From Euprymna scolopes (lineage: Eukaryota): DNA of 64,000 nucleotides. Location of the stretch: NCBI GenBank assembly GCA_053919585.1, contig CM132803.1; one strand, 5' to 3'. The position numbers were made by a program, and so were the translations under genes. The notes beneath the pieces are model-generated. The model was given only the letters and a program-made list of their open reading frames with translations. It had not been told where the DNA came from and did not search any database. Positions 1 to 64,000 of the stretch are shown here, piece after piece; within the stretch, counting starts at the first letter, position 1, and the number at the start of each line of letters is the position of its first letter.

Positions 1-710
1 TTTATTTGATAAGAAATGAAATTATTTTCATTTACATTTATTACTGAAAATTCATTTAGATAATTAATATTAAAATTAATTTTGTAAAATTATATTTTAT
101 AAAATATATTTTTACAATTAATTTTAATTCCTATATATTATATTTCTGTTAATTTATTTAAACAAGAATGTAATCTTGATCAAAACTTTATTTATATTCC
201 CTTATGTTATATTTTTAAAGTGACAGTGCTTAGAAAGTCTAAATGTACAGAAAAACGTATACTTTTTATTTAGAAAATTAAAAATAATATAGTTTTAATT
301 AAAAGGTTAGTAAATTAATATTTTTTACTAAGAACTTGAATTTTAATTTTTCAAATTTAATTTAACTATTATATAGTTTATAGAGAGAAAGAAACGAAAA
401 TAAAACTGTCTCGTTTTTCTTTGTTAGATAGTGTGGAAGTGTAAGAGCCTATTGAAGCAGTAATAGAAAGAAGAAAGCAGTCCTTGATAGAAGAGTAGCT
501 TCCATGGATATTAGTGTTCTGGGTGGTTTTTGATATTTAATTAACAATCACATTTTTTTTTACATGTATATGCGTTTCTATTATTTTTATGAATTTTCTA
601 TTTATTTATTTTATGAAATTATTTTAGTTATCAGTATTTAAAAAATGTTATATAACTGTTTCGTAGTATTCAATAAGAAATAACTGGCCTATCACAAAAA
701 AAAACATATA

Positions 711-850
711 GTAGCCATTACACAGGCATCACACTACATAGGACACATAGTTTCTTTGTAAAAGACATTATAATGTTGGATCATCTGATTATTATAAAGG
801 ATACATCAATTAGTATAACCACCTTGTCTTAAGACGATTTAAGAACAAAG
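711..850 (+). promoter_or_regulatory. Gene 1 conserved upstream motif and putative non-coding first exon
   Basis: AGCCAT 713-718, TAGGA 739-743, splice donor AACAAAG|GTAAGT at 850/851. The same arrangement precedes all 7 genes. TSS not determined. Confidence 0.7.
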
Positions 851-1077
851 GTAAGTTAAAATTTTATTTATGTTCTATAATAAAGAATGCAAACGGCATG
901 CAGATATAAAACATGATCGACCATTGTTATATCAACAAATTTGTTTTATAATAACTAGAACAGCACTTTTTTATCTTTGATAAATTATTCTGAAATATTA
1001 TTCAAAATATTTTCCTATTTTTTCTTTAAATTATTTTTTTTTACAATAGATGAAATAAAATATCAAAAAACAAAATA

Positions 1078-1122
<45 letters not shown>

Positions 1123-1626
1123 CAAATCTCAGTAATATTTCAATATCGTTTGTGCATCCATGTTAAGAATCTTTGTTCATAAATTCTAATACCATGTTGA
1201 TATTGACAATTATATTGTAGACTGACAGATATTTACAATTTTTCCTAGTGTATTATTCATTTGTTTTTTAATCATTTAAAATTAATATTTTAAAAAAAGT
1301 CTAAAATAATTTATTTTTTATTTATAAAATAAATAAAAATTTAGATAGAGTAATTTATTTTTATTGATATTTGCAAGGTAGTATTTGGTATTTAGAAAAA
1401 AATTGACCTGGCTAAATACATTACATGTCTGAGGTTGTTAGTTAAGAATTTTCAGACACACATTTATATATGCATGTATATAATCAAATTTTGCAGCTAG
1501 AAGTCTTTGGTAATATTATCTGCATAGAATGTTTATTTTTGTAGTATTATCAGTCATACTAACATTTTATGACTTATAGTTTCTCAGATGCATAACACTG
1601 TACATGTTTTGTTTTTTTAATTTAAG

Positions 1627-4026
1627 ATGCTGAAGATGTTTCTGAAAACTTGCATTAACTTCTACATCTTACACCTTTGTGTGTGTATGGATCTCACTTA
1701 CTATGTGGAAGAAGGGAAAAGTCCAGGTACTTACCTGGGAGATGTTGCTACTGACTCTCTTGTCTTGAAGGACATATCACCTCAAGATGCTCATCAAATT
1801 AGTTTTGGTCTTTTGCAAAAAGGTGCCACTGGCAGTTCACCATTATTCCGAATCTCTGAGAAATCTAGCAAACTCTACACTGCCCAAACATTAGATGCTG
1901 AATCACTTTGCCTTTTCAATAAAGAATGCTTTCAAATGGTTGACGTAGCAGTGAGGAAAGGAACCACTGTTTTCAAATTGTTAGAAATCAAAGTTATCAT
2001 TAAAGATATCAATGATCATCAACCAGAATTCCTTGAAAAACAAGCAACTCTTAAGTTTAGTGAAGATGACCGAAAAGGGGCCAGAAGATCAATTCCAAAT
2101 GCGATTGACAAAGATGTTGGAATTATTAATTCTAAAATAACCTATGAGCTTATAAAACATAGTCAACAATCTTTTTCTTTGTTTGTATCTAAAAGTGTTG
2201 ATGGTGAATCAAAATTGAGTATAATTTTAGAAAAACCTCTTGATAGAGAAGTAAAAGACTCTTATATGCTTCAAGTGATTGCAAAAGATGGAGGTTCTCC
2301 ACCTAAAGAAAGTGTTTTAAATGTTGACGTTATTGTCACAGATGTTAATGACAATATTCCTGTTTTCTCACAGAAGGTTTACAATGTCTCAATTCAACAT
2401 AATCATGAAGAAATTAAACCTGTTACTGTATTGTCTGCTACAGATTTGGATTCTGGAATTAATGGCCGAATATATTACCATACAAATATGAAAACAAATG
2501 AAATGACAAGAAATGCTTTTAAATTAAATGAACAAACAGGTGAAATATTTCTAAATAATAAAGTTACTTTAAGAAAAGATTTGATTTATGAATTGTATGT
2601 TGAAGCTTCAGATGGGGGGAAACCTCCCTTGAGTGCATTGGCAAAAGTTTTCATAAATGTGATAAATGAACAAAATAATGCCCCAATTATTGATGTAAAT
2701 TTTTTCTCAACATCAAAGGAAAACACAGTTGATGTTTCTGAAAATATAAAAGTTGGTAGTTTCATTGCTTATGTGAAAGTAAGTGATGAGGATGCTGGTC
2801 AGAATGGAGAGGTGAACTGTGAAATAAAACATGATAAATTTCAATTGCAAAACATGGGAACCAAGAAATACCAAGTTATAGTGAAAACTCTTTTAGACAG
2901 GGAAACTGAAGATCATCACAGTATAATTATCAAATGTCAAGACAAAGGATCTCCTCCTCTTCAAAGCAAAAGGACATTTTCTGTACATGTGATTGATGTT
3001 AATGATGTAGAACCAGTGTTTTCTAAACAATTATTTAAATTCTTCATTGATGAAAACCAAAGATCGAAAATTCCTATTGGCACAATCAATGCCACAGATC
3101 CAGACTTGGGACTTGGAGGTAAACTGTCTTTTTCTTTAGTGAGCACCAATAAACAATTTGTACCATTTCGAATCACTGAAAATGGATTAATCTCTTCAAT
3201 TATGTCTTTAGACCATGAGTTTCAAGATACTTATAATTTTGAAGTGTTTGTAAAAGACAAAGGAAGTCCATCATTGAATAACACAGTGAATGTGATTGTT
3301 AAGGTGAGAGATGAAAATGATAATGCTCCATATTTCACATTTCCCAGTGTTAATCCTTATAATATGGATGTAACATATTACCCGCATCATACAAAGAACA
3401 TCAGCCAGATAAAGGCATCAGACAGTGACAGTCAAGAGAATGCATTTCTAAAATATGAAATAATCAGAGGCAATAGCAAACAGATATTCAGCATCAACCA
3501 GTACACTGGTTTGTTATGTTCAACTCATGTCCTAAGCCAACAAGATGCTGGCTCATATGAGCTGGAGTTTCTAGTGAAGGACAGTGGTAGCCCAGTTCTA
3601 TCAGCCAGAACTACTGTATATTTGACACTGACCGTAAGCAACAAGACATCAGAAATGTTAAATGCTGTTAACATCAAAAAAGATAACAAGATCCACCTGA
3701 CTTCAGCAATTATCATTGTGTCTGTAGCAGTGACAATAGCTGTGATCATTACAGCTTCAATCTCAGTGTGTATCCTTCGCTGTTGCAATCCTCGAAGCGT
3801 TCCAGTAGCAGAAGGTGGATATGTGAGTAGTGGTCAGAGACATTTAATAAGTCCTCCTTACCCAGCCAATCCTTGGTCTAATGTTGCTCTTCCTACAAGT
3901 GATGCAGTTGATATGAGAAGAAGCAGTCAACCACCAACACCCAGAATGCAAACCCATCCTTACGCTCAACAGATGTTACCATCACAAGCATCAAAATCAC
4001 AAGCACCTGCAGACTCTGTTTCACAG
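1627..4026 (+). CDS. Protocadherin gene 1, large exon (signal peptide, EC1-EC6, TM, proximal cytoplasmic tail)
   Basis: Cadherin motifs DINDHQP, LDRE, DVNDN, AxDxDxG, DxGxP; hydrophobic TM AIIIVSVAVTIAVIITASISVCIL; phase-0 donor CAG|GTGAGT. Spliced product ~950 aa. Confidence 0.95.
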
Positions 4027-4152
4027 GTGAGTGGAATATCCATTATTATTTTACATATATTTATTTACATTTTTATTTGTATTAATTTGTAAATGATTAT
4101 CATGATTTTTCTCATTGTTTTAATTTGATTCATGTTTTACTATTCTATTTAG

Positions 4153-4315
4153 ATGTATATTCAAGATGTGGCATTGCCATCTGGTAGTGACAGAAGTCAG
4201 AAAAAAGTTGGCAGAATGCAAAACTATTCTAGTAGAAATTCTATAAAATCTTCACATAATGATGACAGACAACGTTGGAATGATAGAAACCCAGGACTAA
4301 TTGAAGGCATGACAG
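4153..4315 (+). CDS. Protocadherin gene 1, cytoplasmic exon A (MYIQDVALPSG...)
   Basis: TTTAG acceptor, ACAG|GTGAG donor, 163 nt open in frame, homologous exon in all paralogs. Not in the ORF track. Confidence 0.9.
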
Positions 4316-6239
4316 GTGAGTTATGAGAGAAAACTGTTTCTATATACTTGTAACCAGACAGGAAGGTTGTTTTTGTCACAATCCTGCTTCATGAGATCAA
4401 CTAGTGTAACTAGGCTGTTTCCAGTCCCTAAACCCAGGGACCCTTCAAAATGTAACCAGACACTTACTTGTGACTGGAACTACCACTCTGATGCTCATAG
4501 CGCACAAAACTTGCACAACCCTAAGTCTGTGTGGCAATACTCTAAACTCGTGGGTTGGCTGTCTGTTGTCAGATGCTGTGGTTGAGTTTTGGCTTCTCTT
4601 AGTTGTAGTTTAGTATCAGGTTCTGTAAATAACTGTGTTTTCAAATCAAAACCATTCAATAATCAATGATAACTCAGAGATCATTTTCTTATAAAAGAGA
4701 ATAATTATTCATAAATATTTCAGGGTACACTTTGTGCAAAGGAAAGTCAGATTTTTGGGGTTCTTAACAATTTCAAGATGCAGGATTTTTAACTTGTTCA
4801 GACAGCTTCTCGATAGGAGGATGGAAAAAAATGCTTTTTCCACTTAGCTCTTTGGGGGAGATATCCAGCCCTGTGCAGGAGCCCAAAGCTGAAGTGTACT
4901 CTTCGATGGCCAGCACACAAGTTATCTGCCAAAATTAAACGGTTTTATCAATTTGTCGTTTCCCTTTCTTTCTAGGCCAGATTACCATTTCTTCCTCCGT
5001 CATTTGGAGATTACCATTTCTCCCTCTGATCTCTTTTTTCTTTCTCTTTCTTAAACCCCTTTTTCTCTTTCCCTCTCTTCTCCTTTGTTCTAAAGAAAGT
5101 TTATTATTATAGCAAAACTTTCTGTTAGGAGGTGGGGGTCCCTCACTTGATACAAGCCATATGATAATCATATATAAGTTCTGTGTTGCATAATATTTCA
5201 AGAAAATTTTCCTTTATCAGGTGTGTTTGACATAGTTATTTATGGTTTGTTTTCATATAAATCAACACTTGTAATAAAAACTTGGTAAGTGGTATATTTT
5301 AGAATAAATTCAAAGACTACTAAAATAGTTTTTTTTAAATGTTCTCTGCTTATTTAATTTAGCATTTATTTTATAGATTTCCTATTTATAAATTATAAAA
5401 ATTTGGATATATTATTGAGTTGATTAACGTTTCTTTCCCCTAGATTAAACTATCCCTCAATTTTGGAATTGGGTTATAAAAAAAACCTTTTTTTAATCAT
5501 TTTAATAAACCATCATTTGTAAATAACTAATTAAGTTATCCATTTGTTTACAAAATTTCTATCTATGACTTTTATTCTTTCACTGAATATTTATCACCTA
5601 CCCGCTTTTATTCTATACGTCATCTATGACTCACTTCTGTACAATGCTTTCTCTCTGTTTATTAACAATTGATGATAAAAAATGAAAGATTGAAATATGA
5701 ACAAAAGGAAATGTCACCACAAATAGCAATCCTATTTCTTATAATTGGAAAAGAAAAGTAGCAGAGTTATAACATGTAGAAAGAAGCTAATTTTCAGATT
5801 TTAAACTTTTATTTTTTATATCCAACTAGCTTTGTAAACAAATGTTTTCCCCCTGATTCAAACAATTTAACCTAAACTCAATGGGTTATCTCATAGAAAA
5901 GAAAGACCTCATAATTCTATGCTAATTTGCTAATCAAAGAATGGATATGAATATATATTTATACATATAATACAAAATTCATATTTATTCTTGATTTTGG
6001 ATATTGCTCCCAGACATTTTATAATTTGTAATACATTTCAGTTATTTGCTAACTTTAAACCTGAGCAAGTATAATAATCACCAGTTGCATAAATAAAACA
6101 TAATGTTCCTTTGAAAGTAATCATAATCTTTATTTAAATGTAACAAAACTTTGCAAACAGTTTACAATAGCTCAGTGTCTGGGCTTAAATTCATATAGAA
6201 CCCAATTTTAGTTTAATAAGTAGAGCTTATTCCTACATT

Positions 6240-7110
6240 GTAAACAGCATAGACTTGTCTGTGTTATGCAGGAAGGCCTTGAAAATTGCTTAATACATGG
6301 GAGTAATTGGAATAACACTCACTGTCATAAAAGCAGTCAAATCTTCACATAGGGGCAGAAGCAATGAGACCCTGAAAGGATTAATGCCAGTGACAATGAC
6401 TGAATTTAAAATTTGCCTGTGTTTTTTGGAAAGTGTAAACCTGTATTTTTATAAGCTATCTCGGTGGGGTAATGGAATATAAATTCGACTTGAAACTAAT
6501 ATTGTAGTTTATTATTAAATGAATTGAGAAAGTTTTGATCATGTATCAGCTGAGCGCGGTGACAAACATAGTGTGTGATCCCTATGCATCTTACAGGCAA
6601 TGCATTCACAACTCTGTCAGAAACTGACTGAGGAAAGAAAGGTGGATTTTGCTTTCATTAAGAGAGACCTATTTACATAAATTACATCAAACTTCTATGC
6701 AGCACACACATATTTTATAGTCCAGGTAAAACTGTGGATGTTTTGTGGGTGGATCTGCAGAACCATTCTTGATCATGTATAACAGCTCTATGCACTTCTT
6801 TCTGAATGGAGATGAACATTCCTAGCTTGAGCAAAGAAAAACCAGATGAAAACCATCAGGATAAAGTGTTTTAAATGCAATGGACCAAACCACTTAACCA
6901 GAGATTTTCTCATTTGACATGGTAGAAGAGCACTGGACCACTAACTTCAGAAAAGTGATACTCATTGTTTTCAATGTAGTTAATGGGTCATGTTTATCAG
7001 AACTGCCTGAGGGAAAGTTATGCACCACATATTTCTCCAGACAAAATTTGAACTTAGCACTATCAACCATAAGAATAGATATGTGCAAAAAAAAAGTTAT
7101 GGTGCAATAG
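6240..7110 (+). mobile_element. Decayed Gypsy-type LTR retrotransposon relic (gag, start of protease)
   Basis: Degenerate zinc knuckles CFKCNGPNHLTRDF (from 6867) and CFQCS..GHVYQNC (~6965-7005); gag-like QKLTEERKVDFAFIKRDLFT; stops and frameshifts. Ends approximate. Confidence 0.6.
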
Positions 7111-7319
7111 TCACTTCCACATGTTTTGCACCATAGTCCGCCAAATGATTTAAATTTAAACCTAAATTCATGTTTTAAAATGGACCTTATTTATTGAGTG
7201 TCAATCATTGCTATTTTCAATTGAATGTTTATATAGAATTATAAATTCATTCAGATTGGATCTGCAAATAATGGAAATGTTAGTTAAATCATTATTTTTT
7301 ATATCTTTAATGAAAATAA

Positions 7320-7900
7320 CTGATTGTCATGGACGAAAGTACCATTCCCAAGAGTGCAATATGTAAACACCTTGGCCTAACATTATCAGAAAACATGAAT
7401 TGGAATAAATAAATAGATGATACTGCCAAGTCTGCTTCGAACTTGAAAACTTTTCACACCTATCAGTATCCTGTATCTTTAAAAAGCCACCATTCAATCA
7501 TGCATGGAGTATTGTTGCCACATCTGGTACACCAGCTCAGATGTGGCAACAATTAGTTTGTCCATTTTAGGCAGGGTCTGAAAAAGTCTCTCCCTTAACA
7601 GGTTCTGCACTGCATGCAAAGATCGAGTCTATTACCAAAACGTTGCATCCCTGTGCTTGTTTTACAAATACTTTCATAGAATGTGCTCCAATGAAATTAC
7701 TGCACTTATAACCTTTCAATATAAATATCCACAACCAACCCAACTACCAACAAAATCGGACTTCTTCATTTTAGAGTAATGTATTATGAACAAACATCTT
7801 GCTGACCAATTCCCCACTTAAGTTGTCCTCTACAAATTTTACCTTTATCACAGTAGCTTTTTACACAATATGCCTTGTTTAACGAGAATAAAAGATTTTT
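7320..7900 (+). mobile_element. 5'-truncated CR1-like LINE fragment (end of ORF2)
   Basis: HLGLTLSENMNWNK and KATIQSCMEYCCHIW; same family signature as the LINEs at 25.4-30 kb and 37.5-38.4 kb. Confidence 0.75.
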
Positions 7901-7937
7901 AAAACTTAAAAAAAAATAAGTGCAATATGAAATTGTA

Positions 7938-7963
7938 TAATAGTAGTAGTAGCAGTAATAATG

Positions 7964-8025
<62 letters not shown>

Positions 8026-8048
8026 CAATAACAACAACAACAGCAGCA
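7938..8048. repeat. Compound (TAG)n/(TAA)n/(CAA)n/(CAG)n microsatellite
   Basis: Direct reading. Confidence 0.95.
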
Positions 8049-8590
8049 GAAATATACATGGTCGAATTTTTATTCATATTTCTTCCTTTGGTTATATAAC
8101 AGTTTATATATTATATATACATGATTATTATAATTTTTAAAAGAATGATTTAATTTGAAATTTTTAATATATTTATCAGCATTGATTAATATTTTTCAAT
8201 CATAATCTTTTTTTGTACGTTTGCTTTAAACTGTTGTAACTAAATATTTCTGATTTGACCTCAACATTTTTATGTCAATAATATATATATTATCAATTCA
8301 GAATTAAAAATGTTTTTTTGAAAAGTTGTGTCATTTTTTGGAAACGTTGTTATTCTTAAGTTTTTCAAAGATGAATGAATAAGTATTAGTTTTCTTGTGT
8401 ATGACACTGTGATCAATTTAAAATTAAATTATTTGTTAGCAAGAAATATACCTGAATATCACCTTTTTCAAATAAGTCTCACCATGTTGTCAGAAACTGT
8501 ATGACTTTAGTAGATATTGATAATATTAAGTAAGTTTTAAAATTGATGTTTCCCAACATGAAATTAATGATGCTGCTACTTTTTTTTCAG

Positions 8591-8880
8591 ATATATACCC
8601 TGCCCAATATTGTAATCCTCCTCCTTCACAAATTAATCAACGCCATACAACAGAGACAAGACCCTTAGGACAGACTGTCAGCTACCCCAGTGATACAACA
8701 ATAGTAGCAAGAGGTTTCTACACACCCTACATGAATGAAAACAGTCCTCATGCAGATGCAAAGTCTGACTCTGGTGGTGAAAACAATAGTTTATCTAGTA
8801 GACAGTTACAATCAAGAAATATATCTGCAAGTGGTAGCCAGTCTTCAATCAACAGACCACTACCACCTGTACCATGCTAA
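8591..8880 (+). CDS. Protocadherin gene 1, terminal cytoplasmic exon B (DIYPAQYCNPPP...RPLPPVPC*)
   Basis: Poly-T CAG acceptor, phase 1, open to TAA at 8878-8880, homologous in all paralogs. Not in the ORF track. Confidence 0.9.
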
Positions 8881-9751
8881 AAGTAATCCCTAACAATACA
8901 TATATCTTTAAACAAAATTCTTAGTATTTTCAAAATTAATTGAAAGTTAATTTTTTTAACCTAAACGTGATTAAATGTTTTTAGATAAAAGCTTATAACT
9001 TTTTTGCATACTTATTAAAATTACATATTTCTTATTTATTCAAATGTTTCTTTCTATTGTTAAGCATTATACAACATTTTTGTTGTTCTGCCATTATTTA
9101 CCTTTGTTTTGTTTAATTAGTAATTAAAATAAATGCTTATAATTTATTTTCGTTTACTAAATTTATTTATAAATTTAAAAAGAATTTAATTGGTACATAC
9201 ATACATATAAAAAAAACTTTCCATCTTTAAATTTAAGTTTGAGGAAATATGGCTTTTAATTCTATGTATTTGATAATAAAAAATGAATAATCCTAACCAA
9301 CTGATGGCTTGTAAAATCATATTCAAATATAGATTCTATAATTTTCTTTTCATTATTTATTTATTATTTGAGCACAAAATGGAAATAAAAATGTAATACA
9401 ATAATAATAAACTAAATTAATTGAAATTGAAATCAGTATCACAATGCAATAAAAAGTATATACATCGTCTATTTTTTGTAGAATTTGTGATAAAAACAAC
9501 ATGCCAGAAAATGATAGAAAGAAAGGAGTAGATTATGAGGGATGAATAGCATAATTTCCAAAGCATTTTTACATTTATTTTTCTTCTTTAATTAGTTTTG
9601 ATTTAATTTAATATTGACACTGATTTTTATTTATTTTTATCAAAATAATGCACATTTTTATATATAAATAAATAAATAATTAAAATTAAAATCTGTTGTT
9701 TTGGTTTCGTAGATAATAATGCCTTGCTCTATTCTCTAAAAAGTGTTTATA

Positions 9752-9904
9752 GTAGCCATTTTAAAGACTGCATATAACATAGGACTGCTGGATTAATATA
9801 TAGCTGAAACAAAGAGAAACATGTCACTATGATGAAGTAGTATTGTTCATATTCACTGTTCACAGAGTTGCTGTTATATAGTATAAACAGCTTTCAGAAC
9901 AAAG
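9752..9904 (+). promoter_or_regulatory. Gene 2 conserved upstream motif and putative non-coding first exon
   Basis: AGCCAT 9754-9759, TAGGA 9780-9784, donor AACAAAG|GTAAGT at 9904/9905. Confidence 0.7.
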
Positions 9905-10328
9905 GTAAGTTGTTTTTATCTAAGTTTACTATTTTTATTTGTACTAGTAAAAAAACAGAAACTCATCCTATAAAAATTAATTGTGTGATATTTATCATCA
10001 GTTATAATGTATAGAAAATGTATAGTCTATATTAATTTAATCAAAATAACTATTTTGTATATACATTTTGAATGATGTTTACTATTCAATCAGCATTCTG
10101 TTGGGTAAAAATTGTATTTTTTAATGTTTTTATTTCTGTTGATTAATATTTTAAACTTGTATTCTACCTGTAATCGGTACATCTTAAATTTTTAACCCCA
10201 CTTTTTAACATGATTTTCCTTGATTTTCGTTAAGACTTTAAATTAAAATACTTGAATGTTTGTGTATCTAGAATTACTTTCTATCTATTCATTCGAATAT
10301 GACATTTTTTGTTTTGATATCCAATTTT

Positions 10329-10393
<65 letters not shown>

Positions 10394-10675
10394 TATTATC
10401 ATCGTTTTACATAAATCTTTATTAAATTTATGATAATTTTTGTAAATTAAGCTATTTAATAATTTTAATATTTACAATTAATATAATATTGATAAATAAA
10501 TCATTAATAATTTCACTCAGCTTACTAGTAGTTGTTATTGAAAATATAGGACTATAATTTATATTGTTTCATATGTGTTATTGATAAATTATTTTATCTT
10601 AAAAAAATGTATGTATATTTTAATCTTTTTATTATACTATGAAAAATTATAAAATATTTCTATGAATTTATTATG

Positions 10676-10741
10676 TATTACAGCTTTATATAGGAATGAT
10701 TGCCACTATTACAGCTTTATATAGGAATGATTGCCACTATT
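10676..10741. repeat. Perfect 31-bp tandem duplication near the gene 2 intron 1 acceptor
   Basis: TATTACAGCTTTATATAGGAATGATTGCCAC x2. Confidence 0.9.
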
Positions 10742-10874
10742 CACCTAGTCAAAAAATACATTTTCATTCTAAAGTATTTTTTATTTCATATTTCAGTGAT
10801 TGCAATCTGTCATCATAATGATCGCTAATTATCATGTGATTAGTCAAAAACAATCGGAATCATCAATTACAATA

Positions 10875-13268
10875 ATGTTAACTGCATTTACTTTGATCTT
10901 CCTATTGCATTTGTCTGAGTGCATAGACCTCATATATTATGTTGAGGAAGGGAAGAGTCCTGGCACCTATTTAGGAGATATAGGTATTGATTCGGAAGTG
11001 ATGAAAGACACAGCTCCAGAAGAAAAGAAGAAAATTACTTTTAGTCTACTGCAACAAGGCTTCACTGGTACGTCTCCAATGTTTAGAATTTCAGAAAAAT
11101 CAGGAAAACTCTACACAGCTCAAACTCTAGATGCTGAGACTATTTGTACTTTTAAAAAAGAATGTTTTAAAATGGTTGACATTGCTGTTCAAAAAGCAAC
11201 AACTGTTTTTAAATTGTTAGAAGTGAAAGTGATTATACAAGACATTAATGATCATCAACCTGAATTTCCAGATAAACAAGTTAATATTGAATTTGAAGAA
11301 AATGATGTTCCTGGAACAAAGATATTAATTCCAAATGCAATAGATAGAGATGTTGGCATTCTCAATTCTCAAATAACCTACCACTTAAAAAGAAACAAAG
11401 ACGAACCTTTTTCATTATCAGTTGCAAAAAACGTGGATGGTACATCAAGATTGGATATAAATTTAGAAAGTCAACTTGACAGAGAAGTAAAGGACTCCTA
11501 CAAGATTCAGGTGATTGCAAAAGATGGTGGATCTCCCCCAAAACAAAGTACATTAGATGTTCTTATTACAGTGACAGATGTCAATGATAATGCTCCAATC
11601 TTTACTCAAAATGTTTATAATGTTACTGTTAACAACATGGTTGATACTAATAAAGCTGTGGCAACATTATCGGCAAAAGATTTGGATTCAGGTAAAAATG
11701 GAATGATTTCATATTATTTTAGTAGTAAAACTTCAGATATTGGCAAAAACATTTTTTCAATTAATGAAGATTCTGGAGAAATATTTTTCAATAAAAAGAT
11801 AGAATTCATGCAGCAATCAACATATGAACTATATGTTAAAGCCGAAGATAAAGGTGACCCTCCACTCAGTTCTATTGTAATGGTTGTAGTAAATTTGATT
11901 AATCAGCAGAATAATCCTCCAAGTATTAAAGTAAATTTTGTTTCAACATCAAAGGACAACACAGTTGATATTTCTGAAGACATAAAAGTTGGTAGTTTCA
12001 TTGCATACGTGAAAGTAATTGATACGGATATTGGCAATGATGGAGAGGTTAGTTGTTATCTTTCACATAAAAAATTTCAGCTTCGCAATATGGGCACACA
12101 GAAATATCAAGTTATAGTAAAAGATTATTTAGACAGAGAGAGGAATGACCATCATGATATTATCATCGATTGTAAAGATAAAGGAAATCCTCCATTGAAA
12201 AGTAGAAGTAAATTTTCAGTCCAAGTGATGGATGTGAATGATGAACAGCCACAATTTTCTAAACAATTATTTAAATTCTTCATTGATGAAAACCAGAGAT
12301 CAAAAATTCCTATTGGCACAATCAATGCCACAGATCCAGACTTGGGACTTGGAGGTAAACTGTCTTTTTCTTTAGTGAGCACCAATAAACAATTTGTACC
12401 ATTTCGAATCACTGAAAATGGATTAATCTCTTCAATTATGTCTTTAGACCATGAGTTTCAAGATACTTATAATTTTGAAGTGTTTGTAAAAGACAAAGGA
12501 AGTCCATCATTGAATAACACAGTGAATGTGATTGTTAAGGTGAGAGATGAAAATGATAATGCTCCATATTTCACATTTCCCAGTGTTAATCCTTATAATA
12601 TGGATGTAACATATTACCCGCATCATACAAAGAACATCAGCCAGATAAAGGCATCAGACAGTGACAGTCAAGAGAATGCATTTCTAAAATATGAAATAAT
12701 CAGAGGCAATAGCAAACAGATATTCAGCATCAACCAGTACACTGGTTTGTTATGTTCAACTCATGTCCTAAGCCAACAAGATGCTGGCTCATATGAGCTG
12801 GAGTTTCTAGTGAAGGACAGTGGTAGCCCAGTTCTATCAGCCAGAACTACTGTATATTTGACACTGACCGTAAGCAACAAGACATCAGAAATGTTAAATG
12901 CTGTTAACATCAAAAAAGATAACAAGATCCACCTGACTTCAGCAATTATCATTGTGTCTGTAGCAGTGACAATAGCTGTGATCATTACAGCTTCAATCTC
13001 AGTGTGTATCCTTCGCTGTTGCAATCCTCGAAGTGTTCCAGTAGCAGAAGGTGGATATGTGAGTAGTGGCCAGAGACATTTAATAAGTCCTCCTTACCCA
13101 GCAAATCCTTGGTCTAATGTTGCTCTTCCTACAAGTGATGCAGTTGATATAAGACGAAACAGTCAACCACCAACACCCAGAATGCAAACCCATCCTTACT
13201 CAAGCAATCAGCAAATGCTGTCATCTCAAGCACCAAAATCACAGCCACCACCAGACTCTGTTTCACAG
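10875..13268 (+). CDS. Protocadherin gene 2, large exon
   Basis: Six EC repeats plus TM; acceptor TTTCAG at 10796; ATG 10875 gives a signal peptide like the paralogs (in-frame ATG at 10818 is an alternative); donor CAG|GTAAGT. Confidence 0.93.
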
Positions 13269-14142
13269 GTAAGTTATATTTTTTTTATATGTTTTGTCAA
13301 ACTATCGCATTTCATGAGTGTGGATATAAAGATTCCTATGAAATTTGTTACATTTATTTAATTTGTTAATATTTTTATTGTTTTATAAATATAAATGTTG
13401 ATATATCGTCATTTATGTGCTGAAATTTCAAATGTGTGGAACCAGAAAACAATTCAGATAAACAGCATTTTTTTTATTAAAATCTATTTTTTTAGGTACT
13501 CAACGCCATAATAACCCATAATCTTTCTCCAGTTCCGTGAATACTAGTCCAATTTACATCTAGAATACCATATCCATATGCTTTCAGTATTCTACTAACT
13601 TTTTTTACTTATTTCTTTTTCATGTTGTTTTGATCTTCATTTCATTTCTGTACTTGGTTTCTTCTTTAAATCCACCGTTTGTTTTGCCATTTAATGCATT
13701 TATTGACAACTGTCTTAACAACACTTACTTGAAATTATATTTTTTAATAATTTATACTAACGCATATTATTCACCATGTCAAATATGTTGAATAGAAATA
13801 ATAACTTGAATAATTTATTGTTGAACTCCCAAATGCCCTGTTGCTTTTGTAACATCTTAAATAAATGTTATGCATGATTTGACAACTTAAGTATTGAACT
13901 GAAAGTAAGTTTTTACATGCATGCAGTGCATAATCTTTATAACCTGATTTCTTGATTTGAAAAAAAGTATTACATACAGCAGCTGTGAATTGAGACCTGG
14001 TTGTTGGACATCATATCTAAGAGTTTACCTTCACACCAATATATGACATCTGAGTTGATTATTAATTTTTATTTATAAATATGTATCAATAAATATAGTG
14101 AAGGAAAATTTGCCCACTTGCTATATTGCAGCTACCTTGCCC

Positions 14143-14186
<44 letters not shown>

Positions 14187-17100
14187 TATATTTTTCAGTA
14201 TATTTACTATTTAATTATTAAACCATAATATATATTTTATTAATTCTTGTTTTAATTAAAAGCAAAAGGCTTTTTAAAATTGTTAATGTTTTAATTTTTT
14301 TCCATCTTATAATATGTAGCCTGACCAATACTTTTAATACTAGTAATAAATCTTTAAATTAGTTGACAAACATGTTTACATTTTTCTCTTTTTTAAATTA
14401 TATTGCTTTAAAATTCATCAATTAACTATTTCTTACATAAGAAATACTATATATTTATTCAACATTGTAAAGCATCATTAATTTTTTTTTTTTATTAAAC
14501 TAAAAATATAGATTTTAGAATATTTATTTTTTTAGAAAAAGATTTTTAAATTAATGAATAGAGCAGTCCAAAATTAAATATTGATAGATTTTATATTTGC
14601 ATTATCAATTAAAAACAAAACGATTGTTTTATTTTGATGTTTTAAATTTACCACTGTTGTGCTGTTATTTTAAAGTGTTCTAATACAAATAAAAGCAAAA
14701 AGGTATGATTTTCCTAATTCAGGATAATATTTTACGTTCAATTAAAACCACTCATACAATATAGAACATGGAATGGTTTGTTGTTTACTATGTTAAGCAC
14801 ACACATTTAGTAACAATACTTATACAATTGAACAAATGAAAAAATACTTATCTATATATCACATTACCCTAATGACATACTCTCCGCCCCAGGTAATAAA
14901 AAACAGAAGAGATAAAAATAAAAATTTCTCACTCTCTGTCTGCCTAATATAAGAAAACCTTTTTTAAAAAGATTCAGAAAATCAAATGTTGTCCTTACTA
15001 CATTAGGACAGTGTTCAAAAGTGATTGAACACTTAAAAAAATACCATCCAACTAAAGCCATATATGGAGGAAAAAATTGACCAGAAACTGTATACTCCAT
15101 CCAGGGGGAAACATAATAGATTTATCAGTTTAAAAAAATTCACTCCAACTTTTGCAAAAGACACAGGGTAGAGACGAATTGTTGAACTGTATGGGTAATC
15201 TTGAGGTTTTCAGTTCAATCCTAAGCAAAATTGGAAAAAGGATTTAACACGATAACTGAAAGAATATCAAAAGCCTGGAGAATGGAATACAAACAGTGTA
15301 CCAACACGGCTTTAATAAAAAAAAAAAAATTAATTAAAAAAAAAAAGTTGCATTCAAACTTGCATTTTGATAGCTGTTCAATACAAGGTTGAAACAGGAG
15401 AATAACCAAGATGAGGAAACCAGTCTAAAAATTATAAATAATATCTCATTGGAATTATCTCCCTTTGGCTGTATCAGTTTATATGTCCTATCAGAAGCGG
15501 TGATATTTTTTTATTGATTTAAAGTATTGTGAGGGATTTAGTGAGCAAAAAGTGTGCTCACTTATTTTTACTGATTACTTTTCTCTGTTTTTTTTTTTTG
15601 TTTTTTTTTTTTTTAATTTCTCATCTCTATATTAACTAAGTAATGGTACCAGATTTCATGGGTATATGTGTTTACTCGCAACTACAAGAATTAAATTAAC
15701 ACTTTTTATTTAGTTAGTTTTGATCACATATATATTGAAATAAAAAAATGAAATAGCTAAAAATCAAATGAATTTAAAAAAATTCTATTCAAAGTATAAT
15801 TTAATTACAAAATTAACTAAACAATGCATTCTGGATTGAGAAAGAAGAATGAATTATTTTTTTGCCCTTCGAAATTTGAAAGCATTTAAGCTGGCAAATA
15901 AAAAATCATTTGTTGCTTTAAAATCATTAGTAATTCACTATGTGTTAAAAATTTAAAGTTTTAGAAGACATTTACATCTAATATTTTTTTTAAGTAGAGA
16001 TTAGAACACCTTATAATAATTTGATTCAATTAAAGTATTAATAACCAATGAATACTTTATAACTAAATTAAACTGGAAAATAATAATTTAGAAAAAAGAA
16101 AGGAAAAACAATATAGTTTAAAAAATGTTTAAATGTTAAACAAAAATGAATGCAGAAAGGCACTTGCATTATAAGTATATAAGTACAGTCAGTTTGTAAT
16201 AAAACTACCCATAAAAATAAATACGATAAGTTAAATAATAATTGTAGGGGGAGAGAATTTTCATAATGTGTTGGATGAAAAATCTTGATATTGATGTTTC
16301 TACACATCATTTTTCACTGAAAGTTGCTTCTTGATTATTATCTTTTCTTTTAGTGTATACTGAACAATGTAACATATTAATGATACAAAGCTCAACGTCT
16401 TTCACTTTTAAGGGAAACTTATGACATGTAAAATTTAAAATGAAACTAAAAGTATTTTTCATGAAGCCTTTTTTTTTTTTTTTGAGAAACAAAAATAGTT
16501 TTCTGAAATAAGAGCATCTCTATATTGTTAATCAGCTGTTTATTTTCCAATAGAATCTTTTGAACAAATTCTTGACATTTTCTCTGTGATATATTGCCAA
16601 TTAATTTTTCCTCACTTAAGTTGATTTAACTTATTTTATTGTCTTAGAAGTTTGAAGAACAAAATATACTTTAGCAGGTGCCAATAAATAATTATGATAA
16701 TTCTAATAAAAGTTAATATATTTTTTTATTGATTAATAATCTTTTAGGAATCCTTTATATTTTTTCTGATGCTTTTAAAGATGTTTTTATATAAATATGA
16801 GAAAATATTTCAATGGATATATAAATAATGTCAATGATTCTTTTTGAAAATTTATAAAATTTTCTTTTCAAATGTGTTCATCAGTTAATGTGTGACTTTT
16901 CAGTTTGAAATAAAATTTCAATCACTGAACACAAAGAATGAATAAGTACCTTATATAGAGATTTTTGGATGCATCTAAAAATGAAAGGATCAGTCAGTTT
17001 GTTAGATTTACATTCGAAATAGTTTATGTTGGTCTGTCACACTTTATTTTGAAATAACATTCATGTTAGTTTGTCACACGCTTAAATTTAAAATAGCAAT

Positions 17101-17274
17101 TTTGTCAGTTTGTCAGGGTTAAGTTTAAAAAAGCATCTTTACATGCATCCACGCATTTCTTAAGAGGCTTTGTCCATCAATTGTCAATTACTTTGTCATG
17201 CTTTTGTTTGAAACATTAAATGAGATGATTGAATGAATGTGTCTTAAGGATATCTGTTCTTGTTCTTGTAACAG

Positions 17275-17431
17275 ATGTATATTCAAGACATTGCATTACC
17301 ATCAGGTACTGATAGAACCAAGAAAATAAGTGCCAAGGAATATTCCAGCCGGGGTTCCTTAAAATCATCTCATAAGGATAACAGACAAGTTTGGAATGAA
17401 CGAGATGCAAGGCAGACAGAAGACATGGCAG
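17275..17431 (+). CDS. Protocadherin gene 2, cytoplasmic exon A
   Basis: ACAG|ATGTATATTCAAGAC, donor GCAG|GTAAT, 157 nt, phase 0/1. Confidence 0.9.
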
Positions 17432-18213
17432 GTAATTTTTTTTTTTTCAAATCTATTTTTTTATTCAATTATTTTTCTTGTATTAGCAGTTAAATTCATA
17501 AAATTATTTATTAGCGTTTTTCACAGAATATCTCATTAAAATTATCTCCCTTTTGCTGTGCTGGTTTATGTACTGTCACAAACTATATCAGAAAAAGTTG
17601 ATATTTTTGCTGATTTGAATTAGAATGTGAGAAAATGATATTGTTTAAAAAAAAGTGTTTATTAAATTTGAAAAGTATAGAAAAGATGATTTCTCATCTC
17701 CTCTTTTTATTGTATTTTCCTCAGTTTTATTCACACATGTGCACAAAACTGTTATATATATAAATTGCTATTTCTTTTTATTGCATCTTGAAATCATCAT
17801 ATACACAAACAAAATACTAATATTTCATAACAGTTTGATTTATGAAGGCTATAGAAATCGAAAAATTAAAAATAAATTCATATTAATGCTATTTATTTTG
17901 TATCAAAAATTCAGTTATTCTGTATACAAATGAAATCAAAATGAACAAGTTAAAAACAAAATCTTGATAATCAACTGTAGATTTGTTTACTAAGCAACTC
18001 ATGTTGATTTAGAGAAAAGTATAAGATTATATTTTTATGCAACTTAAATATTTACACCATTTATTTTATTACAAGTCTCTGTACATGAATGCATATATGT
18101 ATTTATATCTATATGTTAAGTATTACTTGCAGGAAAAAAAATAACCATTTCTTTGTTTTATTCTCTTAACAATAATATTATTTGATTGCTTATTTTATTT
18201 TCTGATTTGTCAG

Positions 18214-18503
18214 ATATATATCCTTCACAATATTGCAATCCTCCTCCATCACACGATGACCATCAGCGATCAACAGAGATACGGTCTTTGGGACAAACTG
18301 TCAGTTATCCCAGTGATACCACAATAGTAGCCAGAGGCTTTTATACCCCTTACATGAATGAACATAGCCCACACACAGAAACAAAGGCTTTCTCAAGTGC
18401 TGAAAATAGAAGCTCTTCCAGTAGACTTTCACAATCAAGAAATGTGCCTACAAGTGGAAGCCAGTCTTCCATCAACAGACCATTGCCTCCTGTACCTCAT
18501 TAA
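18214..18503 (+). CDS. Protocadherin gene 2, terminal exon B
   Basis: CAG acceptor; DIYPSQYCNPPP...RPLPPVPH*. Confidence 0.9.
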
Positions 18504-19249
18504 TTATATTCTGCTCATACTAATCTACTTTTTAGTTAGAATTTAGTCATTTCAACTAGATTTTAAAAATGTGTTAGTTATAATTATAACCATTATATCA
18601 ATAATTGCTTGTTTTAAAATACTAATTTACACACTATAATTAAGATAATCATTTAAAATATTTCCCAAAATATATGAAAAAGAAACTGTCAGTTGTTTAA
18701 TACTTATTATTTTTTTTTTTTTTTACTGCTTATTTTTTGTTAGAACATAATTTAGTAAAGTCGCATTTATTTTCAAATGAAGAAGATTTACTTAAATGAA
18801 AGATTTACTTCAGAAAATAAGCAGTCATAAATCTAATTTTTAAACTATATTCGTAATAATTTTGTTATTTCACAATATTTTTGTGCTTAATTTTATAATT
18901 TCAGCATATTTCCATATTAATTCAATCTTTTTTATCATTGGAAAATAAAATCTAGAAAGAAAAGAATAGGTTTAAAATTAGATGCTTACATGACATACAA
19001 TAATGATGATAATAGTTGAAGCAAAAATGGAAAGAAGAAAGAAGACTTAAGGGACAAATAGCTTCGTTTGCATATTGCATTTTGGGAGTTTATTATTCCG
19101 TTAGTTATCAGTTGAACGTTTTTTTTTTTAAATATATTTTATAGTTTTATTTACTTTTAAAAAATTTAATTTTACTGTCTTTATTAAAAAATAAGTTAGT
19201 ATTAAATTTCAGTTTTTAATATGTTCGTCTTTAATAAAGAAAGAATGTA

Positions 19250-19373
19250 GCAGCCATGACACAGGCAGCATACTATATAGGATAGTTCGTTTTTACATAA
19301 AGTGTAAGAGACACACTATGAGGAAAAATACTGCATTTGATATAACTGAAATTGATGAACAGTTTTAACAAAG
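19250..19373 (+). promoter_or_regulatory. Gene 3 conserved upstream motif and putative non-coding first exon
   Basis: AGCCAT 19252-19257, TAGGA 19278-19282, donor AACAAAG|GTAAGT at 19373/19374. Confidence 0.7.
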
Positions 19374-20190
19374 GTAAGTTGATATTCAAGTATTTATTTT
19401 CTTTATTTAATAGAGTTAATGCGATAAGAGATGGGAGTGGGATGTGTTAGAATACTGTTAGCTTTTTTGAGGATATGATAAGGAAATGAACTTATATTTT
19501 CTTTTGATGAATTATTCTGAAATAGAAAACCATCTTTAGTATGAATGTTAGTGTTCTCTAAAATAAACACCTTTTTCAACTGTTTTAATATTTTTAACAA
19601 ATAAAAAGGTAAGTAAATATAATTAATTACTGCTATTTTTAATTCATATATCTTTTGTAAACAATTATAACTTTAAAATTTATACTATGTGAAAATATAC
19701 AGAAAATCCGGAATAATGACATGTTATCATTACAAAATATGGATATATATGTGTGTGTCTGAGTGTTTGTATGTGTAAAACAAATTGCTATCTTACTAAA
19801 TAAAATGATCATTATTATTAGAAATTCATTATTACATTCATGAGAATATACTGTAATAATTTAAATATTTATTTTATTTATTACCCATTTCTATCTCATT
19901 TTTATTATTTGTAAAAATTGAACGTAGTTGTGACTTTTAAAGTTGGATTTTTATATAGATAAAAAATTAATCTTAATTTATGATAATAATCATTGATTTT
20001 AATTCCATGTTATAAAAGATATCATATATTAATTCTGTTATGGTAATAATATAATTTCAATTATATACATTTTCATTTTATCTGTTTTATTTACTTAATT
20101 TTCCCTTCTAATATATTAATTTTAATTATTTTTTTTATTTTAATTTCAGAAATTAACAGCATATTTCAGATTATTTCATCATTTTAAAAG

Positions 20191-22581
20191 ATGATAGTCA
20201 AAATTTGTATCATTTTATCTTTTGTAAATATTTGTTTGTGTGTGGACCTCACTTACTATGTGGAAGAAGGAAAAAATTCTGGTAATTACCTGGGAGATGT
20301 TGCTGCTGACTCTCTTGTGATGAAGGACATATCATCTCAAAATTATCACCAAATTAGTTTTAGTCTTTTACAAAAAGGTGCAACTGGCAGTTCACCATTA
20401 TTCCGAATTTCTGAAAAATCTGGCAAACTGTACACTGCCCAAACATTAGATGCTGAATCACTTTGCTTTTTCAATAAGGAATGCTTTCAGATGGTTGATG
20501 TGGCAGTCAGGAAAGAAACAGCTGTTTTCAAATTGTTAGAAATTAAAGTCATCATTAAAGATATCAATGATCATCAGCCTGAATTTCCTGAGAAAAAGGT
20601 TGACATAAAATTTGATGAAGGCTACAAAAAAGATGCCAAAGTATTAATACCTAGTGCTTTTGACAAAGATGTTGGGATTATTAATTCTAAGATAACATAC
20701 GAGCTTGAAAAACAAAGCAATGAACCTTTTTCTTTGTTTGTATCTAAAAGTGTTGATGGTTCTTTAAGATTGAGTATCAATTTAGAAGGCCCTCTTGACA
20801 GAGAAATCAAAGATAATTACATGATCAAAGTCATTGCTAAAGATGGAGGCTTACCAACAAAACAAAGTGCTTTAAATGTTCACATCACAGTAACAGATGA
20901 TAATGATAATTTCCCAATTTTCTCACAGAAAGTTTACAATGTCTCAATCCAACATAATCATGAAGAAGTAAAACCTGTTACTGTATTGTCTGCTACAGAT
21001 TTGGATTTGGGAAAAAATGGAAAAATTTTATATCACATCAGTGTGAAAACAAATGAAATGACAAGAAATGCCTTTAAATTGAATGAAAAAACTGGAGAAA
21101 TATTCCTTAAAAAGAAAATCACTTTGAGAAAAGATATAATGTATGAATTATATGTTGAAGCATCGGATGAAGGTAGTCCACCATTAAGTTCATTATCAAT
21201 GGTTTTAATAAATGTGATAAATGAACAAAATAATGCTCCAATTATTGATGTAAACTTCTTCTCAACATCAAAGGAAAATACAGTTGATGTTTCTGAAAAT
21301 ATAAAAGTTGGTAGTTTCATTGCTTATGTGAAAGTAAATGATGAGGATGCTGGTCAGAATGGAGAGGTGAACTGTGAAATAAAACATGATAAATTTCAAT
21401 TGCAAAACATGGGAACCAAGAAATACCAAGTGATAGTGAAAACTCTTTTAGACAGGGAAACTGAAGATCATCACAGTATAATTATCAAATGTCAAGACAA
21501 AGGATCTCCTCCTCTTCAAAGCAAAAGGACATTTTCTGTACATGTGATTGATGTTAATGATGTAGAACCAGTGTTTTCTAAACAATTATTTAAATTCTTC
21601 ATTGATGAAAACCAGAGATCGAAAATTCCTATTGGCACAATCAATGCCACAGATCCAGACTTGGGACTTGGAGGTAAACTGTCTTTTTCTTTAGTGAGCA
21701 CCAATAAACAATTTGTACCATTTCGAATCACTGAAAATGGATTAATCTCTTCAATTATGTCTTTAGACCATGAGTTTCAAGATACTTATAATTTTGAAGT
21801 GTTTGTAAAAGACAAAGGAAGTCCATCATTGAATAACACTGTGAATGTGATTATTAAGGTGAGAGATGAAAATGATAATGCTCCATATTTCACATTTCCC
21901 AGTGTTAATCCTTATAATATGGATGTAACATATTACCCGCATCATACAAAGAACATCAGCCAGATAAAGGCATCAGACAGTGACAGTCAAGAGAATGCAT
22001 TTCTAAAATATGAAATAATCAGAGGCAATAGCAAACAGATATTCAGCATCAATCAGTACACTGGTTTGTTATGTTCAACTCATGTCCTAAGCCAACAAGA
22101 TGCTGGCTCATATGAGCTGGAGTTTCTAGTGAAGGACAGTGGTAGTCCAGTTCTATCAGCGAGAACTACTGTATATTTGACACTGACCGTAAGCAACAAG
22201 ACATCAGACATGTTAAATGCTGTTAACATCAAAAAAGATAACAAGATCCACCTGACTTCAGCAATTATCATTGTGTCTGTAGCAGTGACAATAGCTGTGA
22301 TCATTACAGCTTCAATCTCAGTGTGTATTCTTCGCTGTTGCAATCCTCGAAGTGTTCCAGTAGCAGAAGGCGGATATGTGAGTAGTGGTCAGAGACATTT
22401 AATAAGTCCTCCTTACCCAGCAAATCCTTGGTCTAATGTTGCTCTTCCTACAAATGATGCAGTTGATATGAGAAGAAGCAGTCAACCACCAACACCCAGA
22501 ATGCAAACACATCCTTACGCTCAACAAATGTTACCATCTCAAGCCTCAAAACTACAACCGCCTGCAGACTCTGTTTCACAG
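20191..22581 (+). CDS. Protocadherin gene 3, large exon
   Basis: Signal peptide, six EC repeats, TM; donor CAG|GTAAGT. Confidence 0.95.
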
Positions 22582-22814
22582 GTAAGTGAAATATTTCATA
22601 ATATTGCACATTGATTTGCATTTTTTGATTAGTACGGTTTTGTAAATGATTTTTATTCAAATGTATTTTATTTAAAATTTTAAAATTTTTCTAATATTTA
22701 AAAAAATTTTTTAGCTTATTTTTCAATTTTGACTTTATATTATGTTTTTCTCATTACATATACACATGATTTACCTTTGATTGTTATTTATTCATGCTTT
22801 ACTATTCTATTTAG

Positions 22815-22974
22815 ATGTATATTCAAGATGTGGCATTGCCATCTGGTGTTGACAGGAATCAGAAAAAAAATGGCAGAATGCAAAACTATTCCAATAAAAA
22901 TTCTATAAAATCTCACAATAATGACAGACAAGATTGGAATGATAGAAACACAAGACCATTAGAAGGGATAACAG
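22815..22974 (+). CDS. Protocadherin gene 3, cytoplasmic exon A
   Basis: TTTAG|ATGTATATTCAAG, donor ACAG|GTGAGT, 160 nt. Confidence 0.9.
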
Positions 22975-25900
22975 GTGAGTCTTTAAAGTTGTTTCTATAT
23001 ATTCTAAATTTTTACATCAAATATTTAGCCTTGTTTTGTTGAATTTTTGATACTTATAATAAATACAACATTGAATATATTTAATTTATTCTTTAAGGAT
23101 TAATTGAAATACTTGATCTTACAACGAAATAATTATTATGATAGAATCTTCTAGTCTCTATAATTGTGATTTAAACCCTATTTTATATTTCAATTTAATT
23201 TAACACTTTTAAAATAATGCATTTCTATTTATTGGAAATTAATAGAAAAGTTTGGATCTTTTTGTCTAATTTCTATACAGTAAACACATTGCATTTTCCT
23301 GGTGTTTCTTGAGTAGAGACATGTTACTTGATATTGGATCTAGAAAAATTAGTTAAAAATATAGTCATTTTTTAAATAGAGTTTTTAAACAATCATTTTA
23401 GTTTTTATTTATTTTGTTTTTGGATTTAAATAATTTTTTGACTAATCATAAATAATAGAATAATTAAATATTATTTATCGAAGTCACGCAGGCAAAAACA
23501 GATCTTATTTTATATTTTTTATTAATATTGAGATTATTCCTGTTCATCAATGATAGTAAAATATTTAAATGATTATAAAGAGATTTTTCACATCTGACAA
23601 ATGTGTGTATATGCTGAGACAGTAAAGTATAGATACTGTTATAATTCCATGGAACGCTTTATAGTAACAAGACTTGTTTAACTTTGTCCTTGTAAGGAGA
23701 CATGCAATAGGGCTTTACATGAACAACTGTTCTAAGGGGAATAAGTAGGCATTCCTTGCAATAAAATGGATAGAAAACCACGAGGAAAGCTAAATCAACA
23801 AATAGCAAGCATTTATTATGCCAAAAATACAATTATAATGTCTAAATCACTTTTTGTCAGAATGAGCCAGAATTAAATTGAATTGCTGATCGAATTTCGA
23901 AGATAAAAGTTCACGAAATTAATATAAACGATCCTTTACAACGAAAATTAGAATATTAAATTAAGAGTTATTATGATCATTGATTATTTAAAATTGGAAT
24001 ATTAAAGTTTATTTTAACCATTTGGAAATTATCATTACTATTTATTTATTAAATTTTGGTTTTAAAAGGGTATAAAACATGGAATTTATGCCAGTAGAAA
24101 AAGTCTTTTTCACTTCATTGCTGTTTTAGTTTCGACACATATCTTAAGATCATTAACTGAATTTACAGCTGATAAAATGTGATATTTACTTGCACCCTTT
24201 TTGTTTAAAGTAGTAAATCTTCTTTTCCATCATATATAATTTCTGTATCATTTGGGTCTCTTTACTCTGACTCCTTTAAAATCATTAGCTAAATTTACAA
24301 TCGATAAAATTGTTCAACGCTTCTGGTGGAAGGTATGGCATGAGTTTGTTCAACCATTTTGGTGAATGGGGTAATATTTTTGTTGATTTTGATGTGTATT
24401 CATAACAATTTCCCTCCAATGTGTTGGCATGAGTTTCTTGTCCTCGTACATGGCAGAGGCAACCTTTTTTAAGATATTCTCACATGCATAGGATCTCCAA
24501 GGAAACTTCTTTTAAGTATCACAATCAACTTTCTGTCATTTGATTATCTAGTCCATCTCTTACTTCTCAAAAATGTATAGCTGGCTTTTTGAGTTGCCTT
24601 CCCCTCCTATTTGGAAAATTTAGCTCTTATATTTGAACTGTCAGTTTGTCACATATTTTAATCTTAACAGAAGGAAACATGCGTTACCCCCCTCCCTATT
24701 ATAATGTTTACATTTGTAGGGCAAAATATGTGAATATAACAATACAGAGCAAAGATAATTTCAAATAATATTTTAAAAGTGTATGAAGAACTTTATTGAA
24801 TGTTATTTTCATATTTTGAGGGTTGGTTTTATTTGTTTCAGATGTTTTATAAGAACCCTAAAGACTTTATTTCTAAATTCAGGTTTTTAAATATTAAAAT
24901 ATGGATTTTAAGTTTCCACTAATATTCATTCCTTTTTTAAGACTGTAAATTATTGTTCCAGTCCTCATAAGTTGACATTTTTAATAACATTTCTATTTGG
25001 ATCTTATCAATTATTTTTTTTTTTTACTTGTAGCGATCATGTTAACTTTAGCTTTTAGCAGATGAAAACAGATATTTCTGATTTGCCTTGTACTATTAGT
25101 TTTAATTTGAGAAAGTGTTAGAAACATTTTTTTATAAGATATTAATTTAGAAATGATCACTACTATTGTGACTAAAAGTCTTGTTAAATTTGAAATGTAG
25201 AATAGTTTGACTTCATTTTAATGTCGGAAGTGCAATACTTTATCTTGAAATAGAATGTAACATTTTTCTATGAATAGAAATTGTTTTTTTTAACTTTATT
25301 TCTTTATTCTACATCTTTTTGTTGTAAATATTATTTTCGTTTAAGTTATTGAAATTAGTAGTTAATATATAAATATGTTATTCAGATAAGCTGCATAAGA
25401 TCTCATAAGCTGATTGATTAATGTTTGATAATCTTTTTTCTTTAATTTTTTTTTATTGCCAATTCACTCCAAATAAGGCACAGAGCCACTTAGTTGTGGA
25501 GGGCTACTATTTGGGACCAGATTTACAGGGATACTATTTAGGGAGTTGAGCAGTGAGATATTTGTTTACAATACACTTGAATTTCTGCTTGTTAGTAGAG
25601 TCAGGAAAGCAGGGGTTCAGGAGGGAATTCCAAAGTGCAGTAGTCCAAGGAAAAAAGCTATTCAATTAGAAGGTTTTACAGCATCAACGGACTTCTACAA
25701 TGTAGGGGTGGGATTTTGCTGCCTGTCAGGTTTGTTGAAGGTATTGTCGTTGAGGGGGTACTAGTGCTTTGAGTTTGTCAGAGCACTTGCCATTGAAATA
25801 CTTGTAAAAGATGCCATGTTTCAGCGATGGGACAGAGGTTGGAGTTTAGTTGATAGTTCAGGACCTATTAGATTAGCGACTCTTTTTTGAACCCTGTCAA

Positions 25901-25977
25901 GGAGTGAGAGACTAGTGGCAGATTCCCGAGCCCAAATGTGGCAACAATACTCCATGCATAGGCGAACTGTGGCCTTG

Positions 25978-26814
25978 TGTCGCATAGGGATATATATTAA
26001 AAGAGATATGATGGGAACATTCATATTGAAGAGAGATGGCGGGGACATATATTACAGTTCTGGGGATATTTCTTCTTAACACATATAGAGAGGAGGAGGG
26101 ATACATATTCTTGGAAGGGTTACACAATGTTCATAATAAGATGTTTATCACATTACCTTTTGATTTGTGGAATGATGACACATGACAAACAGTTACAAAA
26201 TATCGATGGTGATTCTTTATTTCATTGGACCAGTCAAATGATGATGACGTCAGGAATTCACATTTGTTCTACATAGTTTAATCTTTCTACCCTTCACTTC
26301 CAAAGGGGCAGCTGACCACTGACTGCCCCTCCTGATCTCTGCTGACTAGCAGACTCAACTGTTCTGACTCAACTACTCCTGACTACTCTAGCTTCTATAT
26401 TAAGAATCCCCCCTTTGCTATGACGTCAGAAGTGTGCTTCCCAAACGTGACTAATTCACATGGCTAAGCACACGTTTTTCCAAACACACTTTTGACAACA
26501 AAGAATTCTCAACAACCTATTTTTAACCTAACCTATTTTTTTAACAATGTATTTTTAATTTGTTCATTCTATTTAGCTGACATTTTTAACATTCAGTTTT
26601 GTAAAAGAATGAATAATCAATTCTTTCTACAATATAAACAATATCTAACTATTTATAATAGAATTTAACAATAGGCTTTTTTAACATTCCGATTTCTAAC
26701 ATTCTATTTCTTAACCTTGCTTACAATGTTCGAGTCTCGGCTTATCCTAATCTCATTTTCATTTATCTAATGTTCTTATTTACATGGAAATGGACAGCCC
26801 TTTTTCCTGTAAAA
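25978..26814 (-). mobile_element. Probable solo LTR inserted in the LINE
   Basis: Splits LINE codons LYLYK|ATVR exactly; flanked by duplicated CTTG(T) at 25974 and 26815; one end TGTCGC (=..CA on the - strand), other end a mutated T[T]TTACAG; AATAAA on the - strand near 26215. Confidence 0.7.
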
Positions 26815-27559
26815 CTTGTAGAGATACAGGATACTCTCAGGTGTGAGTAGCCTTTTAGCATGGTAGAGAGAGCCTATCTTCCTCGCAGCAGCCTTGATAA
26901 TTACCTCAAAGTATTTGTTCCAATTCATGTTGTCTGTGAATGTTAACCTTAGGAGCTTAAGGGAAGTACTTTCAGGCAGTGTATCATTAGCCATGGCAAT
27001 CAGTGGTTGAGAAAGTTTCTTGTAATTATTAAAGAAAATAAGCTTTGTCTTGGCAGCATTGAATGTTGAACCAGTTACAGCCCCATTTCACTACAGATTG
27101 GAGATGTTCCTCTAGTGTTTCTGCCATTTCCTTAGATATGTGTTCATTAGTTTTACCCTTGTGTCTGTTATAGAGCATGGTGTCATCAGCAAATATCCCA
27201 ATCTCAGAGAAAATTTTATCAGAAAGATCATTTATGAATATGAGGAATAATAAAGATCCAAGGATTGACCCCTGTGGCACACCCATATTTATACCATGTT
27301 GTTTTGATGTATGACCATCAAGGATAACATGGATTTTTTTCTTATCTAAGAAGGATTTGATTATGTTAAGTACACGTCCAGCAATACCATAGGATTTAAT
27401 TTTCATAAGAAAACCATTGTGCCAAACCCTTTCAAATGCCTTAAATATGTTTAGGGCTACTCACCTAGCTTCTCCATCCTTATCCAGTGCTTGGTATATA
27501 CGTTCGGAGTAGAACAGGCTTATCTAAATCCATATTGCCAGTCAAATAAAAGTTTATTG

Positions 27560-28630
27560 AGTACTTGTGCATTTAACGAACCAGATGTAACTCAGCATTT
27601 GCTCGGCTTTGTCCGACGCATGACGTCAACAGCCGGATAAAACCGAGCATTGCCGATAAAATAAAAACAATGCTACAACAAAATAACTGTAAAATGAAAT
27701 TGTAAAATGTAGAAACATCCAAAAATAAATAAGTAAAAAGCAAAAACCTACCGTTCATTTATGTTTTTTTAGTAGTATTATTGTTTGAAATTGTTTTCTG
27801 TTTGCAAAATAAATACATATAAAACATTTTTTGTAAACAAATAATAGTAATTACTTTTTTTTAATGAAACTTTTTTTTTTGTTTTTTTTTTTTCAACTAT
27901 TTACGTAAAATGACCAACAAAAATGATATTTGTTGGATCAATTTTTTTTTAACAAATAATAGTGAGTAATTGTTTTTTATGACACTTTTTTTTTTTTTCA
28001 AGTATTTGCGTACAAAAAAAGAAAAAAATCGTAAGAAAAAGGAAAGGAACAAAACTTTTTTTTTTGTACGGGATCTACAAAATTAAGACTGTGGTGGTTC
28101 ACCGTTAAATAGTGATATCCCTCTCCTCCCACTTTGCTCCAACAGTCTGATACGACCGTGTGTGGTCCCTGGCAGAATGTATTTTCTTATTAGTGGAAGG
28201 AGGGTTTTGCCATTCCTATTTGCTACGTTACCAAAAAACAAAAAAAAAAAAAAAAACTCCTTTTCGGCGAGGTCTTTGATTTCGACCGTATGGCCTGTTG
28301 GGCCTCCTATCTGCCGGAGATTCCTGAGAAAGTAATCTCGGCATATTATATCTTGCAGGAAATTCTTCCAGTCCACAATTGTGTGGCGTGACCGCAACCC
28401 ATATTCGCGCTGGAGATTCCTAGTTGCCGTCATCTTGAACGCTCATATCGGAATTCTCATCTGCTGCTCGACGCGCACGCACGTCGAGTTGAAACTAAGC
28501 GTGCAGCGTTTTGATTGCCTGATGACTATGTTTCGTCAGACAGTAGCAAATCCCGAGATATTGACGTCATGTGTCGGACAAAGCCGAGCAAATGCTGAGT
28601 TACGTCTGATTCATTAAATGCACAAGTACC
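27560..28630 (-). mobile_element. Merlin (ISXO2/IS1595-like) DNA transposon, internally deleted
   Basis: ~70-bp terminal inverted repeats (27560-27629 / 28561-28630), 8-bp TSD GTTTATTG (27552-27559, 28631-28638), transposase relic IGGP.GHTVEI...V.NRN..TLLPLIRKYILPGTT (28083-28433). Confidence 0.88.
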
Positions 28631-30282
28631 GTTTATTGTCTGTACTAATGCTTGATTGATTAAGGATTCAAAAGTTTTGGCAAACAGAGGAGGCTAATGG
28701 GACAATAATTGAGTGGGTCAGTTCTTTCACCAGAATTCTTGTAGACTGGTACAACAAAAGCTATTCTCCAGCAGTCGGGAAAGCAAGATTCAGTAAGGCA
28801 TTTGTTGTAGAGCTTAGAAAGAACTGGAGCAACCTCAGCGGAGCATTTTTTAGTAGTATAGCGGGGGATAAAATTGGGCCCACACACTTTCAAGATGTCT
28901 AGATTTATTATGGCATCATGAACAAGGGAAGGGGTGACTTTCCAATCTTTGAGTGTGACTACTGTTTGCATATGGAAATTTTATGAGGTAGTTGCCTGCT
29001 GGGTCTAAAGTGGAGTTGGAGGAAAAACGTTGGACAAGCAAATTTGCTTTGTCAGTTGCTGTGCAAACAATTTAAATGTTGGATAGGGGGAAATTGTTGA
29101 TTGCCCATTATGTATTACACTGCTATAAATTTTCCAAAAGTCATAAGTTCCTAATTTCTGCAACTTTATGCATTTTTTGATGACTTCGGAATACCTTTTC
29201 TTGGCTGCAGCTATTTCTCTCTTACAATTATTTCTAGCTTCTACAAACTTTTGCCTATTTGTATTGGACTTATGTCAGATAAGTCTGCAGAATGCATGCT
29301 ACCTTTGAGTGATAGCAGCTGCATAAGTAAAACTGAACCATTGCGGAGAGTGTGGTTTGATAAAGTACCTCCATGTGGGAATGTGTGCTTCAATTGCTGC
29401 TTTGAACCATTCAGTGGTCTTTTTTGCAAACTGTTTTGCAAGAAGAGAAAAGATACTACTCCATGGAGCATTTCTAATATGATCCAGGATGGCTTCCTTG
29501 TCAGCCTTCTTATAGTACCTTGTCATTTTGAGTAATGGCTCTTCAGTTTCGGGTTGAGAATTTAGAGTGATTTTTACCATTGTTACAATGTGACCGGCGT
29601 TCCCAAGTGGGCTCTGGGCATTTGTAATACAATTATCAGGAACTGTGATCAGAAATAGATCTAGAAGTGAGGCTTGTTAGTCCTGTCGATCTGGGAGATG
29701 GATAGGAAACATAACTGTGATAGAGAATGGGATATAGAGAAGCTATGTGTTATGCTATCAGCTGCGTCTGTGTAAGTAGACAAACCAAGCCGATTATTGT
29801 GGTGAGCATCAAAGTCACCAAATACATGTACTTGTGCACTAGTATCTAAGGAGAGTGCTACATCTATGCTATCGGATACTTAGTTGATTAGGGTACAGTC
29901 ATGGGTCGATGAAGAATAGTAGAGAAAATATAAGTAGCTAATGCTATGTTGTATGTTTAATCTAAAGCACATGATAAATTCAACAATGTATTAAAAATTA
30001 AACAGTAAAGGGACAAAACATACAATACAAAAAACGAAATCACATAAGAAAAACATAAGTAGACTAATATTTTGGTTCTAGTAGTAACAGAAACTTCAAG
30101 GTGAAATGCAGTTTTTCAGTGTGTAGAAACTTCTTGCTACTATTGTTATGTTGCAGGAGTAGCTATTGTGAAATACGTAGTTGTGCCTTGTGAAATACAC
30201 GCTGAGAAAGTGTCTGTTAATAAAACAAACAAATTATTAGTCTACTGATGTTTATCGTATGCAATTTTATCCTTTATATTTT

Positions 30283-30700
30283 ACTAGCAGGGATAACCGG
30301 CGTTGCCCGGGTTCACAAATAATAAAGTAAATGAAGTTCCATTTAGACACACCTGTTATACTAAGGATATTGAGCATTTTTTCATTACTATATGTCAATT
30401 CTATCATGGACAACGTCGATACTCGCACACCTATCCAAGTATATGGAGGGAGGGAATTGGTAACTGTACTTTAATGTAACAATTTAAAAAACAAAAGATA
30501 CTTTAATCCTATTTAAAAAACGGATAAAATATAAAAATATAATCACCCTAAAAATGAGTATGTACGTACCACCTCCCCACCAGATTCATTGGCAGGAGGT
30601 ATACAAAGAGATGCTATTCTCAGGATATTGGGCATTTTTTGATGACTATATACCAGTTTAAGCAAATATCTTAAATACTGCCTCAGTTCAGAAAGATTTC
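30283..30700 (+). mobile_element. Possible non-autonomous Helitron/Helentron-type relic
   Basis: Starts TT|ACTAGCAG followed by the GC hairpin CCGGCGTTGCCCGGG; internal imperfect repeat GGATATTGRGCATTTTTT. Far end unclear. Confidence 0.4.
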
Positions 30701-31190
30701 CTTTATGGTTCATTGCAATGGCTATGTTACTTTACAGTTGGAAACTTCAGAATTTTTTTGTCTCCTTCAAAAATAAGAGAGAAAAAAATTTAAAAATAAA
30801 ACAAACTGATAACAAAATATATTTTTTAAAACTAAAATAACGTTTTTATTAATTATTGTGTTATAAAGAAAAAAAATGACCCATGCTGTGCGTGAACTCC
30901 AAAAAGTTAACCCCGTAAGCAAACATGCTATCCACCAGGTCAACATCGCAATGACATTATGACATTGCAAATTTATGTTTGTAAAATGAAATTAGGAATG
31001 AACAGTATTCACACATGCATAAATTCTAATTGTTAAGAAACAGTGTTGTAGGCAAGATTTTTACCTGACCCCCTTCAAATAAAATGACATTTGTACTTCA
31101 AAGAATTGATGATTTTTTTCTCATTTGGAATTATTATAGATCTGGATCCCTGTTCTTTCAGTCGATATCATATTCATTATGGGTTGTTTT

Positions 31191-31332
31191 NNNNNNNNNN
31201 NNNNNNNNNNNNNNNNNNNNNNNNNNNNNNNNNNNNNNNNNNNNNNNNNNNNNNNNNNNNNNNNNNNNNNNNNNNNNNNNNNNNNNNNNNNNNNNNNNNN
31301 NNNNNNNNNNNNNNNNNNNNNNNNNNNNNNNN
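31191..31332. other. Assembly gap (142 N)
   Basis: Run of N within gene 3 intron 3. Confidence 1.
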
Positions 31333-31445
31333 GTCCACTTTTCCATTTTACTTTTTCTACATAATCTTTATTACATAAGAATTGACATGTTCTCAGGTAT
31401 AAAATTAATAATGTTGTAACGATTTTTATTTATTTATTTTTTTAG

Positions 31446-31735
31446 ATATATACCCTTCCCAATATTGTAATCCACCTCCTTCACAAATTGATCAACGTCG
31501 TACAACAGAGACAAGACCCTTAGGACAGACTGTCAGCTACCCCAGTGATACAACAATAGTAGCAAGAGGTTTCTACACATCCTACATGAATGAAAACAGT
31601 CCTCATGCAGATGCAAAGTCTGACTCTGGTGGTGAAAACAATAGTCTATCTAGTAGACAGTTACAATCAAGAAATATATCTGCAAGTGGTAGCCAGTCCT
31701 CAATCAATCGACCACTTCCTGCATTACCTCATTAG
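31446..31735 (+). CDS. Protocadherin gene 3, terminal exon B
   Basis: TTTAG acceptor; DIYPSQYCNPPP...RPLPALPH* (TAG 31733-31735). Linkage to gene 3 crosses the N gap. Not in the ORF track. Confidence 0.85.
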
Positions 31736-32565
31736 AAAAATTCCTCCTTAAAAACTATTTTACCAGTTATTATATAATTAAATTTTCATAAAGAGGGCCT
31801 GTGGATTTGTTTTTGAAATCTCTTATTTAAGAAAGTACATTTAAATCAAACCAGTTGAATTGAATTTATTTTCCAACCTATATTTGGCTTCAAATTTTTT
31901 TAAATTAAAATAGTATAAAAAATATTTTATACTTTTATAATATATATATATATGCATCCATACATATAATTAGCTATATATGTATGTTTGTGTTGTGTAA
32001 ACTTCCAAACAAATTAACTAGTCATTATGAATTTATAATAACAGCTGTTAAGTGCAATGGGGAATAATGTGGGCTATATTTAGTTTGATATAGTTTTATT
32101 CACGCCAGTCATGGTAGGTAATAGCTCTTCATAAAAATTCAGGTACCTCTGATTTAAATGAAATTTTAATCATACATATTAAACATCAATTAATAAGTAT
32201 TCCCCAAATTGCAGTTTCTGCAGAATATTTTAAAGTAATAGTAATTATAATATGGGAACAACCTCGCATTTCAAAATTCAAATGATTCCAATTTGCTTTA
32301 AAATTTGATTGATATCTATGAAACACCAACTAAGCAAGATTTTCCTGATTTCCAAATCCTAAATTTTAGATATTTTCTATAATCAAAACATCATTTTATG
32401 GATTTTGATCAAAATTGGAATAAGGAATTTAGACATAAGGTTCAGTAGCATATATATCTTGATTTTAATCTTTATAATGGAACATAAAAGTTGTACAAAT
32501 CAGTTGTTTTCTGCATTAATTTTATTAACACTCATAATATTTGTCCAAAAACAAGTATTCTGCTA

Positions 32566-32618
<53 letters not shown>

Positions 32619-33233
32619 ATTTACATGAAAAATATCAGATGGAATTTTTTTTTTATGTTCTAAGCATTTTTTATGTTTAGTAAAAAAAAAATAAATATTA
32701 AACGTTCTTTCAATTAACATTTATGTTACAAATTTCCAATTAAAATACATGTTTTCCATATTTCTAAATGTTCGTTTATTTTTTTCCTTTATTAATGTAA
32801 GAAGTCAGAAAATGAAAATATTTTAAATAATTTTCATATCTTTATTTTGGCCGAAGGTATTTAAATACAAAAAAAACATACTTAATTTTTTCAAAGTAAA
32901 TTTGTTTTGGGGTGTAGTCATTCGTTATCATTACAAATTTACATTTATTGTATAAGATAATTCTTTACACGTTTTCATTTGAAAGAGCACCCCCTCCCAC
33001 TAACACTAGTGATGTCAAAGAGGAAGTCGATAGCAAAACAATAACTGTTTACAATATTTTAGTAGATGAATTTTTAAAATTAATTTTGTTTTAACATTTT
33101 TAAATGCTAAGTATGAGATATGTATATACTAGATAAATTTAATTGCACAAAAAAAAAGATATTTGTAGTCGGTTTTATTATCATCATAAATATTCAGTAC
33201 TGATATTAGCCTTTATGGAAGAGGAAGTGAGTG

Positions 33234-33388
33234 GCAGCCATTGCATAGTGAACATGCTACATAGGACTGCTGTCTTATGTATAAGCCAGAGCACAGATGT
33301 AATACATTTTAAAATGGGACTATCTTTGCATCGGAAGTGTCTTTGTTGATAACATTGCGATTGTGTCTGCCTGGGTTTAAAAGCAAAG
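33234..33388 (+). promoter_or_regulatory. Gene 4 conserved upstream motif and putative non-coding first exon
   Basis: AGCCAT 33236-33241, TAGGA 33262-33266, donor AGCAAAG|GTAAAT at 33388/33389. Confidence 0.68.
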
Positions 33389-33961
33389 GTAAATATTTTA
33401 ATTGCATTTTTTCTATATTATTTTTTATATAAAAAGATGCAAATAAGAATAGAAAATAATCTTATTACAAGGAATCAACCATCTTGATTAAAACTACGAC
33501 ATTTTAATATCTAACAGCAATTATTATTTTTTTTACTTGATCATTTAATTGAGGTAAAATTATGTATCCTGTCCAATATTCATAAAATTTTCCTATCTGT
33601 TTTTTTACCAATTGTTCTTTGTTAATATTTTCTTACCAAAATCTGAAAAAATATGCTATTATTGTTATAGCTATGACAGCATTTTTATTATTCATAACGT
33701 ATACAATATCTTGCTATTGTTTTTGTGTACATTTTTAAAAATTAAAATTATTAAAATTAATAATTAAAATTACAAATTAGTTAGTCTTAGTAGAATATTT
33801 AAATAATTGATTATTTGAAAAAGTAATTGATTAAAAAAATTTCGAAAATGTTTTAAAAAATGTAATCATGTTTTTATAATTAATAAATGTTTAATAATTT
33901 GTAATTGCATTTACATTTCAGAAAAACATTCAAAGATTTCAAACGATACATATTTCATGGA

Positions 33962-36361
33962 ATGATGCTTCCCCAAATATTTGTTGTTTTCTATCTATTA
34001 AAGATTTGCTTATGTGTTGATCTCACTTACAATGTGGAAGAAGGCAAAAGTCCAAATACATATGTGGGAGACATTGCTGCAGATTCGCATGTCATGAATG
34101 ATATTTCAACTGAAGATCATAACTTGATTAGTTTTGGTCTCTTACAAAAAGGTGCTTCTGGCTCATCTCCATTGTTCAAGATCTCCAAAAAGTCTGGGAA
34201 ATTATACACAGCTCAAACTTTAGATGCTGAATCACTTTGTTTTTTTAAAAAACAGTGTTTTCAGATGGTAGATGTGGCTGTTAGAAAAGCAACAACCGTG
34301 TTCAAATTATTAGAAATCAAAATAATTATAAATGATATAAATGACCATCAGCCAGAGTTTTCTGATAAACTCATCAAAGTTGACTTTGAAGAAAATGATA
34401 GTAAGGGAACAAAAAAATCAATTCCGAATGCAATTGACAAGGATGTTGGTATTGTTGATTCTCAGATTACTTATGAATTAAAAAAAGAGAAAGAGGAACC
34501 TTTTTCTTTGTTTGTATCTAAAAGTGTTGATGGAACATCAAAGCTAAATTTAGTATTAGAAAAATCTCTTGATCGTGAAGTGAAAGACTCTTATATGATT
34601 CAAGTGATTGCCAAAGATGGTGGTTCTCCACCTAAACAAAGTTCTTTAAATGTTCACATCACAGTCACAGACGTCAATGACAATATACCTATATTCACGC
34701 AGAAAATATACAATGTTTCCATACATCATGATCACGAAGACATAAAACCTGTTACGGTATTATCTGCCACAGATTTAGACGCTGGAATTAATGGCCGAAT
34801 ATATTACCATACAAATATGAAAACAAATGAAATGACGAGAAATGCCTTTAAATTAAATGAACAAACAGGTGAAATATTTTTGAATAAGAAAGTTGCTTTA
34901 AGAAAAGATTTGGTTTATGAGTTGTATGTTGAAGCTTCAGATGGGGGGAAACCTCCCTTGAGTGCATTGGCAAAAGTTTTAATAAATGTGATAAATGAAC
35001 AAAATAATGCTCCAATTATTGATGTAAACTTCTTCTCAACATCAAAGGAAAATACTGTTGATGTTTCTGAAAATATAAAAGTTGGTAGTTTCATTGCTTA
35101 TGTGAAAGTAAGTGATGAGGATGCTGGTCAAAATGGAGAGGTGAACTGTGAAATAAAACATGATAAATTTCAATTGCAAAACATGGGAACCAAGAAATAC
35201 CAAGTGATAGTGAAAACTCTTTTAGACAGGGAAACTGAAGATCATCACAGTATAATTATCAAATGTCAAGACAAAGGATCTCCTCCTCTTCAAAGCAAAA
35301 GGACATTTTCTGTACATGTGATTGATGTTAATGATGTAGAACCAGTGTTTTCTAAACAATTATTTAAATTCTTCATTGATGAAAACCAGAGATCGAAAAT
35401 TCCTATTGGCACAATCAATGCCACAGATCCAGACTTGGGACTTGGAGGTAAACTGTCTTTTTCTTTAGTGAGCACCAATAAACAATTTGTACCATTTCGA
35501 ATCACTGAAAATGGATTAATCTCTTCAATTATGTCTTTAGACCATGAGTTTCAAGATACTTATAATTTTGAAGTGTTTGTAAAAGACAAAGGAAGTCCAT
35601 CATTGAATAACACAGTGAATGTGATTGTTAAGGTGAGAGATGAAAATGATAATGCTCCATATTTCACATTTCCCAGTGTTAATCCTTATAATATGGATGT
35701 AACATATTACCCGCATCATACAAAGAACATCAGCCAGATAAAGGCATCAGACAGTGACAGTCAAGAGAATGCATTTCTAAAATATGAAATAATCAGAGGC
35801 AATAGCAAACAGATATTCAGCATCAACCAGTACACTGGTTTGTTATGTTCAACTCATGTCCTAAGCCAACAAGATGCTGGCTCATATGAGCTGGAGTTTC
35901 TAGTGAAGGACAGTGGTAGTCCAGTTCTATCAGCCAGAACTACTGTATATTTGACACTGACCGTAAGCAACAAGACATCAGAAATGCTAAATGCTGTTAA
36001 CATCAAAAAAGATAACAAGATCCACCTGACTTCAGCAATTATCATTGTGTCTGTAGCAGTGACAATAGCTGTGATCATTACAGCTTCAATCTCAGTGTGT
36101 ATCCTTCGCTGTTGCAATCCTCGAAGTGTTCCAGTAGCAGAAGGCGGATATGTGAGTAGTGGTCAGAGACATTTGATAAGTCCTCCTTACCCAGCCAATC
36201 CTTGGTCTAATGTTGCTCTTCCTACAAGTGATGCAGTTGATATGAGAAGAAGCAGTCAACCACCAACACCAAGAATGCAAACCCATCCTTACTCAAGTGC
36301 TCACCATATGCTCTCCCCTCAAGCACAAAAACCAGAACAAACTTCAGACTCTGTTTCACAG
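33962..36361 (+). CDS. Protocadherin gene 4, large exon
   Basis: Acceptor TTTCAG at 33921, first in-frame ATG 33962, six EC repeats plus TM, donor CAG|GTAAGT. Confidence 0.94.
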
Positions 36362-36717
36362 GTAAGTTTGTACATTTTGTTTTAACAGAGAAATTGTTTT
36401 AAACGTACATAGATGCATAGAATAATCTTTTAAATGTATAATTGTACTTATTAATTACTTTTGTGTCACATATTTTTAAACATCTTTTAAAATTACCATG
36501 TGAAAACTTTGAATAATTAATAACATCAACTTGTCGACCTAATATACATTTAATTTCATGTGTACAATTTTGCATTATCAAATTAATGTTTTATTATGAA
36601 CGATTAATACCTATAAAACTCATCAATAAAGCTTTATAATTTTCAGTTGTTACAAAATGTAAATATGTTCAGTTTAATTAGAGATATTAAAATATTTTTA
36701 TGTCTTATTTGTGATAG

Positions 36718-36880
36718 TTATATATCCAAGATGTTTCATTGCCACCTGGTATTGATAAAAATAAGAAAAGGATGAAGAAGTCACAGGATTATTCCACTAG
36801 AAGTTCTATTAAATCATCTCACAATGATGACAAACAAGAATGGAATGATATTGATACAAGACATAATGAGATCATGACAG
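36718..36880 (+). CDS. Protocadherin gene 4, cytoplasmic exon A (LYIQDVSLPPG...)
   Basis: ATAG acceptor, donor ACAG|GTGAGT, 163 nt. Confidence 0.88.
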
Positions 36881-37559
36881 GTGAGTTGTACTATCTCTTG
36901 AGTTATTGCGTTCTTTGGTTATTAAAATGTTGCAATGTACATAATTATATCTTGATAAAATGAATAGATTATATGAAAAAACAATACAATATATAAAGCA
37001 GAAGTAAAAGCCTTAGAAAATACTAAATATGAAATATATAATTTATTTAAAGCAATTCTGAAGCAATTTAAGTATAGATATAATATCCATAATGTTATCT
37101 TTAAGAAAGAAATATATGGAAACTCAATTACATTACTGGAATATATTTAGTAACTGAAATAAACAAAATAAACATCCTAGCAGTGAAACAAAATTGAAGA
37201 ATCAGTCTCTACAGAGAAAACATTTAACAAAATTACTGTGTGTCAAGATAATAAATAAGCAATCATGATGAAAAACAAAACAATTAAAAGCAGACACAAA
37301 CTAATAATGAAATATGGGTCCAAAAATACATGTATTTACTCAAATTTATAATGATTGCTGTAAAACATGAATAATTTATATGTGGACAATCCTTGAATAA
37401 TAATAGTTAGAAATTTTAAATTGAAATAGCGTACATAACAAAATGTTAAATGTTATTATTTTTAAAAGATTGAGGTGCATCAAACTTGGATAACCAGTAA
37501 AAATATTGATTGAAAATCAACTTCTTAAAATTGAAACAATCATCAGAATTTGTATTAAA

Positions 37560-38420
37560 AAAAGATGGCTGATTAATTTTAATGCATCAAAAACCAAACT
37601 TCTTTCTTTCCATCATCAATGCTCTGACTCAAATCTAGCTCCTATTGAAATGAATGGCTCTTGCCTTGAGGACACTCCATGTTTAGATAAACTTGTTGGT
37701 CTGACCTTCACTTCTGATATGAAATGAAGCATGTACATCAAATCTGTTGCCAAAGTTGCTGGAAAAATGGTTGGATCATTCTACCGCTCTAGTAGATATT
37801 TCACTGCTGATGCAATTCTCTACTTATATAAGAGCCAAGTACATTCTAGGATAGAGCACTGTTGCTACATCTGGGTAGGAGTTGCTCAAAGCACCTATTC
37901 TGCCTTGACAGAGTTCAAAACAGATTTTGTAATCTAGTAGGCGGTGCCCTTTTCTCTTCTCAGCAACCTCTTTCCCACAAAGGAGATGTTGTGAGACTGT
38001 CACTGTTCTATCACTACTTTCATGGCAAGTGTTCATTTGAACTCCAGTCTATAGTCCCCTCTAGCCAATCTTTCACAAAAAACACTTGTCTAGACAAAAT
38101 CACTATCAATAAATTCCTGTACTATCAGTGCCTAAACCTAAATGTGGATTCCATGAACAAAGCTTTTTTCCTAGAACTGCCTGCCTATCGAACTCAGTTC
38201 TGCAGGTTTGCTTTCTAGCTGACTACAATATCGTTGTCTTCAAGTTCAATGTAAACAATTTCTTATTGAACTGTTCTTGTAAATAATCTAATTATACCAC
38301 ATTACCACTACAAACGATTATTACACAACTGCCCCAATGACTACCGTACACTCATTAACTATTATCCTCGAATAGTCTCCGGGCCTTGATGTGTGGTAAC
38401 CCTTTTGTAAAATAAAAAAA
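37560..38420 (+). mobile_element. 5'-truncated CR1-like LINE
   Basis: WLINFNASKTKLL, VGLTFTSDMKW, LYLYKSQVHSRIEHCCYIW, LSLFYHYFHGKCS; A-rich end. Confidence 0.85.
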
Positions 38421-39060
38421 TGTTCAGGATTCTACTAATAATTTTTTGATGATTGGATGTTTTATAAAACTGATAAAGTATTAATATAAGCCATATATAT
38501 TATACTAAAGCTAAGTTAATAAACGTTTGTTTCCTTAATGCTTGTTTTCTATATATTTTAATCACAGAATATACATGTTAAATATTTCTTCGATTTGGGA
38601 TTGTGTTATGGTTGAAAAAACATAGCTGGAGAGAAAAATAGGAAAAGGGAGATATAACAAATAGACTAATTTGTGATTTTGTTTTTTATTTATTTTCATT
38701 TTACATTTAACTGACTTTACAAACTCACTTTTGAATAATTCAAACAATTCAACCCAAGCATGATGGATGACCCTACATATCACGTTTTCTAATATATATG
38801 TGTGTGTGTGTGTACACACATATGTATATATATTCATACAAATTTATAGATGTGACTTCAGAATTTAAAAAATACTTTTTTTTAAATACATCCAAGAAAA
38901 TATAAAACCGTGCCAATAAGTATAAATGTATTTCAATAAATGAAAATATATTAATAAAAATCAAATAAAAATATAACCAAAATAATTTATTGGATGTTTG
39001 TATTAGATTGATTTTTCTTTCTATTTTTATTTTTGAATTATTTTTTCATTTAAAGTTTTT

Positions 39061-39250
39061 GGTGCTAGTGCACTTACTGATCCGCACTATTTTTTAAATC
39101 GTATTTCCAAGTTTTATGATATGTTTTTTATTCAATTGTAAGATTAAAGTATAGAATAGATACAAAACACCATCCCCTCCCCATGTTAAGAATGGCTTTT
39201 TAAATATTAACGTTATTATTTCAGCACGGATCAATAAGTGCACTAGTACC
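39061..39250. mobile_element. 190-bp MITE, Merlin-type
   Basis: TIRs GGTGCTAGTGCACTTACTGATCCG / CGGATCAATAAGTGCACTAGTACC, 8-bp TSD AAGTTTTT, GG..CC termini resembling the element at 27560. Confidence 0.8.
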
Positions 39251-40433
39251 AAGTTTTTAAGTATTTTAAAATGAAATGTATATGTTTTCATTATAATAAA
39301 TATGGAAACTGATTATATAAAAGTATGTTGGATTTTTTTTTAATAATGCAGACTTTCACTTTTTGAAAAGTGTATTTAAAATAATTAATACAAAAAGAAA
39401 TGTTAACCTTTTTATTTTTCTTCTAGTCCAAGGTGTATGATAGAAACAGATTCCATAATCTTTATTTAGCTTGCTTTCCTCTGTGTACCAATTCATATGC
39501 ATGTTTTCTAAACTTGTAGTAGTGCTCTGGAATATTTTTACAATATATATATATATATATAATTTATTTGTTTTAATAAATTAAAGTAGAAGTGAAAATG
39601 AAAAGTTTATTTAAATTTCAATCAAATGTAATATCCGCATCTGATAAATGTATGATATATGCATCTTTGGATGTGTTAATAATTCTCTTTATAGAAAAAG
39701 GAACAAATAGCATGATTTTTATATGAGACTGACATTGAAATAAAAAATATATCTATGAAAGATTTTATAAACTTGAGCACACATGCACCTTGTAAATATA
39801 ATAGTTACTTTATTTTGTTTGTAGAAAATAGTTTATATTTTTATTTATTAGCATACAATATGGGAGAGAACAAGGATGGTACCACAATTTCAATAGCTAA
39901 GGTCGTACTGCCACCCTTGGACCACCACTAGTTTTTATCATTAAACAGGGTATAAAAGAAACATATATTCATCTGTGAAATTGGTGTATTGAGATACTTA
40001 ATTTTGGGCGGTTGATGACATCACACATTAAAACAATCATTTTTGATCCCAGATAAACATGGGAAATTATATTACATTGCATTACTAGCTTGTTTACTTG
40101 CTTAGAATTTCCCCAGGACTCAGTGATTCTACCCTAAACACTGGGTGTAATCCTGATTCATAATCCCATCATTCGATTTACATAAAAATTTTACTCCATA
40201 ATGGTTAATTTCTTACCGCTTCTAAATATCTATTTAGATTTTTTTTAAAGTTGAAGACTCACATGATAAAAAACATATAATTTCTATTAAAATACGTTCA
40301 TTTTTTTTTTTTAATTTACTTCTTTTTATTATTTTTCTAAAGATAGGGTGGTATTATTCTATAAATTGTATATGTATATGTGTTACTATCATTTGAAATA
40401 TCTTTCATCTTTTAAACATTTTTATATTTTTAG

Positions 40434-40696
40434 ATGTATACCCTTCACAGTATTGTAATCCTCCACCTTCACGGAGTGATCAACAACAAACAACTAATAT
40501 AAGGCCTTTAGCACAGATGGTCAGCTACCCCAGTGATACCACTATAGTGGCCCGAGGTTTCTACACACCCTATATGAATGAAAGTAATCTTCACACAGAT
40601 ACTAGTTCTTCTAATAGACAATTACAATCTAGGAATATATCTACAAGTGGAAGTCAGTCTTCTATCAATAGACCTTTACCACCTGTACCTCAGTAA
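40434..40696 (+). CDS. Protocadherin gene 4, terminal exon B
   Basis: TTTTAG acceptor; DVYPSQYCNPPP...RPLPPVPQ*. Not in the ORF track. Confidence 0.9.
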
Positions 40697-41502
40697 AATA
40701 TGTAAAAAAAAAAATACTTAATTATTTATTTGGATTTATATGTTAATTAATATATGGAAATTTTTCTTTTAATATTAGATATTAAATTTTGCACTTTTAT
40801 TTTAAAAAAAGTATTTATTAAGTTATTATTTTATCAGTTTTTTGATTTATTATTAAATATATATTTATAGTTAAATTTCAGAGACAATTTTGGCAAATTA
40901 AAATCGAAATTTTAGTCTTAAATAAAATATTTCTTTAAGTTGCTTCCTCATTTTGACTATTATTCCATTTTAATCCTTAATGTAATTCATTTTCTTACAA
41001 AATATATTTAGAATAATTTTTCTGTAGCATCAATGTTTTCTTACAAAAATAATAAATGGTCTTAATTTAATACTAATTTTTTGGTTTTCAAAATATATTT
41101 CAATTATTTAAAAATATATCTTTGCAAGTTAATTCTATGATCCAAATTATATATTGACTAAAACAATATTATGAAGATATCATTTATGCTTATTAAAAGT
41201 TAAAAAGTACTGGAAATGTCTTTAGATTAGAGCAAAGTGTTTTACTTCATTGTTAGAGATAGAAAGAAGAAATTAAATCTAAAAAGAAGAATAGATTTGT
41301 TTGCCTATTGCATCTTGGGAGTATTTTATTTATTGATAAGTTTACAAAATAAAAATGAAATATTTTACAAATACTTTGATTATTTGATGTTTTATATGCA
41401 TACATACATGTTTTTAATAATTATGTAAAAAACTAGAAAGTTGGCCTATATTCGCTTTTCAATACGAAATTTGTGGCCCTGTTGTCAAACAGAATGAATA
41501 CA

Positions 41503-41650
41503 GCAGCCATGACACAGGCTGCACACTCTTTAGGACTACTGGCCTTTGTTTAATTTTACTCAAAAAGAAACATGATGCAAGAATAGAACCTCATCAAAAG
41601 TATTCCTATTAAATAGCTGTCAGTTCACATGAGCAAGTGTAACACTAAAG
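41503..41650 (+). promoter_or_regulatory. Gene 5 conserved upstream motif and putative non-coding first exon
   Basis: AGCCAT 41505-41510, TAGGA 41531-41535, donor CTAAAG|GTAAGT at 41650/41651. Confidence 0.7.
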
Positions 41651-42577
41651 GTAAGTTGACAGTAAATATTTATTTTCTTTGTCTCTAAACATGAAAAATA
41701 GAAAAACGTATGAAATTATACAGGCAGAGGAATATAAAAATATGTACTTCATACAATCTCTTTTCTAATTTTAAAAAGTAAGGTATTACAAATTATTATA
41801 ACTATTATTGATTTATTTTTCGAATTAACCTCCTTTGGAATTACATATTTAATAATCTACCTTTTATTTTTGCAATAAAAGGAATGGCTAAAATGATAGA
41901 TTATTTTACATTCGTCAGAATTTTTTAGGATTATAATTTTGTATATGCCATCATTTTTTTTTTATTGTAAACTGATGTTTTATGTATTTATTATTTATCA
42001 TATAAATAAGAATGACTTGCTAAATATTTAAACGTTTTTAATCATTTTGAAAATGTTTCTAAGATAACTTTTAATACGTCTTATTTCAAGCATTTATTAT
42101 TTTAAATAAATATTGAATATTCAAATTATGTTTTCTACAATTAAATTATTTTTTATATATTATTAAATTATCAACATATTCATATTTTCATTTAATGAAG
42201 AGAAAAATAATGACATACTATTTTTTCCATTGTTTATTAAAGAATGAGTTACAAAAAATTCCGAAATATTTCAACAGAAAAAAAAAAATAACAGCCAAAA
42301 CAAAATTATAAAAAAAACTCAAGTATGGCATTTAAAAATAAATGTTAATTTTTATTTTCAAAGTGATTAATCTGATTTTTAATTAAAAAGAAATAATTGC
42401 GAAATAATTTCATATTTCCAATTTAAAAAAAAGAAATTAAAATATTACAAAACATTTTTAAGCTAGTCTAACAATTTTAAATAACTAAAATAAACCATTT
42501 ATAAGTTTAAACATTGTGTGAAAAATAATTTTAATATTTAATTTCAGAAGTCTCCATATCCTTTGACGACCTGAATT

Positions 42578-44992
42578 ATGTTTCCTCTAAAGAAGCTGCT
42601 GAAAAATATATGCATAATATTTATTATCATACACATCGGATTGTGCATAGATATTACTTACTATGTTGAAGAAGGAAGACAACCAGGTACATATGTAGGT
42701 GATGTTGCAAATGATTCACAAATGATGAAGGATATCCCGGATTCTGACCACAATCGAATTGAATTTAAGCTTCTTCATAAAGGAGCTACTGGCAATTCCC
42801 CAATATTTAAAATATCAAAAAGAACTGGAAAACTATACACTGCACAAACATTAGATGCAGAATCACTTTGTCATTTTGAAAAAGAATGTTTTCAAACGAT
42901 AAATATAGCAGTTAAAAAATCAACAACTGTTTTCAAGTTATTAGAAATCAAAGTAATAATACAGGACATAAATGATCATCAGCCAGAGTTTCCGGATAAA
43001 CAAATTACTATAGAATTTGAAGAAGGAAATGGTAAAGGTATGAAAAGATCAATTCCAAATGCCATAGACAAAGATGTAGGAATCACTAATTCACAAATTA
43101 CTTATGAACTAAAAAAGACCAAAGATGAACCTTTCATATTATCTACAATGAAAAAAGTTGATGGAACATCTGATCTAAGTATAGAATTAGAAAGAATGTT
43201 AAACAGAGAAAACAAGGATTCTTATACAATTGAAGTAATTGCAAAAGATGGAGGATCCCCACCAAAACAAAGTGTATTGACTGTTCACATTTCAATCACA
43301 GATGTAAATGATAATAAACCAATATTTTCTAAAAAGGTTTATAATGTTTCTATTGACAGCAAACACAATGAAGCCAAACCAGTTGTCATATTATCTGCTA
43401 AAGATTTAGATTCTGGAGAAAATGGCAAAGTAAAATATCATATTACGGCAAAAACAACTGAAAGCACAAGAAAGATATTTGATTTAAATGAAATTACTGG
43501 AGAATTATTTCTACATAAAAAAGACATATTAAATAAAAAAGTGATATATAAGTTATATGTGGAAGCTAGAGATGGGGGTAATCCACCTCTACGATCATTA
43601 GCAATGGTTTTTGTAAATGTTATTAACCAGCAAAATAAAGCTCCATTAATAGACGTAAACTTTTTCTCTACATCCAGAGAAAACACAGTTGATATTTCTG
43701 AGGACATAAAAGTTGGTAGTTTCATTGCTTATGTAAAAGTAAGTGATGAGGATGCTGGTCAGAATGGAGAGGTGAACTGTGAAATAAAACATGATAAATT
43801 TCAGCTTCAGAAGATGGGAATCCTTAAATATCAAGTAATTGTAAAAAGTCATTTAGATCGTGAAAGAGAAGAACAACATGATATTATAATAATGTGTCAA
43901 GACAAAGGATCTCCTCCATTAAAAACTAAAAGCAAGTTCTCAGTTCAAGTGTTGGATGTTAACGATGTAGAACCAGTGTTTTCTAAACAATTATTTAAAT
44001 TCTTCATTGATGAAAACCAGAGATCGAAAATTCCTATTGGCACAATCAATGCCACAGATCCAGACTTGGGACTTGGAGGTAAACTGTCTTTTTCTTTAGT
44101 GAGCACCAATAAACAATTTGTACCATTTCGAATCACTGAAAATGGATTAATCTCTTCAATTATGTCTTTAGACCATGAGTTTCAAGATACTTATAATTTT
44201 GAAGTGTTTGTAAAAGACAAAGGAAGTCCATCATTGAATAACACAGTGAATGTGATTGTTAAGGTGAGAGATGAAAATGATAATGCTCCATATTTCACAT
44301 TTCCCAGTGTTAATCCTTATAATATGGATGTAACATATTACCCGCATCATACAAAGAACATCAGCCAGATAAAGGCATCAGACAGTGACAGTCAAGAGAA
44401 TGCATTTCTAAAATATGAAATAATCAGAGGCAATAGCAAACAGATATTCAGCATCAACCAGTACACTGGTTTGTTATGTTCAACTCATGTCCTAAGCCAA
44501 CAAGATGCTGGCTCATATGAGCTGGAGTTTCTAGTGAAGGACAGTGGTAGCCCAGTTCTATCAGCCAGAACTACTGTATATTTGACATTGACCATAAGCA
44601 ACAAGACATCAGAAATGCTAAATGCTGTTAACATAAAAAAAGATAACAAGATCCACCTGACTTCAGCAATTATCATTGTGTCTGTAGCAGTGACAATAGC
44701 TGTGATCATTACAGCTTCAATCTCAGTGTGTATCCTTCGCTGTTGCAATCCTCGAAGTGTTCCAGTAGCAGAAGGCGGATATGTGAGTAGTGGTCAGAGA
44801 CATTTGATAAGTCCTCCTTACCCAGCCAATCCTTGGTCTAATGTTGCTCTTCCTACAAGTGATGCAGTTGATATGAGAAGAAGCAATCAACCACCAACAC
44901 CCAGAATGCAAACCCATCCTTACTCAAGTGCTCAACAAATGCTGTCATCACAAGCATCAAAGCCACAACCTATTCACGATTCTGTATCTCAA
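42578..44992 (+). CDS. Protocadherin gene 5, large exon
   Basis: Acceptor TTTCAG at 42547, six EC repeats plus TM, donor CAA|GTAAGT. Confidence 0.94.
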
Positions 44993-45143
44993 GTAAGTAT
45001 GTTTATATCTTTGACTTTCTTGCTTTGATATTTTAAATACATATAATAAAAAATCTTTTCTACAATTTGAAACATTTTGTACTAATATCTTCACCAACTG
45101 AAATTGTCAGTTTGGTCTAATTTCTTTATTTTAATTTTCGCAG

Positions 45144-45306
45144 ATGTATATTCAAGATATTGCACTGCCATCGAACAGCAAGAGATGTAATAAAAGAACT
45201 ATCAACACACAAGGATTTTCCAGTAGAAGTTCCATAAAATCTACACACAATGAAAATCATCAAGGACTGAATGAAAGAAACTCAAGTCAAACTGAAGAAA
45301 TATCAG
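45144..45306 (+). CDS. Protocadherin gene 5, cytoplasmic exon A
   Basis: GCAG acceptor, donor TCAG|GTTTGT, 163 nt. Confidence 0.88.
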
Positions 45307-45924
45307 GTTTGTCTCTGAATATCCATGTTGATATCTCCTATAATCTCACATTATATCTTGCTTTAAGATAACTCATTAATCTGAGATGCAAGTGATTTTT
45401 TTTATTTGAATAGGTTTCTTTACTTTTTTGTTAATATACTTTATTTAGAATTCGTACTTTTGTATATACTTATATATACATATATATATATATATAAAGT
45501 AAATATATAAATAATTATTAAATAGTTTAGCTGTGTGTCAGTATGGCAAAATATCTAAATGCTGCTAAAAATTCACTATTACAAAATGCCTTGAAAAACT
45601 GATTACGGAATAATTATAAGTATTGATACAATTGGTCTATTTTTTATCTTAAATTCATACTGAATTAGAACAAGTATTCTACTAATAGAATTCACCTTGA
45701 ACAGAACGATTTGAACCATTTTCTCTTATTAAAATTAAAATCAATATATATATATACGCTCCTAAACCTTATGTTCAGAATCTTTATTCTAATTGTGATC
45801 AAATTCCATTAAATTTAAAAGAATATTTATTAATTGAATTATCGTTAAAATTTAATAAAAATGGGAGATATCTGAAAATTGACAAAGACTCCTCCACCCT
45901 TTGCATGAAACTAAATATAATGCA

Positions 45925-45976
<52 letters not shown>

Positions 45977-46049
45977 GCAAACATTATTAAATGCAACAGA
46001 GATACTTTGCTTTATGATTCTTTTTTTTTTTTTTTTTTTTTTTTTTGAT

Positions 46050-48150
46050 AAATACTAATGAAGATTCCATGATTGTTACTGTCACGAGCGGTTTTGATTC
46101 GCACATGAATCATCTTCAGGTGTTGAGGAAGTAAAAGTGAGAAGGAGCGAAAATGGAAATCAAAAAGTGAAAAGTAAAATATACATTAAATCGCGTTAGG
46201 TGATTGTAAGGTAAAATATATAAAGTCAATTAAAATATAGATCGATTAAAAATTATAGTATTAAAATCAGCAAGTTCATGGGAACTATTGGTGAAGTCTG
46301 TCCATTACACGCTTCGCAAGATATTTTAACACATTGCTGCTTTTCTCGAATTATTTATAGTAGGGTGATGAGTTCCAATATAAGATGCTTCAAGAATATT
46401 TGAATTTTTTAAGATTAATTTAAATATAATTTTTGTGTTGTCAATGACGATTTTTCTAAGATTGGAGTGGGAACAGTTGGGTTCTGTTATTAAATGTTGA
46501 TATATAGTGTTAGTATTGTTTAAATGCATGGTGATTCGCCGGGACAACGTTGTCGTTGTATGCCCGATGTATTATTCTTATATTTATTTTACAAAGTTAC
46601 ATTCTCCTAGAGAGCATTTGAATTTATACACTACATTGGTTTGTTCCAATGTTTTTATAGCCACCGAGGAGTTGTTTCTAACAACAGGGTTTTGTGTTCT
46701 AAACTTCTTGTAGTAAATAATAAATTTAATTTTAGAGTTGCTATCAATAGGCATAAAATATCTACGAACAATAGTTTTAATTGCATTTTCTTCGATTCTG
46801 AAGTTAGGTACCATTTGATTTGGGTGAAATATATTAATGGAGTTTACATTACGATGCTGGCTAATATTATTATTAGGGGTTTAAAGTGATTGTAGCATTC
46901 ATTTTATTTATTCATCGACAATGTAATTCGGAAAGTAATTGTTAATAAGTACTTTAACGTTTTTTATTTCAGTGAGTAGTGCCTTTTTTGTGGATATCAT
47001 TTTAGCGTGATTAAATAAATTTTTAATTATGGCTATTTTGTACCTTTGTGGCACTAACTCTTAAAGTTTAGGAGGCTGGAGTTTATGCTCGTTTGTTTTT
47101 TTATATACAAAGGTGTTAAAAGTATTATTGGACATATCAATAAGAACGTCAAGAAATAAAATTTTATTATTATTATTCAACTCTACTGTGAACTTAACGA
47201 TTGAGTTTTTTTGAAAAAGGTCCTGTAATTGGTATATCCGTTCATTATTCTCAGCTAAAATAAGAATGTCGTCCACGTAGCATACATATATAGGGGGCTT
47301 TAAATTATTTTTAAATATTTTGTTCTCTAGATCTGCCATGTACAATTCACCAAGAACTGATCTCATTGCTATTCCATCTATTTAGGTATATATGTTACCG
47401 TTGGCGTTATACAAGGGTACCTGTGTAGTGCAGATTAATAGTAATTTTTTAAAATATTTTTTTATTCATTCTAAGTGGAGAGAGTGACGAATTATTATAA
47501 ATGTTGATAATTATATCAATTGTTTCCGCAACAGGTACATTAGTAAATAAACTTTCTACATCGAGAGAAGCAATTATTTTGTTTTCCGGTTGCATCGATT
47601 TAAGTATTTTCATTAGTTTGTGTGTGGACTTCATGCTATATTTGCTTGGAATATACGGGCTAATAAGTTTGTTTAAGGTTTTTGTAAAAAAATAGATGGG
47701 AATAGAAATTTGGGATATGATAGGTCGGAGAGGAGAATTAGGTTTATGTATCTTGACTGTCCCATATAGATATAGGTAACCAGGTTTATAGTCTCCAATT
47801 ATTTTAGGGAGTTGATAATTACCAATTTGTGTGTTATTTGTTGTAAATAGTTTGTTAACCTGTGTTTTTAGTGCATTTGTAGGGTTTTTATTAATTTTTT
47901 AAAATTGCGTACGATCATTAAGAATGTTTTTAAGGTTTTCATTATAATCAGGTTTGTTAAGGATGACAAAGATGTTTGATTTATCAGCATTTTTTTATAA
48001 CTATATTAGGATGGTTACGTAGTTCTTTGGCAGCATTTTTTAGATTGGTAGTTAGTAATGAGTTGTATTGTTTTTTTTTATAAAATCAAGTTTTTATGGC
48101 TTCCGCTTTTAGAATATTTCGTAACTGTGTGCGTGTTTGTATATATATGG
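46050..48150 (-). mobile_element. Decayed Penelope-like retroelement (RT plus GIY-YIG endonuclease)
   Basis: SLDVESLFTNVPV, YVDDILI, FLDVLI, VVYKFKCSLGEC...YIGHTTTTLSRRITMHL; stops and frameshifts. Ends approximate. Confidence 0.88.
46083..46122 (-). ncRNA. Degenerate minimal hammerhead ribozyme at the Penelope terminus
   Basis: - strand: CAC CTGAAGA T GATTC atgtgc GAATC AAAA CCGC TC GTG; the GAAA core reads AAAA. Confidence 0.55.
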
Positions 48151-48659
48151 TTCGCCTTCTAAAAGTTGTACGTATCATTGTTAATGCGTTCATTTGGATA
48201 GTAAATGTAGTCTTTTAGAAGATACATCTGTCTTACTTAAAAGATACATCTGTCTTACTTAAAAAATGCTAGGTTTATTTTTGGTGCCTTGAGAAAAAAA
48301 ACACCCAATATTTTTGCTGATGAGGAGACTTTGTTTCAAAAAACTATAATGATTAAATTATTGCCCAAGACTCAATGTCTTTCACAATTTAAACATTGTT
48401 TCCGAAACGATCGTACAATTTATTGATTTTGTTTGTTTTTCCTTATGAAACCGATTTTTAATTTTTAATTTTAATTATAAATTATCAATCATCTTACTTT
48501 ATATTAAAATAGCTCTAGGATATATTTGCCTATCGAGCTTATTATATATCTACATTACAATGAGCACTGTTTTCTTTTCTTTTATTTTAATTGTATTAAT
48601 GAATGTACTAATACATTACAATATACTCTGCTCTTTAGACTCTTGTTCTAATCCCCTAA

Positions 48660-48660
<1 letters not shown>

Positions 48661-48730
<70 letters not shown>
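48661..48730. repeat. (TA)n(CA)n microsatellite; similar tracts at ~1085, 10330, 14146 (TC), 32567, 45926, 49905, 62838
   Basis: Direct reading. Confidence 0.95.
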
Positions 48731-49132
48731 AACAAACACTAACAGTGTCTATTAATATTGCCTGAATGTGTTTTGACTTTTGCATTTGTTTGGTTTATAT
48801 GGAAGTAATAGTAATTTTGCTTATGAAAGTAAAATGATGATGCTAAGTACTGACTTTATTGTTACAAATATAGAATGCCCTCTTTGGAGTGGATCAGAGA
48901 GGTTGATTAGTATCCCCACAATAAATTGACTTTGTGTCTAACTTTGATGCTGAGAATGAAGCCAATAAATAAATTTGTCAAGTGTTTGTCAATGAAGAAA
49001 TCCTTCTAGACTGTGGCAATTATCATTTTTGTTTCCAGTAAATCAAAAGAGTTTTTTTTTCTGAAGGAACCCTCATCCTCTCTTTAAAAACTGACCTCTT
49101 ATTTAACTTTGGATTTGCTTTATATTTTTCAG

Positions 49133-49401
49133 ATGTGTATCCATCTCAGTATTGTAATCCACCCCCTTTACAAAATCAACAACAAACTTCTGAAATGAGG
49201 CCCTTGGGACAAACTGCCAACTACCCCAGTGATACTACTATAGTAGCTAGAGGCTTTTACACATCCTATATGAATGAAAACAGTCCTTATAATGATGCTA
49301 ATACTACTAGTTCTTCTAATAGACGTTTAGCATCAAGTAATGTATCTGTTAGTGGTAGTCAGACTTCAATCAGCAGACCTCTGCCACCTGTGCCACATTA
49401 A
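49133..49401 (+). CDS. Protocadherin gene 5, terminal exon B
   Basis: TTTCAG acceptor; DVYPSQYCNPPP...RPLPPVPH*. Confidence 0.9.
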
Positions 49402-49923
49402 AACAACATTGTTAATGCATTTTCATATATTTTTTAACCTCTTAAGTAATAGATACATATGTCTCACTTGACAGACATGTGAGCTTATTTCGGATTGTTT
49501 TTTTTTTTTAATTGCCACTGAAAAAAAAATTAGAAAATGTTCATATTTTTTTTTTAGTTTATTTAAATCAAATAATTTGGAGATATGTACTTAGTTTTCT
49601 TTGATCTGCTAAATAGCCATATTAGTGAGGCATCCAGCAAGATTTCATATTGTATTTTGTATAATAGATTTGAACTTATTGTCATTAAAGTATTATTTAC
49701 CTTACATGATATCTAATTTTAGAGCCTCATATATTATATTTGCCCATTAAACCAATATAAATTTTCCTTAATATTAACTTTAATGACACTTATATATTAT
49801 TGTAAGCATGGTCTGCTGACTATAGTAGTTTTTCTATTAGAAATTTAGATATTAAAAATATTTTCAGATGAAAATTAAAATATAAAAATATTACTATTAT
49901 TATCTCCCTCCCTCTCTCTCTCT

Positions 49924-49973
<50 letters not shown>

Positions 49974-50280
49974 TATTAATATACTGCTAAATGTTTTTAT
50001 GCAATCTCTGATATAAGAATATAAACAAACTGAGATACTAATTTATAGACATTGACAGATTGAAGGAAGTAATTCATAATGAAAGAATCGCTGAATTTGA
50101 ATGTTTCGGTTGCTATGTAGACTTTTTAATTTCATTAGTTAAATTCCTAATTATAAGTTTTTCCTAAGTTTTTTATTCATATATTAGCAAATATATTTTA
50201 AAAAATTAAAAATAAAATTAGTTTGAAATTAAAAATGTATTCACTGCGTATATTTATTCTAAAATAACTCAGTATGCTTG

Positions 50281-50431
50281 GCAGCCATTACACAGACTAC
50301 ACAATACTCAGGATACTTGGCTCGTGTGAAAAATACAAAATAAATATGTTTCAACATGTAAATATAAAAAGCATCAGTGGTAATCCAGTTGATGTAGCTG
50401 ACATTTGGCATGAGCAGATGTAACAACAAAG
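50281..50431 (+). promoter_or_regulatory. Gene 6 conserved upstream motif and putative non-coding first exon
   Basis: AGCCAT 50283-50288, CAGGA 50309-50313, donor AACAAAG|GTGAGT at 50431/50432. Confidence 0.68.
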
Positions 50432-52044
50432 GTGAGTTTGCCATTAATTTATTTTCCTTCATTTTCTTTGTTAATTGAAATGGATGAAGACGGTAGTAGA
50501 AGGATGGAAGTGCATCGGTTTTGTTATGAATGTGTGTGACTGAAATTTACTAGTGTATAGAACAAAACAGCATAAGACGATTCTCATTGTTTTATTTGGA
50601 TTGTTTAATTCTCTTATTAAACTTGAAAAATTATGTAGTTAAAATAAATACTATATTTAAATTTTTTCAAGTTTTTTTTATTTAACACTTAATAAAATGT
50701 TGGTCTATCAATGTTTTTTTATTCTACTGCTGTAGATATTCGCTAAGTCAGAAGAATCTTTGTATTAACAAAATAATAATAAATCGTTGCTGTCTTAAGG
50801 ATTAATTAATATTAATTTTTTGTTGATAAAGAGAGACTACTGACTTACAAAATAATATTATTACAAAATTTCATGTGTGTGTATATATTTTTTTAAATAG
50901 TATTTTTTTATCTTTTAAATCTAATTATACACATGAAATATTTTATTTTAGAATTATTTTTTTACATTTCATTTTCATTTGGATCTATTTAATTATTATT
51001 AATATTTTGTGAATATTTTTTTTTCAATTGTAAAATTTATACAATATAAAAATCAGTTGTAAAATAAAAGGATTTATACAGTATTTTGAAATACATGTAT
51101 AATTGTGAATTTATTTTAAAATCCTAGTATTTTTATCTTTTATTAATTTAAAATGTATCTAGGATTTTATCATTATTATTTGGAGATTATTTATTGTGCT
51201 GCTTTTTAAAAAAAGTTATAGTATTTAAGTTTAAAATTATATTGTAAACTCCTGTATCTAAATATTAGTTTTTTTTCTTAAATATTTACCATCTACATGT
51301 TCTTTCATACACATCATTATCTGAAACAAGAATTTTAAGAATAATCTATTAGATTAGGATAATAATACACATTGAGTCAATGTTGAAATAATGTTCACAT
51401 ATTATTTAGAGTATATTGATAGTTATATAACACAAACATTTGCATTTAATAAATGAAATATATTAATTAATTAAGAAAAAATATATTGAGTGGCACAAGA
51501 TTATTCTTTAAATTTCACTTTTTAATGGATATTTTTTTTAATTAAATTATTATTAAATAGTTATTCATTAGATACTACAAACAGATAATATATTTAAAAA
51601 GGAAATCGAAGTATTTTTTCATTTCATACACCTTTAAATTTCATTTATTATCTAAATGACTATTAATTTGTCCCTATTTTGCAGGGTCATTTGTTACTGT
51701 TATTATCATTGATTTACATTTAAAATTCTCTTTCTCTATATAAAAAATTATGAACCATCTAATTAATTTTGACTATATGTGTTTATTCTGCATTTACACT
51801 TTTATATAAAGATTAATTTTTAATTCAAGTAAAACCATATTCACAAACTTAAATAGAAACATATGTGATATACTTGTATTATCATTTACTTATGAAAATT
51901 ATTGAAATCATTAAAAGTGTTAGATACTTACTATTTTTTTATGCTTTTTTTTTTTTTTTTTGCTTAAAATTTCAGATGTTGTAAAGAATGGAAGTGATTT
52001 TTTAGGATATTAAACAGTAAATAAAAGATATTATTTTGGTAACA

Positions 52045-54441
52045 ATGTGGGCATCAGCATTTATTTTAATTTCAATTGGACATTTATGTTTTTGTGTGGA
52101 CCTTACATATCATATAGAAGAAGGGAAAAGCCCTGGTACTTATATTGGAGACATTTCTTCCGATTCTCAAGTGATAAAAGACATTTCAACTGAAGATAAA
52201 AAATCTATTCAGTTCAATCTTCTATTACAAGCTGAAACTGGTATATCTCCATTATTTGATATCTCAAAGAAATCAGGAAAACTGTACACATCCCAAACTT
52301 TGGATGCTGAATCAATGTGTATTTTCAAAAAAGAATGTTTTCAAATGATTGATGTTGCTATTCAAAAGGGAACAACTGTTATTACATTATTAGAAGTCAA
52401 AGTCATCATTCAAGATATCAATGACCATCAACCTGAGTTTCCTGATAAAATTGTCAATATAGAATTTTCTGAAGATGATAGTAAAGGAGTTAAACGATCT
52501 ATACCTCATGCTGTAGATCATGATGTATCATCAATAAATTCACAAATAACTTATCAGCTGAATAAGGAACAAAATGAACCATTTTCATTATCTGTCTCCA
52601 AAAATCTTGACGGCACATCTAAATTAGTTATTAATCTTGAAAAAAGACTTGATAGAGAAACTAAAAACTCGTACGAAATTCAAGTAATTGCTAAAGATAG
52701 TGGTTCACCACCAAAACAAAGCATTTTAGATGTTCACGTTTCTGTTATTGATGTCAATGATAATCCACCAATCTTCTCCCAGAATATTTATAATGTTTCT
52801 ATTCAAAATATACATGACAAAACAAAACCAGTTGCCATTATTTCAGCTACAGATTTAGATTCAGGTAAAAACAGTAAAATCCAGTATCATTACAGCACAA
52901 AAACTTTGGATTTTGCAAAACAGTTATTCCAACTAAATGAAGAGAATGGTGAAATTCTTTTGAATAAGAATCCAACTTTAGGACAACAATCAACTTACGA
53001 GTTGTATGTTCAAGCGAAAGATGGAGGAAATCCTTCTTTAAGTTCTATTGCTATAGTCCACATCAATGTGATCAACCAAGAAAATAATCCACCAAAAATA
53101 AAAGTGACTTTTGTCTCCACATCATGGGACAATACAGTGGAGATTTCTGAAAACATCAAAGTAGGAAGTTTCATTGCTTATGTGAAAGTGAGCGACCAAG
53201 ATGAAGGACAGAATGGGGAAGTAAAATGTGAACTAAACCATGATAAATTTCAGCTTCGTATTATGGACAAGCAAAAATATCAAGTAATTGTAAAAAGTAT
53301 ATTAGACAGAGAAAAAGAGGAACAACATGACATCATCATCATTTGTAAAGATAAAGGATCTCCTCCTTTGAAAAGTAAAAGCAGATTCTCAATTAAAGTG
53401 ACAGATTTCAATGATGTACAACCACAATTTTCTAAACAGTCATTTGAATTCTTCATTGATGAAAACCAAAGATCGAAAATTCCTATTGGCACAATCAATG
53501 CCACAGATCCAGACTTGGGACTTGGAGGTAAACTGTCTTTTTCTTTAGTGAGCACCAATAAACAATTTGTACCATTTCGAATCACTGAAAATGGATTAAT
53601 CTCTTCAATTATGTCTTTAGATCATGAGTTTCAAGATACTTATAATTTTGAAGTGTTTGTAAAAGACAAAGGAAGTCCATCATTGAATAACACAGTGAAT
53701 GTGATTGTTAAGGTGAGAGATGAAAATGATAATGCTCCATATTTCACATTTCCCAGTGTTAATCCTTATAATATGGATGTAACATATTACCCGCATCATA
53801 CAAAGAACATCAGCCAGATAAAGGCATCAGACAGTGACAGTCAAGAGAATGCATTTCTAAAATATGAAATAATCAGAGGCAATAGCAAACAGATATTCAG
53901 CATCAACCAGTACACTGGTTTGTTATGTTCAACTCATGTCCTAAGCCAACAAGATGCTGGCTCATATGAGCTGGAGTTTCTAGTGAAGGACAGTGGTAGC
54001 CCAGTTCTATCAGCCAGAACAACTGTATATTTAACACTGACCGTAAGCAACAAGACATCAGAAATGTTAAATGCTGTTAACATCAAAAAAGATAACAAGA
54101 TCCACCTGACTTCAGCAATTATCATTGTGTCTGTAGCAGTGACAATAGCTGTGATCATTACAGCTTCAATCTCAGTGTGTATCCTTCGCTGTTGCAATCC
54201 TCGAAGTGTTCCAGTAGCAGAAGGCGGATATGTGAGTAGTGGTCAGAGACATTTGATAAGTCCTCCTTATCCAGCCAATCCTTGGTCTAATGTTGCTCTT
54301 CCTACAAGTGATGCAGTTGATATGAGAAGAAGCAGTCAACCACCAACACCCAGAATGCAAACCCATCCTTACTCAAGTGCTCAACAAATGCTGTCTTCTC
54401 AAACATCAAAATCACAACCTACCCCACATTCTGTATCTCAG
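52045..54441 (+). CDS. Protocadherin gene 6, large exon
   Basis: Acceptor TTTCAG at 51975, first in-frame ATG 52045, six EC repeats plus TM, donor CAG|GTAAAT. Confidence 0.94.
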
Positions 54442-54623
54442 GTAAATAATTTTTTTTTTTATATATATTATTTTTACAATGGATGTATTTACAATTAAAA
54501 CTGTTTACTTTTATGTCTTTAAATATAAGATTTTGAATATTTAGAAAAAATATCAATGTCCCAATCAATACATTTTCTATTTTTTTTTAATTATAAATAC
54601 AAGAACATAGTGTAGTTAATGTT

Positions 54624-54969
54624 ACATGTGATGGCACCAGGTATGATGTAGAAGAGGGGACAACTAGTTATACTCTAACTATATTTTTTTCTTATAATAT
54701 TTCTCAGTATTACAACATATTTGAGTGTCTATGGAATACAATCAAGGAGTAGTCTGAGGGCATTTCATATATATATATATTATTAGAAATAGGGTTATTT
54801 TTTTTAATATCATTTAGAGGTTTGGTGATGCCCTAGGACAACTCGTTGATTGTATGTCTTAAACACTTAAATATAAGTTCTAGTACTGAGAAATATTATG
54901 AGAAAAGAAAATAGTTTGAATATGACTAGTTGTTTCCCTTTCCACCTCATGACTAGTGCCATCACATGT
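54624..54969. mobile_element. Foldback/MITE-like element with ~140-bp imperfect inverted arms
   Basis: 54624-54763 is the diverged reverse complement of 54828-54969 (ACATGTGATGGCAC...GGGCAT / ATGCCC...GTGCCATCACATGT). Confidence 0.75.
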
Positions 54970-55323
54970 CTGATATATATATATGTTAGAATTTTGTAAA
55001 AAGGATCTATCTATCTATATATATTATTGAAATCTCATTAAAATACAATAGTTGCTACCTTTCTGTATATCTCTAATGCATTGTTAATGAGAATAATTTT
55101 ATTAAGATGGTTGATAGAATTCAATTTAAAAATAATTTATTCTGAATTGGATAAAGTTGAATATATTATACAGATGCTTGCTTATTCATTTTAAATTTCT
55201 TTCACTGAATTCTATATTTCAAGTTCAGTGCAATGATGAATAACTATATAGTAAAAATCTAAATTTTGATCAAGGAATTATCCGGAGTTCTATTAAGTCA
55301 TTAAACACTGTTTCATTTTCTAG

Positions 55324-55471
55324 ATGTATATTCAAGATATTGCATTGCCAAGTGGCAGTGACAGAAGCAAGAAAAGGACAGATAAAGCAATACAAGAATT
55401 TTCCAGACAAAGTTCTACAAAATCTTCTCAGACGAGACAAGGTTGGGAAGATTCAGGACATGATATGTCAG
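55324..55471 (+). CDS. Protocadherin gene 6, cytoplasmic exon A
   Basis: CTAG acceptor, donor TCAG|GTAAT, 148 nt. Confidence 0.88.
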
Positions 55472-55526
55472 GTAATATATGTGCATATTACATTTTTCTA
55501 ATTCTGTTAAGTATATTAAGATAGTA

Positions 55527-55985
55527 TATATGTGTATCTGAAAAAACTATCTAGTTTTGCTTTCAAAATCTTTGTAACTTTACCACCCTTCTTTGTCACA
55601 CTGCTGTAAGAATTTTCTAGAATGTCCCTCAGCTCTGTCATTACAGATCATTAATGATCTGCATGCCTTTAAAACAGATTTCCTTGATGATCTCTTTGAG
55701 GTTTGAGGAAAAAATGTCATATGGAGCAAGATCATGTGAATCGAGTGATTGTTCTGATGCAGCAATATTTTTGTTGGTCAGGAACTGCCAGATGTTCAGG
55801 ATGTTGTGTGGGCAAAAATGAGGTGTGAACAAAACCATGTGGAAACAAATGTAAAAGATGCAGAAAACTAAAATTACAGTTCTATACTCCGACGACATCA
55901 AGCTAAATGCTCATGCTCATGCCTTTTTCACATATAGCTCATATGGCACGACCAGTCCCTTTACTTTTCAGACATGCCTTATATA
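55527..55985 (-). mobile_element. Mariner-type DNA transposon relic
   Basis: DSHDLAPYDIFSSNLKEIIK resembles the mariner YSPDLAPxD motif; decayed TA-flanked termini. Confidence 0.65.
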
Positions 55986-57321
55986 TTACATTTTCATATA
56001 AACATATACAACTCCTGATCTGTTGGGTCAGTGCTGGTGATTGTACTTTAGTGCATACATTTGTGTTCTTAATTAATTGTGAAGGTAAATAGATATTTTA
56101 AAAGTACATCCAGGAGAGAATAAAATTACTGCTTTTAATTTAAGGGGAAATTAGCAAGATTTCATGAATAAATGTTAGATATGTCAGTTGACCAAAAGGT
56201 AAACACATTTTTACCATTTTTAATACTGCTGCTGAATAAAAATATATTTATGTCATCCAATCAAAACTCTTGTTGCTATGGTAACTGATCAAATGTGATT
56301 GTTTTCAGGTTGACATTATTTACATCATTTATTAATGTCATCCCCTTATATTGTTGTTGCTACTACTATTCCCTCTTTTCATTTCTTGTCTCATTCAATG
56401 TGCAGACAAGCATACAAGATTATCAAGGTTTTAGTATTATGTAAATATATTTAAATATTTGTATTTGCATGAAGTTTATTTAAACCAGTATTAACTATAA
56501 ACCTATATTTATGAGACATAGCAATTTGAAATGTGTGTTTATATATATTTATAAATTGTTTTATTTTTATTATCAGTGTTTTTTTTGCTCTCATTTTAAA
56601 AAAGAGTAAATGTTTTAAAATGTAAGGAAAATTTTTTTAATTTAAAACAAAAAATGTCATTTTTTTTAAAAATTTTACCTAAAATAGAAATATATAATCA
56701 ATTACCACATGAAAACTATTAGACAAATATGTATGAAGTTTTCTGTTGACGCCATTTTAAACCTTGATGATGTTTTATGTATACTACTTTTTGAAAGCCA
56801 ACACACCAAATAGACATTGAAAATCCACTTTTCTACTTATAGTAGGAAGAATATGGTACTTGTTTATTTTGGAGAATGAGGTATAATTTAGCATGTTTGT
56901 TAGGGCAGGTATTTTTTTTAATAATATTTCTAATTAAAGATAGTCCTTATACAGCATTAATAATTCTATCAAGTTTATCATGGCAATATATGAAAAGCTA
57001 TATGACAGATATCACAAACAATTTCAATTCTAAGCAATGTAATACATGATTTCTGATTCAAAGTACTCTACCCTTAAGTCTAATGCATTTTCCAATCATC
57101 CTCATATCATACATGTTAAAGGAATTCTTATTAGAAAATCAATGTCATCATCTAAGAAGTCAATGATTATCACCTGAAATTTTCTCATTAAATGTATACA
57201 GAATGTTTACTTTTATTTTTAGACTTTGTTTTAGTTTAATTTAAATTAGTGATACATTCCCAAATAGTAATGAACTCCATTTAAAAGTATATGGATATTC
57301 TTTCCATTCTTTAAAAGTAGT

Positions 57322-57560
57322 GGGTGTAGCATGGTGTTGTGGTTATAAGTTCAGACTATGACTCAGTGTGCTGGATTTAAGTTCTGTTGAAGCTATTGAA
57401 TTACTTCACTAATACCTTTAGAAAAGATATGAATTGATATATTATTCTTTTTCTATCTATAACAGAATTAACCAGACTCTCAAGTCTTTGTTGTGCAACA
57501 AGTAGAAGGAAAACTGTGAAATAATACCAGTATTTCTCTACTGATCCCAGCATTGTTTTC
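57322..57560 (+). mobile_element. Possible decayed tRNA-derived SINE
   Basis: Box A/B-like head (TGGTGTTGTGGTTA...GGATTTAAGTTC) followed by a body of higher GC than its flanks; highly degenerate. Confidence 0.35.
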
Positions 57561-57813
57561 AGTTTTCCTGGACTTTTCCTTTTCCTTACTTATACAAGGC
57601 TGATTCAGGAGAGCTGTGCTTAGAAATTATACAATGCTTGTTTTACTGTAGGTACCCTTCTAGGGGGTATCTATTATCTTTTGAGACAAAAAGGAGACTT
57701 AAACTTTAAAAGTAAATGACAGTTTATTTTGGATAATTATACAACGCATGCTTTAATGTTTTTTTATAATTTGATGCTTAAACCTTTTTTTTTTACTGTA
57801 TTTATTTTTTCAG

Positions 57814-58106
57814 ACATGTATCCTTCACAATACTGCAATTCCCCTCCTTCACAAAGTTATCCTCAGCAGAACACAGAGATGAAGTCCTTAGAACACACTG
57901 TCAGTTATCCTAGTGATACTACTATAGTAGCTAGAGGTTTTTATACACCCTACATAAATGAAAATATTTCTCAAGCAGATTCAAAGTCTTACTCAGGTGT
58001 TGAAAGCAACAGTGGTACTTCTAGTAGACTAGTAAACTCAAGGAATTTACCTGCAAGTGGTAGTCAAATTTCTATCAACAGGCCACTGCCTCCTGTGCCT
58101 CACTAA
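57814..58106 (+). CDS. Protocadherin gene 6, terminal exon B
   Basis: Poly-T CAG acceptor; DMYPSQYCNSPP...RPLPPVPH*. Confidence 0.9.
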
Positions 58107-58905
58107 ATTATATTTTTTTAGTTACATGTTTATTAGATATTTTTCTCAATAAGATTTATATTAATTATTAAATGCAAACATTTTTTTTTTCAAATATTTT
58201 AACTTAAATAGTCTTAGCATTAAAAAAAGTGTGACATTATGCACATTAAAATTATTCTTATTTTTTTACACAACCAAATTATAAAATATTTAAAATCTTC
58301 AGTTAATAATTTAGAAAAATACTTTTCAAAAATAATATTACTATGTTTCAATTCTATATTTCTTCATATATTTAATTTTAAATTTTAGAAATAATATTAA
58401 AAAAAAGAAGCCTAATGTAAATTTAATTCAAAAACATTTTTTGAATTCATAGAAAATCCTGAATTGGTTTAATAATCTTTCCGTAATATTTTCCTCTACA
58501 CAATATATATACAACTATTTAATTTACTTCTAAATATATTATAAATTGCTTAAACTATCAAAATTTAGTTGTGGAGTACATATTAATTCTGTAATTTCAT
58601 TAGAGAAAGTTAAATTGACTTAATAATGTAAATAAGAAATTACTTAGAATTTCTTCATATGACATCAAATCGTTTTACTTCATTGTTAGAGTGATAGAGA
58701 GAAGAAAGTAGATTGTAAGGGAAGAATATCCTGTTTGCATATTGCATCCTGGGAACCCATCATATTTTTTTTTAATTTACCTTATTTTTTACATATAAAT
58801 ATGCAAATATTTCTATTTGAAAAAATATATTGAAATTATAAGATCAAATAAATATTATTTATTTCATAAGAAATGCACCCCTCCCATACTCTAAGAAATA
58901 ATATA

Positions 58906-59019
58906 GTAGCCATTACTCAGCTAACACAGTAGGTAGGACTTTATACAACTCCAAAAAAAATATATACTACCGGAATATACCAACATCGAAAGTGTACCAG
59001 CTGAATTGTTAAGATTAAA
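58906..59019 (+). promoter_or_regulatory. Gene 7 conserved upstream motif and putative non-coding first exon
   Basis: AGCCAT 58908-58913, TAGGA 58934-58938, donor TTAAA|GTAAGT at 59019/59020. Confidence 0.66.
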
Positions 59020-59966
59020 GTAAGTTGGTATATATTGAGTTTTTTTTTTTTAATTTCCTTTGTCTCTTTTGTCATGTAAATGATGAAAAACATTCTAAAA
59101 TTGAAACTGATGAATATAATAATGGTTGCTTTGTGTATGCTAGTTATTTTGCTGATGAAAAATTTGAATATAATGATTTATTAAGTATTTTTAGAGTCAG
59201 ACTTTATTTTATACACACTTCCTTTTTCCCTTTGTATTATTTATTGTCTTTACAGTGAAATAATATAAAATATTACAAACTCAACAAATAATTGATTATC
59301 AGAATTACAATACATTTCTTTTGGCATGATTGATTTCTTGTTTTTCTTTTTCTTCTTATAGATAGGGAATTTTAACTTTATTTATAAATCAAGTTAAATA
59401 CATATTTTTAGAATTACCTAATATCAAATAAAATTTACAATGATATTATATCATCTTATATCTCAGTTTATGCTATCTTAATAGTGTTCATTTTATAAAC
59501 CTAATTGTAATCATTTTTTTAAAAAAATATTTACTATGACTTTTATTAGTATAACAAATGTCTCATTCATTAGATATATTTTAAAACAAATATTTAAGGA
59601 TTTATATTGATTATTATTGGTATACTTTGTTGAATCATTAAATAATTTATTTAACATTGAAATAATTAAGTTTTTAACAGTGTAAAACAATCTGATAATT
59701 TTTATTTATTCATTACAGATTTTTAAAATGTGAATCGAATGATTATGTGATCAATTTGATTGTTCCTAAAATATAATTAGAAACATTTTTAAAAGATTAT
59801 AAAAATATGGTGCAATATTTTAAATTTCATTTGAGTTTTTTGAAAATACTATTAACTAAAATATTATTTCAAAAACTATTTGTAGATGCTTAATACAATG
59901 TTTTGAATATTTGGATTTCAGAGATGGTCAGCTTATGAATGTGTGAGGGAATTTACTTTTAAAAAG

Positions 59967-62363
59967 ATGCTGAAGATTATAGGTTTAATATGTATAATGA
60001 TACATATTGGACTCTGCATAGATAAAACTTACCATGTGGAAGAGGGACGACAACCAGGTACTTATGTGGGTGATGTTGCAAGTGATTCACAAGTGATGAA
60101 GGATATTCCTGATTCTGACCACAGCCTCATTGAATTCAGTCTTCTTCATAAAGGAGCTACTGGCAATTCCCCATTATTTAAAATATCAAAAAGAACTGGA
60201 AAACTTTACACTGCACAAACATTAGATGCAGAATCACTTTGTCATTTTGAAAAGGAATGTTTTCAAATGGTGAATATAGCAGTAAGGAAATCAACAACTG
60301 TTTTCAAGCTATTAGAAATCAAAGTAATAATACAAGACATCAATGATCATCAGCCAGAGTTTCCGGATAAACAAGTTAATGTGAAATTGGATGAAAATGT
60401 ATTAATTGGCACAAAAGTTTCAATTCCAAATGCTATAGACAAAGACATAGGTATTATTAATTCACAAATTACTTATGAACTAAAGAAGACAAAAGATGAT
60501 CCATTCATATTGTCTACAATGAAGAAAGTTGATGGAACATCTGATCTGAGTATAGAATCAGAAGGACTACTCAACAGGGAGATCAAAGAAACTTATTCAG
60601 TTCAAGTAATTGCAAAAGATGGAGGATCCCCACCAAAACAAAGTGCATTAACTGTTCACATTTCAATCACAGATGTAAATGATAATACACCATTATTTTC
60701 TAAAAAGGTTTATAATGTTTCTATTGACAGCAAACACAATGAAGCCAAACCAGTTGTCATATTATCTGCTAAAGATTTAGATTCTGGAGAAAATGGCAAA
60801 GTAAAATATCATATTACGGCTAAAACAACTGAAAGCACAAGAAAGATATTCGACTTAAATGAAATTACTGGAGAATTATTTCTACATAAGAAAGATACAA
60901 TAAATAAGGAAATGATATACAATTTGTATGTAGAAGCAAAAGATGGTGGGAATCCACCTCTACGATCATTAGCAAAGGTTATTGTAATGATGATGAACCA
61001 GCAGAATAAAGCTCCATTAATAGATGTAAACTTTTTCTCTACATCCAGAGAAAACACAGTTGATATTTCTGAGGACATAAAAGTTGGTAGTTTCATTGCT
61101 TATGTGAAAGTAAGTGATGAGGATGCTGGTCAGAATGGAGAGGTGAACTGTGAAATTAAACATGATAAATTTCAGCTTCAGAAGATGGGAATCCTTAAAT
61201 ATCAAGTAATTGTAAAAAGTCCTTTAGATCGTGAAAGAGAAGAGCATCATGATATTATCATCATGTGTCAAGATAAAGGATCTCCTCCTTTGAAAAGTAA
61301 AAGCAAGTTCTCTGTTAAAGTGATGGATGTTAACGATGTAGAACCAGTGTTTTCTAAACAATTATTTAAATTCTTCATTGATGAAAACCAGAGATCAAAA
61401 ATTCCTATTGGCACAATCAATGCCACAGATCCAGACTTGGGACTTGGAGGTAAACTGTCTTTTTCTTTAGTGAGCACCAATAAACAATTTGTACCATTTC
61501 GAATCACTGAAAATGGATTAATCTCTTCAATTATGTCTTTAGACCATGAGTTTCAAGATACTTATAATTTTGAAGTGTTTGTAAAAGACAAAGGAAGTCC
61601 ATCATTGAATAACACAGTGAATGTGATTGTTAAGGTGAGAGATGAAAATGATAATGCTCCATATTTCACATTTCCCAGTGTTAATCCTTATAATATGGAT
61701 GTAACATATTACCCGCATCATACAAAGAATATCAGCCAGATAAAGGCATCAGACAGTGACAGTCAAGAGAATGCATTTCTAAAATATGAAATAATCAGAG
61801 GCAATAGCAAACAGATATTCAGCATCAACCAGTACACTGGTTTGTTATGTTCAACTCATGTCCTAAGCCAACAAGATGCTGGCTCATATGAGCTGGAGTT
61901 TCTAGTGAAGGACAGTGGTAGCCCAGTTCTATCAGCCAGAACTACTGTATATTTGACACTGACCGTAAGCAACAAGACATCAGAAATGTTAAATGCTGTT
62001 AACATCAAAAAAGATAACAAGATCCACCTGACTTCAGCAATTATCATTGTGTCTGTAGCAGTGACAATAGCTGTGATCATTACAGCTTCAATCTCAGTGT
62101 GTATCCTTCGCTGTTGCAATCCTCGAAGTGTTCCAGTAGCAGAAAGCGGATATGTGAGTAGTGGTCAGAGACATTTGATAAGTCCTCCTTACCCAGCAAA
62201 TCCTTGGTCTAATGTTGCTCTTCCTACAAGTGATGCAGTTGATATGAGAAGAAGCAGTCAACCACCAACACCCAGAATGCAAACCCATCCTTACTCAAGT
62301 GCTCAACAAATGCTGTCATCACAAACATCAAAGCCACAACCTATTCACGATTCTGCATCTCAA
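59967..62363 (+). CDS. Protocadherin gene 7, large exon
   Basis: Acceptor TTTCAG at 59921, first in-frame ATG 59967, six EC repeats plus TM, donor CAA|GTAAGT. Confidence 0.94.
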
Positions 62364-62513
62364 GTAAGTATGTTTATATCTTTGACTTTCTTGCTTTGAT
62401 ATTTTTAATACATATAATAAAAATCTTTTCTACAATTTGAAACATTGTGATTTAATATCTTCACCAACTTACATTGTCAGTTTGGTCTAATTTCTTTATT
62501 TTAATTTTCGCAG

Positions 62514-62676
62514 ATGTATATTCAAGATATTGCACTGCCATCGAACAGCAAGAGATGTAATAAAAGAACTATCAACACACAAGGATTTTCCAGTAGAAGT
62601 TCCATAAAATCTACACACAATGAAAATCATCAAGGACTGAATGAAAGAAACTCAAGTCAAACTGAAGAAATATCAG
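62514..62676 (+). CDS. Protocadherin gene 7, cytoplasmic exon A (terminal exon expected beyond the window)
   Basis: Same translation as gene 5 exon A; GCAG acceptor, TCAG|GTTTGT donor. Confidence 0.88.
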
Positions 62677-62834
62677 GTTTGTCTCTGAATATCCATATTG
62701 ATATATTTCCTATAATCTCACATTATATCTTGCTTTAAGATAACTCATTAATTTGAGATGCAAGTGATTTTTTTTATTTGAATAGGTTTCTTTACTTTTT
62801 TGTTAATATACTTTATTTAGAATTTCAATTCGTA

Positions 62835-62890
<56 letters not shown>

Positions 62891-63379
62891 TTAAATAGTT
62901 TAGCTGTGTATCAGTATGACAAAATATCTAAATGCTGCTAAAAATTCACTATTACAAAATGCCTTGAAAAACTGATTAAGGAATAATTATAAGTATTGAT
63001 ACAATTGGTCTATTTTTTATCTTAAATTCATATTGAATTAGAACAAGTATTCTACTAATAGAATTCACCCTGAACAGAACGATTTAAACCATTTTCTCTT
63101 ATTAAAATTAAAATCAATATATATATGCTCCTAAACCTTATGTTCAGAATCTTTATTCTAATTGTGATCAAATTCCATTAAATTTAAAAGAATATTTATT
63201 AATTGAATTATCGTTAAAATTTAATAAAAATGGGAGATATCTGAAAATTGACAAAGGACTCCTCCACCCTTTGTATGAAACTAAATATAATGCAGTATAT
63301 ATATATATATTCAAGCAGACATTATTAAATGCAACAGAGATACTTTGCTTCATGATTCTTTTTTTTTTTTTTTTTTGAT

Positions 63380-64000
63380 AAATACTAATGAAGGTTCCAT
63401 AATTGTTGCTGTCACGAGTGGTTTTGATTCACACATGAATCATCATTAGGTGTTGAGGAAGTAAAAGTGAGAAGGAGTGAAAATAGAAATTAAAAAGTGA
63501 AAAGTAAAATATACATTAAATCGCATTAGGTGATGGTAAGGTAAAATATATAAAGTCGATTAAAATATAGATCGATTAAAAATTATTGTATTAAAATCAG
63601 CAAGTTCATGGGAACTATTGGTGAAGTCCGTCCATTACACGCTTCGCAAGATATTTTAACACATTGCTGCTTTTCTCGAATTATTTATAGTAGGGTGATG
63701 AGTTCCAATATAAGATGCTTCAAGAATATTTGAATTTTTTAAGATTAATTTAAATATAATTTTTGTGTTGTCAATGACGATTTTTCTAAGATTGGAGTGG
63801 GAACAGTTGGGTTCTGTTATTAAATCTTGATATATAGTGTTAGTATTGTTTAAATGCATGGTGATTCGCCGGGACAACGTTGTCGTTGTATGCCCGATGT
63901 ATTATTCTTATATTTATTTTACAAAGTTACATTCTCCTAGAGAGCATTTGAATTTATACACTACATTGGTTTGTTCCAATGTTTTTATAGCCACCGAGGA
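63380..64000 (-). mobile_element. Penelope-like element, paralogous copy of the insertion in gene 5 intron 3 (runs off the window)
   Basis: Near-identical to 46050-46670 including upstream flank; GIY-YIG relic; hammerhead relic at 63413-63452. Confidence 0.85.

Follow-up and report, generated by a model that had tools for sequence, protein, structure and literature searches.

Introduction

In the clustered protocadherin (Pcdh) genes of vertebrates, a short conserved sequence element (CSE) of about 22 bp is present in all 52 promoters (PMC3333863). It is bound by CTCF, carries a CTCF core (CCASYAGRKGGCRSY-like, CGCT-containing) and lies upstream of the transcription start, with one copy per variable promoter in a fixed orientation relative to transcription. 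Other described systems bear on repeated elements in gene arrays. YY1/Pleiohomeotic (Pho) sites have a GCCAT core (extended context GCCATnTT), are often located just downstream of the transcription start site (TSS), and are implicated in enhancer-promoter looping and Polycomb recruitment. Core promoters of the Drosophila type combine an initiator (Inr) with a DPE (RGWYV) at exactly +28 to +32 from the initiator A. In Drosophila Dscam1, selector sequences ahead of variable exons pair with a docking site in the RNA, while the sDscam arrays of chelicerates use alternative promoters.

Coleoid cephalopods expanded their protocadherins to hundreds of genes independently of vertebrates, and the expansion is reported to have been independent between squid and octopus lineages (Albertin 2015, as cited in PMC6339937). 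The papers we searched describe the arrays, their expression classes and an enrichment of cadherin genes at chromatin-loop anchors, but no shared cis-element. Here, we analysed a stretch of 64,000 nucleotides (the window) from the decapodiform cephalopod Euprymna scolopes (GCA_053919585.1, contig CM132803.1), corresponding to C21:25,234,001-25,298,000 of the 5.9-Gb genome, where C21 is our label for the 126.5-Mb chromosome. A preliminary description of the window had proposed a fixed-spacing element, GYAGCCAT-N5-AG-N4-CA-N7-YAGGAY, ahead of all seven protocadherin genes, and had interpreted it as either a shared core promoter or a multi-zinc-finger site allowing equivalent promoters to compete for an enhancer. 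We find that, as in the vertebrate clusters, a short element occurs once per gene and in the orientation of the gene, but that its sequence is unrelated to the CSE and that it lies within a short non-coding first exon.

Results

The proposed pattern matches exactly seven times in the window, always on the + strand (Table 1), and did not occur in 100 dinucleotide-preserving shuffles. The observation made in the preliminary description is therefore confirmed, including the starts of AGCCAT at 713, 9754 and so on. One correction is needed, since the AG at motif positions 14-15, which had been considered invariant, is a variant of the local clade; in most other sub-arrays of the genome this position reads AC, within ...CACAC.... 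The window contains seven + strand ORFs of 807-853 aa, and each motif lies 671-1755 bp upstream of one of them. The three ORFs that were scanned (genes 1, 3 and 5) are cadherin-repeat proteins (Pfam Cadherin, E ~1e-76, with 5-6 stretches) with an N-terminal Cadherin_2 domain. The exact window protein is not on record, and the closest named homologs are PCDH proteins of the cuttlefish Acanthosepion pharaonis. A consensus splice donor (AAAG|GTAAGT, GTGAGT or GTAAAT) follows 114-155 nt after each motif start, and in a MAFFT alignment of the seven 500-bp regions the motif and the donor are the only conserved blocks. In two copies the sequence GCCATGA opens a short upstream ORF, while the other five read GCCATT.

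Table 1. Positions of the motif copies, exons and other features in the window.
Feature	Position	Strand	Description	Support
Motif copy 1, gene 1	711..744	+	GTAGCCATTACACAGGCATCACACTACATAGGAC; weaker conservation continues to about 755	Exact pattern match; PWM 56.4 bits
Motif copy 2, gene 2	9752..9785	+		Exact pattern match; PWM 51.9 bits
Motif copy 3, gene 3	19250..19283	+	Reads GCCATGA; opens a 9-codon uORF (19256-19285)	Exact pattern match; PWM 50.1 bits
Motif copy 4, gene 4	33234..33267	+		Exact pattern match; PWM 56.2 bits
Motif copy 5, gene 5	41503..41536	+	Reads GCCATGA; opens a 14-codon uORF (41509-41553)	Exact pattern match; PWM 59.7 bits
Motif copy 6, gene 6	50281..50314	+		Exact pattern match; PWM 54.1 bits
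Motif copy 7, gene 7	58906..58939	+	Weakest copy	Exact pattern match; PWM 34.6 bits
Transcribed non-coding exon 1, gene 1	466..850	+	As far as it could be seen, 5' limit uncertain; 3' end is the donor AACAAAG|GTAAGT after base 850	Contig of RNA run X4 covers 466-850 and stops at the donor; contig of run X3 covers 524-835
Conserved block at the end of exon 1, gene 1	835-850		(G)GATTTAR.A..AG|GTRAGT, last ~15 nt of the exon	Equivalents in other genes
Intron 1, gene 1	851..1626	+	776 nt; contains an (AT)n microsatellite at 1064-1127	Joint 850->1627 with GT..AG ends in an oligo-dT RNA-seq contig of run X4
Large coding exon, gene 1	1627..4092	+	821-aa ORF; ATG is the first codon after the acceptor	ORF, Pfam, RNA joint
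Donor of exon 1, gene 2	9905..9912	+	AACAAAG|GTAAGTTG	Donor consensus
Equivalent exon-1 ends, genes 3-7	after 19373, 33388, 41650, 50431 and 59019			Donor consensus
Coding exon, gene 2	10800..13361	+		ORF
Other coding exons	20191-22614, 33905-36385, 42578-45028, 52036-54498 and 59943-62399			ORFs; Pfam on genes 3 and 5
Assembly gap	31191-31332		142 N between genes 3 and 4	
Pile-up of RNA contigs	3040-3963		Homogenised coding block shared by many paralogs	Contigs of all four runs

To determine how far the element extends, we searched the whole genome. The strict pattern has 16 hits, all on the + strand within 360 kb around the window, while the reversed-pattern control gave 0. Motif copies 6 and 7 recur letter for letter 17,625 bp further on (C21:25284281/25301906 and 25292906/25310531), revealing a recent two-gene tandem duplication that straddles the end of the window. 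Allowing 2 mismatches gives 496 forward and 333 reverse hits, against 89 and 115 for the control; those with at most 1 mismatch that resemble the family consensus are all on C21, and the roughly two dozen on other contigs do not resemble it. These hits reveal a more general family consensus, GCAGCCATTACACACACAnCAYACTTnnTAGGAY. A pattern built on it, GCAGCCATTnnnCACACnnCAnACTTnnTAGGAY, gives 39 hits at up to 1 mismatch and 125 at up to 3 mismatches, with control 0/0 both times, and every hit listed (100 of the 125) is on C21. By contrast, a relaxed 14-base version of the pattern was not informative, since it was swamped by a dispersed repeat (AGCCATGTGCGAGG...) and the control was equally high; this repeat, AGCCATGTGCGAGGTGACATCACAGCGAGGA, is found on many contigs (e.g., C1:139308352 and C2:150096355) and matches by chance. 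A metagenome scan for the motif gave only 3 chance hits in unrelated contigs.

All protocadherin-like ORFs scored in two protein searches are also on C21, with about 470-530 candidates at first look. They form oriented blocks: minus at 3.7-13.5 Mb, plus at 16-27.9 Mb and 74-86 Mb, and minus at 104-113 Mb, and the motif orientation follows that of the genes. In the compact sub-arrays (17-27 Mb), the listed motifs sit 0.9-15 kb upstream of listed ORFs. The block at 3.7-13.5 Mb was missed by the pattern searches because its motif variant carries a 1-nt insertion (AGCCTATTAC). For an unbiased test we used 264 kb of sequence, namely the window plus C21:24.76-24.96 Mb; outside these, the analysis covered 3-kb loci around hits. 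A 47-column PWM found 20 hits of at least 34.6 bits, all on the + strand, and nothing else of at least 12 bits on either strand. The same DNA holds 20 protocadherin ORFs of at least 600 aa, each with exactly one motif 0.67-16 kb upstream. Within these 264 kb the element is therefore present once per gene, co-oriented with the gene, and absent elsewhere.

We next asked whether the element is under selection. Information content is about zero at positions -40 to -1, rises abruptly at positions 0/1 and stays raised to about +45 (TAGGACTGCTGGCTTC). Twenty-five copies from five sub-arrays up to 80 Mb apart align without a single indel; in these copies CCAT (positions 5-8) and AGGA (30-33) are invariant, and CA (20-21) is kept in at least 90%. 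For paralog pairs with at most 60% amino-acid identity in EC1-EC4, the motif is 0.69 identical, compared to 0.47 for fourfold-degenerate sites and 0.29-0.32 (about 0.30) for ungapped flanks, the latter being the random level for this AT-rich DNA. In 25 regions of 300 nt upstream and 300 nt downstream, no other shared word was found except the splice donor, and nothing in the upstream part rose above shuffled controls. The element is more conserved than both fourfold-degenerate sites and its neighbouring DNA; this is purifying selection on a discrete element. Just upstream of the motif in the 104-106-Mb copies there is a short inverted word (ATGGCT...AGCCAT, GGCT...AGCC; sequences L061, ~1540-1550 on the minus strand, and L062) that is not seen in the window copies.

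To shed light on gene anatomy and transcription, RNA contigs were laid out on window positions 401-6300. One contig joins exon 1 directly to the exon that carries the ATG (Table 1), and contigs from two runs of different studies cross the 5' edge of the motif, so that about 190-245 nt upstream of the motif are transcribed in gene 1. Neither run covers 401-465. The run of raw reads had no reads in this region, so the start of transcription is inferred here from assembled contigs rather than from capped 5' ends. The 177 nt immediately upstream of the motif (530-706) are present in about 20 transcriptome-sized runs from 9 studies, and two of those runs are recorded as oligo-dT or polyA RNA. Further downstream, the contigs of all four runs pile up in the homogenised coding block and diverge at 3019, 3463 and 3962/3963, and the depth there says nothing about gene 1. 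The loose ends at 3962/3963 looked like a splice donor, but in fact reflect paralog divergence at the end of this block.

Transcript contigs of homologous genes, found in runs that include the Sepia esculenta larval transcriptome SRR23936171 (PMC10571815), show the same architecture. For one of these (P0095), exon 1 is colinear with C21:84,887,811-84,888,089 at 80% identity and carries the motif homolog GCTGTCAGTACACACACTACACACTTGCTAGGAC, whereas the ortholog in the present genome reads GCTGCCATTAC...GATAGGAC. The motif is retained at 37 of 40 positions, against about 80% in the rest of the exon. At least 62-73 transcribed nucleotides lie upstream of the motif, and the exon ends at GGATTTAGTACTACAG|GTGAGT. 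The S. esculenta transcripts of P0095 (L041-L047) also contain an optional extra non-coding exon of about 160 nt between exon 1 and the coding exon, showing alternative 5'UTR splicing in this family. For a second gene (P0114), exon 1 maps to C21:7,612,638-7,613,011 on the minus strand, 247 kb upstream of its coding exon (C21:7,613,011 to 7,365,171), compared to 0.5-1.6 kb for intron 1 in the window. The motif variant AGCCTATTACATACAACACAYTTTRTAGGAC is internal to the exon, and at least 70-115 nt of colinear transcribed sequence lie upstream of it, including a block of about 45 nt that is nearly identical between the two species. In three genes, then, the motif lies inside the first exon, about 60 to 245 nt from the visible 5' end. 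Exon 1 of P0085 found no match in the genome, and transcripts of P0023, P0098 and P0117 were uninformative or unspliced at the 5' end. The conserved block at the end of exon 1 (also at L070:~1770-1790 and in L076, minus strand) is shared between distant sub-arrays and with S. esculenta transcripts, and may be an exonic splicing signal.

RNAalifold predicts 0 base pairs on the 25 aligned copies, and a tentative AGCAG/CTGCT stem is not kept in several copies. A search of Rfam gave only a chance snoR22 hit in the intron (25.5 bits against a gathering score of 50). The consensus from the 25 aligned copies and from more than 100 listed copies has no CTCF-like core on either strand, and only the half word CCAGCAG appears, in the reverse complement of the 3' extension. 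We also considered that the AG at positions 0-1 might mark an intron end, but there is no polypyrimidine tract, about a fifth of copies read GG, and transcripts are colinear with the genome across the boundary.

Discussion

The interpretation given in the preliminary description is partly supported by our data. The element is real, under selection and present once per protocadherin gene, and it is family-specific rather than a generic promoter word, making it a credible cluster-wide cis-regulatory element. The shared core-promoter reading, with an Inr at AGCCAT and a DPE at GGAY, is not supported, while a role in isoform choice and recognition by a multi-zinc-finger protein remain possible.

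We propose that the motif is a discrete cis-element of about 34-45 bp with a fixed register, with the family consensus (A)GCAGCCATTACACACACAnCAYACTTnnTAGGAC(TGCTGGCT), located downstream of the TSS inside the short non-coding first exon of essentially every clustered protocadherin gene of this decapodiform cephalopod. Most likely, with a probability of about 0.45, it would work at the DNA level as a promoter-proximal, directional binding platform, read in one rigid register by one multi-domain protein or by several sequence-specific DNA-binding proteins. The rigid register across 34-45 bp without base pairing is what one expects from recognition on double-stranded DNA by a multi-domain protein or a fixed protein complex, and fits this better than a flexible RNA-protein site. 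The three conserved blocks are (A)GCAGCCATT, ACACACA.CAYA and TAGGAY(TGCTGG), and a candidate layout is a YY1/Pho-like CCAT half, a CA-rich middle and an AGGAY half; a long C2H2 zinc-finger array is another candidate reader. The platform would give all the otherwise unrelated promoters one common regulatory handle for family-wide activation, silencing or enhancer contact, a role that would be analogous to that of the vertebrate CSE. Our analysis establishes that the element exists, its one-per-gene distribution, orientation and family specificity, purifying selection, its location in a spliced 5' exon, and transcripts that start upstream of it; that a protein binds it, that binding is to DNA rather than RNA, and any role in isoform choice are inferences. 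Since the element is transcribed and kept in mature mRNA, an RNA-level function is equally compatible with its position and strand specificity. A 2026 Micro-C/Hi-C study reports that cadherin genes are enriched at chromatin-loop anchors in coleoids, and that GA/CA-rich motifs occur at anchors (PMC13652810), which is compatible with our reading but not specific to it, as the enrichment is not tied to this motif.

The YY1/Pho core holds in most copies but is not universal. It is replaced in some paralogs (GCATTCATT, GCAGTCATT, GCAGCAATT, GCAGCCAC), with variants that include TCATT, CAATT and CCAC, and in both S. esculenta genes examined (GTCAG and GCCTAT). YY1 can therefore be at most part of the story, and the more widely kept part is ACACACA.CAYACTT..TAGGAC.

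A more far-reaching version, which we consider doubtful, is that cephalopods independently evolved a counterpart of the vertebrate CSE/CTCF system. In this view, a directional DNA site of about 45 bp in the first exon of each of several hundred protocadherin genes would be read by a dedicated, possibly lineage-expanded, zinc-finger or YY1-like architectural protein, which would mediate enhancer contact or default silencing, and thereby combinatorial or stochastic isoform choice in neurons. Single-cell data from bobtail squid describe both ubiquitous and cell-type-restricted Pcdhs, and do not describe stochastic choice (PMC12240821).

The main rival, less likely but possible, is a linear, unstructured 5'UTR RNA element shared by all protocadherin mRNAs, which would coordinate translation, stability or neurite localisation of the whole family via an RNA-binding protein. 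Candidates would be an IGF2BP/ZBP1-type reader of CAUH, CA-rich and GGAC words, or an hnRNP L-type CA-repeat binder. The motif is present in mature spliced transcripts of S. esculenta, and very probably in those of the window species too; it occurs strictly on the sense strand, once per mRNA, at a variable distance from the 5' end, and contains the words CAUU, ACAC and GGAC(U), which resemble the bipartite ZBP1 zipcode and the DRACH site. However, multi-domain RNA-binding proteins usually tolerate variable spacing, whereas the 25 diverged copies show no indels over 34-45 nt, and neither a conserved structure nor an Rfam match was found. In addition, GGAC is GGAT in a substantial minority of copies, which argues against m6A or KH4 GGAC recognition as the universal feature, and nothing else in the 5'UTR is shared.

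It is unlikely that the motif is the core promoter itself, with an initiator within GCAGCCATT and a DPE-like element at GGAY. Conservation does begin abruptly at the motif with nothing shared upstream, CCATT fits the loose mammalian initiator consensus BBCABW, GGACA/GGATA fit RGWYV, and the motif-to-donor distance (114-176 nt) would make a normal small first exon. However, RNA contigs cross the motif from upstream in three genes. Moreover, GGAY starts at motif position 31, i.e., at +29 from the A of CAG (A3) or +25 from the A of CCAT (A7), rather than at +28, most copies read GGACT, whose fifth base violates the DPE consensus, and the first block is replaced in some orthologs.

Very unlikely is a splicing-related RNA signal, either an exonic enhancer that helps the small first exon to splice across introns of 0.7-247 kb or a Dscam-type selector: the motif is CA-rich and exonic, first introns are very long and variable, and the genes sit in a tandem array of similar acceptors, but the distance to the donor varies from 114 to about 230 nt, the separate conserved block directly at the donor is the better enhancer candidate, and neither a complementary copy in the 264 kb nor any predicted pairing was found. 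Equally unlikely is a relic of tandem duplication, or similarity kept by gene conversion or homogenisation, since, although the family expanded by tandem duplication, has a homogenised coding 3' block and includes a recently duplicated 17.6-kb unit, the motif is more conserved than fourfold-degenerate sites next to DNA at random identity, is kept in another species, and forms a 40-bp island in arrays of opposite orientation tens of Mb apart that gene conversion, whose tracts would also carry the flanks, cannot explain.

A single, highly specific, once-per-gene motif gives an immediate and concrete handle on how cephalopods control hundreds of neuronal adhesion genes, as a probe for its binding factor, as a feature to intersect with ATAC-seq, Micro-C and single-cell data, and as a defined target for CRISPR in Euprymna berryi. 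Should it prove to be a choice or looping element, it would be a striking case of convergent regulatory logic between the two large-brained animal lineages; should it be a 5'UTR RNA element, it would define a post-transcriptional regulon for neuronal self-recognition molecules.

Of the described systems, the Dscam1 docking-site/selector arrangement and the chelicerate sDscam arrays share with this locus a repeated element ahead of each variable unit of a tandem array that encodes neuronal recognition diversity. However, no complementary partner was found here (no reverse-strand PWM hit of at least 12 bits in 264 kb), and each unit has its own first exon and presumably its own promoter. Inr plus DPE promoters likewise have two blocks with fixed spacing and a GGAY-type downstream word, but the present element is out of register by one base, lies downstream of the visible transcript starts and is restricted to one gene family. 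With YY1/Pho sites it shares, in most copies, the GCCAT core on the sense strand within the GCAGCCATT block, downstream of the TSS, and the adjacent CA/GT-rich run recalls Combgap-type sites in fly PREs; the flanks do not fit GCCATnTT, the nTT context being absent, and two thirds of the conserved element lie outside any YY1 site. As for the vertebrate CSE, both are short conserved elements with one copy per gene, common to the whole family, in a fixed orientation within tandem arrays of neuronal protocadherin genes, and no reverse-oriented copy was seen here in the 264 kb scanned or among the genome-wide pattern hits listed. The cephalopod element is longer (34-45 bp), has no CTCF-like core, and lies downstream of the TSS in a separate non-coding exon instead of upstream of it, and its host genes appear to be complete units rather than variable exons spliced to shared constant exons. 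We therefore regard it as a family-wide conserved element at each clustered-Pcdh promoter region, comparable to the CSE but with a different sequence, position and lineage.

What the first reader, a model, noticed from the sequence alone, without database searches (positions are those of the whole stretch)
3040..3963. An indel-free 924-bp EC5-EC6-TM-proximal tail block is homogenised in all seven paralogs: a constant region held inside separate genes
Seen: 3040-3963, 12276-13199, 21595-22518, 35369-36292, 44000-44923, 53449-54372 and 61371-62294 are collinear and nearly identical, including synonymous sites, with at most 3 amino-acid differences from consensus over 308 codons. EC1-EC3 just upstream in the same exon, and the exon end, introns and tail exons just downstream, have clearly diverged. 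Established: in vertebrate clustered Pcdhs EC1-EC4 set homophilic trans specificity, EC5-EC6 mediate promiscuous cis dimers, and the distal ectodomains show gene conversion. Inference: recurrent interlocus gene conversion keeps a universal cis-assembly/membrane module next to variable recognition domains. This would reproduce variable/constant logic convergently without shared exons.
Basis: partly seen in the sequence, partly recalled or inferred. Interest (0 to 1): 0.85.

Follow-up and report, generated by a model that had tools for sequence, protein, structure and literature searches.

The report
Gene-converted constant block in cephalopod protocadherins
Seven neighbouring cell-adhesion (protocadherin) genes of a squid- or cuttlefish-type animal keep the 924 bases for their membrane-near part almost letter-identical by copying it between genes, while their outer recognition domains stay old and different; fish protocadherin clusters do the same, so this is an independent example, not a new mechanism.

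Summary
The seven 924-bp stretches are collinear, indel-free and 98.3-99.4% identical. They lie in frame inside seven tandem, same-strand, six-EC protocadherin genes. The block covers EC5, EC6, the linker, the transmembrane helix and 62 cytoplasmic residues.

Synonymous divergence is 0.03-0.08 in the block, 1.3-1.5 in EC1-EC3, 0.7 in EC4, 0.8 in the last 21-23 codons of the same exon and 0.9 in each gene's own two tail exons.

On EC1-EC4 each window gene pairs with a counterpart (83-87% aa) from an independent assembly. On the block all seven window genes form one clade (100/99), and AU tests reject the alternatives. So this is concerted evolution by interlocus gene conversion, not purifying selection or young duplication. 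An assembly artefact is unlikely, but it was excluded only indirectly because no reads could be laid.

The same pattern holds in seven other sub-arrays. Each has its own block version, so the block is constant per sub-array, not universal. Fugu and zebrafish protocadherin variable exons show the same pattern. Cephalopod papers mention conversion only in general terms. The cis-assembly function is untested.

This scan already reported the same thing on neighbouring and distant DNA of this genome.

The parts
3040..3963 (+). Homogenised block, gene 1 (EC5-EC6-linker-TM-62 cytoplasmic residues)
12276..13199 (+). Homogenised block, gene 2
   Evidence: its 31-mers are held at 0.83-0.90 in more than 20 independent runs
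21595..22518 (+). Homogenised block, gene 3 (the most private changes: 3 aa)
35369..36292 (+). Homogenised block, gene 4
   Evidence: RNA fold z-score -0.87
44000..44923 (+). Homogenised block, gene 5
53449..54372 (+). Homogenised block, gene 6
61371..62294 (+). Homogenised block, gene 7
1627..4026 (+). Gene 1 exon 1 (signal peptide, EC1-EC6, TM, juxtamembrane); donor CAG|GTGAGT. The start codon is the first ATG of the ORF and is not verified.
10875..13268 (+). Gene 2 exon 1 (the ATG at 10875 just before the signal peptide is an inferred start); donor CAG|GTAAGT
20191..22581 (+). Gene 3 exon 1
33962..36361 (+). Gene 4 exon 1 (the ATG at 33962 is an inferred start)
42578..44992 (+). Gene 5 exon 1
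52045..54441 (+). Gene 6 exon 1 (the ATG at 52045 is an inferred start)
59967..62363 (+). Gene 7 exon 1 (the ATG at 59967 is an inferred start)
4153..4315 (+). Gene 1 exon 2 (its own tail exon). Counterparts: g2 17275-17431, g3 22815-22974, g4 36718-36880, g5 45144-45306, g6 55324-55471, g7 62514-62676. Lengths are 148-163 nt and identity is 70-83%.
8591..8880 (+). Gene 1 exon 3 (its own last exon, with stop). Counterparts: g2 18214-18503, g3 31446-31735, g4 40434-40696, g5 49133-49401, g6 57814-58106. Lengths are 263-293 nt. dS over the tail exons is 0.91.

Best explanation
The window holds seven head-to-tail protocadherin genes of a decapodiform cephalopod. Each has three coding exons. Exon 1 encodes the signal peptide, six cadherin repeats, the membrane helix and the start of the tail. 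Exons 2 and 3 encode the gene's own tail. Non-reciprocal copying between paralogs (interlocus gene conversion) repeatedly overwrites the EC5-EC6-TM-juxtamembrane segment, so all copies in this sub-array carry one sequence version that evolves as a unit. Shown here: the segment's history is uncoupled from that of the rest of each gene. Inferred: conversion tracts that reach into EC1-EC4 are removed by selection for distinct recognition specificities. Once the flanks have diverged, the lack of homology itself stops tracts at the same edges, which explains the sharp common boundaries. Among closer paralogs (genes 1/3/4, 5/7) tracts still run on into EC4-EC3. The result is a variable head on a sub-array-wide constant stem without shared exons. 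Whether constancy is itself selected (for example for cis pairing, membrane delivery or cleavage) or merely tolerated is not settled.
For: Per-domain dS is: EC1 1.48, EC2 1.31, EC3 1.33, EC4 0.72, EC5 0.035, EC6 0.035, linker+TM 0.031, cytoplasmic part 0.083, exon end 0.80, tail exons 0.91. The converted patch is bounded on both sides within one exon, so it is not a crossover product. On the EC1-4 tree, window genes pair with genes of an independent ENA assembly: g2+P0006 100/100, g6+P0008/P0010 100/100, g4+P0002 96/99, g5+g7+P0004 100/100. On the block tree all seven window genes form one clade at 100/99. AU tests reject a window clade on EC1-4 (p 7e-6) and reject g2+P0006 on the block (p 6e-4). 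Each window gene has an EC1-4 partner at 83-87% aa, yet it is only 90.5-92.8% identical to that partner in the block, against 98-100% to its window paralogs. Of the 31 variable block sites, 24 are singletons, and 9 of 21 informative site pairs fail the four-gamete test. Block differences do not track physical distance or EC1-4 divergence (rho -0.05 and 0.11). Block dS (0.04) is below that of the youngest duplicate pair g5/g7 (EC1-4 dS 0.26). Extra pairwise tracts extend into EC3-EC4. The same profile appears in seven other contig groups. Block residues 4-197 align to EC5-EC6 of gammaB7 and gammaB4 structures.
Against: There is no clear GC-biased-conversion signal. GC3 is 0.31 in the block against 0.22 upstream, but fourfold-site GC is 0.23 against 0.18 and is not significant for a single gene (p 0.89); in fugu GC3 rises above 50%. 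The second genome was compared at protein level only, because its DNA could not be fetched, and its species is unknown. It could be a duplicated array of the same species, though that would not change the incongruence. No reads could be laid on the window, so per-copy confirmation of the block rests on indirect evidence. A polymorphic-site run test of the GENECONV type is uninformative for a tract shared by all copies.
Confidence: 0.9

Rival explanations
1. Assembly or polishing artefact: the copies really differ, and the assembler or a short-read polisher imposed a consensus on the repeated part.
For: Identity in a 924-bp multi-copy segment is the kind of place where polishing can erase true differences. 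No reads could be laid on the window.
Against: Each copy keeps private substitutions and sits in frame between unique flanks. Polishing cannot turn dS of about 1.3 into 0.04. An independent assembly of another genome shows the same profile in eight groups of genes. More than 20 independent RNA and DNA runs from 2015-2025 hold 83-90% of the block's 31-mers.
Confidence: 0.03
2. Extreme purifying selection on the nucleotide sequence itself (RNA structure, dense A-to-I editing sites, an embedded element), without any exchange between genes.
For: Cephalopod neural transcripts are heavily edited, and editing is known to constrain synonymous sites (general knowledge, not tested here).
Against: Selection alone would keep the block tree congruent with the EC1-4 tree. 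It is incongruent with full support, and the AU test rejects congruence. The block differs by 7-9% aa from its counterparts in the other genome while differing 0-2% among window paralogs. There is no Rfam family in the window, and the block RNA folds no better than shuffles (z -0.87).
Confidence: 0.03
3. The genes are young duplicates: the block shows their true recent ancestry, and EC1-EC4 diverged fast under positive selection. A variant is that repeated unequal crossovers alone homogenised the block.
For: Unequal crossover and recent duplication do occur here. Units g5 and g7 are 93.8% identical over 4.1 kb, including an intron.
Against: Positive selection does not raise synonymous divergence. 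dS is 1.3-1.5 in EC1-3, 0.8 at the exon end just 3' of the block and 0.9 in the tail exons, and the introns are unalignable between most genes. A crossover would also homogenise everything on one side of its breakpoint, which is not seen. The paralog lineages predate the split from the second genome.
Confidence: 0.03

Closest known systems
Regional gene conversion in teleost clustered protocadherin variable exons (fugu Pcdh2 alpha/gamma subclusters, Yu et al. 2007, PMC1852091; zebrafish Pcdh2ab1-12, Noonan et al. 2004 as tabulated in PMC4978886)
   Same: The 3' part of a large ectodomain exon is more than 99% identical in nucleotides among neighbouring paralogs. There is a discrete boundary in EC4 or EC5, and EC1-EC3 are 60-80% identical. 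The converted region is subcluster-specific and differs between subclusters. Zebrafish dS is 0.12 in EC5 and 0.01 in EC6, against 1.1-2.9 in EC1-4. Here dS is 0.035 in EC5 and in EC6, against 0.7-1.5.
   Different: This is an independent, lineage-specific expansion in a mollusc. The genes are complete and each has its own tail exons and stop codon, rather than being variable exons spliced to shared constant exons. The tract stops 63-69 nt before the exon end. No significant GC rise is seen at fourfold sites. The highest/lowest dS ratio is about 45, against 231 in zebrafish.
Vertebrate clustered protocadherin variable/constant organisation and EC5-EC6 cis dimerisation (review PMC7811963)
   Same: Six-EC architecture, one large exon for the ectodomain plus TM, and a tandem same-strand array. 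The recognition domains are diverse (EC2/EC3 most), next to a uniform membrane-proximal part. The block aligns to EC5-EC6 of gammaB7 5V5X and gammaB4 6E6B.
   Different: There are no shared constant exons. Cis dimerisation, homophilic trans binding and stochastic promoter choice are all untested in cephalopods. By sequence the block is about as close to CELSR1 and to delta-protocadherins as to gamma protocadherins.
General remarks on gene conversion in cephalopod protocadherin arrays (Albertin et al. 2022, PMC9068888; Albertin 2015 as quoted in Styfhals 2019, PMC6339937)
   Same: [quoted passage not shown] Diversity arises by full gene duplication, not alternative splicing.
   Different: Those papers treat whole genes. 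I found no paper describing conversion restricted to EC5-EC6-TM, with boundaries, per-domain dS or per-domain trees, in cephalopods.

Membership tests
Protocadherin (six-EC single-pass cadherin-superfamily receptor) | Six extracellular cadherin repeats after a signal peptide | tested here: met
   Pfam finds Cadherin (5 stretches, E 5e-76) plus the N-terminal Cadherin_2 domain. Five inter-repeat linker motifs are visible in the alignment. All top homologues are protocadherins.
Protocadherin (six-EC single-pass cadherin-superfamily receptor) | Single transmembrane helix and cytoplasmic tail; ectodomain plus TM in one large exon | tested here: met
   A hydrophobic run follows EC6 inside the 2.4-kb exon 1. 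The canonical donor lies after the juxtamembrane part. The tail is on two small exons. The TM helix was read from the sequence and not predicted with a tool.
Interlocus (ectopic) gene conversion / concerted evolution | Near-identity that includes synonymous sites and is confined to a tract with diverged sequence on both sides | tested here: met
   dS is 0.03-0.08 in the tract, against 0.7-1.5 upstream and 0.8-0.9 downstream. The edges are shown.
Interlocus (ectopic) gene conversion / concerted evolution | The tract groups by genome or array while the flanks group by orthologue | tested here: met
   Trees and AU tests; identity matrices.
Interlocus (ectopic) gene conversion / concerted evolution | Mosaic exchange (incompatible sites, variable tract ends between pairs) | tested here: met
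   9 of 21 informative site pairs fail the four-gamete test. Pair-specific tracts run into EC3-EC4 for g1/g3/g4 and g5/g7.
Interlocus (ectopic) gene conversion / concerted evolution | GC enrichment at silent sites of the converted tract | tested here: inconclusive
   GC3 is 0.31 against 0.22, but fourfold-site GC is 0.23 against 0.18, and Fisher p is 0.89 for gene 4 alone.
Vertebrate-type clustered Pcdh locus (variable exons + shared constant exons) | Variable exons spliced to constant exons shared by the cluster | tested here: not met
   Each gene has its own exons 2 and 3, with indels, dS of 0.91 and its own stop codon. Splicing was inferred from consensus sites and conservation, not from RNA reads.
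Vertebrate-type clustered Pcdh locus (variable exons + shared constant exons) | EC5-EC6/EC6 cis dimer and EC1-EC4 homophilic trans dimer | not testable with these tools
   Only positional homology of the block to EC5-EC6 of solved gamma protocadherins was shown.
Vertebrate-type clustered Pcdh locus (variable exons + shared constant exons) | One promoter with a conserved element per isoform and stochastic choice | not tested
It was not examined here.

The most novel reading that the evidence does not exclude
The homogenised block is not just tolerated but selected. On this reading, each cephalopod sub-array has its own shared EC5-EC6-TM-juxtamembrane module that lets all its isoforms pair sideways, traffic and signal interchangeably. 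Cephalopods would then have rebuilt, from stand-alone genes and by conversion alone, the variable-recognition/constant-assembly logic of vertebrate alpha/beta/gamma clusters, with sub-arrays playing the role of clusters. The recurrent EC2(-EC3) variability island in otherwise homogenised sub-arrays would mark the specificity determinants.
Probability: 0.3. Interest if true: 0.7.

Novelty: new member of a known kind. Interest (0 to 1): 0.42.

Why it matters
Cephalopods and vertebrates expanded protocadherins independently, alongside their large brains. This result shows that the cephalopod arrays converge not only in number but also in internal evolutionary logic: diverse EC1-EC4, with EC2/EC3 most diverse, on a stem kept uniform by conversion. 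That gives concrete, testable predictions. Specificity should lie in EC1-EC4, and promiscuous cis pairing or shared processing should lie in the block, per sub-array.

There is also a practical consequence. Whole-gene trees of cephalopod protocadherins are distorted by the converted third of the exon, so orthology should be inferred from EC1-EC3 only, as is done for teleosts.

The mechanism itself is well known, and this scan has now met the same feature four times in this genome.

Tried and rejected
- **Read laying.** There is therefore no read-level depth, variant or splice evidence.
- **DNA of the best foreign contig.** It could not be fetched because the sample file is too large, so orthologue comparisons are protein-only. 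Cluster look-up gave no species name.
- **Second run search.** I hoped to compare between-species retention of block words against EC1-4 words. In the two organism-C RNA runs, all of the gene-2 words they hold lie in the block (0.69 of block words equals 0.24 of exon words). A multi-copy segment is simply better assembled in small libraries, and the relatedness of the coded organisms is unknown, so the test is inconclusive.
- **GENECONV-style longest-run permutation.** It detects the pairwise EC3-EC4 tracts. It is blind to a tract shared by all copies, because that tract has few polymorphic sites.
- **GC-biased conversion signature.** The GC3 difference does not hold up at fourfold sites.
- **Structured RNA or a known RNA family as a cause of silent-site conservation.** There is no Rfam hit and the fold z-score is -0.87.
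- **Papers not held.** Noonan 2004 and Albertin 2015 are not in the library and are cited only through papers that quote them.

Full report
**Observation**

They are 98.3-99.4% identical pairwise and open in one frame only. They lie inside seven + strand ORFs of 807-853 aa, spaced about 9 kb apart. Pfam reads these ORFs as cadherin-repeat proteins with the protocadherin-type N-terminal domain.

The protein alignment shows six repeats, a membrane helix and a short cytoplasmic stretch in one exon. A database search finds thousands of cephalopod protocadherins. The named hits are from the cuttlefish Acanthosepion pharaonis at about 60% identity, so the source is a decapodiform cephalopod.

The block has 31 variable sites, 22 of them synonymous, and no copy has more than three amino-acid changes from consensus. 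Only 31 of the 780 variable sites of exon 1 fall in the block, where 308 are expected (p 3e-121). Third codon positions vary at 7% of block sites and at 80% of sites elsewhere.

**Anatomy**

The block starts in the EC4-EC5 linker. All seven genes become identical within about 30 nt of each other there. It runs through EC5, EC6, the extracellular linker, the membrane helix and 62 cytoplasmic residues.

It ends right after a THPY motif, where a 6-nt indel and dense substitutions begin. That point is 63-69 nt before a canonical CAG|GTAAGT donor. Residues 4-197 of the block align to the fifth and sixth repeats of solved gamma-protocadherin ectodomains: 5V5X residues 223-425 and 6E6B residues 430-632.

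Each gene continues with its own exon 2 (148-163 nt) and exon 3 (263-293 nt, ending in its own stop codon). These were found by conservation and splice consensus. No constant exons are shared.

**Rates**

Nei-Gojobori estimates by domain are as follows:

| Region | dS | dN |
|---|---|---|
| EC1 | 1.48 | 0.13-0.27 across EC1-EC4 |
| EC2 | 1.31 | |
| EC3 | 1.33 | |
| EC4 | 0.72 | |
| EC5 | 0.035 | 0.001-0.01 across the block |
| EC6 | 0.035 | |
| Linker + TM | 0.031 | |
| Cytoplasmic part of the block | 0.083 | |
| Last 21-23 codons of exon 1 | 0.80 | |
| Tail exons | 0.91 | |

**The orthologue test**

The best database hits (P0001-P0019 and cluster mates P0121-P0127) come from contigs of one independent ENA assembly. 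Its DNA could not be fetched and its species is not given.

On EC1-EC4 every window gene has a partner there at 83-87% amino-acid identity, against 62-71% to most window paralogs. In the block each window gene is only 90.5-92.8% identical to that same partner, but 98-100% identical to the other window genes.

Maximum-likelihood trees make this formal:
- On EC1-EC4 the two sets interleave: g2+P0006 100/100, g6+P0008/P0010 100/100, g4+P0002 96/99, g5+g7+P0004 100/100.
- On the block the seven window genes form one clade at 100/99.
- AU tests reject a window-only clade on EC1-EC4 (p 7e-6) and reject g2+P0006 on the block (p 6e-4).

The incongruence holds whether the foreign set is another species, which the uniform partner divergence suggests, or a duplicated array of the same species.

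**Signs that the exchange is repeated rather than single**
- 24 of the 31 variable sites are singletons, and 9 of 21 pairs of informative sites fail the four-gamete test.
- Block differences correlate neither with distance along the array nor with EC1-EC4 divergence.
- Block dS is far below that of the youngest duplicate pair, g5/g7 (0.26).
- Closer paralogs share longer tracts. Genes 1, 3 and 4 are 97-100% identical from about codon 366-386 of the alignment onward. Gene 1 switches from gene-3-like to gene-4-like in EC3. Genes 1 and 5 share a 98% patch at the start of EC4.
- The foreign array has its own, somewhat less uniform version of the block (93-97% aa), so both lineages homogenised independently.

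**Generality**

I grouped the foreign proteins by contig. Eight groups, counting the window, show the same profile: EC5, EC6 and TM are mostly 94-100% identical, EC2/EC3 are lowest at 52-80%, and the exon end is variable. The least uniform group (255849) shows only 74-86% in EC5, EC6 and TM.

The block versions differ between groups. They are 83-85% identical between two gene sets on the same contig and about 62% identical to more distant arrays. The block is therefore constant per sub-array, not universal.

In several groups EC2 alone stays at about 70% while EC1, EC3 and EC4 are 87-98%. That pattern looks like a protected specificity island.

**Rivals**
- **Assembly or polishing artefact.** This cannot create a 30-fold dS contrast with private variants and in-frame unique flanks. 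The pattern recurs in an independent assembly, and more than 20 independent RNA and DNA runs hold 83-90% of the block's 31-mers.
- **Nucleotide-level purifying selection.** This is contradicted by the tree incongruence. The window has no Rfam family, and the block RNA folds no better than shuffled sequence (z -0.87).
- **Young duplicates with fast-evolving heads, or crossovers alone.** This does not fit the high synonymous divergence on both sides of the block or the unalignable introns.
- **GC-biased conversion.** The signal reported for fugu is not clearly present here. GC3 is 0.31 against 0.22, but fourfold-site GC is 0.23 against 0.18 and not significant.

**Mechanism**

Shown: the EC5-EC6-TM segment evolves in concert across the sub-array while the rest of each gene keeps its own old lineage.

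Inferred:
- Conversion tracts start anywhere in the homologous exon.
- Tracts that overwrite EC1-EC4 are removed because they destroy distinct binding specificities.
- The diverged flanks then block heteroduplex extension, which sharpens and fixes the edges.

Untested: whether uniformity of the stem is itself selected. In vertebrates EC5-EC6/EC6 mediates promiscuous cis dimers and EC1-EC4 mediates strict trans recognition (PMC7811963). In cephalopods that remains an analogy. By sequence the block is about as close to CELSR1 and delta-protocadherins as to gamma protocadherins.

**Comparison with the literature**

Yu et al. 2007 (PMC1852091) describe the same thing in fugu. The 3' regions of variable exons are more than 99% identical among neighbouring paralogs. 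A discrete boundary lies in EC4 or EC5, and 5' regions are 60-80% identical. The converted regions are specific to each subcluster.

Etlioglu et al. 2016 (PMC4978886) tabulate zebrafish dS as 0.12 in EC5 and 0.01 in EC6, against 1.1-2.9 elsewhere.

For cephalopods I found only general statements. Albertin et al. 2022 write of 'homogenization through gene conversion' (PMC9068888). Styfhals et al. [quoted passage not shown] Five further literature searches found no domain-resolved description (papers checked).

The finding is thus a new, independently evolved member of a known kind. It differs in that the genes are complete, with private tail exons, and in that the tract stops short of the exon end.

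**Earlier notes of this scan**

Other windows of the same genome carry the same feature. These are s1-295510 (944 bp, just upstream), s1-259181 (956 bp, just downstream) and s1-244837 (1296 bp including EC4, 48 Mb away). Their follow-ups reached the same reading. My tests were run independently on this window and agree. Relative to the short summaries shown to me, the orthologue-level tree test and the survey of sub-arrays appear to be additions.

**Verdict**

The gene-conversion reading is supported with high confidence. The functional reading is open. Novelty and interest are moderate.

Noticed in passing
window 2363-3040 and the matching parts of genes 3 and 4: EC3-EC4 are mosaics. Gene 1 is gene-3-like in EC1-EC2 and gene-4-like through EC3 (92-98% from about alignment codon 306). 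Genes 1, 3 and 4 share one EC4 (97-100%). Genes 1 and 5 share a 98% patch at the start of EC4. These look like pair-specific conversion tracts longer than the common block.
   Followed up: partly
window 42581-46670 vs 59952-64000: The units of genes 5 and 7 are 93.8% identical over 4.1 kb without a break, from the start codon through exon 1, intron 1 and exon 2 into intron 2, while the upstream regions are unrelated. This is a young segmental duplicate whose 5' breakpoint sits at the start of the coding sequence.
   Followed up: partly
proteins P0015-P0018 and the contig groups 259853, 161988 and 52831: In several foreign sub-arrays EC2 alone (or EC2-EC3) stays at about 70% identity while EC1, EC3 and EC4 are 87-98% and EC5-TM is about 99%. 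This is a hypervariable island like the EC2-EC3 specificity region of vertebrate clustered protocadherins.
   Followed up: no
window 8582-8864 vs 31437-31719: The last exons of genes 1 and 3 are 95.8% identical, although their exon 2 is only 83% identical and the other tails are 73-78%. This may be a separate small conversion tract or a remnant of duplication.
   Followed up: no
window 1050-1145, 10308-10402, 31903-32001, 45458-45524, 45905-45976, 62812-62902: A dispersed repeat of about 65-75 nt (77-88% identical) occurs in both orientations in the intergenic or upstream regions of several genes. It has no Rfam match.
   Followed up: no
window 69-128: A 60-nt near-perfect palindrome (90% self-complementary) near the window start.
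   Followed up: no
window 31191-31332: A run of 142 N in the long second intron of gene 3, just upstream of its last exon. I left it as it is.
   Followed up: no

What the first reader, a model, noticed from the sequence alone, without database searches (positions are those of the whole stretch)
2363..3040. EC3-EC4 are mosaics: gene 1 switches from gene 3-like to gene 4-like within EC3, and genes 1/3/4 share one EC4
Seen: gene 1 ~2363-2452 matches gene 3 ~20918-21007 better than gene 4, whereas ~2452-2650 matches gene 4 ~34782-34980 (GINGRIYYHTNMK...DGGKPPLSALAKV) better than gene 3. EC4 is essentially identical in genes 1, 3 and 4 (2653-3040, 21208-21595, 34982-35369). The sub-tract IKVGSFIAYVKV(S/N)DEDAGQNGEVNCEIKHDKFQLQ is also shared with genes 5 and 7. 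Genes 2 and 6 share other features (QQSTYELYV, NNPPxIKVxFVSTS, QPQFSKQ). Inference: short conversion tracts shuffle sub-domain cassettes and create new recognition combinations.
Basis: partly seen in the sequence, partly recalled or inferred. Interest (0 to 1): 0.7.

Follow-up and report, generated by a model that had tools for sequence, protein, structure and literature searches.

The report
Patchwork protocadherin genes made by copying
Neighbouring nerve-cell adhesion (protocadherin) genes of a squid- or cuttlefish-like animal have copied short stretches of their third and fourth outer domains into one another, so that gene 1 is a real patchwork; this is a known kind of evolution, newly resolved here at sub-domain scale.

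Summary
The window holds 7 of at least 30 tandem, same-strand protocadherin genes of a 5.9-Gb animal genome, inferred to be a decapodiform cephalopod. In 2363-2452 gene 1 differs from gene 3 at 4 sites and from gene 4 at 20. In 2453-2652 it differs from gene 4 at 8 sites and from gene 3 at about 50. EC4 (2653-3040) differs at 7-8 of 388 sites among genes 1, 3 and 4.

Synonymous divergence (dS) switches about tenfold at the breakpoints. A 3SEQ-type exact test, a PHI test, an unguided breakpoint scan (best at 2440-2470) and AU tests all reject a single tree.

A wider view changes the details. Gene 1's closest relative in EC1-EC3a is a paralog outside the window (uA2, about 16 kb upstream). uA2 itself carries gene 3's version of the second half of EC3. 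Orthologs in a related species place gene 1's 2453-2520 inside the gene 4 lineage, so gene 1 is the recipient there.

The most likely mechanism is non-allelic gene conversion with tracts of roughly 100-800 bp, on top of an array-wide homogenised 3' block. The claim of new recognition combinations is untested. The motifs shared by genes 2 and 6 are not conversion. Other agents of this scan noted similar conversion banding elsewhere in this genome.

The parts
1627..4026 (+). Gene 1 large exon. It encodes the signal peptide, EC1-EC6, the transmembrane helix and the proximal tail. ATG at 1627; splice donor CAG|GTGAGT after 4026.
   Evidence: ORF. Pfam Cadherin_2 plus five Cadherin repeats, E 4.8e-76. 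Donor read. PDB protocadherin 6vg1 at E 8e-87.
1627..2452 (+). Gene 1 EC1, EC2 and EC3a. Family-A background; the nearest relative is the out-of-window paralog uA2 (G000:C21 about 25.2199 Mb).
   Evidence: 86-100% identity to uA2 in 90-bp windows, mostly above 90%. (uA2,g1) bootstrap 92 in the EC1 and EC2 trees. Only g1 and uA2 also align upstream of the ATG.
2363..2452 (+). EC3a: the first 30 codons of EC3, up to the DLD calcium motif. Within the window it is gene 3-like.
   Evidence: 4 differences from g3 against 20 from g4. dS is 0.17 for g1-g3 and 3.0 for g1-g4.
2453..2652 (+). EC3b cassette, version X. It covers strands C to G of EC3 (residues 276-342) and is gene 4-like in gene 1.
   Evidence: 8 differences from g4 against about 50 from g3 and uA2. 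(g1,g4) bootstrap 99. ((g1,g4)99,sP3)90 with the other species' gene 4 ortholog for 2453-2520. Strand positions come from the AF2 model.
2653..3040 (+). EC4, nearly identical in genes 1, 3 and 4 and in uA1 and uA2. From 2725 it is also shared with three downstream paralogs (L006-L008).
   Evidence: dS 0.01-0.10 among the five genes. Difference lists. EC4 clusters by species.
2746..2843 (+). 98-bp sub-tract inside EC4 (IKVGSFIAYVKV...DKFQLQ), shared with genes 5 and 7 and with L011.
   Evidence: One difference each in 98 bp, with dense differences on both sides.
3040..3963 (+). Array-wide homogenised block covering EC5, EC6, the transmembrane helix and the proximal tail. It is the context for the mosaic, not the finding itself.
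   Evidence: 97-100% mean pairwise identity among 30 paralogs spread over 600 kb. 90-92% between species and a single clade per species.
20918..21595 (+). Gene 3 counterpart of 2363-3040. Positions 21008-21207 are EC3b version Y, shared with uA2.
   Evidence: for coordinates. uA2 and g3 differ at only 2 sites over g1-equivalent 2484-3284.
34694..35369 (+). Gene 4 counterpart of 2365-3040. Positions 34782-34981 are EC3b version X, the likely donor lineage.
   Evidence: for coordinates. (g4,sP3) bootstrap 100 in EC1-EC2, and g1 nested with them in 2453-2520.
43706..43803 (+). Gene 5 copy of the 98-bp EC4 sub-tract.
   Evidence: Offset (g1 2374-3040 matches 43334-44000 at equal length). Differences.
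61077..61174 (+). Gene 7 copy of the 98-bp EC4 sub-tract.
   Evidence: Offset (g1 2374-3040 matches 60705-61371 at equal length). Differences.

Best explanation
The seven ORFs are the large exons of complete, separately spliced protocadherin genes. They lie in a tandem array of a cephalopod-type genome. Non-allelic (interlocus) gene conversion between misaligned paralogs repeatedly copies stretches of roughly 100-800 bp from one gene into another.

Its effect grows towards the 3' end:
- EC5 to the proximal tail is the same in every gene of the array.
- EC4 is the same within sub-families.
- The second two-thirds of EC3 (2453-2652) exists among five related genes in two versions. X is in g1, g4 and partly uA1. 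Y is in g3 and uA2. Their distribution contradicts the EC1-EC2 genealogy.

Gene 1 is therefore a patchwork of four parts:
1. A promoter-proximal flank and EC1-EC3a like its sister uA2.
2. An EC3b copied from the gene 4 lineage.
3. A common EC4-to-tail part.
4. A variable exon end and downstream exons of the family-A type, closest to gene 3.

Shown: the mosaic, its significance, exchange at synonymous sites, events younger than the species split, and gene 1 as recipient for 2453-2520.

Inferred: the molecular mechanism (conversion rather than double crossover), and any effect on binding specificity.
For: - Difference lists and the variable-site table.
- Nearest-paralog scan.
- Exact 3SEQ-type p = 5.5e-8, 3.8e-22 and 8.5e-23. 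At least 26 of 30 genes stay significant after Bonferroni correction over 24,360 triplets.
- Conflicting segment trees.
- AU rejection, for example the EC3b alignment against the EC1 tree: log-likelihood difference 122.7, p 1.9e-6.
- The unguided breakpoint scan is best at 2440-2470.
- Separate against shared topology at equal parameter number: 70 and 142 log-likelihood units.
- dS switches at the breakpoints.
- PHI z = -13.5 to -19.5.
- GC3 rises from 0.17-0.25 in EC1-EC4 to 0.28-0.34 in the homogenised block, as expected under GC-biased conversion and as reported for fugu (PMC1852091).
- The gene 4-like patch in gene 1 is internal. Upstream only uA2 aligns with g1. Downstream g1 aligns with g3, uA1 and uA2 but not with g4. 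Gene 1's terminal exon is 95.8% like g3's and 74% like g4's.
- Orthologs in a related species keep EC1-EC2 orthology ((g4,sP3) bootstrap 100), while EC4 and the block cluster by species.
- Tract dS of 0.07-0.13 is below the between-species dS of 0.32-0.8.
- The related species has its own EC3 mosaic with a different breakpoint.
Against: - No reads or population data were available, so no exchange event was seen directly.
- The 3' ends of the tracts cannot be placed, because EC4 and the block are homogenised anyway. A double crossover or a chain of unequal crossovers is therefore not formally excluded.
- The direction of transfer is supported only for 2453-2520. For 2521-2652 the other species' copies are themselves converted.
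- The AU tests used trees chosen from the same data.
- The GC3 gradient could partly reflect codon usage in the membrane and tail parts.
Confidence: 0.85

Rival explanations
1. Unequal crossing-over. The mosaic genes are hybrids made when misaligned paralogs recombined once inside the exon, so each takes its 5' part from one parent and its 3' part from another.
For: The array shows duplication of two-gene units: g6-g7 resembles L024-L011, and uA2 with its neighbour resembles g1-g2. Gene 4 looks like a simple two-part hybrid, with its own lineage up to 2452 and family-A-like sequence afterwards.
Against: In gene 1 the gene 4-like piece is internal. The flank and exons downstream are family-A-like, and g4 does not align beyond the exon end. 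The 98-bp tract 2746-2843 shared with genes 5 and 7 is bounded on both sides by 25-30% divergence. A single crossover cannot produce internal patches.
Confidence: 0.07
2. Old islands only. Nothing was moved. Conversion homogenises everything except a few protected recognition stretches, and EC3b is simply such an old, unconverted island in each gene.
For: Gene 3 does look banded against family A, with dS of 0.33 in EC1, 0.85 in EC2, 0.17 in EC3a, 1.25 in EC3b and 0.07 in EC4. Other agents of this scan describe such banding nearby.
Against: An old island would differ from all paralogs. Gene 1's EC3b is instead nearly identical to gene 4's (dS 0.13) while the adjoining EC3a has dS 3.0. uA2's EC3b equals gene 3's (dS 0.07) although uA2 is gene 1's sister elsewhere. 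Gene 1's 2453-2520 nests inside the gene 4/sP3 lineage. The variable stretch itself has moved.
Confidence: 0.05
3. Assembly artefact. Reads from different paralogs were joined wrongly in a repetitive array.
For: All paralogs share a 0.9-kb near-identical block, which invites misjoins. No reads could be inspected.
Against: - The junctions at 2362/2363 and 2452/2453 lie in diverged sequence, not inside the identical block.
- The g1-g4 tract has 8 private differences in 200 bp, so it is not a pasted copy.
- Breakpoints are shared by whole sub-families that have since diverged: 2725 in L006-L008, and 2746-2843 in g5, g7 and L011.
- An independent assembly of another species shows the same kind of mosaic.
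Confidence: 0.02
4. Convergent selection. Similar protein segments evolved independently because of shared function.
For: Several shared motifs are calcium-binding or structural and are conserved in all paralogs.
Against: The similarity holds at synonymous sites. dS falls about tenfold inside the tracts, which selection on the protein cannot produce.
Confidence: 0.01

Closest known systems
Regional gene conversion in teleost clustered protocadherin variable exons (fugu, Yu et al. 2007, PMC1852091; zebrafish, Noonan et al. 2004 as cited there)
   Same: A tandem array in which the 3' part of each large exon is more than 99% identical among paralogs, synonymous sites included, and the 5' part is divergent. 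The boundary is discrete, in EC4 or EC5, and differs between sub-clusters. GC3 is raised in the converted part, and homogenisation is lineage-specific. All of these are seen here.
   Different: The expansion here is independent and invertebrate, and consists of complete multi-exon genes rather than variable exons spliced to shared constant exons (PMC9068888). Exchange here also reaches into EC3 and moves the variable stretch itself. In vertebrates EC1-EC3 (fugu) or EC2-EC3 (Xenopus and mouse, PMC4978886) are reported as not, or rarely, converted.
Cephalopod protocadherin arrays (Albertin et al. 2022, PMC9068888; Styfhals et al. 2019, PMC6339937)
   Same: Multi-megabase arrays of same-strand, multi-exon PCDH genes on one chromosome. 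[quoted passage not shown]
   Different: In the passages found, those papers infer conversion only from species-specific clustering of whole genes. I found no domain-resolved breakpoints, tract lengths, donor and recipient polarity or sub-domain mosaics in them. The library search is limited, and Albertin et al. 2015 and Noonan et al. 2004 were not held.
Solved delta-2 and clustered protocadherin ectodomains (PDB 6vg1, 6vg4, 6e6b, 5szn)
   Same: EC1-EC4 of gene 1 aligns over its whole length at E 8e-87 to 1e-71. The six-repeat architecture is the same.
   Different: No cephalopod structure or binding assay is known to me. Whether the antiparallel EC1-EC4 dimer of vertebrates applies here was not shown (one search gave no verdict).

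Membership tests
Protocadherin (six-repeat, delta-2/clustered-like) | N-terminal Cadherin_2 domain followed by five cadherin repeats, six EC in all | tested here: met
   Pfam PF08266 plus five stretches of PF00028 in all seven proteins, E about 1e-76. The AF2 model shows six beta-sandwich repeats.
Protocadherin (six-repeat, delta-2/clustered-like) | Full-length sequence similarity of EC1-EC4 to solved protocadherins | tested here: met
   6vg1 at E 8e-87, PCDH10 (6vg4) at 3.5e-79, gamma-B4 (6e6b) at 3.7e-73.
Protocadherin (six-repeat, delta-2/clustered-like) | Homophilic antiparallel EC1-EC4 trans dimer | tested here: inconclusive
   The complex prediction of two copies of residues 22-465 gave no verdict, score 0.03.
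Interlocus gene conversion / concerted evolution in a tandem array | Near identity at synonymous sites in some segments beside high dS in adjoining segments | tested here: met
   g1-g4 dS is 3.0 in EC3a and 0.13 in EC3b. g1-uA2 dS is 0.09-0.36 elsewhere but 1.00 in EC3b.
Interlocus gene conversion / concerted evolution in a tandem array | Significant breakpoints and conflicting trees between segments | tested here: met
Interlocus gene conversion / concerted evolution in a tandem array | Paralogs cluster by species in converted parts and by orthology in unconverted parts | tested here: met
   In the EC1-EC2 tree (g4,sP3) has bootstrap 100 and (g2,L026) groups with (s812,s816) at 100. In the EC4 and block trees the other species' genes form their own clade at 100.
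Interlocus gene conversion / concerted evolution in a tandem array | Raised GC3 in converted regions (GC-biased conversion) | tested here: met
   GC3 is 0.17-0.25 in EC1-EC4, 0.28 in EC5 and 0.335 in EC6, transmembrane helix and tail. This is suggestive only, because it is confounded by region.
Interlocus gene conversion / concerted evolution in a tandem array | Internal patches bounded on both sides, as opposed to single-crossover hybrids | tested here: met
   2746-2843 is bounded on both sides. Gene 1's gene 4-like patch lies between family-A-like 5' sequence and family-A-like downstream exons.
Interlocus gene conversion / concerted evolution in a tandem array | Direct observation of conversion (polymorphic tracts, pedigrees, reads) | not testable with these tools
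   No reads or population data were available.
Vertebrate-type clustered protocadherin locus (variable exons plus shared constant exons) | Many variable first exons spliced to one shared set of constant exons | tested here: not met
   Each gene has its own small exon about 125 bp downstream and its own terminal exon. This agrees with PMC9068888.

The most novel reading that the evidence does not exclude
Conversion in this array is not only a homogenising force. It also acts as a germline generator of new adhesion specificities. By moving the variable C-to-G-strand part of EC3 between genes that keep different EC1-EC2, it produces new EC2/EC3 pairings that selection retains. This would be an invertebrate, convergent counterpart of cassette-based diversification, working in the very domains that vertebrate protocadherins shield from conversion.
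Probability: 0.2. Interest if true: 0.75.

Novelty: new member of a known kind. Interest (0 to 1): 0.5.

Why it matters
Cephalopods and vertebrates enlarged their protocadherin repertoires independently, and both have large brains. This region shows that the cephalopod array evolves under the same regime as fish clusters. The membrane-near half is kept constant by copying, and the outer half stays variable.

There is one difference. Copying sometimes carries part of a presumed recognition domain (EC3) from one gene into another.

This yields natural domain-swap pairs. Gene 1 and its sister uA2 differ at 36 residues of the mature ectodomain, and 17 of them lie in the swapped EC3 piece. Such pairs make it directly testable whether cephalopod protocadherins recognise themselves through EC2 and EC3 as vertebrate ones do.

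It also warns that whole-gene trees of these families mix several histories.

Tried and rejected
- The complex prediction of two copies of gene 1 EC1-EC4 (residues 22-465) gave no verdict (score 0.03, controls not run). It is no evidence either way, and no interface was returned, so the tracts could not be mapped onto a dimer.
- The AF2 model of the whole large-exon product is moderate (mean pLDDT 68, pTM 0.47). I used it only to place the beta-strands of EC3 and EC4.
- The papers by Noonan et al. 2004 (PMC353213) and Albertin et al. 2015 (PMC4795812) are not held. Their content is cited only through other papers.
- I checked the idea that the breakpoints sit inside perfectly conserved calcium-motif stretches. 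g1 and g4 still differ at 6 sites in 2416-2452, so I do not claim a homology-anchor rule. The breakpoints scatter over about 2452-2528 in the two species.
- I considered that the 98-bp tract 2746-2843 is a conserved regulatory DNA element inside the exon. It is not shared by genes 2 and 6 or by the upstream sub-array, so conversion is the better reading.
- A first tree run failed on a thread setting, and a first joint alignment timed out. Both were repeated successfully.
- The species was not identified. The best named hits are Acanthosepion pharaonis protocadherins at about 63% identity, and the best unnamed hits (85%) come from ENA assembly ERZ21867824.
Full report
**What is in the window.** Seven ORFs of 807-853 codons lie head to tail on the + strand. 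Each has a Cadherin_2 domain and five Cadherin repeats. EC1-EC4 aligns over its whole length with solved delta-2 and clustered protocadherins, for example 6vg1 at E 8e-87.

The large exon of gene 1 ends at a consensus donor, CAG|GTGAGT, after 4026. Each gene has its own small exon about 125 bp further on and its own terminal exon. These are therefore complete genes, not variable exons with shared constant exons. That matches the description of cephalopod arrays in PMC9068888.

The window is G000:C21:25234001-25298000 of a 5.9-Gb assembly. At least 40 related copies lie on the same contig, and I retrieved 30 full large exons (L001-L030) spanning 24.77-25.36 Mb. The closest named proteins are from the cuttlefish Acanthosepion pharaonis, at about 63% identity. 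Closer unnamed ones, up to 85%, come from ENA assembly ERZ21867824. I take the genome to be a decapodiform cephalopod. This is an inference. Nothing suggests human sequence.

**The observation.**
- g1 and g3 differ densely up to 2362, at only 4 sites in 2363-2452, densely again in 2453-2652, and at 7 sites in 2653-3040.
- g1 and g4 differ densely up to 2452 (20 sites in 2363-2452). After that they differ at 8 sites in 2453-2651 and about 8 in EC4.
- The tract shared with genes 5 and 7 is 2746-2843, with one difference each between flanks 25-30% diverged.
- The motifs shared by genes 2 and 6 exist in the proteins. Their DNA, however, is only 64-75% identical with no identical run above 17 bp.

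**Is it more than chance or selection?**
- dS changes about tenfold at the breakpoints. For g1-g4 it is 1.73, 0.73 and 3.0 in EC1, EC2 and EC3a, then 0.13 and 0.10 in EC3b and EC4. For g1-g3 it is 0.17 in EC3a and 1.25 in EC3b. Selection on the protein cannot do this.
- A 3SEQ-type exact test gives p = 5.5e-8 for g1 as child of g3 and g4, with the inserted tract at 2453-2646.
- PHI tests give z = -13.5 (five genes) to -19.5 (30 genes), with no permutation as low.
- Maximum-likelihood trees by segment conflict. (uA2,g1) has bootstrap 92 in EC1 and in EC2, but EC3b gives (g1,g4) at 99 and (uA2,g3) at 93.
- Each segment rejects the other segments' trees in AU tests. The EC3b alignment against the EC1 tree gives a log-likelihood difference of 122.7, p 1.9e-6.
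- A single-breakpoint scan that used no prior coordinates is best at 2440-2470, with AICc lower by 489.
- With branch lengths unlinked in both models, so that the parameter number is equal, separate topologies beat a shared one by 70 (two parts) and 142 (five parts) log-likelihood units. Rate differences alone do not explain the signal.

**What the wider array adds.** Two close relatives lie just upstream of the window: uA1 (L003) and uA2 (L004).
- uA2 is gene 1's sister. It is mostly above 90% identical through 1690-2452, dipping to 86% near 2140-2229. It is the only paralog that also aligns upstream of the ATG.
- In 2459-2652, however, uA2 is only 76-84% like gene 1 and is almost identical to gene 3. 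uA2 and g3 differ at two sites over g1-equivalent 2484-3284.
- The tests are correspondingly stronger: g1 as child of uA2 and g4 gives p = 3.8e-22, and uA2 as child of g1 and g3 gives p = 8.5e-23.
- EC3b therefore comes in two versions. X is in g1, g4 and the later part of uA1. Y is in g3, uA2 and the first 30 bp of uA1. Their distribution contradicts the EC1-EC2 genealogy, and at least two exchanges are needed.
- Gene 1 and uA2 differ at 36 residues of the mature ectodomain, and 17 of them lie in EC3b.

A map of 60-bp identity classes for all 30 genes shows the same behaviour across the array.
- L006-L008 are like genes 5 and 7 up to about 2718 and like family A from 2725 (p about 1e-34).
- Gene 5 is itself a mosaic of gene 7-like and L007-like parts.
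- At least 26 of the 30 genes keep a significant triplet signal after Bonferroni correction. That scan tested only the six best-ranked parent pairs per gene, so it is a lower bound and not exhaustive.

**Direction and age.** A 237.5-kb contig of a related species (ENA ERZ21867824) carries the orthologous array in the same order: sP1 resembles gene 1 and the uA genes, s812 gene 2, sP4 gene 3 and sP3 gene 4.
- In EC1-EC2 the genes pair by orthology: (g4,sP3) at 100, and (g2,L026) with (s812,s816) at 100.
- In EC4 and in the 3' block they cluster by species at 100. This is the classical signature of concerted evolution.
- For 2453-2520 the tree is ((g1,g4)99,sP3)90. Gene 1's piece lies inside the gene 4 lineage, so gene 1 is the recipient there (protein view).
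- For 2521-2652 the direction is open, because the other species' copies have themselves been converted.
- Tract dS (0.07-0.13) is well below between-species dS (0.32-0.38 in the block, 0.4-0.8 in orthologous EC1-EC2). The exchanges are therefore younger than the species split.
- The other species has its own EC3 mosaic with a different junction. sP4 is sP1-like in 2363-2520 and sP3-like in 2528-2754, p = 2e-4.

**Mechanism.** I favour non-allelic gene conversion, for four reasons.
- The patches are internal. 2746-2843 is bounded on both sides.
- Gene 1's gene 4-like piece sits between a uA2-like 5' part and family-A-type downstream sequence. Gene 1's terminal exon is 95.8% like gene 3's and 74% like gene 4's, and g4 does not align past the exon end.
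- Tract sizes of about 100 to 800 bp fit conversion.
- GC3 rises from 0.17-0.25 in EC1-EC4 to 0.28-0.34 in the homogenised block. The same was used as evidence for conversion in fugu, although region-specific codon usage confounds it.

Unequal crossing-over surely built the array. Two-gene units recur, and it may explain simple two-part hybrids such as gene 4. It cannot make internal patches.

Misassembly is unlikely, for three reasons.
- The junctions lie in diverged sequence.
- The g1-g4 tract carries 8 private differences.
- Sub-families that have since diverged share the same breakpoints, and an independent assembly shows the same kind of mosaic.

It could not be excluded with reads.

**Structure and function.** In the AF2 model (mean pLDDT 68), EC3a (residues 246-275) covers strand A and the stretch up to the DLD calcium motif. 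EC3b (276-342) covers strands C to G. The 98-bp tract covers strands B to D of EC4.

Whether these residues contact a partner is unknown. The homodimer prediction gave no verdict. It rests on vertebrate work in which EC2 and EC3 determine specificity (summarised in PMC4978886).

**Comparison with what is known.** Regional gene conversion that homogenises the 3' part of protocadherin variable exons is well described in teleosts. It shows discrete boundaries in EC4 or EC5 that differ between sub-clusters (PMC1852091), and it occurs at lower levels in other vertebrates. For cephalopods, homogenisation by conversion has been suggested from tree shape.

This region is a new, independent instance of that kind, resolved to sub-domain scale. 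It differs in two ways. The genes are complete genes, and exchange enters EC3, which vertebrate studies describe as spared.

Other agents of this scan have reported conversion banding and a conversion-resistant loop at the start of EC2 in neighbouring windows of this genome. My data agree with the latter in passing: g1-uA1 differences crowd at 2019-2088 and g1-uA2 differences at 2153-2207. These notes are not independent evidence.

**Verdict.** The conversion reading is supported, and the functional reading is untested. I class it as a new member of a known kind, of moderate interest. Its main value is the natural EC3-swap gene pairs it provides for testing cephalopod protocadherin recognition.

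Noticed in passing
window 3040-3963, and the same stretch in L001-L030: A block of about 0.92 kb (EC5, EC6, transmembrane helix, proximal tail) is 97-100% identical in DNA among 30 paralogs spread over 600 kb. It is only 90-92% identical to the related species' genes, which are homogenised among themselves. The block stops about 63 bp before the exon's splice donor.
   Followed up: partly
window 4152-4316, with copies after each of the seven large exons (for example 22794-23001 and 36695-36905): A small exon of about 165 bp (acceptor AG|ATGTATATTCAAGAT, donor CAG|GTGAGT) follows each large exon by about 125 bp. It is 69-83% conserved among the seven genes, while the intron around it is not alignable.
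   Followed up: partly
window 8582-8882; copies at 18206-18496, 31437-31719, 40427-40689, 49125-49403 and 57805-58107: Each gene has its own terminal coding exon, ending ...RPLPPVP and then a stop. Gene 1's is 95.8% like gene 3's but only 73-78% like the others, so this exon is not homogenised across the array.
   Followed up: partly
L023 (G000:C21 about 25.3552 Mb), g1-equivalent 2341-2360: This paralog has a 20-bp deletion in the EC2-EC3 linker coding sequence that shifts the frame. Its longest ORF is 578 codons. It is probably a pseudogene, or possibly a local assembly error.
   Followed up: partly
window 1690-3960 (all 30 paralogs): Third-position GC content rises along the exon: EC2 0.17, EC3 0.20, EC4 0.24, EC5 0.28, and EC6 with the transmembrane helix and tail 0.335. 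This parallels the intensity of homogenisation.
   Followed up: yes
G000:C21 25.19-25.36 Mb (window genes plus L003, L004, L006-L008, L011, L023, L024, L026): Gene types are interleaved in a way that suggests tandem duplication of two-gene units. g6-g7 resembles L024-L011 with a period of about 17.6 kb. uA2 and its neighbour resemble g1-g2 with a period of about 16.5 kb.
   Followed up: no
L031-L033 (ENA ERZ21867824, contig ctg118819l, 152-208 kb): A related species carries the orthologous array in the same gene order. It has its own EC3 mosaic: sP4 is sP1-like in g1-equivalent 2363-2520 and sP3-like in 2528-2754. Its 3' block is less tightly homogenised (94-97%).
   Followed up: partly
window 2019-2088 and 2153-2207: Differences between otherwise very similar family-A paralogs are crowded into short patches in the first half of EC2. 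g1-uA1 differences crowd at 2019-2088, at the start of EC2. g1-uA2 differences crowd at 2153-2207, further into EC2. No close donor was found among the 30 genes.
   Followed up: no
window 31191-31332: There is a run of 142 N between genes 3 and 4. It was left untouched.
   Followed up: no
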